Positions 1 to 64,000 of a stretch of DNA of 64,000 nucleotides are shown piece after piece (positions within the stretch are counted from its first letter, which is position 1; every line of letters begins with the position of its first letter). The DNA is taken from contig CM060731.1 of the NCBI GenBank assembly GCA_030704615.1, positions 49,352,001 to 49,416,000 on the forward strand. The letters run 5' to 3'. The position numbers were made by a program, and so were the translations under genes. The notes below the pieces were generated by a model that was not told the DNA's origin, searched no databases, and saw only the letters and a program-made list of their open reading frames with translations. This stretch comes from Takakia lepidozioides (Eukaryota > Plantae > Bryophyta).

Positions 1-388
1 TGTCGGCTACATCATGCACCCAGCCTGGAAAGACGTCTGCGAGAATGCAGCAGGGAGTATCGATGTGAGGAGAAGTCCACAGATCTACTACTACTGCCTC
101 AAACAGTCCCGCCAGTTTTTCCTCCATCCCCGGTTGCGTATAGGCCCATTGGTAATTCAAACTTGATACCGACATCCCGTCTCCAAGCTTCACCATCCGC
201 ATGCCCAGGGAGCTGAGCTCCTGTCCATCAGCGATTTTCTGTAGTTCAGCGATATGCAGGTCTGTACACACGTAAGTAATGGTGATTCCCTTGGCAATCA
301 ACCGCTTAGCAGTCTCTAGCAGGCCCCTATAGTGTCCAGTGGCTGGACACGACAGCATTACGACATGGGGAGAAGAAGGTCGACCCAT
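1..388 (-). CDS. UDP-glycosyltransferase (family GT1), 5' part of exon 1 of tandem copy 1 (runs off window edge)
   Basis: ATG at 388; near-identical to exon 1 of the complete copy ([10 protein letters not shown]...GH... at 5485-5098). Confidence 0.85.
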   Translation of the reverse strand, partial: MGRPSSPHVVMLSCPATGHYRGLLETAKRLIAKGITITYVCTDLHIAELQKIADGQELSSLGMRMVKLGDGMSVSSLNYQWAYTQPGMEEKLAGLFEAVVVDLWTSPHIDTPCCILADVFPGWVHDVAD

Positions 389-2712
389 GGGACCTCAGCA
401 AACGGTGAGACAGAGGAAACGTTCTAGTTTACGCACAGAGATGTCAGTTATGAGCGCCCCCGTTCGCATATAGTAGTTCGCCCAGATTGATGGAGCAGGA
501 CTGTCGTGTGAATGGGGTGTTGCAAAGTTTGGATTAAATTTCGGAAGATATCAGCTAATTTGTTGTTAAGAAGATAATCAGTCATTAGGCACACCCTAAA
601 GTCGTGGGTCACGAGGATGGCGATTCTTTTGTCTACGCACCGACACAGCGGAGGATTCTTGAAGTAAAGAAAGGTTATGGACAACAGCAGACCAACTGAC
701 CTAGTAGGTCTGTTGACGAGTGTCCGGATGTGGGTCTGTAAGTAAATATATATCTGCTCTGAGGAATCAGGGTGTGCATGTGCACAGAGAGATAGCATGA
801 ATCCTCTCACAAGACTCTCAGTAAAAACATCTGAAATTTCACTCTCTACATCAATCACAGGGAGGGCCCGCATCAATGACCTAAAGCTTAGTTACAGTTG
901 GAGGAGTATTACTACGGTAAACAACTCTCCATAGAAACTGCAGGTTGACCAACTTTACTGTACAAACTCTCAGTAAGCACATCTGAAATCTGAGTGTCTA
1001 CGGATGTCCCGCATCAATAACCTGAAACTCAATTCTAGTGAACATAGTATATCAGGATCATTCTCACTATCAATCAAGCAAGTTTCAGATGGACTATTGA
1101 TAGCAGTGATACTGGTATCAACGGATTGAGTTGGATAGCCAACGCATATTTTGCGTTTGCCAGAACGCCTTGGTTTCAGTGAAATTTGGAACGTCCGTGA
1201 AACTTTAGGAACCACTTCACGAGGTACCTATCAATTGAAAAGACTGCATGAGTGTCGATTAGGAATTCTTCGCAACATGACAAATCACGTTGTCTGCGAC
1301 CTTTCCACCATGTCGAACTAGAATTCCTCCTCGTCACAGAAAATTAGCGGACGAGACATGATAAACACAGATTAGAATGAGGTTAGTACTTGTGAATGGT
1401 CAGGAATATTGAAGCTAGAGTAATAAGCTTGGCGCCAAAAACAACATGAATGGCCCGGTACCCTACATTCTGGAGTCGTCAGTAATTTCTCTGCACTTTG
1501 TACAGGCTCATTATGGACTCAGAAATAGATATTAGATACATAAATCGCCATGGGTGCAGCCTTTGCCACGCACAAGACAGAGACCCAACGTTTGAGCTGA
1601 GGTCTACAGGCCAGCCTAACTTAACGCTGTAAAGGACCCAGCTGCCAGGGCATGGGCGTCTTATTACACGCTCTGTACAGCCTTGCATTCGCATGCACAT
1701 GACTCTCGCCTACTTACATGCACTTTAACAGTCACAATGAGCAGCAGGAGATGTACTCTTTCCGCGATGACGCACAAGTACACGTAGGCGGCGCGGCCTA
1801 GGGCAGAAACGGGGCAGCCAAGGACGTGGGGCCTCGCGAGGGCAGGCGAGCCGCTATGCGCCCCCACCAAGGCTGAAAAAAAATGAGCCTGTCAAAAGAA
1901 AGGCAATGAGAAAAAAATGCCTGTCACTGACAGTCAAAAACTGGTTCAAAACATGTAGTGCCTGTTTGACTTGATCTCCCTTACAGGGGTACTCGCAGCC
2001 ACAGCAGTGCCAGAAAAAATTTTCTTGAGTCCATCTCCTGCTCCTATTTCAAAAGCATTTGTTGTGGAGGAGGTGCCATATTCAAACCACTGCACCTAAT
2101 TCGCCGCCGCCATCCTGCATGATTTTTTATTTTTTTTGGAAGGAGTCTAAGGGACTTTATTTATAACTATTGGAGGGAAAAAAGGACAAGACAAATCAAT
2201 TCAGGCATGAACAGGTACATAGACGACATGAAAATGCGCCACGGAACCATACACTAAGGACGAGTGGCATAAAAAGTACCACTTCGACACAGGGCAGCCT
2301 TCCTTCTAAGTGTTGATGTGGACCCTCGGTAATACTGTCCAGGGAGATCTCTTTTACTCGACTATAACATGTAAGTTCTCAACTTGGTTGGAGGGATGTC
2401 CACATCGACACTAGAGTACTCCGGTTAAGGGAGAAACATAAAATCTGAGCTACAGTGATAAAGAGAGATCATTTACTTCAAAATTACAATCAACCAAAGT
2501 ATCTACTAATATCTCCATTGGTTTTATCTATTATTTATTTTTATATTATATATTTATTATTTTATGATTCGTTACTATCTTACTTCTGGACTCTTGAAAG
2601 TCCAGATTTACTTAAAACGGAGTTAAAGTCTTGCTTTTAGTTATGGAGAGACGAGAACAGAATGTTTGAAAACTATGCTCTGCATCCAACAGAAGTGCTT
2701 GTGATCAAAGCT

Positions 2713-5485
2713 TCAGTGAATCTGTACGGGGGTCAGCGTCCTAAGATGCTGGATATATACATCCAGATTCCTGTCTGAGGACCCCCCAACTGCCAACGCA
2801 TTGCGTACAGACATCGTCAGTTCCGTCGTCTTCCGTCGCACAGCCTTCCCTTCCTCCTCATGCATCAAACGCCTAACATTCCTCTCAACTTCCGTCTTAT
2901 CCACCACTCCATCTGATCTCTTTCGCATCTCTATAGTCAGCTTCTGATCATGTAGCCATCTGCAACACAGCCGTGGTGGGTCTGTAACTAAGAGACTCTC
3001 GACAAGGCTGACCTCTGAGCAGTCGACCGAGCGTCCGATCACAGAAGCAATGCACAAATATGCACACTTCCCAACATCCTCCCCTTCCACTTAATTAGTT
3101 GGGAAGAGTTACATATAACGACTAGCGCTGGGACAGGGATGAGTCCCAGCTAGCAGAATACTACAGGGCGGTGCCGCATGCTCCAGACTAAAATGAAGGA
3201 CCACCAGCTGAAATAGTTTCTATTTGTGCCTTGTGACACTGCCAGCTTTCCACCACCCACTTCTCTGAGCCCTTTTCTTCCACTGGGAGTACAACCATCA
3301 GTAACAGCTTCAAAATTGTCAAAATGCTCATTAGAAACTACAAAGAGGAGAAACCTGACCTGGCGTTTATGACTTGGTCTCCATGCATTGGCCAACCAAG
3401 GAGGGGCTTGCCAGTCCTAAGAGCCTCCTGTATAGAGTTCCATCCACAATGGGTCAAGAAAGCACCAGTGGCTGCATGGGACAGAATACGCAACTGAGGA
3501 GCCCATCCAGAGAAGCACAACCCACGTCCTTTTGTGCGCTCCTCAAAACCTGATCAGAGGAAACAATGAAGTGGTAGACGTAAGCACAACAACAGTTCCA
3601 CTCCAGCCAATACTACTCGTGGAGCACGAAAGGAAATTCACTCCAATGACTGTTAATCACTTGCCGACAACACTCAATCAAGATTTGCTTAGCCTTTTCC
3701 TGTGTGAGAATCTTAGAACTTGGACCCTGCCTCCCCTCTCTCTACAGAAAATTGTAATACCTCAGCACTAGTCCCACATCTAGTTTACGATTCTGCCTTC
3801 TGTTCTTGTCAGACAAGTCGAAGTGATATGTTTGTACAGTAGACGTAGTATGTCCCTGCACATGGAAACACTGGGATGCCGAAATTGATGCTGAGCCGTC
3901 GCAGCTCTATGTGTTGAATTGCACCGGTCAGCAGAATCAAACTGGAATTTCACTTTGCAACGCATTTGACCACCAACTTGGCTTTTTGCAAGGCATACCT
4001 GAAGGAAGGAATTCGGTGATAGACGATGGTTTCAGCCAATGAGTTGCATTAGAACTGTTTGGAGGCCGCAATATCCATAAGAAAGGTTGCTTGCTGGCTT
4101 CCAGTCCCTGTGCCATCTCCAGGATTTGCGATGCTGAAAGGACGGCAGAGCTTCCAAAAGCGATGTAAACAACCGAAGAAGGGGCTTGGGTATTCAGCCA
4201 TCGCACGCATGGATCTTGCTCTTCGGCTACTTTTGGTATGGTATGAGTGGGTGACTCGGAACTCAAAACGCCAGACCGTGCGTGCAATGGGCCAATCGCC
4301 AAGATGGCCTTTGTCTGCAAAATGTATCTAGGTCATAAGTTACGTGCATGAAATGGTGGCCATGGACAGAAGGCTGGATCCCAGAGGTCATCCACAGTAC
4401 TGAAAGGATACTGCCTGATGAGAGTACTGAAAAAATGTTACGGCATAAAAAATGGGTCTATAGTCTATGACCAAATCAAGGAACATGGAACCTTCAGTTA
4501 AACAACAGAAAACAGACCTTCACTCCCTCTCTGCCGATCACGTCGGTCCTCAGGGCATCCAAGACTGTTCCTTGCAGCTCATCAGCCGTGTTGACCAGAA
4601 CCACCGTGGCCTTAACAATGCGCCTTTGACTCTTGATAACATCCTTGTAGTTGTCTGGATGTGTGAGAAAGGATGGGATGTCCAACGGTGTGAGCTCCGG
4701 GATTCCTGGGAGGAATTTGATGAGCTTCGACTGGTTCATAGGTGTCATAGGTATACAATTCTCTGCAGCAAGCCTGTCCAACTGCCAACCAATGAACACA
4801 TAGGCACGCGTGTGAGTCTAACAACAGCTGTTGCACATGGACCACTCCGCAAAATTCAATATATGCTAGTGACATTAGAGCGTTGGGATAAGTTTGCATT
4901 TGGTTCAAGATTGCGGGATGTACCCCACAAAATTAACTAGTACATCGCGAACAACTTTCTATCAAGGTTCGAATCAGAATGAACTCATCTTGACTGCTGT
5001 TCTCAGCTTCCGTGAATTGGTTGGAATATTACGTTGAAGGTGAACGATAGAGGCATTGCGTTAGGAACGAATAGAACATGCACTGGAATGCCGAACTTGT
5101 CAGCTACATCATGCACCCAGGCTGGAAAGATGTCTGCGAGAATGCAGCAGGGAGTATCGATGTGAGGAGAAGTCCACAGATCTACTAATACTGGCTCAAA
5201 CAGTCCCGCCAGTTTTTCCTCCATCCCCGGTTGCGTACAGGCCCATTGGTAATTAGAAGTTGATACCGACATCCCGTCTCCAAGCTTCACCATCCGCATG
5301 CCCAAGGAGCTGAGCTCCTGTCCATCATCGGTTTTCTGTAGTTCACTGATATGCAGGTCTGTACACACGTAAGTGATGGTGATTCCCTTGGCAATCAACC
5401 GCTTAGCAGTCTCTAGGATGTTCATATAGTGTCCAGTGCCTGTACACGACAAAATTACAACATGGGGAGAAGAAGGTCGACCCAT
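2713..5485 (-). CDS. UDP-glycosyltransferase (GT1/UGT), complete; exons 5485-5033, 4781-4518, 4314-3999, 3549-3360, 2959-2713 (1470 nt, 489 aa)
   Basis: N-terminal catalytic His (TGTGHY); [17 protein letters not shown] motif; full PSPG box [44 protein letters not shown]; GT-AG introns splice in frame. Confidence 0.93.
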
Positions 5486-7013
5486 GGGACCTCCGCAAAT
5501 CGTGAGACAGAGGAAACGTTCTACTTTAAGCAGAGAGACGTGAGAATGCTTCAGTTATGGGTGCCGCTCTTCCCATATAAATAGTTCGCCGAAGAGATTG
5601 ATGGAGCAGGACTGTCGTGTGAATGGGGTGTTGCAAAGTTTGGATTAGATTTCGGAAGATATCAGCAAATTTGTTGTTAAGAAGATAATCAGTCATTAGG
5701 CACACCCTAAAGTCGTGGATCACGAGGATGGGATTTCCTTTGAAAGATTCTATGCACCGGGAATACTTTGAAGTCTCGAACTTCGTGATCGCAGAACTCC
5801 CAAGTTGTCATTGGTAGACTGGCACTGGATACGGATGAACCAATTTACTATGGAGACTACCGAACAATGTTGAAAGAAGTTATAGTACTACCACAGAAAG
5901 AGAAGCTTTATGCAGTCAAGAAATTCAGACATTATTAATTACTTATCAATTGGGAAGGAAGTTCCTGTTTATTGTTAACCATTAGGCATTAATTTATCCG
6001 GAGGAGCTTTGTATGGCCACAGAGAACTGACAGCTGTCTCAACTGAATTGCAGCCTCGGGTGAGCAGCGATTGGCAATGAGCTTTGGGCCAGTGGGCTGT
6101 CTTGGTAAGTGAATGACTGTCTTGAGGAAGGCAGGAATTTTGGGCTGAGCTCTGAGGCTGAGTTGTATTAGTTCAGGCCTTTTCTTTTTCGACATGAAAA
6201 TTTTAGAGTATGTAAAGCTGGTGAGAAGAAGTGGAAACTGGAAACCAGTTAAGTCAGACTAGGACAATTGATGTTAGTATCTGATTTGGGAGGGAGGTTT
6301 TTGAAGTAAAGAAAGGTTGTGTGGACAACAAAACCATCTGAAATCTCAATCTCTACATGCATCACAGGAGGGCCCGCATCAGTGACCTAAAACTTAATAT
6401 TTACAGTTACTAGCTCTCAATAGAAACTGCAGGTTGACCAACTTTAGTGTACAACTCTCAGTAAGAACATCTCTAATCTGAGTGTCTACGGAGGGCCCGC
6501 ATCAAATAACCTGACACTCCATTCCAGTCCTAGGAGGAGGAACCTCAATCAGAGCAGCAGGAATATTACTAAGGTGGTAACCAAACACGGTCACCCACTC
6601 TCTACACAGACTACAGGTTGACCAACTTTAGTGACCATTGATATGGCAGGATCATTCGCACTATCAATCAAGCAAGTTTCAGATGGACTGTTGATACTTG
6701 ATACCAGTGAATGAGGTTAGTACTTGTGAACGGTGAGAAATGAAGTTAGAGTAAGGGCGCCAAAACAACTAAAGCCTGAATGGCCCGGTATCCTACATTC
6801 TGGAGTCGTCAGTAATTTCTCTGCACTTTGTACAGGCTCATTATGGACTCAGAAATAGATACATAAATCCCCATGGGTGCAGCCTTTGCCACGCACAAGA
6901 CAGAGACCCAACCTTTGAGCTGAGGTCTACAGGCCAGCCTAACTCAACGCTGTCAAGGAGGCCAGCCGCCAGGGCATGGGCATGCTTCACGCGAGGCATG
7001 CCTCACGGGTACA

Positions 7014-7379
7014 AGGGATATAACTCAGTTGTTATAGCACAGCCCTTGCACTTTGGGTCGTTGCGCTTACCCATGCCTAATTGTGTAGGCTGTAATGATA
7101 GTATCTTTCACCTAAACTGGTGGTTAACTTTCTCCCAGGAATAGGGAGGAGGAGTGGAAGATGCCACTAAAAAACTTTACCGCGACAAAATGCAGAGAAA
7201 GTAGGCTGGGTAGTTGGTTAGATCTTGTATGGATCCTACATATGGCGATGCATTATCTCTCTTCAACCCTTCAAGCACATGTGAACGAAGAACATGGACC
7301 CACCCATCGTCTCTCCAGCTGGTAGGAACATAGGCACCTGCCAGATCGTCCCATGGGTCATAGACTGACCATAGAACTA
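7014..7379 (+). pseudogene. trnA-UGC: Nuclear plastid DNA insertion (NUPT): degraded trnA-UGC 5' exon plus 5' part of its group II intron
   Basis: AGGGATATAACTCAGTTGTTATAGCACAGCCCTTGCA resembles plastid trnA exon 1. It is followed by blocks I recognise from the trnA intron: TTGGGTCGTTGCG, GTAATGATAGTATCTT, ATGCCACT, AGTTGGTTAGATCTTGTATGGATC, CTTCAACCCTT, GACCATAGAAC. Absent from the duplicate copy at ~1660. Confidence 0.8.
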
Positions 7380-7931
7380 TTACACGCTCAGTATAACCTT
7401 GCATTCGCATGTACCGTACTCCACGTGCCTCCGTACACATGACTCTCGCCTACAAGAGTCACAATGAGCCTGTAGAGTTCTTTCTGCTGGACCAGGCGAG
7501 GCAGTGGCCCTGACATAGGAGGTAATAAGGCCGTCAGTGACGTCTGGGTTAGGGGCCACTGCCTTGCCTCGCTGGCATTTTACGGGGAATCTGCAGCCTC
7601 TGATTAGCTGCAGACCGTAATGACTTGTATGCTTCTGCATACTGTGCCTGCACTGTGGAGTGTAATTCACTGGAAGCAGGACACAATCTGCCCCCCAAGA
7701 TCCTTAACGAGGCCACGGAGTCTACGTGGAAATCAGAGCACTGAAGACCATGATACGAAAGGCGAACAGGCCATTATGCAAAAGCACGTGTTCCTGCACC
7801 GTAGAGTTTAATCCACTGGAAGAAGGACATAATCTGCCCCCGAAACCCTTAACGAGGCCACGGGGTATCCGTGGAAACTAGAGGACCATACTCCTGATCT
7901 TGCGAAGGGGTTCCCCATTACATGTAGCAGG

Positions 7932-8006
7932 TCTTCGAACGCTTAATCCTCGCAGCATGAGTTCCGTGTCCTCACTCTCATGCTGCGAGGATTAAGCGTT
8001 CGAAGA
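7932..8006. repeat. Perfect 30-bp inverted repeat with 15-nt loop
   Basis: TCTTCGAACGCTTAATCCTCGCAGCATGAG (7932-7961) and its exact reverse complement (7977-8006). Confidence 0.95.
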
Positions 8007-9763
8007 GAGTGAGGAGAGCAAGGTTGACAGATGTGTGCTGAACTGGACGTGAATGTGGTCGAGAAGGGCAAATCTGAGTGACTCCAGAATTGCCGGATGG
8101 AACTTGTGTGCTTGAAACCAGCGAGTATGATTATGTTAGTTGCAAATCCGGTACTTACGTGCTTGCGCAGTCCTAAGCTCTTGGAGCTGTACCTTGTTTG
8201 TATCCATTAAATTGCGTTGCTCGCACCAGGGTTCTTGAACTCAATCGAGGCCATTTTTTTCACACGCCAGCAATATTGAAGAACATAATCTTTTGTAAAA
8301 TGTTCAAATGTACTACTGATCAATAGACAAATGAGGACATCTAAAAGTCGAGTAGCCGGGACTGAGCTTGGAGGATGGGTCAACGTCACTGCTGTGTTCC
8401 CATGGAACCGGGGCGTCCTGCACAACCGGGACGCCAAAGCCTGACTGCAATTACATCCTCCAAGAGCCCTGGGATAGGGCACAAGCAGGGAGGGATAGAG
8501 GTTCATGGCCTGTATTCCATTCGCCTTCTGCAAAGGAGGGGGTGGACCAGGTTAAAACTCGGCCTCCAGTCTGACTGTCATAGTATCTTGCGTTCGCCGA
8601 GCGGGAGGTGTACTCTTTCCGCCACGACGCACAAGTGCACGTACTTCACGTACTTGAGATTGATGTACTGTATGCTTCATGTTTGTGTACCGTACCTATC
8701 GTTATGTCTAGTACAATCATCTCTACAGGTGTTATTTCTAGTAGTACCACTTCACACGTTCGAAGCGAGACATCGCCCGTTCAACATTGAAGGATCGGCA
8801 ACTGATCATATTACAGCTCTGTTATGCTATGTCATGTAAAGAAAGGTGACAGGAAATCTTTCGGGTAGAAGCTCAGTTAAGTTGAAAAAGAACTTGAATC
8901 CAAGCTTCAGGCCCTTGGGATGGATTTTTCTCTTGCAGGGCAGCTGGGGTTCAGAGACACAATCCTCACGATGGTTCCTGCATCGATGTGCGTACCAATT
9001 CCAATATGCCGGGAGTGGATATGGCAGCGAATTACTAGTCTTTTATAAAACTTCTCTATCAAACGCCGAGAAAGCGTATTTAAATTCAAAGAGCCATCTT
9101 GTCCACTTCACAATGCATGTGGTTGACATGCCTACATGGACGTTCGGTGACTTAGAGAATGAAGTATACATTCATATGAAAATCGCTTCAATTTGCATGT
9201 AGCGTCGGATACAAAAAGCAGCGACCGGACTGTTTTCTCAGCTCTCAAGAGAGAAAGAAGAGAAATCATCGAGAGCACTGAAAGAGGTTTGTGCGCTTGA
9301 TCAGACCCTAAACCAGCATACACGATAAGCCCAATGTAGGCACGATAATAACAAACTCGAACAGTTCTTACAGATGTCACCTTCTAACAACATTGACAAT
9401 GGCTAAGAACAACATATCGAATTCCACTCCCAAGGATAACTCCTTAGAATTACAAATAGCAGTATTTTGGCGTGCTTCAGTTCCTCAGCTGCCGTTCCTC
9501 CCGGCCGATCAAGTGGAGACGTGCAACAACAATAGTCAAATTAACGCTCAAAACGACTTACAAGTCTCTTTCGAATGTAACGACAGTCCTGAATGATTTC
9601 TCAAAGAAATGGAGTCACCGTTCGAACCAAAAACATTGGAAGAGGATTGAAGTGAGAAAATTACGTCAGCCGAACATACCACTTCAAACCCGTCGGCCTG
9701 CAGCATTTAGAAATGCCATAAATTGCATCATCAGCCCTGACGCCATCTTCCCTGCATGTGAAT

Positions 9764-10540
9764 TTACAGATCTGCAGATTTGCCTCTCTTACCAAGAGAG
9801 CTTGAGAGCATGTTCTGAAAGTCCGGACAAGTGCAACTAGGAAAATCTCCAATAGTAATCTCATAGGTCCTGTCATGAACATCCAATCTAGAGGTCGCCA
9901 TGGTGTGCACCCGCCCATAGCCTGACAAGGGGACATTCACAATTTGGGTGACGCAACAGTGCAGCATTCTAGCAGACTTTATCTTGCACTCATTATCTGC
10001 ACCAGCCTCAACCCAAAATACCGCATTTCCATTTTTTTTTGTGGACCAATCGTTGCCCTGTCGAGGACATGCAGGAAAGTTGGAAGGGAAAGCCATTGGA
10101 GAAACCGGCGTTACGACAGTTGGGCCTCTCAGAAGGCGAAACCTGGGCTCCTCTAGCATGTTAATTTCTAGTTTGGAGAGTGTGGTTCCTAACTTCACTG
10201 GCCACACGGCTGGAATTTGAGGCTTCATTATCACAGAATCCCGAACAGTCCCCATGACACAGCGCACAATGTCATCCGGGCAGAACCAAAACTTGTGAGG
10301 CCTAGACTCTCGCGACATGTAATGCTTGAACAAGCTGGTGAATGTCGAGGCAGGAGTTCCGCATGTCCCCTTCGAAATCTGGGCGGTGCACTTCTGAAAC
10401 GCTATTAGGGTGCCCTAATAGCGACACACTTGACTTTTGATGCTTGGGAGTCCGAACTATATGTCACATTGCCTCTGTACAGTCAGACTCCACTACCAGC
10501 AACATGTTCTCCCCTTCTCCCCGGACTGTAGTGGTTGGAG
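9764..10540 (-). pseudogene. SWIM zinc-finger, probably transposon-associated protein fragment (truncated, frameshifted)
   Basis: YEITIGDFPSCTCPDF matches the SWIM CxC motif; the expected CxH half is missing after KRGK; upstream Cys-rich segment (FWFCPDDIVRC) has stops/frameshifts. Confidence 0.6.
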
Positions 10541-11340
10541 ATTCGAGAGGGAACGATGTTGAAGAAGATTCACCCACGAAAGTGGGGGGGCACATGCACA
10601 CGAGGTACCGAGAAGTTGTCCCTATCGTGGAATTGAGCAGGCCATTAACGAAGCAACGGACTTATGCCGCAAAAACGTTGTCACAGCGTTCACCAAACAG
10701 CTTCGTATAGCTGATCCTAGTCTCGGTGCAGGATTCCTAGACCAAGTGCGGTTCCATTGGAACAAGAGTGGCAAGCTAGAAATGACACATGAGAAGTGGC
10801 ATAGGCTTGCAATGGCAATGGTGGAACCAAAGCACAAGGTGCGATCGCTTAAGATCTAGAACTCTGACCTTGTCCTCTGTTAGGCAAACAACTTTCATTT
10901 CGTGGGGCCTTTCAGCGATGTCGACTGGGACAAGTGGCTCCATAAAGCGACATTTTGGTGCCAGGTGCAGAAGTCATCTTGCCTTTGTCGTCGCAATAAC
11001 TTGCATTGAAATTACAATTGTTTATAAACGCATCGGAACACAAGCTTGTGTCTTGGCAGCTGGAGGAGAGGGGTTTGGAAGTTATGGAGCAAACTCTTCA
11101 TGACTTCAAAATCGAGGTAATTGAGCCCGATGAATCTTTCGGCACTTTCATTTGGAGGTGGAAAGAGATTGTTTGGCAGTATGCCTTCTTCCGTGAATTC
11201 GCAGTAGAGGGGGGAATTCTACGCTCTAACCTGTTCAATGCGCAGTACAATGGGGAGCAGGCAATGAAGCGAGTCAATTACATGTTAGATTGGAACTGCA
11301 TTCCCATTTTTTTTTTTTTTGCATTTTTTTTCCCTCCGAA

Positions 11341-11720
11341 AGGGGACTGGTTCAAACCAGGGTTCAGGCTTGCGTTAACGCAAGCCTGACCAAGAGTGTT
11401 TTTTTTTTTTTGACCAAGAGTTTAATTTTATGTAATCTTTCTGTCCTTGGAGTCGTAGGAAAGGGGACTGGTTTCATACCAGGGTTCAGGCTTGCATTAA
11501 CATAAGCCTGACCAAGAGTGGAATTTTATGTAATATTTCCACCACGTATTCATGTTTGCGTATTCATGTAGCATGCGTATTCATGCTTGCGTTGACAAAA
11601 GCATGAATACGGACATTGGGCACTGTGGGTGAGGGGACTTCTCAGGGCATATAGTGCAGGTGAGGGGACTTCTCTCAGACCTCAGATCAAGCTTGCGTTG
11701 ATGCAAACATGATTCAAGCC
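11341..11720. repeat. Cluster of palindromic motifs within a ~120-bp tandem duplication
   Basis: Perfect 26-bp palindrome TCAGGCTTGCGTTAACGCAAGCCTGA at 11364-11389; decayed copies at ~11486-11511, ~11580-11608 and ~11687-11713. Confidence 0.8.
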
Positions 11721-11824
11721 TGTGTTTGCAATGTGTTTATTCCACAACACGCATAGATATGCTGGCTATTCTGATATCAATATGTGATTGGCTTCTGGTG
11801 ATTTTTTGTTTGCTTTCATCGCAG

Positions 11825-14089
11825 GTATATCCACGAAGTGCTTTCGCCTGGCGGTTTTATGAGCTCCTACCCATTCTTCATCGATAGCTAGGCAAAGACA
11901 AATCCTGACACAACTATGTACCCAGCCGGTATTTTGGAGGACTGGAGCAGATCTCATTTGAAAGACTGTGGCTTGTACCTGGATTGCCCCAAACAATCAA
12001 TCACACCATGGGCGGAGAACATCCTTCGGAGCTTGAATGACAATGCAGAGGCTCTTGCTCCTCTGACGGATAGCTGCAGTTGAGAGATCTCCAGGTTTTG
12101 AAAGCAAAGGAACCGGTGGTGAGTCAGAACCCGAAGAAAAAGGACAGAAGAAGGAAAAAAGAAAAAGAGGCTGATGACGTTCAGACTTTAGCTTCTGGAC
12201 AAGGTAGGGCTCAAAGGGGGTCAAAGGGGCCTGCTCAGTGTGACCGGCCATACGAGGCCCTTCCTAACCCTGGCAGAGAGGTGTTGCTACTCAATTCCAA
12301 CACAAGACAGTGAACGAAGGCTTCTTGGACATGATGGCATTTCAGAGGAAAGGAGTCACCGACGTGGAGAAGTCTCCGACTTGGGAGACACTGTCGTCAT
12401 TCCTCACTCTGGTAAATTCATTATCTCTTCCAGCTTGTGTGTATGTAGATTTGAAGACTGTTTGCAGGTCTTCTAAGTGGGTATGCTTTCTTTGTTGGAT
12501 GTTAAGGCTGCCAAAGGTCCATTTTAGGTGAACGGGGAGAAGAAACCCTTTGCATGCGAGCTCGTAGTTGTGGATATTCCTAACGGGCTTCCAGTCCCCG
12601 ACATTCCTCTGATGGGTGTGACTCCCGCCTGGAATGCATGGGATGATCGCTACTGGCCTTGGGTCTTCAGATTCTGTGGGCATTCCTTGGCTGACAATGG
12701 TTGTCTGCTCATCCTCCAAGCAGCCAATTCAAAGTGTTGGCGCTAGCTCGCCAGTTTCCTTAAGTTAGGTGGAATGAAGGTGATTAAAAGTTGGAATGGG
12801 GTTAACAGCTTGCCACTCACAAAGGGGGACTTCCCAAGCCAGAAGGTAGATTCTCATTTCATCATTTGCTTTCAACCCTCCAAAAATGTCGCTACGGTTT
12901 TGACTCGTCTGTTTCCAATTTTTGCTTGTCATTCTCCCCTACTATATTTGCGTTGACGCAAGCATGGTGCAAGTGTTCTCATTAGTCTTTCCACAGCCCT
13001 GGCTTCGGTGCCCACTCCGGTGTCTTCCCTGTTTTAATCGTGCAGACTCGTGCGCTTTCGACGCACACTGTCTTGTAAGAGAACGCCACCCATCCACACC
13101 GTCTTCCGTGAAGGAGTTCGAAGTCCTGAAGGGGGGGGCGCATGTTGACTCCTCTTGCGATCCGGTGGATGATGATTTTATCTACAACTACGTGGATGCA
13201 TCACTTATAGTGTTGCGGGCGTCCGGAGAGCCATGGAGAAGTGCACGGGAGAAGAGTCCCGCCTGCATGCAGATTGTCATCGAATCCTGTAGTGTCCAAG
13301 GGTCCCGGGTTGTTGATCTCACTCTTGGAACAAGTTTGTGGTTTGCACTGACAGTCTCGCAAATGTTCTGCCTTCATTTGCTGTTCTTTTTGGATTGCAG
13401 GCACGCCTTGCTCTTTGCTCATTGATCGGTGACTCTAAACCTGTTCCATCCGGAATGGGTCTGCACTCCCACCCAGATGTGCTATGAAACATTTCTCACT
13501 AATTATTGACCTCTTCATCGCAGACCGGTCTATTTGAGGCCGTCTGTCTCGTGAGGGTACATCCACTGTCGATTCCCACCACAGTGGTTGAGTTCGAGCT
13601 TCATGGGGGAGGATGTTTCATAAACGAGAGATTCGATCCTGTCATCGATGACATACACTACAACTATGTGGACTCCAATGTATGTTTGCGAAAGCCAAAT
13701 GGAACGCCTTGGAGAGGGACCCGTGAAAAAAGCCCGGCTTTTATCCAAACGATCATTGAGAGTTGTTCTCGGCCAGGGGCCCGCATCATAGATCTCACTC
13801 TCAGCACAGGTTTCTCTTCTTGCCTTTGTCATCGATTTCTTTTCTTCTGCACGTCCTTTACTCAATATTCTAAAACTCTAATTCCATCATTCTGTCTCTT
13901 GCAGGCGTTTCTTACCATGCTTGCAAGGCAGGTGGCAGACACTTGTTTGGTATGGAAGGAGATGCAGATATTTTCACTGGCCTACTCGCCGAGTTGCAAG
14001 GGGGTTCGTCTACCTCCAGTGTGAAGGATGTCACTGCGCAAATTGATATCCTCGACGGAGACGACAAGGACCTGGGACTTTTCATGTGA
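11825..14089 (+). pseudogene. Intron-containing beta-class N6-adenine/N4-cytosine DNA methyltransferase-like gene (N6_N4_Mtase fold), decayed; 5' end uncertain (may include ORF 11006-11300)
   Basis: Motif IV-like ELVVVDIPNG (DIPNG at 12573-12587) precedes motifs X-I-II. Splicing 13524-13809 to 13905-14089 gives REKSPAFIQTIIESCSRPGARIIDLTLSTGVSYHACKAGGRHLFGMEGD. In-frame TAG at 12744. Confidence 0.65.
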
Positions 14090-15070
14090 GTAAGTTCAAT
14101 TTCTGTCTATTTCATCCCTGTGTATATTCTCTGTCGCGTCCCCTTCTGTTGTCTGATTATTACCCAAATGGTGCATTTCTGATTGCAGGAATGTCAACGC
14201 AATCCCGTTGCCCCTGTCTTCCATATACTTGAGGGACTTGTGCTGGAGCCCATCTCCTATTTATGTCCTTCCCGACTACGCGGAAGGCATTGCTCGTGTG
14301 CATGCAGCTGTGCTTTCTCCCCCACCCTTGCGTTGGAGTTCCAGGAAGATGCTCAGGCACCTCTGCGCAAAGGTCTTTTTAGATGATAGCGCCGCAATTT
14401 CAGGTGGTAGCATTAGCAATGTTGACACCACCTACGGATGTACTTGAGGGCATTCATTTATGGAACATGAGGGGACACACTCTCCGTTTTCCGTTGCACC
14501 ACCATTTCTCTTCCCACCATCCGTTGTAGTGAGCACAGACTACAATGAAATTCACATCCCGTCATTGAAACATTTTCTCCCCCGCGTCCTGCGAATTTGA
14601 AAGTGTTTTCTTTCTAAACATTGCTCTCCAATTCAACCGTGTGCATTCAATAAAAGTTTTTCAACAGAGATGAATATGTGCATAGTCCAGTAGACAGTCA
14701 TTCGACATATGCCATCACACCAATATTTGGTTGGATGGATGGAGGATGAATGTTTTTGGATGGATGAAGCCAGATTGGATGTGACCTGTGGATGAATGCT
14801 GCATGCATGGATGGTCCCATGGATGATGTCAGTGCGCAGTATCATGCACAGGGGCAGGATGGCGAGGTTCACTGTCGGGGTTGAAGTGGGTCCCTACGGC
14901 TGACAAGGGTTGGGGTTTCTGTTTGGGGTTGCAGGGTAAATATGGATGAAGACGTGTTTCTGCGGTAATGGGTCCTCTTCCACGGAAATAGACGCCGCAT
15001 CTTTCCCAAAATCATGCCACGTGTCCTGGGCTCACAGACTCCCGGGCTCACACTCTAGCATCCCCCCCCC

Positions 15071-16150
15071 ATAGTTTGGAGACGCGACCCCCGCATCACT
15101 TGCCTAAATTCTCTCCTGGTATGCCAAGCCCTCTTGCCCCCTCCTCTGGACCACGGTACCATCCCGAATTGGGTTGTTGTCCTCGCCAAGCTAGGAAGGG
15201 ACGCAAAAAAAGCCGCATATCTTATAACCAAACAAAAAACTAGTGATAACCACAAAAAGTTTATTACCTCCTTTGGCCAGCTCCTACATGACCATCCCAA
15301 AAGAGCACACAAAGCCATCTTTAACCCTACGCTCAACCCACCAATTGACTGCCTTAAACACCGGCTGGGCCATCTCTTGACAAGCCCCACCGATATCAAC
15401 AAAGAAATATGGATACAAGCATCCGCTTCCTATACGCCTGCTATCACGAACTACCTACACCCTGAGCACCACCACCCCAATTGTTTATGTAAAGTCAAGC
15501 ATTACCCATGGCATGATCTCGACGGATTCTCCTTAGACAAACGTGGGATATCCACAGACCACATACATGACCTATTCACACTAGATCTTTATGACTCTTG
15601 CCTTAAAGGTCTATCCAAATCAAAAGCCCCTGGACCAGATATGATCCCTAACGCTATATTACAAGCGCTTGACCCCCATTTTCATACCCTCTTCTTCAAA
15701 TTTTTCAAACTATGTTACCAACTCAAGCGTATCCCACCCACTTGGAAACATAGTCGCACCATCCTGCTATTTAAGAAAGGCGACCCTACTGACCTTGGTA
15801 ACTACAGACCCATAGCCCTAGCCAACACTATCTATAAATTGTTTACCAGCACACTGACCACGTTGCTATCCAATTACGGAGAACAACACCATATTCTGAG
15901 CGACCCCCAGGAGGGCTTCCGAGCCACACGTAGCACAACCCGTCAAATACAATACGTCCTCTCAGCCCTCGAAGATGCCAAGCTGAATAAACAAGATATC
16001 TACCTCCTGTATATAGACTTTAAAAATGCCTTCGGATCCTTAGATCATGCCAAACTACTTGCAATCATGACGGACCTTGGTTATCCCATCGATGCCATCC
16101 AACTCATTGGCAATATCTATACCAACAGCACTACAGAATACTCCAGCTCA
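15071..16150 (+). mobile_element. Non-LTR retrotransposon (LINE) reverse transcriptase fragment, truncated at both ends
   Basis: ORF 15134-16174 contains KAPGPD, ILLFKKGD..NYRPIAL, QEGFR, YIDFKNAF; stops before the QG/YADD motifs. Confidence 0.88.
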
Positions 16151-17065
16151 ACACGAAGACATGGCCGACATTGACGACGATTTTGATTGTGAGTAAGTCT
16201 ACACCATTCTTTTACGTTCTTCTTTGTCAGCTTTTGCTTCTTTAGTTGGGCCTCCACTGTCGTGTGAGAATGGGGGATGCTCATGAAACTTTGGGATGTT
16301 TTTGCAGGAGCCCAAGATTGCCAAGGTTCCTCCCTTTCTTTGCGAACCCAGACTTCTATCCTAGTCTGCCCCCCCTTCTTGAATTGCCATGTTATGTGGA
16401 GGCTGCAGCCAAAGCATTTGCTCTCCAGACATCTCCCCCTCCTCTGCTTTGCGACCGGAGGGGAAATGTGGATAGCAGGGCTAGGGTGTTCATTGATAGT
16501 TGTGCTTTAGTTTTGGATGCAAACTCCTCTGGCAGTGCATCTTCTTGTTCGAAATGATCGATTTCTTTTCAAACTATCTATCAATAAACTAGTACCGAGT
16601 TGTTTGATTTGAATCCGGTGTGTGCCTCTGGACCTATTCTTCTCTTCATAACTTCCTTCATCTTGTTTCTCCATTCATCCATATTTGAGGCGTCCACAAT
16701 ACAGGCACTCGACATCCATCATGTTGTCAATTATTCATCCATGCATTCATGCATCCATCGGTGTACCAGCGTTCATCCAAATTCAATGTTACGTTCATCC
16801 AGAGTTCATCCAGAATGCATCGAATATTCATCCAACATTCATCCACATGCGCACAATGTCTCTTCTACAAAGTTGCAAACTACTACCTGGTTGTATGCAT
16901 CCTTTCCCGCGGATACAGGTCTCCCGGGGTTTTCTCATCCACGGTTATAGGCCTGCGCGGTGACAATCATCCTCATCCATTAGCATCTTTCCGCTCACGG
17001 ATGAGCATCTTCTCACTCACGAATCTTTCCGCTCGCGTGAGCCGCTCACGGATTAGCATCCCCCC
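16150..17065 (+). mobile_element. 3' remnant of a second element related to the amino-MTase-like unit
   Basis: Acidic exon end ...TGTGAGTAAGT as at 14085; CATCC-rich subterminal region; ends in GCTCACnnnnTAGCATCCCCCC like 15046-15066. Confidence 0.45.
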
Positions 17066-17934
17066 TATTTGGAAGACCATTGGGAGTCCTTGGAGGACTG
17101 TTTGGAGTTCTTTGGAGGACTATTTGGGGTCCTTGGAGTCCAATATTTGGCGAGCTTGAGGAGTCTTTGGCGACTTGTGTGAGGGACTATTTGGGGTCCT
17201 CGAGGGCTAAGTTTTGGCAGGCTCTTGGGGCCTCGGTTTACTGTTTTGGAGTTCCATTGTGCAAGGATTGGGAGCCTTAGTGAGATTATTTGAGAGACAT
17301 ATTCTTGAGGGCTCCTGGAGAGTTATTTGAGAGACCCTTGAAAGGTAGTCTTGTCTATTGTTCAAGCAAGAGAGTGTGGATATAGGGTAGTGAGATGAGG
17401 GCATGCTGGGATTAGGAATTGCTTATTTAGTCTATCTTCCTTGTAGTCTTTCACCCTCTCTGTAGGCCAAAACCTTTCCGTAGGTGGAGGCAAGAGTCAG
17501 TCCGGGTTTGGGCTGGGGTGTCATTGCAGGAGCGACATTGTGGAGTGTTTTTGGTGTGGGGGAGTTGATGTCTTGATTTTCTTGTGTTTGGATCCCCTCC
17601 ACACCTGCATGCTTGACTGTGCGCCGTGTTAGCTTTGTGTGGGCGCTTGTTTTCATAGGAGGTTGGTCCGGATTTGATCACCGGTCAATCCTAGAGCGTG
17701 CTGTCGTTGGTGAGGCTGGGGTGATGACCAGTCAGACCATCATTGTCTCTCTTATAGTGAGGTTGGGTTGATGACCAGCAGACCATAGGAGTGCTTACGG
17801 TGGATGCAGGTGCAGGTTTATGTTACGAACCTCGTAGTCTAAGCCATAAGCCACAACAGGTTCTCTACCCGGTTACCTTGTGAAAAGGGGGATTAGAGAC
17901 AAGTTTGTAACATGTCTGGTTGTGAGTTTTCATC

Positions 17935-19181
17935 ATGGAGGTGCCACCAGTTGCTGAGGAGAGTGCCGGTATAAGCACCAACGATACTAGTAGATATACA
18001 AGACGAGGTGTGCGGTTTAGGCCACCTTCACCTTCAGCGTCTTCTGAGGAAGGTTCAGACTCAAAGTTAGGAGGATTCTCGCCGAGGGTGCAAGCCATTT
18101 CCGTGCCATTGTTGTGGGATACGATGGAGGAAATGTATGGAGCTACCAAGGGGCCACGTCGGTACTCTGGAACTGTGGACACCATCAAGCTTGATGATTT
18201 CATACATGAGTTTGATAGTTGGTGTGATTTGCAGCAGATGCGCAATCCACAACTGTTTACGCCTTTTATGGCGTGGAAGGGGTTGTTTCAGCACCTTGAG
18301 GGGACGCCCATGGATGACTACTATGAGTTTAGGCGGGGACATGAGGTGGAGATTAAGGAATGGCGGGTGTATTGCTCACCTTGACTAGTTGTGGAGTTCT
18401 TCGAGGAGTTAAGGAGAAACTACCAGGGGATAAGGACGGAGAAATTGCGGAGCTTGCAAGAGTTCCAACGAAAGCCTACCGAGAGTTTAAGGGAGGCTTA
18501 CACGCGCATGAGGCGATTGATGATAAATGTAACCCAAGGGCTTACGGAAGCTCAAGTAGTCCAATTCTGGTATAGGATATTGGACAAGGAGCTGAGGAGA
18601 AGGGTGTGGGATGCAACTCTCCTACAAGTGGCCCAACCTACCTTAGCAAATGTGTTTTTGCTGGCAGAGCGGATAGAGCTCAATATGGTAGAGGAGCGAG
18701 TGGTCATGGTGGGGTTTGGTAAGGAGACATAACGAAGTGGGGCTTCCATCCAACAACAACCACTACCCCAACGTGCTCAAGGCAACAAAGGGGCTCAAGC
18801 GAAGCCAAGGGAAGGACAAAGAGGATCTCAATTGCAGAGGTCACTTCCTTCATTCTCAGGCCAACAACAGTCGGGAGTGACATGTTGGGATTGTGGAGGA
18901 CCCCATGTTAAGAGAGATTGCCCAGAGAGAGGCAAAGGGCCGACACAGGCACAGCCTACACAACCACAGTGTAGGCACTGTGACAAGTATGGGCACGAAG
19001 AGACCCATTGTTATGACTTACATCCTGAGCTACGGCCAGGCCAGTTCCAAGGGAATAATGGTGGCCGAGGACGAGGCAATGTATTCCAGAGAGATAGAGA
19101 AGGCAGAGGTCGTGGTGGAGGTTGTAACCAAAACCAAGGAGCATAGGGTCAAGGTCAAGGTCATGACCAAGGTGTGGTGAA
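17935..19181 (+). pseudogene. gag: Gag of the DNMT-Gypsy element with two zinc knuckles
   Basis: Capsid-like LRSLQEFQRKPTESLREAYTRMRRL; CWDCGGPHVKRDC and CRHCDKYGHEETHC knuckles; stops and frameshifts. Confidence 0.82.
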
Positions 19182-19963
19182 TGTCATGGACATAGCCCAG
19201 AGGAACTTACCAGGAGTAAATACCAGAAGTTACCAAGTTATCATGTTATCAAAAGTTACCGTGATCTATCATAATTTATCATAAATTACCATTAGTTACC
19301 AAGTTATCGGAGTTTACCAAATTACCGAGAGTAACTTGCGAAACTGCTCAGGAAACTTCCTTTGGATGAAACTTCTCCATCAAGATACATCTTTTGTTTA
19401 AGGAAACTTCTCCAGATGAACTTACCAGGAGTTATCAAGTTATCATGTTACCAAAATATATCGTAATCTATCATGATCTATCATGATTTATCATAAGTTA
19501 CCATAAGTTACCAAGTTACCGGAAGTTTACCAAAATTACCGAGAGTAACTTGCGAAACTGCTCAGGAAGCTTCCTTTGGAGGAAACTTCTCCATCAAGAT
19601 ACCTCATTTGTTTAAAGAAACTTCTCCATCAAGAAACCTCATTTGGGGAAGCCTCTTAGGGAACCTCTTAGTAGCCAGTATATATAGGAGGCGAGACTGG
19701 ACACTCTTCAGTCTCGCCAACACAAGTTCAAGCTATTCTTGTTCCCAGTCCCAGTACTCCAGTCCAGCTTCCAGTACCTTAGTCCAGTTTCCAGTATCTG
19801 GTACCCCAGTCCAGTTTCCAGCATTCATGTATTCGAGTCAAGTTCCAGTATCTTGTACTCTTGTCCATTGTTATAAAGATCCACGCCGACGTTGACTTCT
19901 TATCAGTCTTGTACCTCTAGTCTGATCTCTTGTTTGTATTCAGTCACGTTCTCGTCCTTGACA
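19182..19963 (+). repeat. 5' LTR of chromovirus (contains ~200-bp internal tandem duplication; TATA ~19679)
   Basis: High identity to 47897-48678; TG...CA termini. Confidence 0.92.
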
Positions 19964-20130
19964 GTTTGACGAGACTAAAGTTTGTTCCTTAGTTAATTAA
20001 GATGAAATGCACATTTGCGAAAATGGTCGCCACATTGCAGGGTCTTCAGCTCCAGATGTAAGAACTTCGTGCCTCTACTGCCTAACTACAAACTGATCAG
20101 TCTCAAGATCTTGGCAACGCTCTCAACAAT

Positions 20131-23100
20131 TTGCAACAACAAATTTCAGAGTTGAAGGAGTTGAACAATGGATCTTCAACCTTACAAGTCCCTACTACAA
20201 CAAATCCTACTGCAACAGTTCCTCCAAATCTTCAACAGATTACAAGGGAATTAAAGGTCAGCATGCCCGAGAAATTTGATGGGACGAGATCAAGATTTCG
20301 CGGTTTTGTTCAACAAGTACGATTGTTTCTACGACTACATCCACAATGCTACCCTGATGAAGGTATTCAAGTGGGATTCGTGGGTACCTTTCTATCAGGC
20401 ACTGCTCTATCTTGGTTTGCACCGCTATTAGAGAAAAATTCGTATTTACTATACAATTTTGAGGCGTTCATGTCCGAGTTCACTGCAACGTTTGGAGAGA
20501 ATGATAGAGAGAGAGTTGCACAGACAAAGATACGAAATCTTCGACAAGGAGCACGTCCAGCTCCCGTTTATGCTGCCGAATTTCGACAACTTGCGTGCGA
20601 CCTTGACTGGAATGAGAAGAGCCTCATTAGTCAGTTTCCATATGGCCTAAAAGAGGATGTAAAAGATTTGTTGCTGACAATGCCAAACGTGAGTACACTG
20701 AGCGAATTCATCACCCAAATCATTGCATGTGATAATCGTTTGTTCGAAAGACGTCAAGAGAAACGATCTGGATGGTCGACGACGCACCATGCCGCTGCTA
20801 CTACGGCACCAAACACAACGATCCATCAGACATCCGGTAATGATCCTATGCAGATTGATGTTGTCCGATTCAAGCCATTCACGCCACAAGAAAAACAAAG
20901 ACGGCGCTCGAATGGATTATGCCTTTATTGCAGAGAAAATGATCACATAGCATTAAACTACCATAACAAGAGAAGATTCAAAGCTCGGGGCACAATTCAA
21001 GTGTTCGATACAAGGAGGTCGGAAAATAAAGATGTTCAGTCACAGTAGGGACCATGCGGCTGGATATCCCAAATTCCTCACCAAAAAAAGGTCTCTTTCT
21101 TCCTCCAGACCCTGTACCTTGTTTTACAGTTCTAGTAAAGATCAGGATGCAAAATCGAGATATTTCCGTAGAAGCACTTTTGGACTCGGGCGCTTCAGCG
21201 TGTTTTATTGACAAAGACTTTGCGAAGCAACACAATTTAACGCTCGTAAGAAAGAAATTCTCGGCCCCTGTTGAAGTCATCGATGGACGACCGTTAGCAT
21301 CATGAAATATTGACCATGAAACTTGACCCCTTGAAGTGAAGCTTAAAAATCAAGCATCGCAGATTGTTTTCAGTCTCCAATGAATCATGTGATTCTTGGA
21401 CTACCCTGGTTTGTATTTCATAATCCCGACATCGTCTAACGATCACGAAAAATTTCGGCAAGACAAAAATGCAAAAGTACCAAAGGTATTCAACCCGTGT
21501 TTCTTGGAGTTAGAGCCTTCATGAGAGCTACGAAGAAAGACGCGACATTCGCACTTTATGCGACTCTGATCAAAACCACAACAGACCAAGGTACTTCGAC
21601 ATTACTCACTCAATATCAAGATTTCAAAGATGTCTTCGAGAAGAAAAATGCAGACATGTTGCCAGAATATCGACCTTATGATTGTGCAATTGAGTTGCAA
21701 GAAGGAGTTCAACCACCATTCGGCCCGATCTACAATTTATCTCAAACGAAGCTGGCTGCTTTACGCGAATACATTGATGAAAATTTGTCAAAGAATTTCA
21801 TTCGACATTCGAAATCACCCGCGGGAGCACCTATCTTATTTATGAAGAAGAAAGACGGATCGTTACGCATGTGTGTGGACTATCGTGGGCTCAACAAAGT
21901 CACTATAAAAAGTCGTTACCCAGTACCGCTGATTTCCGGACTCCTCGAATAACTTGGACGAGCAAATTTTTCACAAAGATCGACTTGAGAGGAGCTTACA
22001 ACCTTGTACGAATAAAAGAAGGAGACGAATGGAAGACTACTGTTCACACAAGGTACGGACATTTCGAATACATTGTTATGTCTTTCGGTCTTACAAATGC
22101 TCCAACAATTTTTCAACACATGATGAATGACATATTTCGAGAATTTTTAGATGACTTTGTAGTCATCTATTTGGACGACATTTTGATAGTTTCACAGAAT
22201 GAAGAAGAACATGGTCGCCATGTACGCCTTGTCCTTGATAAATTGAGGGAAAAATGACTATTATACCAAGTTGGAAAAATGTCTTTTCCACCAATCTGAA
22301 GTCGAATTTTTGGGCTACATTATTTCCGACAAATGAGCCTTTATGAATCAGAAGAAAATACAAACCATCATCGAGTGGATTAAACCAACTTCAGTCCAAG
22401 ATGTACAATGTTTTTTAGGATTTCAAATTTCTATAGAATCTTCATCAAGGACTACTCCAAAATTGCTACACCATTGACAGTGAAGGACAAATTTGTATGG
22501 GACGAGAAGACTGACCAAGCATTTGAAAGGCTGAAGCAGACATTTACAACGGCTCCAATACTGGTACATGCAGACCCATCTAAACCATTCTTTTTGGAAG
22601 CAAATGCATCGGACTTTGCACTTGGCGCGGTACTCTCTCAATACGGTACAAATGGCCGACTTCACCCTGTTCGTTTTCGTTCTCGCAAATTTTTCGCTAC
22701 AGAGATCAATTATGAAATCCATGACAAAGAACTTCTAGCGATTATCGATGTTTTTGAGGAGTGACGTCATCTATTGGAAGGAACTAAACATCAGGTCACT
22801 GTCTATACCGATCACAAAAACCTCGAGTATTTTATGAGTGCTCGTGTTTTGAATCGACGTCAAACGAGATGGAGTATGTCACTAGCAAGGTTTAATTTTG
22901 TTGTTACCTACCGCCCTGGACATCTTCAAGGAAAATCAGATGCTCTTTCTCGACGATCGTATCTTGCGCCAAAAGAAGGGGATGAAGCTTTTGACCAACA
23001 AAAATCCATCATCTTGAAACTAGCAAATCTCCAATTGAATATGCTATCCATGTCCACCTATGACGATGTAGAGATCATAAAAGAGATTTGCCACGACATT

Positions 23101-24500
23101 ACGAAATCAACTAAATCGACATCGAGACAACCCATATGTTACAAACGACTTCGAATTCAAAGATGATTTACTTTATTTCAAGAAACTTCTCTATGTACCT
23201 ACAGGACCTACACGACTTCGAATTCTTCAAACCTGTCATGATCTTCCGGCTGCAGGACATTTCGGTTTCAACAAAACAATGGAATTGATATCCAGGGACT
23301 ATTGGTGGCCGCAGGTGTGGAAACTCGTGAAAGAATTTGTAAAATCTTATGACACTTGTGCTAGGGCGAAATGACCACGACATCGACCTTACGGCCTTCT
23401 TCAACCATTACCCATTCCCAAGGGTCCATGGTCGTCCTTGTCTATGGACTTTATTACGGACCTTCCAATTTCCAAGACCACCGACTCAATCATTGTTATT
23501 GTGGATTGTTTTACGAAGATGACACATTTCATCCCATGTAATAAGACGGTTACTGGTGAGGAAACTGCAAAACTCTTCCTCAATAATATCTACCGCATTC
23601 ATGGACTCCCGAAGGACATCGTATCTGATCGAGGACCACAATTCATATCAAATTTCTGGAGGGGATTATTTCACATATTGGATACTAAGATCAACATCTC
23701 TAGAGCTAATCATCCACAGACTGATGGTAAAACCGAACGCGTAAACCAGATTTTGGAGCAATATCTTCGTTGTACGATAAATTATCACCAAGATAATTGG
23801 ACGAACCTTCTGCCATTAGCTGAGTTTGCCTACAACAACACTATACATTCTTCGACCAAACAAACTCCATTTTTCTCCAATTATGGTCATCATCCTCGAG
23901 CAAACCCTTTCCACATGAAAACTGTTGGAAGCCCTGCTACAAAAAACCTTGCTATTCATCTTGCTACGATTCACAAAGAGCTTACATTCCACCTCGCAGA
24001 AGCTCAAAAATAACACAAGGAGTATGCAGATCAACATCGCCAACTCCAACCCCAGTTCAAGGTCGGAGATCGTGTGTGGCTTCTTTGACGGGACATACAA
24101 ACCTCGCGTCCATCAAAGAAGTTGGATTATCAGCGCCTGGGACCATTCAAAATTATTTGACAAATAAATCCGATCAGTTTTCGGCTTGAACTCCCATGAA
24201 GTATGCGCATCCATCCAGTCTTTCATGTTTCATTATTGGAGTTGTATCATCTATCGAATATTCCAGGGAGAGTCTCCGTACCACCTCCACCAATCGAAGT
24301 CAATCAGGAAATTGAGTATGAAGTCGACGAAGTCCTAGACTCTCGCATCAAATATAAATGTCTTGAGTATTTCGTACATTGGAAAGGCTACGACATCAGC
24401 GAATGAACGTGGGAACCTTCATCCAACCTTGCCAATGCATCTGACAAAGTCCAAGAGTTTCATCAACGATATCCAGCTAAGCCCCGAGCTACACGTCAAT
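20131..24500 (+). pseudogene. Chromovirus gag-pol (Gag, protease, RT, RNase H, integrase, chromodomain), decayed
   Basis: Gag MPEKFDG..; LLDSGAS; [18 protein letters not shown]; ASDFALGAVL, NYEIHDKELLAI; SMDFITDLP, SDRGPQF, TERVNQ; HPVFHVSLL; chromodomain EYEVDEVLDSR..YFVHWKGY..TWEP. Confidence 0.93.
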
Positions 24501-24513
24501 AAGACGTCACAAC

Positions 24514-25311
24514 CAGTGTTGGCCAGGTATAGTACTTTACCCCAGTTAGTGAGTCGGTTACTACCCCGATTAGTAGGTATACATAACCGCATACAGGATA
24601 TTTTTACAAAATAGATCAAATAGATAACCGACGGTTGGGAGGTGAGTATGTATATGTATATGTACCCTATATTAAGGTTAGCACTACACTGTATACCCAG
24701 ATTAGTAAGGTGTTTTGACCACCCCTAGAGTGGTTACAGTATATGACACATTTCTCCTCACACAACGCAACTGCATTGATTGCCATGATTGTCTTCTTCC
24801 TCACACAACGCGGCTGCATTGATTGCCTACATGCCTCAGTATTAGCAACTTTTGCAAGAGGTGCGCTCAGTATGTATAACTTATTGCTATGTTAAATGTT
24901 AGCTAACTTCCCTCTTTGACTTTCTTTCTTTCTTACTCTAGTCATTTTATTTGTCATTGTGGATAAATCTCTCATGTACTTGGAGCATTCTAGCATTATC
25001 TATCTATTACTTATCTTTATTAAAGGTTCATTTGGATATCATGTGAGAATTGATTATTTTTAACAAAAATCATTAAGAAATACAAGTGCACATTCAATAT
25101 ATTATATGTAACCGCCAATTGCATATATATCCGCCAATTTTAAGACACCTCTAACCGTCGAAATTTGAAGAATTTTGTAGAATAGATAACCGGTGGATAT
25201 ATTAAAATAAAATTTTATCCTTATACATAACCATGGAGTGTGTCCATCCCAAAAATATTGAAGTAACCTTAACCGGCGGATATGTAAAATTCTTATAACC
25301 GGCCAACACTG
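24514..25311. mobile_element. Non-autonomous hAT element (MITE-like, 798 bp)
   Basis: TIRs CAGTGTTGGCC / GGCCAACACTG; perfect 8-bp TSD GTCACAAC (24506-24513, 25312-25319); TAACCG subterminal repeats; AT-rich interior. Confidence 0.93.
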
Positions 25312-26370
25312 GTCACAACGATGATGTCAGCCAAGTTAGCTTCAAGGTGAAGACTCCGGTGTATCTGATACACACTAAGGAGGGAGATTCTCCAACTCTA
25401 AGCACACTAATACAGAAACCGGTTTTTTTAACGGCTCTTCTCACACATTTTGGTGTGAAAAGAGCCCAAGTTCACACCCCCCCTTTGTGTTAGGTTAACC
25501 TAGTCCTTTGCACCACATGTGAACTTTCTTGGTCCTGTGAAAAAAACCATCTCACACCAAATTTGCACCTGATGTGGCAGTAGGATTAGGTGGCTCTTTT
25601 GACGGATATTTTGACGGCCGTTTTGACTGGTTAGTTCAACCACTATTTTGACTAAGTAATCTTAATGGTCTTTCTACGGTACTTATTACACCTCATTGCC
25701 ACCATGTCTGCCACATGTATGTCAAAGGGAATGCCACGTAATAGAGTCCATCAGAATTATTAAATAAATAATAGATATTAAGGGCTCTTCTTACGGATTC
25801 TCTCACACAGATTTAACACCAGGTTGAAGTCATGGTGTGATCGCAATGACACTAGTGTGAATACTGTCATATCCATTGTTTTGTTCATATTGAACGAAAA
25901 GTAAACAATTATTATTTGTTGACAAATGCCAAAATGAATAGTCATATTATTATTATTCTTATTCTTATAATAAATGGGATAGCACCCCAAAAGCCATTGG
26001 CTGCTTGATTTAATATGTAATATATTATTATTTTAGAATTTTTATTTGTTTTGTTTCATTTAAACAAAAGCTTATTTAAAACAGGGATAATAATTGTATT
26101 ATTAACCACATTGACCAATAGTAATGTTATTAATATTAAATATAGCAAACAACCAGCAAAATACCACATTCATGTCTACACAAGAAAAATTTGGCTTGAT
26201 GTGGGAAAATGAAGTTGCCCTTGAACAAGGGGATCTTGTGATCATACATGAGAATAGCAAGAGCATCAATTCAAAAATACTGTTCATGTGAGAAGAGCTG
26301 TTTTGTTCACCTGTCTCAGCAACCCTCAATCCATAAAGAAAACTAAACTAAACTTGTAGCACCTTCAATA

Positions 26371-29300
26371 TCACGCGTGTTTAAGAAACTTTTCAGACCA
26401 TAAGGTGGAACTTCCTTGCGTGTCACCCAATGTGGTATAATTAGGGGTAACAGAGTAGTCCGGGTACGGCAACACAACCTCTGAAATCATGACCGATTTC
26501 ACATGGATACGGTAATAGTTGTCTGACACATTTGCTTTCGGAAATCCAGCAATATATCCCACACCTGCCCTTCTTTTTGGTGCACAAGGATCAAACAATA
26601 ACACCTTGTCGCCGATCTGAAACTGCAACAAAAACCAGATTCCTATATCAGAAATGAACCCTGGAGAACAGAGACTGACAGCTTGGCACTCCTGCAAAAT
26701 GACATTGAAGTTCTTCCAGCAAACACCCCAACCCTACCTATTGCAGTACTTCCAATTCCGAATTGCATTTGCTTGTCTCTATACTACATGCTGACATGAT
26801 CAAAGCTGGAACGGTGCCATACCTAGTTGGTAGCGGGTTATGCATGGTCAACATGGATGTGGTAGGACGATGTCACAAATCTACCTTTGTAGGTTGTTGG
26901 GCCTGCAGCTATGTGGCGATACATAGGGGGTGTATTGATCCAGCATCAGACAAGGAAACAAAATTGCACAAAGGAAGTACTTACACTGTGCGGATTTTGT
27001 TGGTCACCCTGTGGTTCAGTTAGATCCACTGTGGTTGTAGTCTGATTGATAGCACATATTGTACTCTCCCTGTCCATTGAACGCTTCACTGGTTTCACCA
27101 TCTGTATATTGAATGACACAACGATCAAAAAATGAGAATAGCACGAATGACACACATTGTGAAGTAGCATTAACAATACAAATCCACCCACACGCCCAAG
27201 CATTGAAACTTTTGCTCTCACCTTTCTTTGATTATGCTTTGTTGTTGCATCGGGAGGCAAAGTCGTTGGAACTCTGGCAGCAGGAAGCCCTGGTTCAGAT
27301 GCCTTTGCAGATTGTTGTGATCCACTACCCATGGCTGCACTATTGAACAAGTAGTTGGGCTGCCCATATCTGTATGGGTGCCCTGACACATACTCAGGGA
27401 TGTGTGCGGCCTTGGATACACCCTCTAACCAAGGCAGTAATTCTTTCATAAGCCTCCTGCAGTTTGGCTGATCCCTCAACTTCCATGGATACGGGAAGAT
27501 GCAATTATTTGCAGGGTTGGGTAAGCAAGTGAGTGGGGAATCGTCCACCAGCAAAGTATTGGTTGCATTGTAATGGCTGTAGTCCTTCCAAAACTTACAT
27601 AAGTTCTTGTACATGACAGTTTTAGAAGGATTGAAAGGGTCCACCATTCCCACAGGCTGGTCACAATAGTCTTGACCAGTGAAGCACCATCTTTGGTTGC
27701 TTCCCACGAAACAAAGCTTTCACAACTGGAAGGACATTACTCAATGACATGGAAGACCATACACCTACATCAAAAATCTGAGGGCATCGGTCCAGAAACT
27801 CCTGACACCCAGGTCTGGAGGTGACAGTGGGCTCTAGGTATTCCCTTGTTCGTAGTCTGCTCTCACATAACAATCCATTCGATGTGTTTCTGCCTCTCAG
27901 TTGCCGAAGGGCAATTACCTACAACTTGTACATGATTATCATGTACAAAAGACACACCTTTCAGTGGGGCACTCTGCAAATTCATGGAGACCTCACAGGC
28001 ATATTGAGAGGGTAGTACATATGCCGACAGTGCTACTGGTGTAGGGGACAACAAAACTGATGAACACTTTGCAGTTGCCTCAACAATATGGGGGATGGAT
28101 TGAGTTCACCTTCAGACCAACCCTCCATGTCATCATCCCCCTCCATTTCTGAAAGCCCAAACAATGAGCCTATTGTGTTTGGCTTTGGTGGCGGTGAAGA
28201 AACTGCCTTGAACAGGTTGAGTGGTGAGCCCATAACATGAGAAATAGTCTCATTTGTTGTCTGTGGCGCAAAGGTGGTGCATGGTGGACCTGTAGGCTGT
28301 GAATCTGGCACATTCATGCCAAGTTTAGCTGCGAGCGCAATGTTGAATGCAGCTGCTGCCTCCAGTTGGACTTGGACTGCTTCCAAAGCTGCCTTGGAGC
28401 TGGCTTCCATCTGCACTTGTTTGTTTTCCATAGCATCAAGGCGAGCTGCTAGTGAACCAATTCCCTGCCCCATCACATAGAACACCTCCAAAGTAACAAT
28501 TCACTACACTGACTGATGAACTAGTAAGAAAAGAGAACCAAACGACAACTAGCAATGGCATGGAAATCACGAATATGTAATTCACACCAGAATTGATACT
28601 GAGTTTATATACCGTTGTGGCTGCACTGCCTGTACACCCCGACCCGTAGCCTTTGTCACTCCTGGCGCTACCGGCGATCTCCTGCAAACTTGGTGTACGT
28701 CCAGTCTCCTTCTCTTGTGATTGCAACAAACTTGCAAGTGTAAATGACTAGCATAGCACACTGCCAACAGTAAAGAATTATCTAGGATAGCGTCAATGAC
28801 TCCCCCTCAATAAGAGTGCTTAGTTTCTTGCTGGCGCCCAACTCTGAGAAGGCCCCCAAGTAGTAGCAATGTGTACTAATTCCATCCATATAGGAATAGA
28901 CTATGAGCTCCAGCCAAAAAAACCCAACACATAAAGTTTGTCAATGCAAAACAATGTGGGAACTTCCTATGTTGTAAGAGAAGTATACCAGTCGTGCTAC
29001 AACACCGCTGATTCCACTGCGACCCGATCGAGATGTATTCTTCACACATCCCCGCGCCTTGACACCATTTGCCTGGAATTTCTTGAAATCAGTGGAACCC
29101 CAACTAACAACTAGTTGTGCCCATGTCTTGTCTGGCACATGATGGGGTTTGGGCAGCCCCACACTATAGTAATTTTTTAACAGCTTATTTCGTTGGTACT
29201 TGAGCTGCCCGCAAATTGTTTTTGTAATAGCCTTTATGTTAAGACCAGGAGGTCCGTATTCCCAATCTGAAGCCAAGATCTCCATGATCTTTTCAATTAA

Positions 29301-30310
29301 GTGTAATGGTTGATCCTGAGCATACAATGACCAGTCCAACAAACGTTGACACTGCCCTCGCAGAGCTGTCATCCACTGGTTCCGAGCAGGACCTTCAGGG
29401 TTTCCAAGTTCATCACAAGAAATGAAAAATTTCCTCCTCCCTACAGCCACATTCTGAGCAGCCTGGTCTCTCAATCTTTTGCAAGTGCCCTTCTTTCCCT
29501 CCTTAAGGCATTTTTGCGTTCTATAGGAGTCACACCTGATGTCCCCCCAAGAGTAAGGCTGGAATCCTGCAAGGTTTCAGCAATACCTTGCATGTTACCA
29601 CCTTCACTCTGTTGGGGCTGGACTGTTGTCTCCCACCCCACAGGATGATGCGGAGCAAATGCATCCTCGGTCTGTTTCAGAATGCCTTTCCCTTTCAGGG
29701 TATTAGGTGTACTTGGAGATGTTGGATAAAGAGGTGGCCGCGGTGCAGTGAAGCTCGAAGGTGTCGGCTATTGTACTCCACTGTAGTTGGATCCTGAAGG
29801 TTGGTGGCCACCATACTGGACCTACCCCTGGTGTGGTCTTGCAGGGCTGGTAGGATAGAGGGAGGAAGTAGGTTGGTTGTACATAGGCCGAGGAGGATAC
29901 ATACTATGGGGATGCATTCCATAATGGTGGTAAATGGAATACCCACCTTGACTAGGATCATGCATTGGAGCGCCTGCAGGTGGAGCAAAAGAATTGTAAT
30001 TCTGGCACTGAGGATCATTGTTTGGAGGTTGATAGTGAAGATACGGCATGTGCCCATGCAGATTATACCCTGACATGGCAGGATACTGCGGGTACATAAG
30101 CGGATACGAGGGAGGAGCCGATACTGGTGGATACAAGGGAGCTGGAACGTCAGTCTGTGGAGTGGGCGGGGCTGGTTTTTCGTAAGTTGGAACAACCGCG
30201 CCACTCATCACAGCAGCTGACGCAATAGTTGGTGCACACTTTGCTGGAGTAAGAGACTTATGCTCATTCGCATCCTTCCCTGCAATTCCCTTCCTTTTTT
30301 TTACTGAACT
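26371..30310 (-). pseudogene. CACTA TnpA-like (Ptta/Transposase_24-like plus Tnp1-like C-terminal domain) multi-exon gene body; probable first exon at 39002-38688
   Basis: DELGNPEG..KPHHVPDKTWAQLVVSW..KARGCVKNTSRSGRSG (28990-29474); coiled-coil exon (28033-28490); terminal VVLPYP..TLGDTQGSSTLW domain (26371-26620); Pro/Tyr-rich exon. Confidence 0.65.
27340..27895 (-). pseudogene. FCP1/NIF (HAD-family CTD-phosphatase-like) domain embedded in the TnpA-like region
   Basis: NGLLC..RPGCQEFLDRC..FDVGVWSSM..KNLCKFW..YNATNTLLVDDSP..NPANNCIFP; the LVLDL strand before NGLL is missing; frameshifted. Confidence 0.72.
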
Positions 30311-30429
30311 CTGCACACATTGCTCAACATAAACATGAGAAACAATACCACCATACTACTAGGGATGGCAAACCTAGTGGGTAAGCGAAGCCCAAAGGCC
30401 TATGCAAGAAGACCCTGTCAGTCAGACCT

Positions 30430-31750
30430 GCCTATAACAGTGAGGAGTCTTCTAAAGAATGGAAGGGTACAGTGGAAATGATTGTCTACAATCCAAGACA
30501 ACCCTGAAAAACTGGAGTACATCACAAAGGGGTACAACGTGCCCATTAGTTCTTCTGAGATTGCTGAAGCAATAGAACATCTAAAGGGCTATAAAGTTGG
30601 TGTGTCTGATACGATTGTCAAGCCTGGTGTGATCATATGGTAGATGCCCTTGCACTCCTCTTTGACCTTATTTGGAAGACTGAAATGATACCCTTTCGCT
30701 GGAGAGAGGGTGTCAGTGTCAATCTGAGGTGACAGATGACAGCTTGGGAACTACCGTAGCATTACACTTCTTACCACAGTTTGCAAGCTGCTCTGTAGGA
30801 TAATAAGCACCCATCTTGAGGTTGATTTGGAGTCTGGAAGTGTTTTCCATGAAGGTGAGGCAGGCTTCCTGGGGGCTGTGTCAACCATGTCCCTGAGCTG
30901 GCCTATTCAAGGAAGGAAAAAAGAAAGAAACCTCTAAGGAAACCTCTGTCCTAGAACGACACCTTCCTTCTACAAAGGTTTCCTTCCTTGACATCTTATG
31001 GTGCATGCGCTGACATGCTCTCTTTGAGCACCAAAAGCTGAATGGATTCTAAAGTTTTAGCATGATTGGAGTTGGCCAACCCACACGGCAGATGTGTACT
31101 CCAAGGCCTGATAAGGCCTGATCTCTTCATAAGTGCTGGTATGGCGGCATCACCCACCTGTAACCCAAATCTCTTGCTTTCCTAATTTTTAAGGGGCTGA
31201 TAAACGAAAACATTGAAGAGCAGCGGGGAGAGGGTACAACCTTGAGGTACACCTTGGTCAATGTCAAAGAAATTAGACTTCTCGCTATTGACCACAACAC
31301 AAGCTTTGGTGTTCGTATGCAGGTTGTGAACCATCCTCCATATCTTTCCCCTGACCCCAGAAGCTGTAGAACAACTGACGTGGCTGCTCAGGGCGAGTTT
31401 GGAGTACCAGCCTTGAGCTCTCAACATGATGAGTTCAAGGTCAGATGGTACAGTCAGCTGAATTGCATGCCTCATACCAGCGACCCTATGATAAATACCT
31501 AAATATTAGGAAGGAACAACTCACCCTGCTAGATGAATCTGACGTGGAGGCTGAAGTGTCTAAGGCCATGTCAAAAGCATGAAGAATGTCCGAACAAAAC
31601 AATGTTAGGCATAAACTTCCCTGAACTCGTTTCCAGTTTGTGACATGGGTGAGGACTTTGAGGATGATCTGAAGGGCAGACCTACCCTTGGCACTAGACA
31701 GAAAATTTAACCTCAGGATGGGGAGTCTACCTTTGAACAATAAACAGATG
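30430..31750. mobile_element. Scrambled LINE RT remnants (+ strand ~30430-30880; - strand ~31182-31750)
   Basis: 30440-30730 resembles 37608-37975; NYRSITLL; minus-strand QGVPQGCTLSPLLFNVF. Confidence 0.7.
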
Positions 31751-32150
31751 CAGAGAGGAAAGGGAGATTGTCAATGCTCACTGGTGTGGGTGGCCTGAAG
31801 ACAATGTCCATTTTCTGATACAAGTCCGGGGTATTCTCATCAGAGAGCGACCCTCTTCAGGACCATCAAGAACATAGTCCCTGCACCTCTGTTCACCAAC
31901 TTTCAATATCTCAAGGCTGAGTCTAAAGCGGTGGCCCTGTTGGGGTCTCATTGCTTGGTAGCCCACATACAACATATTGATGCTTGTGTGAAGGGCTTTC
32001 TAAAAGGAATCTGGAAAGCCTGAACTAATGTTTATAACACGGTAAGTCCTACTACTGGAGTGAGCCCCTCATGTCTGTTCCCTCTTGTTCTGTTGGGCAT
32101 GGGCAAGGTCTGTGGCCACAAGGCTATGATAAGCAACTTCTCAGGAGTGC

Positions 32151-32153
<3 letters not shown>

Positions 32154-32188
<35 letters not shown>
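32154..32188 (+). repeat. (CT)n microsatellite
   Basis: Direct observation. Confidence 0.95.
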
Positions 32189-32191
<3 letters not shown>

Positions 32192-32859
32192 AGTCTCGAG
32201 GACGAAGGACTTCTTTGTGGGTTGTGTTTACATGCCCACAGAGGGGACGCTTTTGTGCTGATGCAGACAAAGCCTTCGAAGATCACTACAACAAATTGCG
32301 GCTTTTACGTCTCTGTGTTATGACTGCAAATGCAGTCATGGAAGCCATTTACGACTTCCTGACTCTGCAGACGTAAAGACCTAGTCAGTTGTGACATGGC
32401 AGATATGACTCTCCAGGCTGGCTGTCACATGGCGCCAGAGCAGCTGTGGGGTAGTCATACACGCTGGCATTTACTGAATGACTGAACGGGTCCATATCAG
32501 CCGTTGTGTAATAGAGACACGTGCTCTCTACAGAACACGCCACGTGTCAGACTGCGACGCCATCCGACTGCAGAGGAGGGAATCAGACGTCAGCATGTGT
32601 CGCATCGTGATTTTGACACGTGGTTCCTCATGTCAATTGACACGCGTCGCTGTTGGGGGTTGTAGATTTACTTTATTGTTATTATAATTACTAAAATAAT
32701 AATAATAATTTGTTATTATTATTATTATTACTGACCAACATGGGACAGTGGCACATTATTAAATAACGAATTTTTGAAATTATATTCTTAGATAAAATAT
32801 TTATTCGCTCAGATACCAAAACACACCCTTACGGGGAAGGAGAGTTTGCCTTAGTGCCT

Positions 32860-35680
32860 GTGCTGAATTGCATCTGCTACTGTTACCTGTTTATGGATAC
32901 TTTTTATTGTCACTTTGGCAGTATCATATCAAAGTCACTCCAAACTATCTACCATCTACCCATGACCATCTACCCATGCAGGTTTCTTGTAGCTATCCTT
33001 CCACAGGGAATCATCGGTAATCTGGAGCTTGAAATCCGGCTTTCTTGGATGATCTGGACCCACACTCTATCCCTGCTCCTTCAGCTATCCATGCCTCTGC
33101 ATAGATCATGCATATTCCTTGCATTGCTGTTAGCAGCTGACAATGACAGCCTACATTTGTTCCAGCAAACACCCAACTCAACTTACCACACTAGTTCCTA
33201 TTCTCAATTGCATCTGTTACTCTCTGTAATCCGACAGGCATTTACCTTTTTGCCTCGGTTGTCCCACCATTGACTGGGGTTAGAAAAGTATTCATTCCAC
33301 AGCTTCCCCTCATCTCCGTTAACTGTTTTTCGATACTTTCCTGTTGTCACATTGGCAATATCATGTCAAAGTCACTCCAAACTAGATTCACTCAACCAGC
33401 TAACTTGCAGACATTGAAATTTAGGGCCGGTTCTGATAAGAGGGAAAAACAGGGTGAAATGTGTTGAAGAAGGTGCCTTTATTAGCAGTGCTTGATTTTA
33501 TCAATTGTGCCCCACACCACTTGCTCATAGACCTCTCCAAAGGGCCTCCATCCCGTGCCGCTGTTGTGCATATCCTGGGATTATCATCCTCCATGCACCC
33601 CAATTTGGCATACAAGTCGACAAGGGCATAGTTCAGAACAACATTTGTTTAATTCCAGCTTGGACGATCAACATCACAAACCCCGTCTTCACTCATTGCC
33701 TACTCTAGATAAGTGCAATTATGGGCTAGGCTGGTACCACATCTCATTCAGCCATATTATCAAAACAACCATGTATCCTTGTAGTTGCACCCTGCAACCT
33801 TGGCATACATGTCCACTACGGCAACGTTCAGAATCACATCAAATACAATACCAGCTTTGACAATATCACCGTGGACCTTTGTACCCTTTTTCAGGGCTGC
33901 CAGGCGTGCATTTGACATACATATCCACCAAGGCAGTGTTTAGAGTGACATCTAGTGGTACAATTCCAGATTTGATAATGGACCTTTGCGTCCTTTCCAG
34001 GGCTACCAGGCTCGCTTTGGACATACATGTACACCAGGGGAATGTTCAGAATGACATCAGGTACAATTCCAGCTTTGATGATGTCACCATGAACCTCTTG
34101 GCCCCTTCCCAGGGCTGCTAGGCTCGCATATGCATATTAACAAACACAAATGAACATGACCTGGTTTGGCTTCATCCTTTCCCACATCATTTGTTCTTAG
34201 GTTTCCAAAGCCTTACTCCCACACCTATGCTACACACACCTTACAATCATGGCAGTCCACAACACCACATCTCATTTAGCCATGTTGTCGAACTCTCCCT
34301 TTGCATCAGGCTTGCTGCACCCACATTTGGCATACATGTCCACTAGGGCAGTGGTCAGAATGACAACTAGTACAGTTTCAGCTTTGACGATGGCACATGG
34401 CCAAGAGATATCCCAATATCCCGCTACCAATGGGTTCAATGCATACTCTTGTCACATTGGCAGTATCATGTCAAAGTCACTCCAACTAGATTCACTCAAC
34501 CAGCTAATTGAACATGAAAATTTAGGGCCGATTCTGATAAGAGGGGAAAATAGGGTGAAATGTATTTCAGAAGGTGCCTTCATTAGCAGTGCTTGATTGT
34601 ATCAATTGTGCTGCTGCTGCTGCGGCTTCCAATTGACCATCTACCCATGCAGGTTTCTTGTATCTATCCTTCCACAGGGAATCATAGATAATCTGGAGCT
34701 TGAAATCTGGCCCTCTTCCACACTCTATCCCTGCTTCTTCAGCTATCTATGCCTCTGCACAAAATCATGCATACAACAATCATTCCAGCAAACACCCCCA
34801 ACCTTACTTATCAATGAGCAACGAGCTAACTTACATAATTCAATATGCATCTCAAGGCCGAGTCTGATGAGAGGGCAAAACAGGCTGAAATAGGTCGAAG
34901 AAGAACCCATAGAGGATTTGACCGACCATCAACCCAAAAGGACCTCTTGTGTGTGCTGCTTGTGTCTTGTAGTCAGGTAATGTCGGATTGGTCTGTGAGA
35001 ACCAACATGGTGCAGATGAGCAGGCAGAGATTGAAACACGGCCTGTTAATACCAAGCTGACTCTCCCAAGAACCTTGAAACATCAGGAAGAATACCAAAT
35101 CATGGTACTAACAGGAGCCAACAGCCCACATTTGCAGGATGGACAAACTTCTTCACATCGTACATTAAGGAAAAGCCACACCTTGCCATTGCGGTTGTCG
35201 CACCATCGTGAAGGATCTTTAAAAATCTCATGCCAACTCTGCTCCGTGCTGCAAATGAAGGGCCGAGTCTGATGAGAGGGCAAAACAGGCTGAAATAGGT
35301 CGAAGAAGAAGGTGCCCTCACCACATTGTCCTCGACCTTGTGTCATGGCCCATGGAGGATTTGACTGACCATGAACCCAAGAGGACCTCTTCAGTGTGCT
35401 GCTTGTTTCTGTAGTCAGGTAATGTCGGATTGGTCAGTGAGAACCACCACGGTGTAGCTGAGTGGGCAGAGATTGAAACACGGCCTGCTAAGACCAAACT
35501 AACTCTCCCAAGAACCTTGTAAACATCAGGAAGAATACCAAATCATGGTACTAACAGGAGCCAACAACCCACATTTGCAGGATGGACAAACTCATGCCAG
35601 CTCTGCTCCGTGCTGTAAAATCAGGGCCGAGCGGGTAGAGATTGAAACACGGCCTGCTAAGACGAAGCTGACTCTCCCAA
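32860..35680 (-). pseudogene. Captured host-gene fragments in nested CACTA: PLS-PPR pieces and OSB-type PDF-motif exons, locally duplicated
   Basis: MYAKLGCMEDD and other PPR-like pieces at 33500-34400; HPRKPDFKLQITDDSLWKDSYKKPAWVDG at ~32965-33055; SWHEIFKDPSRWCDNRNGK at ~35182-35240; ~410-bp duplication across 34855-35680. Confidence 0.7.
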
Positions 35681-35932
35681 GAACGGCGGGCTCCCAGCCG
35701 AAACCTCCTCGCACACATACCGTAGCGTTTCTAGGGTTGCTTGCTCCAAATGCGAAGGTTGATCCAATTGCGGGCCTCCCATGCATGTTTGCCCTCTCTC
35801 CCGCTCGCTCGCTCTAAGTCCCAACCCTCTCTCTCTCTCCCTCCCGCTCGCTCTAAGTCTGTTCACGCTACCGTGATGGGCAACTTTGTAAGTTTTTTAA
35901 CATTTTTGTAAACCCTAAAAGCCCCTCTTTGA

Positions 35933-36141
35933 TTTTTTTTCTTTTTTTTCTTTTCTTAAAGGAAACCACAGGCCCTTGAGGAGGGGGGAAAATTCACCCG
36001 CCTTCATTTATGGGCCATAAGACGTACATGACGATCAACGCCCAGACATACCGTCACGAACAATCCCACACACGGGATAAGGCAGCGGGTTTGAACCCCA
36101 AACCACCAGGGCGACACACTGTGCACTTACCAGCCGATGTG
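35933..36141 (-). mobile_element. Putative tRNA-derived SINE
   Basis: Degenerate A-box (GGCTGGTAAG) and B-box GGTTCAAACCC (36097-36087) on the minus strand; ~200 bp; A-rich tail at 35933-35957. Confidence 0.55.
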
Positions 36142-39100
36142 TTTTTTTTTTTTTTTTAATTACATTTTGTTTTTTTAATAAAATTGATTCTAGTGGTCAG
36201 AGTCTCCGTTTTTTCAAAATATAAATACTCATATATTATATATATAACCAGAAAAGCATGTGTCGACATGTGCAGTCATGTAGTGATTCATCCATGTGAT
36301 GATATGGCAGAATGCATTAGAGTGAGAGTCATGAAGTCATATGTCTTTCTAGCAATATACACACGTCATTCTAGTGTAGCCATGACCGTGACTGGTAGTC
36401 ATATCTGCCATGCCAATATTCGTGGTCAAACATGTTTGACCTGTGTTGCGCAGAGTCCGGAGCCATGCAGTCGCATATACGCCTTCCCCAGACCTGCATT
36501 ATGACTTCAAAAGCATTTTACGACTGCAAATGGCATTTCTGCCACAAATCTGTCATGACTGCGTACCCATGGGAGTCGTAAAAGCCGCAATCTGTTGTAG
36601 TGGATGTAAAGCTGGACCGTGCTTCGTTCCTTGCCAAAGGTCAGGTGGTGCTATTGGGTGACTTCAATGCCCGGGTGAGCAAAGGGCTCCATCAGGACGA
36701 TATCATTGGACCTTTTGGTGAGGACGAACTGAATTCTAATGGCAGACGGTTAATTAACTGTCTAGAAGATCTTCAGCTTTTGACCTTGAATAACAGGACA
36801 AGAGGTGACCAAGTGCAGTGGACTCGTGAGAAATCCCAAACTGGGGAACGTTCCATTGTGGATTATATCATAATGGAGAAAAATTTGTTCCCCCAGTGTG
36901 CCAATGTGTTGATCGACAGAACTGATATTGGTACCTCTGACCAGTTCCTGGTTTGGAATGAGATCAAAAGGTGTTTTCCCAACACCAAGAGATATGTGAA
37001 ACATTTTATTCGGAAGTGGCGCATAGAAAAACTCCATAATGAGGAGGTCAAGGCTGAGTATGTCCAGGCCTTGCAAGAGGCTCTCCCTCATTTTGTCCAA
37101 TCGCTCCAAGAACTTCAGTCTCGCTCTGATAACGCAAGAAATGAAGTCGAAAGAGCAGGGGACTCTTGGGAGAGTTTCGTTTCCTCCGTGGTTGACAAGA
37201 TCATTGGGATGAAACTAATTGTCTGTGGTAGAGCTGTTAATTGGTGGACCAATGAGATTAAACTCAAGATAGCTGAGAGACGAGCCCTCTATAAAGAGTG
37301 CTACAATTTGGAAACCAACAGAGAATTGTGGGCGAGGTACTACCAGCTCCGTAAAGATATCAAACAGTTTGTTAGGTCTCACAAGAAATTATACTGGGAC
37401 AAGTTATACAGTGAAATAAACTCAAACCACCATGGTGGTAATGACAAGAAATTCTGGTTGGCCCTTCAACATTTGTACAAGCCCGAAAAATGGTCAGCAA
37501 GTACAAGCGCTGAAGACTACTAAAGGTGCAGTGGTGACTTCATCAGTTGACATTGTCAAAACCTTTGAAACTCACTACAGTATCCTTGGCATAACTTCTA
37601 GGTCTAACAGTGAGGGGTCTTCTACTGAATGGAGGGACACAGTTGGAAAAACTGTTCCTATGATGCAAAACAGCCCTGATGAACTGGAGTATATTTCAAT
37701 GGCTTATAACGCTCCCATTAGTCCTTCTGAGATTGTGGAAGCAATTGAACATTTAAATGGATATAAAGCTGGTGGACCTGATGGTATTGTCAACGAGCTT
37801 ATCAAGCACGGTGGCGATCCCATGCGGGTTGCCAACATAAATCAGGCATTGGCAGAGACGGTTCAATCCATCAACTTCAAGAAAAAATTCAATCCCTAGT
37901 TCTCCTCTTTAACCTGATCTAGAAGACTGAAACGATCCCCTTTCGCTGGTGACAGGGCGTCATTGTCAATCTATACAAGAAGGATTTATAGAGGATATCT
38001 AGAAAACCCGAATTAATTCTATATATGACTTCAGGTAAGTCTTACTACCAACATCAGCCCCTGACAGAGGTAGGTTCTGTCCCTTTTGTTCCCGCTCAAA
38101 CTGGGCGCGGGGTCAATGTCCACAAGGCTACGGCAAACAACGTCTTATGAGTACAATCTCTCTCTCTCTGATGAAAATGAAGTTAGACAAAGTGGCTTGT
38201 CACTACCGTTCATGTTGTTGTTCTTCTTGGTCCATGGATTGGTGAGAGACAATCACCAAGTCAAAACCACTATTCTCAGTTTATGGGTTCAAGATGAAAA
38301 AAGAAAAAGAGGCAACATTTATATACCATCATGAAGGAGAGTCAAGCATACCATAAGAGTACCGACACTCACATTGTTGAAAACAAAGGCACATGGTCCA
38401 CAAGTTGAATTGGCAAAGAGATGTTGGAGGGTTTAGGGGTAAGGACTTCAAGTGCCTCTAGTGCTGCACTGTCTATGTGACTTTGTTGAAGAAGAAGTAT
38501 GACCCCCACAACTGTTGGCCTCATTACAATCCAGAAAGCAGGCAACTGGAGTTGACATTCCAGTGAGCCTTTTCCCACCCAAATTCATATGCAAGACTCA
38601 TGCCCAACAACCTTGCTGCAATTGTTTCTTACCCTCACTGCCTTTTCATATGCACATGGAGACAGAACTTTGGTGCAGATCGCAAACCTGCTGATGGGTT
38701 GGGGAGTTTGCAGGGTGCTTTGCGCGCTTTGTCTTTGTTGGGGCTTCTTTCATCGTTTCCATCTCTGACTCCGAGCTGGTCTCATTCAAGTCTTCATGTG
38801 CGGCATAATCTTGGTCTCACTGCAATTCTTGCTCTCGTGCCTCCTCTGTGTTTGACTCCGCTTGAACCTGCGCTTCCTCCTCTTGCTCTACCTCTTTCTC
38901 CCGTTGTGACATTGCAGAGTGCAGGAGTTGAACTCTGTGACTTCGGCGAGGAGGACCTGTGTGTTTGAGGATTTCCTCAACAAGACGTTTAGGGCGACTC
39001 AAGCTCTCTTCGACGCTGCAAAGAAGAAGAAAGACAAAGTCAGCAGCTGCAAAACCCTAACATATCCTCTCTGCAGGTTTGGAGCTTTTAATGCGGTTTC

Positions 39101-39310
39101 ATGGCTAGGGCTAGGTAGGGGATACGAAAAAAACGGAAGTTCGGACCTCTTTGCAATGTCGTAGATCTTCAGTCGTGCGAAGAATGCCTTGTTCTCCGCT
39201 TGACGCTTTGCTCGTTCTACCTCCCTCGCTGTAGGCTTGCGCCCTGGTTGTAACTTCTGGACACTCTATTTGGGTCTCCATTTCCTGACGAGTCTCACTC
39301 ACTCGCCAAG

Positions 39311-42300
39311 ATGATCCCTCCTACTGCCCATCGATTGCAAAGGCGGACACAAGCAAAACATAACGATGACAGATTGTGGAAACTAGAGGAAGCGCGAGCA
39401 AGAAGACTGGGTCTTCGGAAAATTCTATGTCCATGCAATGCCTGTCATGGTGGGAACTGGCAAACCATTGGCCGGGCTAAGTGTCATCTGCTTTTGAACT
39501 TGCGAGATCCTAACTTACGAGAACTCCCGGTGCATATCTCTGGATTCTCTTCCCTTTGCAGATGCATACTTTGAAATTATAAGAAACAGTTCAAATTCCT
39601 GGAAGCGGTATTGTTGTAAGGTGTAGAGTATTGTACATGCCCGTTTTCCTATTGCCACGTGCCTGTATAATGGCACGTTCCACATCCACTATTGCAAATG
39701 AAAAAACTCCCCATCTTAGAGTGGATTGACATGTGGCGTCTGATATGTACTAACCAGGAAAACTCTGGAGACGAACATGAGGGGTTTAGAACGGAAACCA
39801 GCCCTGCAGGTGGTCCTGATACCTTGGATCGTAATCTTGACATGCTTAGAATGCTCCGGGAGACATTCGCAACTATAGATAATGGGGTGCAAACTGGTGA
39901 TGCACATGAGGAACCGGGAGATGGAACACAGGGCCAATGGGACACAGATGGAGTGCCAGAGCAGACTGATGGTGGACTGAAGAGCGATGGTGATCGTGGT
40001 GCAGCGAGTGCCTTACGTTTTGAGCACGAGGCATCCAGGGCTTTATATGTAGGGAGTTCTTCCTCTCGATTGTCTGCTACCTTACTGCTGTTAAATGCTT
40101 GTCAAACCCATGGTGTGTCAAACACCTTTGTCGATGAACTCCTTACATTGTTAGGAAGACAACTCTTGCCAGCAGACAATTGCCTGCCAAAGTCCCACTA
40201 TGAGGCAAAACAACTCATCATGGAACTCGGGCTTCATTACGAGAGTATACATGCATGTCCGAAAGGCTGTGTGTTGTTCATAAGGGAGCTTCAAAATTTG
40301 GAGGTTTGTCCAAAATGTCAGGCACGTCGTTATGTGGTGGGTACGAAGACACCAGTACCTCGTAAGGTCCTTCGACATTTCCCCATCATTCCAAGGCTGC
40401 TTCAATGTATAAAGCCAAATCCATCTCAGAGTTAATGTCATGGCACTTTAAGAATCGAAGTCTGGATGGCTTGGTTAGGCACCCAGCAGACAGCAAGGCT
40501 TGGGCCCACATTGACCAAAAATGGCCTGAGTTTGCAGCGGACCCCAGAAATCTGCAATTGGGTCTCGCATGGGATGGTGTCAATCCTTACAGTGATAAAT
40601 CAAACAAATGGTCAACTTGGCCTGTCATGTTGGTAAACTATAATCTTCCACCCTGGCTGTGTACTAAGCCATTTTCACGATGTTGGCTTTATTGATTCCT
40701 GGACCACAATCTGTGGGAAATGACAATGCAGATGTTTATCTGCAGCCCCTTGTGGATGAGCTGAAATTGTTGTGGGAAGTTGGTGTGGAGGCATTGGATG
40801 GAAGTAGCCTAGTGGGGCAACAGTCATTTCGCATGAGGGCCATCTTGATGTGGTCAATCCATGACTTTCCAGCTTATGGGTTGCTAGCAAGATGCGCACA
40901 CGGGGGATACAAGGCCTGCCCAGCTTGCGGCCCTAATGTTGATTCCAGGTACTCCAAGGCATGCAAAAAAGTTTTGTATCTTGGTCATAGGAGATACTTT
41001 CCTGCTGTTCATCCCTATAGGAATAACTCGTCCCACTTTAATGGACATGTGGAACATAGAGCAGCTCCTATGGTGGTCACTGCAAGTGAGCAATTTGACC
41101 GGGCTAAAACCAGAGAGTTGAATCTCGCAATAGGAGGGGCTGAGGGGGGAAAACAGGACCCTTCAAAGGAACATGGCATGAAACGGGTCACTGTTTTGAA
41201 CCAATTGCCATACTGGAAAGACTTACTCATCCGATACACACTGGATGTGATGCATTGTGAAAATTTTTTGTGTGAGAATGTGCTGAGAACCATTCTTGGG
41301 GAGAAGGACACAGCCACATCTAGGAAGGATATGGAACTCAATGTCATTCGTGAACACTTGTGGTTGAGACCCCATCCCTCTCACCCAAACAAGTTGGTGA
41401 AGCCTTTGGCCCCATATGTTCTTACTGAAGATGAGAAGGTGTTGTTTTTGGAAACATTGGCTGCAGTAAAGGCCCCCACAGGTTATGTGGCCACATTCCA
41501 GAAACATGTGGCTGACAATAAACTGTCTACAATGAAAACCCATGACCACCATGTAATGATGCAGCAGATTTTACCTCTTTGCATTCGAGGGGTATTGGGA
41601 AAGGGTCCACGGATGGCAATTATGAGGCTTTCTCGAGTCTTCCGAAAAGTGTGTGCAAAGATTATTAATCCAACTGAGCTACCGGCCTTAAAAGAAGATG
41701 TTGCAATCACTATGTGTCTGCTGGAGAAAGAATTCCCTCCGTCATTTTTTGATATCATGACTCACTGCTTGTACACCTTGTGGACGAATTGGATGTGTGT
41801 GGTCCCGTGTCTAGCCGTTGGATGTATCCTATGGAACGGTATATGAAGACATTAAAAGGCTATGTAAGGAATATGAGCCGACCTGAAGGGAGCATGGCGG
41901 AAGGGTATGCTTTGGATGAGGCCCTAGGGTTTCTAACTGAGTATATGGCTGATTTTCATGCTACAAGCCGAAGGGTGTGGGACTCCAATGAAGAAGACTC
42001 AGTTAGTGGGGAGGTGGTTCAAGGATTGGGAAGTGTACGAGTCCTCACCATTCAAGAACGAGACAGTGCACACGAGTATATTTTGCACAACACAGATTGC
42101 ATGAAACCATTCCTTGAGTAAGTATGTTGCTTATCATATCCTGTGTGTTTCATTTCTGCCAATGGTATAAGCTGTAATCCTAATTTGCAATTCTCATTTG
42201 GACAGGGCCTATGAAGAGGAGATGGCACTCATAGAAGCATCCCGCACTGAGTTCAGAACAACATTCCTTTGTGGACAAGACCAAGACCACCACAATGGAG

Positions 42301-43118
42301 AAATTCCATACCCAACAGATATGCGCTTACTGGCTCCATTCCATGAATGGATTGAAGGTGTTGTCCAACGCAAGGTGAGTTCAGGTGAGTCCTATGATTT
42401 GGACATATGCCATTTATGTATACCACCAGCAGTACAGTCCTTGGGCTTCAAGTCCATGTATGCTTACGGCAATCACTTTCGAGCAATATGTGATGGGACT
42501 GGCGCCACAGACAGGGTGACATTTGATTCTGGAGTTGCTCAAGTATTCCATCAGGAAAGCGAAAACAGAGCAGGTATGTCCAAACGAGTGTTATCCCAAT
42601 TGGAATATGTGGGTGTTGTAACAGAAATAATTCAACTGGATTACGGAATTCTTCACCCAATTCTGTTCTTGTGTAGATGGGTGAGGTCACACATGGTGGG
42701 CCGGAATGCCACCATGAAACGAGATGATTATGGCTTTCTCTTGGTTGACTTCAGTCGCATGTTACCTCGGATGGAGCAGCCCTGGACATTCCCTAGTCAG
42801 GTGGAGCAAGTTTTTTTCTCGGATGAAAAAAGTTCACGAGGGAACTGGAAGGTGGTCCTTCATAAGGACCCTCGATCCCGACGAGTGGTTCACGATATTA
42901 CAGAAGTGGCACTGGGTGAGGGAGACATTTATGTAGGCATGGTGCCTCCTGAAATTCCTCATAACATCATGACTGAGCTTGCTGTTTGTGTTCCTTTGAG
43001 TGAGGCAGATGAATTGGCCATTGCCAACTTGAATGCACTTGCAAGGCAGAGGCAAAATGGTAGAAGGCGGAGGCAAGCTCCACATGGGAGGTACCAGGCC
43101 ACTTATGCTATGGTCTAG
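39311..43118 (+). pseudogene. CACTA TnpD transposase (Tnp2/Transposase_21, DUF4218/DUF4216-like), frameshifted
   Basis: CPCNAC first exon; IHACPKGCVLF, LRHFPIIPRL, HPADSKAW, DGVNPY, STWPV, DVYLQPLVDEL, HDFPAYG, LDVMHCE, FPPSFFDIMTH, RWMYPMERYMKTLKGYVRN..RPEGSMAEGY. Confidence 0.95.
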
Positions 43119-43279
43119 AGTTGGTTTCTGCTATTGCATGTATTTTTCCAGGGTTTAGACTTGATACAACATGGTACCTTGCATGGGTGGGAGTGACTGA
43201 GCTGTTGGGGTGGGCAAAATTCTGACAAACACACTTTCATTTGTGACAGTGAATCCTAAATAGTCATGGAGTTGTGGCC

Positions 43280-44635
43280 TGCATACTTTTCTGACCCTAG
43301 TCAATGGTGGCCCAATTGTGGCAAAAAGGTGAATGCATGTTGGATTATAGAGAGTAGCAGATGCAATTGAGCATAGGAACTAGTGTGAGAAGTTGAGTTG
43401 GGTGTTTCCTAGAACAAATGTAGGCTGTTATTGTCAGTTGCTACCAGCAAGGCAAAGATGTATGCATGATTTGTGAGAGGCATGGATAGCTGAAGGAGCA
43501 GGGATAGAGTGTGGGTCCAGATTCATCCAAGAGGGCCACATTTCAAGCACAACATTGCCTATGATTCCTTGTGGAAGGATAGCTACAAGAAACCTGCATG
43601 GGTAGATGGTCAACTGGAAGCCGCAGCAGCAGCGGCACAATTGGTAAAATCAGGCGATGAGGGCACCTTCTTCAACACATTTCACCCTGTTTTCCCCCCT
43701 TATCAGAATCAGCCCTAAATTCCATGTTGAATTATGCAAGTTAGCTGGTTGAGTGAATCTTTGATAGATTGAAGTGACTTTGACATGATACTGCCAATGT
43801 GACAACAGGAAAGTATCCAAAAATAGGTACAAGAGATGAGGAGAAGGTGTGGAATGAATACTTTTCTGATCCAGTCAATGGTGGGACAACCGAGGCAAAA
43901 AGGTGAATGCCTGGCAGATTACCAGATGTCATTTTGAACACTGCCCTGGTGGAAATATATGCCAAATGTGGGTGCATCGAGGATGCCAAGGGAGTGTTCA
44001 ACACTATGGCTAAACGAGATGTGGTGTCGTGGAGTGCGATGCTTGCAGGGGCATGGGATGGAGGCTTTGGAGACCTATGAGCAAATGATGGGGGAAGGGT
44101 GAAGCCTGACCACATAACATTTGTGTGTGTTGGCAGTGAGTGTGGGAGCCTGGCAGCCCTGGAAAAGGGCAAAGAGATCCATCGTGACAATTTGCAATTG
44201 TACCAGATGTCATCTTGAACATGACTGCTCTGGTGGACACATGTATGCCAAATGTGGGAGCATTGAGGATGCGAAAGGAGTGTTCAACACTATGGCTGAA
44301 CAAGATTGTGCGTTTGCAATGCGTGTGCAAGTCTGGCAGCCCTGCAAAAGGGCAAAGTGGTGCATGGTTGCATCACCAAAGCTGGAATTGTAACAGATGC
44401 GATTCTGAACAATGCCCTCGTGGACATGTATGCCAAATATATGTTAGAGCATTGAGGATGCGGAGGGAGTGTTCAACACTATGGCTGAACAAGATGTGGT
44501 GTCGTGGAGCGCGATGCTTGCAGGATGTGCACAGCAGTGAAGTGGGATGGAGCCTTTGGAGACCTATCATGACCAAATGATGGGGGAAGGGATGAAGCCC
44601 GACCACAACACATTTGTGTGCGTTTGCAGTGCGTG
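43280..44635 (+). pseudogene. Captured OSB-type PDF-motif exon region followed by degenerate PLS-PPR fragments
   Basis: IHPRGPHFKHNIAYDSLWKDSYKKPAWVDGQL at ~43521-43616; YAKCGCIEDAKGVFNTMAKRDVVSWSAM at ~43958-44041; reverse-complement similarity to 32860-34800. Confidence 0.75.
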
Positions 44636-46500
44636 TGCAAGCCTGGCAGCTCTGGAAAAGGGAAGAGGTCCATGGTTTCATTGTCAAAGCCGGAATTGTA
44701 TTTGACGTGATTCTGAACAATGCCCTCGTGAACATGTATGCCAAATGTGGGAGCATCAAGGGCAAGCCTGCCAGCTCTGGAAAAGGGAAGATCGGGTCCA
44801 TGGTTTCATTGTCAAAGCTTGTATTGTACCTGATTGTGATTATGGACAATGCCCTCGCGGACATGTATGCCAAATGTGTTAGCATGAAGGGCAAGCCTGG
44901 CAGCTTTGGAAAAGGTTCCGATCACGTCCATGGTTTCATTGTCTAAGCTGGAATTGTACCTAATGTGATTTTGAACAATGCCCTCGTGGATATGTATGCC
45001 AAATGTGGGAGCATCAAGGGCAAGCCTGCCAGCTCTGGAAAAGGGAAGATCAGGTCCATGGTGTCATTGTCAAAGCTGGAATCGTACCTGATTGTGATTG
45101 TGGACAATGCCCTCGTGGACAAGTATGCCAAATGTGGGAGCATCAAGGGCAAGCCTGGCAGCTCTGGAAAAGGGAAGAGGTCCATGGTTTCATTGTCAAA
45201 GCTGGAATTATACCTGATGTGATTCGAGACAATGCCCTCGTGGACATGTATGCCAAATGTTTCAGCATGAAGGGCAAGCCTGGCAGCTCTGGAAAAGGGA
45301 AGATCGGGTCCATGGTTTCATTGTCAAAGCTGGAATTGTACCTGATGTGATTTTGGACAATGCCCTCGTGGACATGTATGCCAAATGTGTTAGCATGAAG
45401 GGCAAGCCTGGCAGCTCTGGAAAAGGGAAGATTAGGTCCATGCTTTAGGGATACCAAATGTGGGAGCATCAAGGGCAAGCCTGCCAGCTCTGGATAAGGG
45501 AAGATCAGGTCCGTGGTTTCATTGTCTAAGCTGGAATTGTATCTGATTGTGATTCTGGACAATGCCCTTGTGGACATGTATGCCAAATGTGGGAGCATGA
45601 AGGGCAAGCCTGCCAGCTTTGGGAAAGGGAAGATTAGGTCTATGGTTTCATTGTCAAAGCTTGCATTGTACCTGATTGTGATTCTGGACAATGCCCTCGT
45701 GGACATGTATGCCAAACGTGGGAGCATCAATAGCAAGCCTGCCAGCTCTGGAAAAGGTTCTGATCAGGTCCATGGTTTCATTGTCAAAGCTGGAATTGTA
45801 CCTGATTGTGATTCTGGACAATGCCCTTGTGGACAAGTATGCCAAATGTGGGAGCATCAAGGGCAAGCCTGGCAGCTCTGGAAAAAGGAAGAGGTCCATG
45901 GTTTCATTGTCAAAGCTGGAATTATACCTGATGTGATTCTGGACAATGCCCTCGTGGACATGTATGCCAAATGTGTCAGCATGAAGGGCAAGCCTGGCAG
46001 CTCTGGAAAAGGGAAGAGGTCCATGGTTTCATTGTCAAAGCTGGAATTGTACCTGATGTGATTATGAACAATGCCCTCGTGGACATGTACGCCAAATGTG
46101 GGAGCATCAAGGGCAAGCCTGCCAACTCTGGAAAATTGAAGATCAGGTCTATGGTTTCATTGTCAAAGCTTGCATTGTACCTGATTGTGATTCTGGACAA
46201 TGCCCTCGTGGACATGTATGCCAAACATGGGAGCATCAATGGCAAGCCTGCCACCTCTGGAAAAGGTTCCGATCAGGTCCATGGTTTCATTGTCAAAGCT
46301 GGAATTGTACCTGATTGTGATTCTGGACAATGCCCTCGTGGACATGTATGCCAAATGTGGGAGCATCAAGGGCAAGCCTGGCAGCTCTGGAAAAGGGAAG
46401 AGGTCCATGGTTTCATTGTCAAAGCTGGAATTGTACCTGATTGTGATTCTGGACAGTGCCCTCGTGGACATGTATGCCAAATGTGGGAGCATCAAGGATG
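44635..46500 (+). repeat. Tandem array of ~15 units of 125-130 bp derived from PPR coding sequence
   Basis: GACATGTATGCCAAATGTG-like anchor at ~44731, 44860, 44989, 45118, 45243, 45371, (45451), 45573, 45702, 45832, 45957, 46082, 46211, 46341, 46467. Confidence 0.95.
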
Positions 46501-47896
46501 CGAAGGCAGTTTTCCAACACTATGGCTCTTGGAGTGATTTTGACATGTACCAGTAGAGGGGAGAAAGTGGGGCCCTCAGCAGACGAGTTGAAAATCACTA
46601 GTTAAAAAACACTGGCGCTTGATAGGGTGGGGCAAAATTCAGGCTGGGGCGATCATTGATATCCCGGACGCAGTGTAAAAACGACGGTTGCGAGTGAAGT
46701 ACACCCGTAAAAAATAAACCCTGCTGTCTCAAAAAGGGAGCCAGTCACAAAGAGCAAGGCACTTTGTCCAAGCTTCTCGACATCAAGCAACAATGTGGAC
46801 AGGGAGGTAGTCATTGGGAACAATTTTTGTAAGGTGGTGAAGAAAGCCTTGTTTGAGGATCACTGGATATTTCTCTAGTACGGTTGGACTACTAGAGATT
46901 GAAATTCGTGCTCAGCTCAGCTTCAGACTGTCTCATTGTGAGGGGCCTAGGGTTGTTGTGAACATGCGCCTACGCCCTCTCTGCTGCGTGTCCCGAACTG
47001 CGTGTCAAGGTTGACTGGACAGAAATGGGATTGACATTTATGGCACTCACAAATCTCTGAGACGACATGTGGTAGTTTTATCTATAACTTCTCAAAGCAA
47101 GTACATTGTTGATTATAGTGTGACATTCTCATAACGATATTGTCGTCAGCTGCATGAGCAGTGCATCTTTTTGGATTGCTGGTTCCCGAAGGAATTATAT
47201 GTGACAGGATAGAGGGAAAGTTATAGCCAATAGTTGCAGGCAGTGTTCAATATTGAAGAGAATTCTACGCCCTTTCGGTTCTGCCGATCTCCTTCTCATT
47301 TTACTTGAGGTTGTCTATTTTGAGAGCTTTGATGTTTGGATGAAAATGCATTTTGGCATCAACTTAAATGGATGGCCTGCACTGGTGGGCATTCAGATTC
47401 TAAACGAGCTGGCAAAGAAAAACTACAAGTCCCACAGCCCTCTACATGCAGACCCCATAACCCTAATAACCTTTTTGAACTTTTAAATTCTCTAAACAAA
47501 AGTCTATGTGTTATGTCGTCCAAGGCATGTTGAATAGAGGTGGAAGTCATTTCATCCATCTATCTTCCACCTGCCCCAAATTCCTGTAGGACATCTCACA
47601 CTAACCTCACACTCCATGACTCATTTCACACTCATGTCAAATGCCCCATATGCATTATCTTGGTCAACACCCGTTGACCGTATGGGTATCATTCGAGTGT
47701 GAAGTTTGTAACACCATGTGGGTTTTCCTACAATGGTCCAGATCACACCTTGCCTCCTCTCACATGGGTGTAAGAGGAGCTGTTCAAAGTGCCAGGTGTG
47801 AACTATGGGTGGTGTTGGAAAAACTGGTTTCTGTAGTAGTGGCAAGTCCAAGATTTTACCGCTCCTCGAGGAACTCGGCGCTAGAGGAGGGGGTGA

Positions 47897-48678
47897 TGTC
47901 ACGGATATAGCCCAGAGGAACTTACCAGGAGTAAATACCAGAAGTTATCAAGTTATCATGTTACCAAAAGTTACCGTAATCTACCATGATCTATCATGAT
48001 TTATCATAAGTTACCATAAGTTACCAAGTTACCGGAAGTTTACCAAAATTACCGAGAGTAACTTGCGAAACTGCTCAGGAAGCTTCATTTGGAGGAAACT
48101 TTTCCATCAAGATACCTCCTTTGTTTAAAGAAACTTCTCCATCAAGAAACCTCATTTGGGGAAGCCTCTTAGGGAACCTCCTAGTAGCTAGTATATATAG
48201 GAGGCGAGACTAGACACTCTTCAGTCTCGCCAACACAAGTTCAAGCTACTCAGTCCCAGTCCCAGTACTCCAGTCCAGCTTCCAGTACCTTAGTCCAGTT
48301 TCCAGTATCTGGTACCCCAGTCCAGTTTCCAACATTCATGTATTCGAGTCGAGTTCCAGTATCTTATACTCTTGTCTATTGTTATAAAGATCATCTTTAT
48401 TCATGTTTACCCACCATACATTCGGCCACGCCGACCTTGACTTCTTGTCTAGTCTTGTACCTCTAGTCTGATCTATTGTCTATCTGGGCTACTGATCCCT
48501 TGGCTCTTGATTGAGAAGGCAGGACGTGCCAACCGTTGCAAAGATAGTAATCGCATCTAGGGCTTCCACCATTACCAACAGCCTTTTTAGAGCATTCTTC
48601 ACAATGACATTGTGAAGGTGAGATAGACCAAATCTTCGAATCTTGAGTTTGTGTTCAGTTATGTTCTCGTCCGTGACA
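47897..48678 (+). repeat. 3' LTR of chromovirus
   Basis: TGTCACGG...CCGTGACA; preceded by PPT; matches 19182-19963. Confidence 0.92.
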
Positions 48679-50189
48679 GTGGATAGGTTTGCCTAGCTAG
48701 AACAATGTCTTGTTACCATGGCCACTACTCATGTTGCGCCAGCTCTAAGGCCTGAGGTTTAAGCCCCACCTACACAACCTCCTATGCCTAGGGAAGACCA
48801 GATTGGTATGGGCTTCATGTGTGGAGCCGCACTTGCATGACCATTGCATGTGGACTCTGCAGCTACTGTCACTCGAACAACAATGCGTGCTCCTGAGCCA
48901 AGAGGAGCGGATGTGGATTTTGATCCACAAAGAGGGGAAGCAAGTCGGCAGACAAGACTTCCACAGTCTTTTACATTGGCTGAGACAGTGCCAACTATGT
49001 CATCGATGGCACCCGCTCGCCCAAGTGTGTCAGAGGTAGAGCCACGAATGCCATTGGGGAGAGTTGGTGTGGCTCGGGAAATGCCAGTGGGTGGTGCTGC
49101 AAAGCAAGGTGTAGTCAGTATATTGTTGGGGGCGGCTACGGCAATTTGCCAAGCTCTACTGTTTTCTGCCACGACAATTGTAATGTCGGGGATGCGGCTA
49201 GCTGCAGTGTTTAGACTGGCAGCTGCACTCTATGAGAGTGGTGATGCATCGATACTATCTGCGGGGATAGTGGATAAGGTACAGTGCATGGATGCCCTGG
49301 ATTCAAGAGTGAAGACAGCCACAGCTGCGCCATGGCAAACGGCATCTGCAAGGTTGCAGGAGTTGCCATCTAGACCAGCCATTGAACATAGTGTGGTGAC
49401 TCCTGGGGTAGTCCTGGTGGACAATCAGGATGGTGTGTTTCAGTTGGGTGGCCCAGCCGGGAGGAGGTATAGGTCACTGCAGGTCTTGTTGGACTCGGGA
49501 GCACAGCCATTGATGTTGGGGAGAGCAGCAATTGCAGGCGTGGGCCTTACAGAGGCGAATTTGGAGCCTTGCCCTGTCCAAATTCAAACATCTTTGGGCG
49601 GTTCAGAGAAGGCGCGAGGGATTACACGCCATGAGCTCTTCATTCGATTGCAGCCGGATCATCCTACGGACGGCTCGGTCATGAGAGCTAAAGCCATTGT
49701 TACGGACGCGATGTCCTATGATGTGGTTGTTGGTGGGGCTGTGTTGTACCCCATGTGATTTACTTTGGACTTTTGGGAGGAAACGACATCCTACAGGCCG
49801 GAATGGCAGTCAGGAGATGGCCGACGTACACTGCTCATAGTGCGGTTTATTGGGAATGTAGCGGTGGATCATGGGAACATGATGCCCACATTGGCTGCAT
49901 TCTCAGGGGTGGTGAGCTCTTGGAGGGCAATAGCCATGCAGATGATAGGCCATCACCTGATGATGACAAACAATTGGCATACAAGGCTGAATTGCTTCCT
50001 TATGTGCCTGTGCATATTCCACTATGGGGTACGGTTGGGAATTTGCATCGAGTAGCAGACGAGTGTGTGCACCAAGCATGGCAGGAGGCCTTTCCATTGG
50101 TGAGTGAGAGAAGTTCAGTGACATCACCTGGACCTCCTGAGTTAGCTCATTTGGACACAGTGCCCATTACCTGGCAACCATCTGACTCA

Positions 50190-51115
50190 GGGATTTGTTT
50201 GCTAGATCTGTTTGGAGGCATGAGCACTGGGCTTGCAGGAGTGTTGCAAGCAGGGATTAAGGTATGCAAGTACTTATATATGGAGAAGGATGAGATAGCT
50301 CGGCGTATTTCTATGCGCCACATCGCCTTGCTCACACACCGGTATCCTGAGTTGTTGTCTCTCTTGGCAATTCAAGGGTATCAAAAGGCCTTGCCAGCAG
50401 ACATTACCTTGCTGGGGGTGGATGATTTGGACCGGCATGGTGCCATTGACTTGGTGATAGCTGGATGGCCTTGCCAATGACACTCTCCCGCAGGTCATGG
50501 GAATGGCTTGCATGATGCACGATCGCATTTGTTTTGGGAAATGTTGCGAGTGTTGCGGGACTTGCAGACGAGGCAAGTGCAACCTCTAGGCTATATCTTG
50601 GAGATTGTTCCTCTGATGGAGGATTCTCGGGCCAGGGTAATGACCAGTGTGCATCAGGTGCGGTCTTGGATTGGATCGGCGGTGCTATTGGATGCAGCAA
50701 TGGTGGGATCACGTGTGCATCGACCTCGATTGTGGTGGACTAATCTTGCACCACCAGAGCTGCTCAAGAGAGCATATGATTCCATTCAACGGCCACCCAA
50801 TCTCACGGTTGAGGGATTTTGGACCAAGGGAGGCAACCATAGAGGGTGCGACATGATGACCGTCCACCTCTAGCAGTGGTCAATCGAGTGGGGCAGCCAC
50901 GTGTGGCCTTGCCTACACTCATGAGCTTCCCCTCGTCTCATGTTTTCCGAGACAATGGTCCTGGGTTGATTTGGGACATCGTGCTACAACAATTGGTGGA
51001 GCCCAATGCGGATGAGCGAGAGCGGGCAATGGGTTTTACCACGGGCACTACAGATATGCCAGCTCTGTCAGAGGTATCACGTCGCCAAATGTTGGGTCAA
51101 GCAATGGATCTAAAT
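50190..51115 (+). pseudogene. DNMT3-like C5 cytosine methyltransferase domain inside pol
   Basis: Motif I LDLFGG, II YME, III DI, IV AGWPCQ, RSHLF, VI YILEIV (ENV decayed), VII LDAA, VIII HRPRLWWTN, TRD PTL, IX ERERAMGF, X RRQMLGQAM. Confidence 0.9.
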
Positions 51116-54020
51116 TGGTTGATAATTGGCTTGTGCATGGCTGAGCAACGGAGATTGCAAGCATTGATGGCTACTTCTACACTCCCATTGGATGGTGCAT
51201 CCTCCCTGCCAACCGGGACGGTTGAGGCAGTGAGTGGGGGCGAGCACATGATCGTGGGTTGCAAATACCCATGGCAGATGTGTAATAAGATGCGCAAAAA
51301 AAGAGTATGAGGAGTGGGGAGAGCCATGGACTGATGATCAGTTGGAGGCCAAGGTAGCCAAGGTTTTTGAAGAGGTTGAGAATATTTCTTGCTCAGAGGA
51401 TGTTCTCAAGGTGGCTATGGCGGAACAAATGGAGGCTACGCCACAGTCAGATTGGGCGGACAAGGCCCAAGAGGTTGCTATCTAGCAACCAAATGATTCG
51501 TCTCCTACCTCAAAGCCTAGTGTACCCAAGGTTGCAGTCACTGAGGACAATTGGGAACCAGATGTTAGACCTACAGTCACCAGAGGAGAGAGACAGAGAA
51601 TCCATCGATTTCTAAGGGCTTATAGAAATTGCTTTGCCTTCGGTTTGAAGGATTTGCGGAGTTTGAAGGGCCAGGAGATTCGTATTGATTTGGCAAGTGA
51701 CACGCCAATTTTTCGAAGGCCCTACCGGTATAGTGACATGGAGAGGTCATTGATCCAGTCACGGACTATGGAGCTGTTCGAAGCTGGATTGGTGGAGTTG
51801 TCAGGTGGGGAGTATGCCTTGGCAACGGTAATGCTAGCTAAGAAGAATATCTATGGCAATTGGACAGAAAGAAGGATGTGTGGGGACTATCGTTCTGTGA
51901 ATCGTCATACTAAGTCCGATAGATATGCCATGCCAACTCTAGAGGAGATCTTTGTTGCCATTGGGCATGCAAAGGTGTTTAGCATATTGGACTTGTGATC
52001 CGGTTACCACCAGTTGCCAATCAAAGAGGCTGACAAGCAAAAGATGGCATTCTGGGGGATTAACCAACATGGGAAGGATTGCTTGTACCAATGGCGGTTC
52101 CTACCGTTTGGGTTGAAGAATGCTCCTGTAGAGTTTCAGAGGGTTATGGATAGGATTCTCGCGGGGCTAGACTTTTCCCGGTGTTACATTGATGTCATCA
52201 TCGTCTTTAGTGCTACGGTTGAGGAGCATGAGAGACACCTTCAGGTGGTGTTTGAGCGCTTGAGAGCGCATGGGTTGAAATTGCACCCTGGGAAGTGCAA
52301 GTTCTTCCACAACCAGATTGAGTATCTGGGCCACATGATATACCATGGAGGATTGGGTATTCAAAAGACGAAGGTGGAGGCCATTGCACGCATTCCATGC
52401 CCCATAGATGTTAGCAGAGATTCATGCTTTCATGGGGTTGGCAAACTACTATCGACGGTTTGTCAAGGGATTTAGCAGCATTGCAAAGGCTCTTACCAAG
52501 TTGACCAAGGTGGGTCAAGAGTGGCAGTGGGAGGCAGAGCAGGAGGAAGCCTTTGAGGAACTCAAGGCTCAATTGACTTCTGCACCTATTATGAGGTGGC
52601 CTTTCCAGCTACATACGGATTGGAGTATGCTGGGAATTGGAGTAGTGTTCACACAAGTGGATAACAAGGGAAGAGAGTTCGTAGTGGCATATGCCAGCCG
52701 TGATTGGTCATGTAGATGGTGTGCATGACGATCCGGAGATCAGTGAGGAGCTTGGTGGTGCTAATGATGTGTATGAAGATGTAGCAGTGTTGGCCTACCT
52801 TCGTACAGAAGAGACAACAACCAGTGTGACTGCTAAGGAGAGAGATCGGATCCTACAACGAGCCAAGAGGTTCAAGTGGGAGGGGACTCACCTACTCCGA
52901 GTATGGGAGGATGGACGAGTGAGGATTGTGCCTCATCCAACACAACGAGCGCGATTGGTACGCCATGCCCATGAAGAGCTGGGACATTTTGGGGTGCGGG
53001 GCATGCACACGGATGTGCAACACTTAGTGACAAGGTGTATGGTGTGTGATAGAGTGCGGGCTTCTTTCAATGCACCTATTCCACAAATTGCATCCTTTAT
53101 TCATTATGGGTTTGGGCTATCGTTGGAGTCTTGACTTCGCAGGCCCATTGCCACTAACGATTCGCCATAACAAGTATGTGCTGGTGATGGTGGAACATTT
53201 CTCTAAGTGGATTGAACTGGTGGCATTGCCTGACAAGGCAAGTGAGGGTGTATGCATTCTTAGATCGAGTGCTTAGCCAATTTGGTGCTCCAGCCGAGGT
53301 ACTCACGGACCAGGGGAGAGAGTTCTTGGGGGAGTTTCAGGCTTTGTATGAGCAAACCTTGATAGATCACTGCACTACTTCTCGGGATCATCCCGAGGCT
53401 GATGGCCTGGCAGAGAAGGTTGTACAAATAGTTAAGCGAGGCTTGCGCAAATATGGCTTGCAGAAGGGACACTCAGGAGATTGAGACCTGCAGCTACCTT
53501 GGTTGGCCATGGGCTACAGGTTTAGCAAACAAGCATCACTTGCCTCGTTCTCGCCTTATTTCCTTCTCTTTGGCTGAGAGCCAGATTTGTCTGCATCTAT
53601 TCGTAGAGAGACTGCAGTAGTCCTCAACCTTGATGATCCGGATGTGGGGACATAAGCATGTGCCCAGCGGACAGAGTTGTTCAAGAAAAAGTCATGCCTA
53701 TGGCTTTTGATAACCTTGCTATTGCCCAACACCGAGACACATTGAGGTACGCCACTATACGTGGAGGGGGATATCGGCCAGGTGTTCGGCGTTTCCACCC
53801 TGGGGACTATATGTATCTGCAACAGACAGCGCCTACGACTTTGAATGTCACAGCAGGACGTGTGATTCTAAGGGTCTAGGAGGTGTTGCGTTCAGGAGTG
53901 TTGATTCTGGAGGGTCGAGATGACATGGTATGGAAGGACCATGTGCGCAATTGTACGCCATGTCACCTTCCACATGTGGATGGGAGGATAGATCACAACT
54001 TTGCAGTGGTACCTGCAGGG

Positions 54021-54143
54021 TTGCGTTGCATGCTGGTGGTGCCGCAACCATGTTGGTGTGTGACAAATGCTCAAAGGGGTGGCACATGGGATGCTTGACA
54101 CCGCCATTGAGGAGGAGAATGGTTGTGTCCACGATGCCTTTGA
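54021..54143 (+). pseudogene. PHD finger at integrase C-terminus (two small deletions)
   Basis: LRCML..MLVCDKCSKGWHMGCLTPPL..GEWLCPRC fits the C4HC3 pattern. Confidence 0.85.
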
Positions 54144-54577
54144 CATAGGTAGTGGACATGACAATGGTGTAGTTGACAAGTGATCCAAGGTAGCTCAACG
54201 CCATGGATACTCAATTGAAGATCATGGATTGCAAGTAGGCGACTAACGATGGGGCTCTCGTTGCACCTGGCCTCTTGGTCCATATACTTTAGAAAATTGG
54301 GAGATGTGCGATTGAAAACCAAACGATGATCTTATTGAGATGGATACTTGTCAGTTATCCGGTGTTAGAGGGACCTAATCACCAGCTAGGGGGGCGATTG
54401 TGGCATAGCTAGAATTGTGTGCTTAAAATGTATGGTGGACAACGATGTATGTTGTGGCACGATGCTTAGGTGCACGACATGTGTTATTAAATATATATTT
54501 TGTCGAACGGCAGACCGTCGGTCTGCTGGAGGTCTGCTGAAGGTCTGCTCTGCTGGAGGTCTGGAGAGTTGCCCAGT

Positions 54578-54705
54578 CCGGTAAAAAGTCCGCCGCTGTA
54601 GATGAACAAGGACTTAGAAAAATTTCATAATCTGGCCGACCCCGATAGAAAGTCCGCCGCTGTAGATGAACAAAGATTTAGAAAAATTTCAGAATCTGGC
54701 CGACC
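54578..54705. repeat. Two-copy 64-bp tandem duplication
   Basis: AAAGTCCGCCGCTGTAGATGAACAA...TCTGGCCGACC at 54585 and 54649. Confidence 0.85.
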
Positions 54706-55461
54706 ATGTGAATGGGCGGTGGGCTCTTATGAGCTCACCTAGGGCCATACTGGGGGGGGGGGCCAATAGGTGCATTGATGACCCTACTATTAAAAAACGA
54801 GAGTCGAAATGTGAATATTTTAGGGTCGGTAAATTGTTCTTAGTACATAATACTCCTTGATTGGATGGATGCGTGGTGAACTAGCCTGCGTCGGTTATCA
54901 TTCATCGATATCACGGGAAGGATGAGAGTTATGCTCGTGAGTAACGAGCACGGCATCCACGAGCAGGAAAGTTTCATCTGTTCGTCATCCAGTGCTGCGT
55001 CCCTGAGAAGAGAGCAGAGCGATGGCCGCGAGGTCGTGAGCGCGCAGGAAGATTGGAAATTCCGGGACGCAGAGTCATGGCCAGGACGGCCTCCAGTCTC
55101 CAGGGAGGGCGGCCACAGGTATAGAGACGGAAAATGTGTGTGGAAAGTTTTGGTTGTATAAACTGTTTGCGCCGGAGCTCTTCCTGGTCTCTATGGCCTT
55201 GAAAATCCAAGAGAAACTGCCACCAACCTTATTCTAAGAATTTGTGTGGTCACTCAGCCGTGCCATCCCCGAGCTCTTTCATGGAGGGCATGGTTCTTGC
55301 GGAATATCAACTCCTCTGCAGCTAGGTATCGGTTTTTACCCATCATGAATCTAGAGCTGGTTTCAGTAGTGATGTAGTGCTTCAAATAGAAAACACGGAA
55401 ATCAACTGCTCAATTGGAATAGATTTGGCGTAGGTGTATGATTTCACCTACGACCCATCCT

Positions 55462-55482
55462 GAGAGAGAGAGAGAGAGAGAG
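55462..55482 (+). repeat. (GA)n microsatellite
   Basis: Direct observation. Confidence 0.9.
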
Positions 55483-56847
55483 TATTTGGCGTAAGACCAG
55501 GTCAATTATAAGCTGTGGAAGATGTTGGTTGAGGCACAAGCGCTCCAGGATAGAGATTGAGCCACGCAAGCTGGCGAAGTTTTCATGAACTTATAATTTA
55601 TGTGGATCAAAGAAAGGCCTGACAGGAGCACATTTTTTCACGTGGGTGGGAGAACATGTCTGTCTGATAAGATGAGGCTATCGGGACGTGAGTCATGGGA
55701 GCTTGCGACTGATGCTGGAACCATGATGTTGCGTGGACCCGTATTGTATTTCCACTCCCTTATAATCAACTACAGTGTTCCCTTCGTTGGGGATTGTTGC
55801 TTTCAGTTGGAAAGTAAATTGGGCAAGGTTGTTCCCAGTTATTACAAAGATGCTTGGATCTGGAACCTGGTCTATGCGAGGCTGCTCTTGGCGGCCACAG
55901 TTTATCCGCACAAATTTCCAAGATCCCCAGACTTCACACATAACTGCGCAAATAAAGTGCTTTAGATATATGGTTGGTTGCATGCTCCTTGGGGTGACAG
56001 CAGCGCCAGCTGCCATGAGACAAGGTCAAGCACAATTTGGTGTTGTTCCAGTTTATGGCCAGACAAGGAATGTGGACGATTGCGAGTTATCTGACCAAGT
56101 GGGCTTGTACACGAAGGCTACACTGGCACTTCTGAAAAGAAGCTGAAGCAAGTGCAAACTAGCAAAGTTATCTTGTTCTAGCAGTTCTTACATTCAGGTT
56201 AAGCAATGAGCAAAGGACAACACTGGCAGGAGTTCTTCTCAGACCCTTCACAGAGGTGGGATAACAGGTTTGACAAGGTGAGGCTATCTATGTGAAAGTG
56301 TTGTGTGATGGAGAGATTTCTGGACTTTATTGTATCTCCAGTCCCTTCAACTTAGTTCAGATTTTAATTTGTTGTTTCAAAATGCAGCAGAAGCCAGCAA
56401 AAAGTAGTTGTTCACTGTTATGCTTAGCTCTGGTGTTTCTACCCTTGTCTATGCAAGGCTGTGGTTGAAGCTATGGCTGCTCAGCTGCCACCGATGGTTT
56501 TTACAGGAGAGTCCAAGATCACCACACTTCAGATATAAGCGTACAAATGAGACCCTCTGGATGAAAGCAGAGCTAGCTTCCATGACAAAAGGGCGGGTAC
56601 AATATGGCGATGGGTCTGACTTTTTAGGTGTAACACCACCGAGCTCCATGCCAATGATACAACGGGTATAGTTTTAAAACTCAAACAGATAAAATTGTTG
56701 ACATTTTTTCTTAAAGTAGTGACTGCAGTGGCTCCTTAACCCTGTCAATAGTAGCAACAAGCCCCATGGAGACAGTTAGTTTCAAGGAGCTTTGAGAAAT
56801 GTTGTGGGTTTCACTGGAAAGGGCTTGCAATTAAGAGTCTAACAGTC

Positions 56848-59800
56848 ATGCAGGATGGCAGGGTTGGATCAGGCACTTCCACCGTGAGAATTGCTTTTGC
56901 AAGAGGAGCAAGAGAGGTAGTCGACAAGAATTCTTTCGACGGTTGTGGGGATGCGATACCACTATGTAAGGCAGGACAACTGAAAAAGGCTGTGCATAAT
57001 TTGAACCTACAAGGCACTTCGGCAGGCTCCAACACCTATCTTTGTCTCGTGCAGGAATGCATCAAACTCAAAGACCTACAAACGGGAAAGCAAGTGCATG
57101 CCCACATTATCAAAAGCAGATTCAAGCCCAACATCTTTCTACTCAACTCCCTTGTCAAGATGTATGCCAAGTGCGGGAGTTTGGTGGATGCACGCCACAT
57201 GTTTGAAAACATGACTGAACGAGATGTGTATACATGGACTATAACAATAACAGGATATATGAACAATGGGTGTGGTAGAGAAGCTTTTGAGATCTATCAG
57301 CGAATGATATGGGAAGGGGTGGTGCCCAACACCATCACGTTCATTTGTGTTCTCAAAGTGTGTGCCAGCCTAGGAGCCCTGGAAAAGGGCAAAGAGGTTC
57401 ACGCGGAGATCATTAAAGCTGGCATTGTGCCTGATCTCATTCTGGGCACTGCCCTTGCCACTATGTATGCCAAATGCGGGAGCATAAGAGATGCACGGCA
57501 AGTGTTTGACAATATGGCAAAACGAGATGTTGTCTCATGGAATGCCATGATCACAGGATATACTCAGCATGGGTGTGGTAGGGAGGCTATTGCGATGTAT
57601 GGGCAAATGCAACAGGAAGGGGTGAGACCGGACAAGGTCACAGCCATATGCGTTCTCAATGCATGTGCCAGCCTGGCAGCTCTGGAAAAGGGCAAAGAGG
57701 TCCATGCTGACATCATCAAAGCTAGAATTTTGCCAGATATCATTCTGGAAACTGCCCTTGTGGACATGTATGCCAAATGTGGGAACATGAAGGATGCACG
57801 GCGAGTGTTTGACACTATGGCACAACAAGATGTGATTTCCTGGAGTGCAATGATTGCAGGATATAGTCAGCATGGGTATGGTAGGGAGGCTCTTGAGATG
57901 TACGAGCAAATGATACGGGAAGGTGTGAGACCCAACAATGTCACATTCATTTCTGTTCTCAATGCATGTGCCAACCTGGCAGCCCTAGAAAAGGGCAAAG
58001 AGGTCCATGCAGAGGTCATGAAAGCTGGAATTGTGAAAGATATTGTTCTGGAGACTGCCGTTGTTGACATGTATGCCAAATGCGGGAGCATGAAGGATGC
58101 GCATCAAGTGTTTGGCAATATGGCTCAACAAGATGTGGTCTCCTGGAGTGCAATGATAGCAGGATATGCTCAGCATGGGTGTGGTTTGGAGGCTCTCGAG
58201 ATGTATGAGCGAATGATACAGGAAGGGGTGAGACCCAACAAGGTCACATTCAATTGCGTTCTCAAATCGTGTGCCAGCTTGCGATCCTTGGAAAAGGGTA
58301 AGGAGGTCCATGCAGAGGTCATGAGAGCTGGAACTGTTAAAGATGTCATTCTGGAGACTGCCATTGTTGACATGTATGCCAAATGTGGGAGCCTGAAGGA
58401 TGCGCGTCAAGTGTTTGGCAATATGGCTAAACAAGATGTGGTCTCCTGGAGTGCAATGATAGCAGGATATGTACAGCATGGGTGTGCTATGGAGGCTTTT
58501 GAGATGTATGAGCAAATGGTACAGGAAGGGGTGAGACCCAACAAAGTCACATTCAGTTGCATTCTTAATGCATGTGCCAGCATGCGATCCCTGGAAAAGG
58601 GGAAGGAAGTCCATGAAGCGATCATAAAAGCTGGAATTGAGAACAATATTGTTCTCGAGACTGCCCTTGTTAACATGTATGCTACATGCGGGAGCATTAA
58701 GGATGCCCAGGAAGCGTTTGATCATATGGCAAAGAAAAATGTTGTATCATGGAATGTGATGATGGCAGTATATGCTCAACATGGACGTGGTAGGGAGGCT
58801 TTCAAGATGTACGAGCAAATGAGCTGGGAAGGGGTGACACCAGACAAGGTCACGTTCATGTGTGCTCTAAATTTGTGTGCCGCCTCAGGAGCCTTGGAAA
58901 AGGGCAGAGAGGTCCATCACAACATCATCAAAGCTGGGATTGTGAAAGATGTAATTCTGGAGACTACCCTCTTCAACATGTATGCCAAATGTGGGAACAT
59001 GAAGGAAGCACATGAAGTGTTTAACTGTATGGCTGAACAGGATGTGGTCTCGTGGAATGCCATGATAACAGGATATGCACAGGCTGGGTATGGTAGGGAG
59101 GCGTTCGAAATGTATGAGCAAATGATAAAAGAAGAGTTGATGCCTGACAATGTCACATTCAGTAGTGTTCTAAATGCATGTGCCAGTCTGGCAGCTCTGC
59201 AAAAAGGCAGAGAGGTTCATGCTGACATCAACAAAGCTGGAATTGAGCAAGATATTATTGTGGAGACGGCATTGGTTGACATGTATTCCAAATGCGGAAG
59301 CATGAAGGATGCGCGTCAAGTATTCGACAATATGGCGGACCGAAATGTGGTCTCGTGGACTGCAATGATAGCAGGATATGGTATGCATGGCCGTGGTAAG
59401 GAGGCTCTTCAACTGTTTGGAGAGATGCAACAGGATGGATTGAAGCCAAACAGCATCACCTTCGTATGTGTTCTCTCTGCATGTAGCCATGTTGGTCTGG
59501 TGGATGAAGGCTGTCACTATTTTGATTCCATGTGTAAAGATTATGGCCTCACTCCAACACCAGAGCATTTTGGCTGCATGGTGGACCTTCTTGGGCGTGC
59601 AGGGCGAGTGGATGAGGCAGAGGAGTTCATGAACAAAATGCCAATCCAACCAGGTGCAACAGTGTGGGGATCCTTACTTGGTGCCTGCAGAACTCATGGA
59701 AATGTGGAGATAGCAGAACGTGCAGCAAAATGCCTTCTCAAGTGGCATGCACAAGATGCGGCAGCTTACATGCTGCTGTCAGACATCTATGCAGCTGCTG

Positions 59801-59943
59801 GCAGGTGGGACGATACAGCAAAGGTGAGAAAAATGATGGAGGACAAAGGTGTCAGAAAGGAACCAGGGCGCAGCTTCATTGAGGTGGACAGCCAGGTGCA
59901 CACATTTGTTGTGGAAGACAAATTGCATCTAGAGGAGAGGTAG
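56848..59943 (+). CDS. PLS-class pentatricopeptide repeat protein with E1/E2 domains and PG box, no DYW domain (putative organellar RNA-editing specificity factor)
   Basis: Intact 1031-aa single-exon ORF; eight L-S-P triplets of ~101 aa; S2 EHFGCMVDLLGRAG; E1 VWGSLLGACRTHG; KEPGRSFIEV..VHTF; then stop. Confidence 0.95.
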   Translation: MQDGRVGSGTSTVRIAFARGAREVVDKNSFDGCGDAIPLCKAGQLKKAVHNLNLQGTSAGSNTYLCLVQECIKLKDLQTGKQVHAHIIKSRFKPNIFLLNSLVKMYAKCGSLVDARHMFENMTERDVYTWTITITGYMNNGCGREAFEIYQRMIWEGVVPNTITFICVLKVCASLGALEKGKEVHAEIIKAGIVPDLILGTALATMYAKCGSIRDARQVFDNMAKRDVVSWNAMITGYTQHGCGREAIAMYGQMQQEGVRPDKVTAICVLNACASLAALEKGKEVHADIIKARILPDIILETALVDMYAKCGNMKDARRVFDTMAQQDVISWSAMIAGYSQHGYGREALEMYEQMIREGVRPNNVTFISVLNACANLAALEKGKEVHAEVMKAGIVKDIVLETAVVDMYAKCGSMKDAHQVFGNMAQQDVVSWSAMIAGYAQHGCGLEALEMYERMIQEGVRPNKVTFNCVLKSCASLRSLEKGKEVHAEVMRAGTVKDVILETAIVDMYAKCGSLKDARQVFGNMAKQDVVSWSAMIAGYVQHGCAMEAFEMYEQMVQEGVRPNKVTFSCILNACASMRSLEKGKEVHEAIIKAGIENNIVLETALVNMYATCGSIKDAQEAFDHMAKKNVVSWNVMMAVYAQHGRGREAFKMYEQMSWEGVTPDKVTFMCALNLCAASGALEKGREVHHNIIKAGIVKDVILETTLFNMYAKCGNMKEAHEVFNCMAEQDVVSWNAMITGYAQAGYGREAFEMYEQMIKEELMPDNVTFSSVLNACASLAALQKGREVHADINKAGIEQDIIVETALVDMYSKCGSMKDARQVFDNMADRNVVSWTAMIAGYGMHGRGKEALQLFGEMQQDGLKPNSITFVCVLSACSHVGLVDEGCHYFDSMCKDYGLTPTPEHFGCMVDLLGRAGRVDEAEEFMNKMPIQPGATVWGSLLGACRTHGNVEIAERAAKCLLKWHAQDAAAYMLLSDIYAAAGRWDDTAKVRKMMEDKGVRKEPGRSFIEVDSQVHTFVVEDKLHLEER

Positions 59944-60264
59944 ACAGGATCTCTTGATAGCCAACTCTTGCCATCCACAGCTCAAACAAAAACAGGGTTC
60001 ATATCCCAATTGCTCAGATCCGTTATTGAACAAGTCCAGTTAGTTAGTTGAAAGTCCATTACCATAATTACAGCCCAATTAAAAGATCCAGATTTCATCC
60101 CCTTATTTGTTAATTCGGTGGCTACTTCGTATGTCATTTAAAAGATGTAAATTCCCGTCAATTAATTGTCTCTGTTGAATAAGGGTGACAATTCCCATTG
60201 TCGAATGTCGTGATATATACACCTGGATTATATTACAAAATTGGAAGGAGACTAGGAACAAGAG

Positions 60265-63200
60265 CTAAGATTTACAAAAGGCTGACAAAGTTTGGTCGAG
60301 AGAGTCATGATCGTATTCTCCAGTGAAGACACAGTTGCCAAGAGGACCCTTGAGAAGGATCAGTCTCAAGCGACCATCAGCAACCTTCTTATCCACCGCC
60401 ATGATTTTCTTAAATGTCTGAACATCCATAGATTCTGGGGGAGCTAAGGGTGCGTTGGCACGTTTTTGCAAATCAAGAATCCGGTTAACGAGTGTCTCAT
60501 CGATCCATCCCATCCGCAGAGACATGTCTGCAGCCATTATTGTACCTGCCGCTACAGCTTCACCGTGCAACCACCCACCATAGCCAATACCTGCCTCAAT
60601 GGCATGCCCAAATGTATGTCCAAGGTTCAGTGTTGCTCGTACCCCACCTTCTCTTTCGTCAAGTGCTACAACTTCAGCCTTGTTCTCACAAGATCTTTTG
60701 ACTGCATATGCTAGTGCCTTTGGGTCCCTATCCAGCAACGCCTCCATATTCTCCTCCATCCATTCAAAGAATTCTGCATCACGGATAAGCCCATACTTGA
60801 TGACTTCCGCTACCCCGGATGCCAGCTCCCGGTCAGGTAAAGTGTTAAGAGTATCTGTGTCCACAAGCACACATTGAGGCTGAAAGAAGGCCCCAATCAT
60901 GTTTTTGCCAAGTGGATGATTCACACCAGTTTTTCCACCAACAGAGGAGTCTACCTGCATAATCGGACACATGAATGTTACACTTTTCTTCTCAAATATA
61001 GGATCTACATGACCAGAAACCTATCTAAAAACCTGCTCTGTTGTAAGCTGAGCAGATGCTTCCCTCTTAAGAACATGGACATCACCAAGTATGACCAAGT
61101 CCAGTACTTTCCTTGCATCCTACTTAGATATCAGGACCATCGAGATCCTTATATTATCCTCCTCTTTAATCTGGGCCTGAAGTGTTCAGAACTAGTCAAG
61201 CTTCTCACTTGGCACTAGAACTCATTTCTTGTATGAAGATGTGAGATTCTGTGATGATACAAGCGAGTGTTCAACTGAATATGACAGGTCACCAAGGGTA
61301 TGAGTGAGCTTGGAGTGCGAAATGACCCAGCTTTACATAATCATGTGCCGTTTACATGCCCTCACCTTGTAGACTGCTCAATGACGGGCACAGTGAAGGT
61401 CTCCTGGAGTAGAGTTAGCACTGTTTCGAATGGTGAAAAGTCTGCAAAACAGATGCAAATATAGGAGACAACATAAGTGATGACAACGAGACTAAGGCCC
61501 AGACTGGAGGCTGCTCAGTTGCTTTCCATCTGTACCTGAGCCATAAGAGTTGTAGGAATCTGGATGAAGTTGACCCCACGAAGATAAGATGCAGCTGCAT
61601 AACCACACATATCACCAATAACCCCACCTCCTAAGGCGACAAACGTGCATCGTCGGTCCATTTGTGTCTCAATCGCCTTGTCAAAGACCTTCATCAAGGT
61701 TGGAAGATCTTTGTACTTCTCTCCATCTGGAAGGATCACATTTTCAACCTCTACTTTGAAACCTCCGTGTTTTAAAGCTGCAGTCACTTTATCTAGATAG
61801 AGAGGAGCAATGGTCTCGTTGGTCACAATCAGCACCTGCAACAAAATTCAGCAGAATCAGCTTAACTGCAGAGCACCTTCCCCATTCCAAAGGCCAAAAT
61901 GCTACTACAGTACCATACTACCCTCAGAACCCATGTCAAGCGTTGTAGGTCACCAAAGAGATGTACAAAGGTGCAGCCTGCTCATGCGTAAAGGATGTAG
62001 AATTCCGAGTTCCATGTTAGGTGGTCCATAGGTTACTATGTGAATGCACACCACAAACATCCTTACTCACCATATCCAAGTTACAGAAGTCCAGGAAAAC
62101 CAAGACTATAAGAAGTGCAATCCTAAGCTTGCTACTGTCAGACACAACAGCGCATTGGTCAATCCGGTGTAGCAAGTGGTCCGCCTATGCATCATCTTCA
62201 TCATGTATGGCAATGACGTCAACTACATTACTGAAAGTGTCAATGCCCTCTCCACGGGGTATTATACCCGATCCGCCCACTGATCACAGCTATTTGGGCA
62301 AAACCGATCCGTATTCAGGTTCCTAGAACCTGAATTAGTCTCAGAGCATCCCCATCATCTTGAAAGGCTTCGGGGTCAGAGAATCATGTCTGGACCCCCA
62401 TTTTTCAAAAAAATCTATTGTTTAGTTTCTCATGATTTCCAGTGGCGAAAATTACTCAAAGTTCATTTTATCTCCTTGCCTGAGAGACTGAAAATATGAA
62501 ACAACAACCGTGCAGTCATCAAATCCAAAAGCTCTCCAACTAAAGCTCTCCGAAGTTACCAAGAGTGCGGCCAAGGGCCCCACAGGTTGGACGGGTTGTG
62601 CACGTCAAACAAACATCAAACTCATTATATAGATTACTTCTCAGTTTTACAGAATTTGAGTTTCCTAAGCATTTCCAGAAGCAACATTAAACTTCAGACA
62701 TGAAACTGGACACTGAGTGAAACGACTTGGATGCTCTGGAAGAAGTCATCCCAGGATCGATATGTGACACACAGCTAGCTAGCTCCCAAGAACTCCAGGT
62801 TAGACGTACTCGATGCCTACACAGTGGTTCTGGAGCTATGTATAAACCATTGACTTTCATTCCAAGAGAATTGAATGCCTGTGTAGGCCGATAGTAAAAC
62901 CCACCCATGGGTAATTCAGCTAACAACTTGTTCCAGCTCTGCAAAGAAGCTGTAAAATGACGTAAGGAATTCTTTTTTCTGAGGTGATCTCATTTCTTCT
63001 CCTCTCCTCTAAAACAGCTTTCAACTGACGCTAGTGTAAGATCAGAAGACAGAAATTCAAGTGTTACCAACCTTTGCCTTTGCCATGTCCAGGATCATTT
63101 CTTCTGGAAGCGCATAATGCCAAAAGGACAGTACTACAGGAGAAAATGCCTCTTTGAAATTGCTCTGACCTTTCGGGTACAAGAGCTATATATGAACGAA

Positions 63201-63860
63201 ACAAACAAACTCATCTTGGCCATGCGGCAACTTCTAGGGAGGAAAATTAAAATCTGGAATCATCATGAGTGAGCATCATGGCCTGCATCCCTCCAGTGCC
63301 ATCACTTGATGACAAGAAGAAAATACGCACGAGAATTCACATCGATTGGTCGATCCAAGTTCTGTCTGGATGTCTGGTAAGCACCTAGTTCTCGGAATTC
63401 ACTACCTTCATATATGAAAAACCTTTCTTCTCCATACTACCAAACCCAACATCCCAGTATATCAGCGCAATAAAACGAAAATGTGGACAAGTATCCGAAC
63501 CTTTCTTCCTTTGACGTGCTTCTGGAGGAGCTCTGGGTGCTGGAGCAATCCTGCGCCGATGTAGATGGGGTAACTCCGATCACCAAGGTCAACCTGCACA
63601 ATTACAGGCTGCTCCCGCATGATCGGAGGCGCAGCTTCCATCACCCCGGCCCCGCTCGCCCTAGCTCCTGCGAGACCGTTGTAAGAAACGGCCTTCCTGC
63701 ACTTGACTTTCAAGACGAGATTCCGACCGAAAGTGGTGGCCAAAAACGAGGAGTGTTGGCGGCTGGCTTCAAGGCTCCAGAAGGGGAGAGGTGAAGAGGA
63801 CGCACGATCGGCGGTGGCGAAGAGCGGCGTGAGGGCAGAGCCTGCGGCCATAGTCGCCAT
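60265..63860 (-). CDS. DHQS: 3-dehydroquinate synthase, plastid-targeted; exons 63860-63501, 61835-61536, 60954-60265 (449 aa)
   Basis: [13 protein letters not shown]; ALGGGVIGD; [18 protein letters not shown]; AEVIKYG; [12 protein letters not shown]; HGEAVA; DKK; Ser/Ala-rich transit peptide; phase-0 GT-AG introns. Confidence 0.97.
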
Positions 63861-64000
63861 AGCTCGCTCACGCGAGAGAGAGAGTTTGTGCATCAACAAA
63901 AACGAAGAAGAAGGGACTCCTTTGTATATATTATACAACATTTGACGATTTGCCATCCATCCATCCATCCATCCATGTCATCTCTGCGGACCGTTGCGAG

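Follow-up and report, generated by a model that had tools for sequence, protein, structure and literature searches.

The window analysed here, a stretch of 64,000 nucleotides from Takakia lepidozioides (contig CM060731.1, forward-strand positions 49,352,001 to 49,416,000), raises the question of what a cytosine methyltransferase is doing inside the polyprotein of a Gypsy retrotransposon of a land plant. A sequence-only reading had proposed a Gypsy family in which a DNMT3-like domain sits between protease and reverse transcriptase (RT) and a PHD finger at the C terminus of the integrase, and this was supported by our analysis. Judged by its sequence, the element is a decayed member of an old family of streptophyte Gypsy elements with the order Gag, protease, DNMT3-like domain, stop codon, RT, RNase H, integrase and PHD finger.

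Layout of the element and its methyltransferase domain

All features described here are on the plus strand. The start of the element had wrongly been placed at 48679, a position that adjoins the end of an LTR of a nested chromovirus; gag with two CCHC zinc knuckles was found at 18124-19176 by tblastn with Marchantia Gag and with profile PF03732 (26.2 bits against a cut-off of 24.1). This gag half contains stops at 18382, 18730 and 19144, and family depth climbs upstream of it, at about 17.0-17.4 kb. The self-priming chromovirus that splits the element (19182-48678) was recognised by its LTR pair (19182-19963 and 47897-48678, 89-96% identical) and its chromodomain (PF00385, 57.2 bits). It is of the Tcn1-clade kind (PMC6317226), has its gag-pol-chromodomain region at about 20025-24500 and is itself interrupted by other repeats totalling about 23 kb. 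Its target-site duplications (TSDs), GTGAA on the left (19177-19181) and GTGGA on the right (48679-48683), agree in four of five bases. The reading frame of the element is identical on either side of this insertion, and the residues of the Gag-protease linker (48679-49401, including the right TSD) match Marchantia proteins.

The linker is followed by an aspartic protease (49402-49824) with the motif LLDSGA and a stop at 49756, which scored 14.7 bits, under the profile cut-off, and aligns with relatives that score above it. The DNMT3-like domain (50157-51148) is separated by an in-frame TAG CAA CCA (51483-51491), a predicted readthrough signal, from RT (51552-52358; RVT_1, 103 bits), which has a stop at 51996. 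Based on profile matches and relatives, an N-terminal remnant of RNase H lies at 52600-52701, the remainder being deleted and thus mostly absent downstream of about 52700, and the integrase (52961-54017) shows its zinc finger, DDE core and C-terminal region in several frames. The Ty3/Gypsy order of Gag, protease, RT, RNase H and integrase is therefore present. A PHD finger (54018-54145) carries two frame-shifting deletions and has lost its second Cys; in the profile check, 54002-54145 scored 30.8 bits against PF00628 (cut-off 24). Comparison with relatives placed a polypurine tract (PPT) at 54383-54398 and terminal repeat B, TGTGG...CACGACA, at 54399-54479; B is the 3' end of the window copy, and family depth drops past the bin that holds it. 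The copy had been called dead, and the TGA at 50478, the EIV in motif VI and the YIDV in RT were all borne out.

The C5 methyltransferase motifs I, IV, VI, VIII, IX and X, which had been read on the plus strand of this region, were recovered in place. Motif I is LDLFGG at 50202, motif IV is PCQ at 50469-50477, directly before the TGA, and motif VI lies at 50601; HRPRLWW (motif VIII) precedes a frame change near 50815, after which come ERERAMG (motif IX) and, near 51098, GQAMD (motif X). PF00145 gave 40.4 bits (E 3e-10, cut-off 22), scored over 50145-50831 with X read at the in-frame stop. The motifs run from I to X in a linear, non-DRM order, the fold is that of DNMT3, as taken from a predicted model (pLDDT 58) that served for fold class only, and the closest solved structures, by best-match ranking, are DNMT3A/B; an intact relative likewise matches DNMT3A. 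On profile, motif order, fold and ranking, the domain is DNMT3-like at the level of sequence. The catalytic Cys is kept in 76 of 77 loci. Comparison across copies had been suggested, and it indicated purifying selection on the domain, with a median dN/dS of 0.17 (201 non-independent pairs) and, between lineages, pS of 0.68-0.73 versus pN of 0.22-0.26. In the Atlas, only generic PF00145 clusters were seen, one of them eukaryotic and mostly from Streptophyta.

The conserved stop and the permuted terminal repeats

The methyltransferase had been expected to be processed from Pol, which has to be revised, as it lies upstream of a conserved TAG-CAA-CC and would be made with Gag. A stop was found at one alignment column in 46 of 50 loci (next highest column, 16/45), and 40 of 51 linkers carry TA[GA] CAA CC in frame. 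This stop is common to the window, the loci L012 and L058 and the main cluster of copies, and three Marchantia ORFs and one from Calypogeia end 124-126 amino acids past motif IX, which is the stop position of the main cluster. In relatives the methyltransferase shares the frame of RT but lies 5' of the stop. A reading of L012 as one open frame was rejected, because besides the conserved stop it has a second that is private to this locus. The window and L012 have TAG CAA CCA, and the main cluster has CAA CCC, short of the full CAR YYA consensus for readthrough (PMC2754532). The signal thus resembles the TMV type in having UAG, CAA and a pyrimidine codon, conserved and in frame between two retroelement ORFs, from which we predict readthrough. 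SIRE1, MuLV and Tca2 (PMC2194720) are the retroelement cases for comparison; the stop of the bryophyte family differs from these and from the TMV type in following Gag-protease-DNMT rather than Gag or Pol. Because it separates Gag-protease-DNMT from RT-integrase-PHD, this probably leaky stop leaves the methyltransferase with Gag. As three sequences (P0062, P0135 and P0239) have the methyltransferase and RT in a single ORF without the stop, readthrough is not universal.

Nor is the element a chromovirus variant with ordinary LTRs: the relatives show permuted repeats of the KnitGypsy-Dnmt3 type. Their coding region does not lie between a pair of complete LTRs; we found instead A-coding-B-A-B (L038, L059/L074, L060 and L079) or A-coding-B. 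The short form may arise after insertion or through assembly collapse (L027 versus L066/L067). TG...CA ends, PPT, priming site and TSD are all present in relatives, nearly all from one cluster of related copies, and in the window only the PPT and the 3' end are. A 4-bp TSD is perfect in 7 of the 10 loci with both ends and agrees in three of four bases in the other three. In 7 of the 11 copies in which a TATA was matched, 11 bases complementary to the sequence downstream of A lie 31 bases past TATAAA. The window copy shows a single B, with no A or second B after it, and no self-priming pair was found in the window. Comparison of 54100-56000 with 14000-18200, made in search of repeat A and the 5' end, gave no match. 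Candidates for this end at 16619, 17176 and 17636 (TGTG) lacked the expected start, and one at 16258 (TGTCGTG) lacked a TSD.

Taken together, the A-coding-B-A-B layout, the TG...CA ends, the 4-bp TSD and the self-priming site in relatives make integration from a circle the best explanation of the A|B permutation. The PPT and priming site would set the true LTR as B+A, ordinary reverse transcription would give BA-coding-BA, and the joined ends would be cut at the B|A junction (CA, two bases, TG) that precedes the coding region, yielding A-coding-B-A-B; we regard this course of events as moderately probable.

Alternatively, the permuted repeats could be copied from RNA as in DIRS/PAT-type elements, with a transcript reaching into the last B, the A|B joint templated in each cycle and the integrase acting on a linear or transiently circular product, with no free end-joining involved. 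End-joining is usually less precise than the joint that was observed, which is flush in five of six independent loci, the remaining one being decayed. That regularity favours a templated joint, as does the lack of the mirror form A-B-A-coding-B in all 27 loci with a 5' A (some with short flanks), a form that a two-LTR circle should also yield, and the layout was termed DIRS-like by de Mendoza et al. (PMC5890265). However, reverse transcription of the ordinary LTR type, in which the last B is not copied, is favoured by the canonical PPT before the first B and by the self-priming site that follows the first A. The ORFs scanned gave no match to a tyrosine recombinase, the hallmark sought for DIRS, and contain an rve integrase and a protease; the TG...CA ends and 4-bp TSD fit a DDE integrase. 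We consider a templated joint unlikely, while giving it some weight.

Possible roles of the methyltransferase and the PHD finger

The mechanism that we propose, and hold to be probable as a whole, is that the methyltransferase is made at Gag level ahead of the leaky stop, packaged and released by the protease, that the cDNA is methylated and that integration proceeds from a circle. Ribosomes would mostly stop after the methyltransferase, and occasional readthrough would yield RT-integrase-PHD, which is very likely. Whether the enzyme would methylate the cDNA or circle ahead of its insertion into the genome, as camouflage or self-restraint, we judge to be evenly balanced. CpG at synonymous sites was 7/371 versus 134/604 in L012, 10/174 versus 71/315 in the window element, 7/140 versus 99/300 in a host PPR gene and 22/112 versus 55/352 in the nested chromovirus, from which the depletion is absent; because the host PPR gene matches the elements, the depletion does not point to self-methylation.

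The PHD profile PF00628 was found in 73 of 94 homologues and the chromodomain profile PF00385 in none of the 94, so that the integrase C terminus bears a PHD finger in place of a chromodomain. The best 60 PDB matches of the finger included CHD4, PHF12, DPF, PHF21A, KDM5, ATXR5, BAZ2, UHRF1, AIRE and similar proteins. The finger thus resembles readers of the unmodified H3 tail and would steer the integrase away from H3K4me3 promoters, a step that we lean slightly towards. The suggestion of a single mobile writer-plus-reader module was unsupported, as methyltransferase and PHD finger would fall on separate cleavage products.

In a second architecture, the methyltransferase lies between RNase H and integrase in related elements, one of them from Chlamydomonas eustigma. 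A broader account, in which Dnmt3 was captured once and moved between two polyprotein sites, land-plant members package it at Gag stoichiometry by way of the leaky stop, and the self-primed element forms pre-methylated circles that a DDE integrase cuts at an internal CA-NN-TG site and inserts into chromatin chosen by the H3-tail PHD finger, is tentative and less probable than not.

The methyltransferase could also have host chromatin, not cDNA, as its main target, around the insertion or across the genome; the abundant Gag-protease-DNMT product would then release an enzyme that reaches the nucleus and alters host methylation. The leaky stop predicts far more methyltransferase than RT or integrase per particle, which we regard as a strong clue to cDNA as the target; Gag-level expression also exceeds the need of one cDNA, which suits a host target, as do the conserved catalytic motifs, and effects on the host methylome were raised in PMC5890265. 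On the other hand, the methyltransferase carries no fused targeting domain, the PHD finger being beyond the stop, the methylome of Klebsormidium nitens is ordinary and plant-like despite such elements (PMC5890265), and the second architecture puts the enzyme at Pol level, which fits a role on cDNA. A mainly host-directed action therefore seems improbable.

A non-catalytic or RNA-directed role, such as binding DNA or RNA within the particle or acting as a decoy for host DNMT3 partners, appears less probable again. It would agree with the yeast assay of KnitGypsy-Dnmt3, in which no methylation was seen and which its authors called inconclusive (PMC5890265), and with the target-recognition region, which was modelled at pLDDT below 50 (residues 202-272). 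Against it, motifs I, IV, VI, VIII and X are conserved across lineages, the fold matches DNMT3A/B, and SymbioDIRS-Dnmt3 enzymes methylate CG (PMC5890265).

Spread of the family and its meaning

Homologue searches returned 26 sequences, 43-68% identical, including 16 from Marchantia, two from Calypogeia and two from Sphagnum; homologues in Closterium and relatives in Coleochaete were also retrieved, and there was no Klebsormidium sequence among those retrieved. The full order from Gag to PHD was present in 15 of 40 metagenome loci of 6 kb or more, a set collected by methyltransferase patterns in which members without the domain could not show up. At 50% identity, 431 clusters from chlorophytes, charophytes and bryophytes scored E<=1e-30 and may form a superfamily that spans the green lineage, and two queries of viral contigs gave no matches. 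Trees of the methyltransferase and of RT, built without host DNMT sequences, each place the window among bryophyte copies (0.998 and 0.941). The domain lacks introns and has no separate TSD, and it occurs in numerous copies and in several genera; it thus withstood the check for a one-off host-gene insertion that had been called for. That a host DNMT3 gene or retrocopy was inserted into the window copy is refuted to near certainty by the spread of homologues and the recurring domain order, its position being shared across many loci and genera, other elements being 60-70% identical compared with about 22% for DNMT3A, the two trees being congruent and depth over the domain being about 1000 times that of the flank (summed contig depth, not a copy number).

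DNMT-bearing retroelements had been regarded as uncharacterised in land plants, and indeed the literature that we found describes such elements for algae only, with no paper on land-plant members. Closest is KnitGypsy-Dnmt3 of K. nitens, which shares the Gypsy domains, an intronless and unrearranged Dnmt3-like domain in the polyprotein, the A-coding-B-A-B repeats, purifying selection and a streptophyte host (PMC5890265). The bryophyte family differs in living in land plants, in the TAG-CAA-CC that puts the methyltransferase on the Gag side and in the PHD finger on the integrase; the accessible text of PMC5890265 does not contain 'PHD', 'protease', 'readthrough', a self-priming site, a 4-bp TSD or a CA-NN-TG junction, and its Fig. 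4c may show domains. KnitGypsy-Dnmt3 was there interpreted as having been acquired in the lineage of K. nitens, whereas our sequence data suggest a far wider family. SymbioDIRS-Dnmt3 (Dnmt3-like, with split repeats and CG methylation in yeast) and SymbioLINE-Dnmt of Symbiodinium are also retrotransposon-borne C5 methyltransferases (PMC5890265), but DIRS elements depend on a tyrosine recombinase and LINEs lack LTRs, unlike the bryophyte element with its protease and DDE integrase.

PHD fingers in Gypsy polyproteins have already been described in Chlamydomonas (PMC9940879). Gypsy-7a_cRei has one that was proposed to steer insertion, but in what that source presents no DNMT is listed, the LTR pair is ordinary and the legend puts the PHD before the integrase; REM1 is cited there as another PHD-bearing Gypsy element. 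Tcn1-clade chromoviruses share a reader at the integrase C terminus, self-priming and non-seed plant hosts (PMC6317226), whereas the bryophyte family has a PHD finger instead of a chromodomain, a methyltransferase and permuted LTRs; neither 'PHD' nor 'Marchantia' occurs in the accessible text of that paper.

From the permuted LTR, a retroviral-type integrase would be expected to act on circles; if the circle reading is true, this would be an LTR retroelement that normally integrates from a circular substrate. No fewer than 16 Marchantia gene models containing a DNMT-like domain, as well as numerous small PHD models, are pieces of the element, so counts of host DNMT and PHD genes may be inflated. 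The presence of the family in Marchantia and Sphagnum brings it within reach of a genetic model with methylation mutants, in which the role of a retrotransposon-borne methyltransferase is testable.

The window element and its nested chromovirus

Based on translation of positions 48600-54500 in the three plus-strand frames, the window encodes, in this order, a protease, a C5 methyltransferase (DNMT), a reverse transcriptase (RT), a partial RNase H, an integrase and a PHD finger; the sequence-only reading had likewise placed the DNMT between protease and RT and the PHD on the integrase. Both domains exceeded their cut-offs (DNMT 40.4 bits against PF00145, cut-off 22, with X read at the stop; PHD 30.8 bits against PF00628, cut-off 24), and the element bearing them is a real feature of the window. 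Its coding region is interrupted by stops and frame changes; the damage described earlier (TGA at 50478, EIV and YIDV) was verified, and the PHD carries two frame-shifting deletions in addition. However, the element does not start at 48679, as had been claimed, but is longer, since Marchantia Gag matches at 18124-18726; its zinc knuckles lie at 18865-19041.

The element is split by a nested chromovirus, whose first LTR starts at 19182 and whose second ends at 48678, with flanks GTGAA and GTGGA. The reading frame of the element runs on across this gap, and the residues beyond match the Marchantia linker. Two element copies may instead have been joined by recombination between the intruder LTRs, but the target site duplication (TSD) and the continuous frame both favour a single copy. 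With its chromodomain (57.2 bits) and self-priming site (8/11 bases) the intruder resembles the Tcn1 chromoviruses of non-seed plants, for which self-priming has been described (PMC6317226). Other repeats, about 23 kb in all, interrupt it in turn. Decayed, partly inverted PPR-like arrays of about 129-bp tandem units within it (32900-34800 and 43741-46540) resemble the intact gene neighbouring the element, an intronless PLS-E PPR gene of 1062 codons with an E motif (56755-59943). Together with the type of the intruder, this neighbouring gene suggests that the host is a non-seed land plant. The intruder (19182-48678) showed no CpG depletion at synonymous sites (22/112 vs 55/352), whereas the element and the host gene are depleted. 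We take ORF pieces at 39671-43118 to resemble a CACTA-type DNA transposon, and fragments at 15059-16174 and 36582-37523 to resemble the RT and endonuclease of LINEs. A direct repeat pair (1-631 and 5098-5742, 5.1 kb apart, 91% identical) was also seen, the second member overlapping a minus-strand glycosyltransferase-like ORF (5003-5554).

Extent, identity and descent of the family

The DNMT protein search gave 26 relatives among 3315 candidates (16 from Marchantia polymorpha, two from Calypogeia fissa, two from Sphagnum and six without organism name), several being one-ORF Gag-CCHC-PR-DNMT proteins with PCQG and ENV intact. The complete Gag-to-PHD order was found in 15 of the 40 metagenome loci of at least 6 kb; 80 of 112 loci, retrieved by DNMT patterns, were kept, the majority falling in one cluster and some being the same insertion from different samples. 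These proteins and loci show the DNMT to be a family trait. Summed contig depth in a host DNA run, which is not a copy number, was 95,000-125,000 over the DNMT versus 81-97 in the flank, and the repeat family is therefore large. Of 519 candidates for the integrase C-terminal region, 94 proteins matched; PF00628 was present in 73 of these and a chromodomain in none. Many Marchantia gene models annotated as host DNMT or PHD are pieces of this family (for example Mp4g09160, Mp8g17980, Mp1g18210; proteins P0003, P0007, P0031, P0041, P0050 and others).

For a stop-free relative DNMT (L012:3231-4229) the best match in a sequence search was human DNMT3A (E 1e-11), followed by DNMT3B/C, with DRM and bacterial enzymes far lower; a predicted model of low confidence (pLDDT 58) again ranked DNMT3A first by structure. 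Between lineages (window, L012, main cluster) DNMT pS was 0.68-0.73, with synonymous sites almost saturated, and pN was 0.22-0.26 for DNMT and 0.16-0.21 for RT; the catalytic Cys was retained in 76 of 77 loci.

The relatives' PHD follows the pattern CxxC...MLVCDxCxxGWHxxCLxPP...GxWxCPxC, and the best 60 of 82 PDB matches were CHD4, PHF12, DPF, PHF21A, KDM5, ATXR5, BAZ2, UHRF1, AIRE and similar. Most PHDs of these types bind H3 tails unmethylated at K4, and the element PHD lacks the cage Trp of H3K4me3 readers. It is predicted to target insertion away from active promoters. PHD-bearing Gypsy elements of Chlamydomonas are already known (PMC9940879).

A profile of eight DNMT domains retrieved 431 clusters at E<=1e-30. 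Among 158 proteins sorted, the DNMT followed RT or RNase H in 70; in 20 it either followed Gag or protease or preceded RT, while 18 showed it with integrase only and 50 alone. A second architecture, RT-RH-DNMT-IN-PHD, where RNase H precedes the DNMT and integrase follows it, was seen in P0118, P0095, P0105, P0119 and 66 more. P0118, from Chlamydomonas eustigma, is of the after-RT/RNase-H type (PF00145 14.3 bits, under the cut-off, motifs visible) and Closterium of the before-RT type; an RT-IN-PHD protein of Coleochaete scutata is a close relative. The midpoint-rooted DNMT tree of 118 sequences placed the window with Marchantia, Calypogeia, Sphagnum and L012 (support 0.998), and all before-RT types formed one clade (0.99); the RT tree (71 sequences) gave a bryophyte group (0.941) and the after-RNase-H type (0.958). 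Near-duplicate Marchantia rows were omitted. The trees, built without host DNMT or Klebsormidium sequences, would fit one old DNMT capture, one domain move and descent through streptophytes.

A conserved stop between DNMT and RT

With locus L059 as ruler (1651 columns), 46/50 loci have a stop in one and the same column between DNMT and RT, and L058 shares this stop; the next highest column (16/45) lies at Gln codons decaying to stops. Of 51 linkers, 40 carry TA[GA] CAA CC in the reading frame and two carry it in another frame; nine lack it, several of which are decayed variants. Both L012 and the window, here at 51483, read TAG CAA CCA. Four ORFs, three from Marchantia and one from Calypogeia, terminate at a matching distance, and the DNMT of P0021 and the RT-IN-PHD of P0034 occupy distinct ORFs on equally long contigs. 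The DNMT thus belongs to the polyprotein, as had been proposed, but not on its Pol side, because the stop separates it from RT.

UAG followed by CAR YYA constitutes the readthrough signal of TMV, for which a plant reporter gave 32%; rice gypsy elements are mentioned as readthrough candidates (PMC2754532). Because the conserved stop context is of this type, we infer that the DNMT would be translated together with Gag, and RT-IN-PHD by readthrough. The window (CAA CCA) agrees with the signal, whereas the main cluster (CAA CCC) departs from it, which counts against readthrough, as do three more distant proteins without a stop there.

Permuted terminal repeats and their meaning

Relatives with long flanks (L038, L059/L074, L060, L079) have the layout A(339)-coding-B(113)-A-B, where A and B are terminal repeat parts; B-A-B is present also in L010 and L067, and a short form, A-coding-B, in L018, L027, L028, L037, L041, L046 and L069. 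All have a TGTCATG-like start and a CACGACA-like finish, and the 4-bp TSD was perfect in seven of ten loci having both ends and agreed at 3/4 bases in the other three. In the relatives a PPT lies ahead of the first B and no tRNA priming site was found after the first A; the 11-mer there has its complement inside A, 31 bases past TATAAA, pairing at 9-11 of 11 bases in 7 of the 11 copies that matched the TATA pattern (23 copies examined). To judge from the positions of PPT and priming site, the true LTR is B+A. Ordinary reverse transcription would yield BA-coding-BA, and the integrated form would be its circular permutation, opened at the B-A junction CA-NN-TG.

Integration from a two-LTR circle is, on this layout, a fairly probable route, but the mirror form was found in 0 of 27 loci, which counts against it. 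The A-B joint, flush in five of six independent loci and decayed in L067, also fits a joint copied from template instead of an end-joined circle. Since L027 (short) and L066/L067 (long) have common flanks (94-99% identity), short forms can arise when B repeats recombine with each other or collapse in the assembly. The window copy, where the PPT is followed by a single terminal B finishing CACGACA at 54479, looks like a short form; its 5' end was not located. The 13 bases past the 3' end (54480-54492) are identical in L067 (8172-8184), with divergence thereafter, and 12/13 in L027, by chance or target preference.

KnitGypsy-Dnmt3 has a DIRS-like repeat layout and purifying selection, and showed no activity in yeast (de Mendoza et al. 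2018, PMC5890265). Retrotransposon DNMT3s in streptophytes are mentioned by Sarre et al. (2025, PMC12344493), in the accessible part of which land plants are unnamed. Our literature search, with subscription papers, theses and Repbase mostly outside it, returned no land-plant member of the DNMT-bearing family and, by title, no split-repeat Gypsy case. The land-plant range by itself is a moderate advance; a testable mechanism is contributed by the second architecture, the conserved, putatively leaky stop and an LTR that is both permuted and self-priming.
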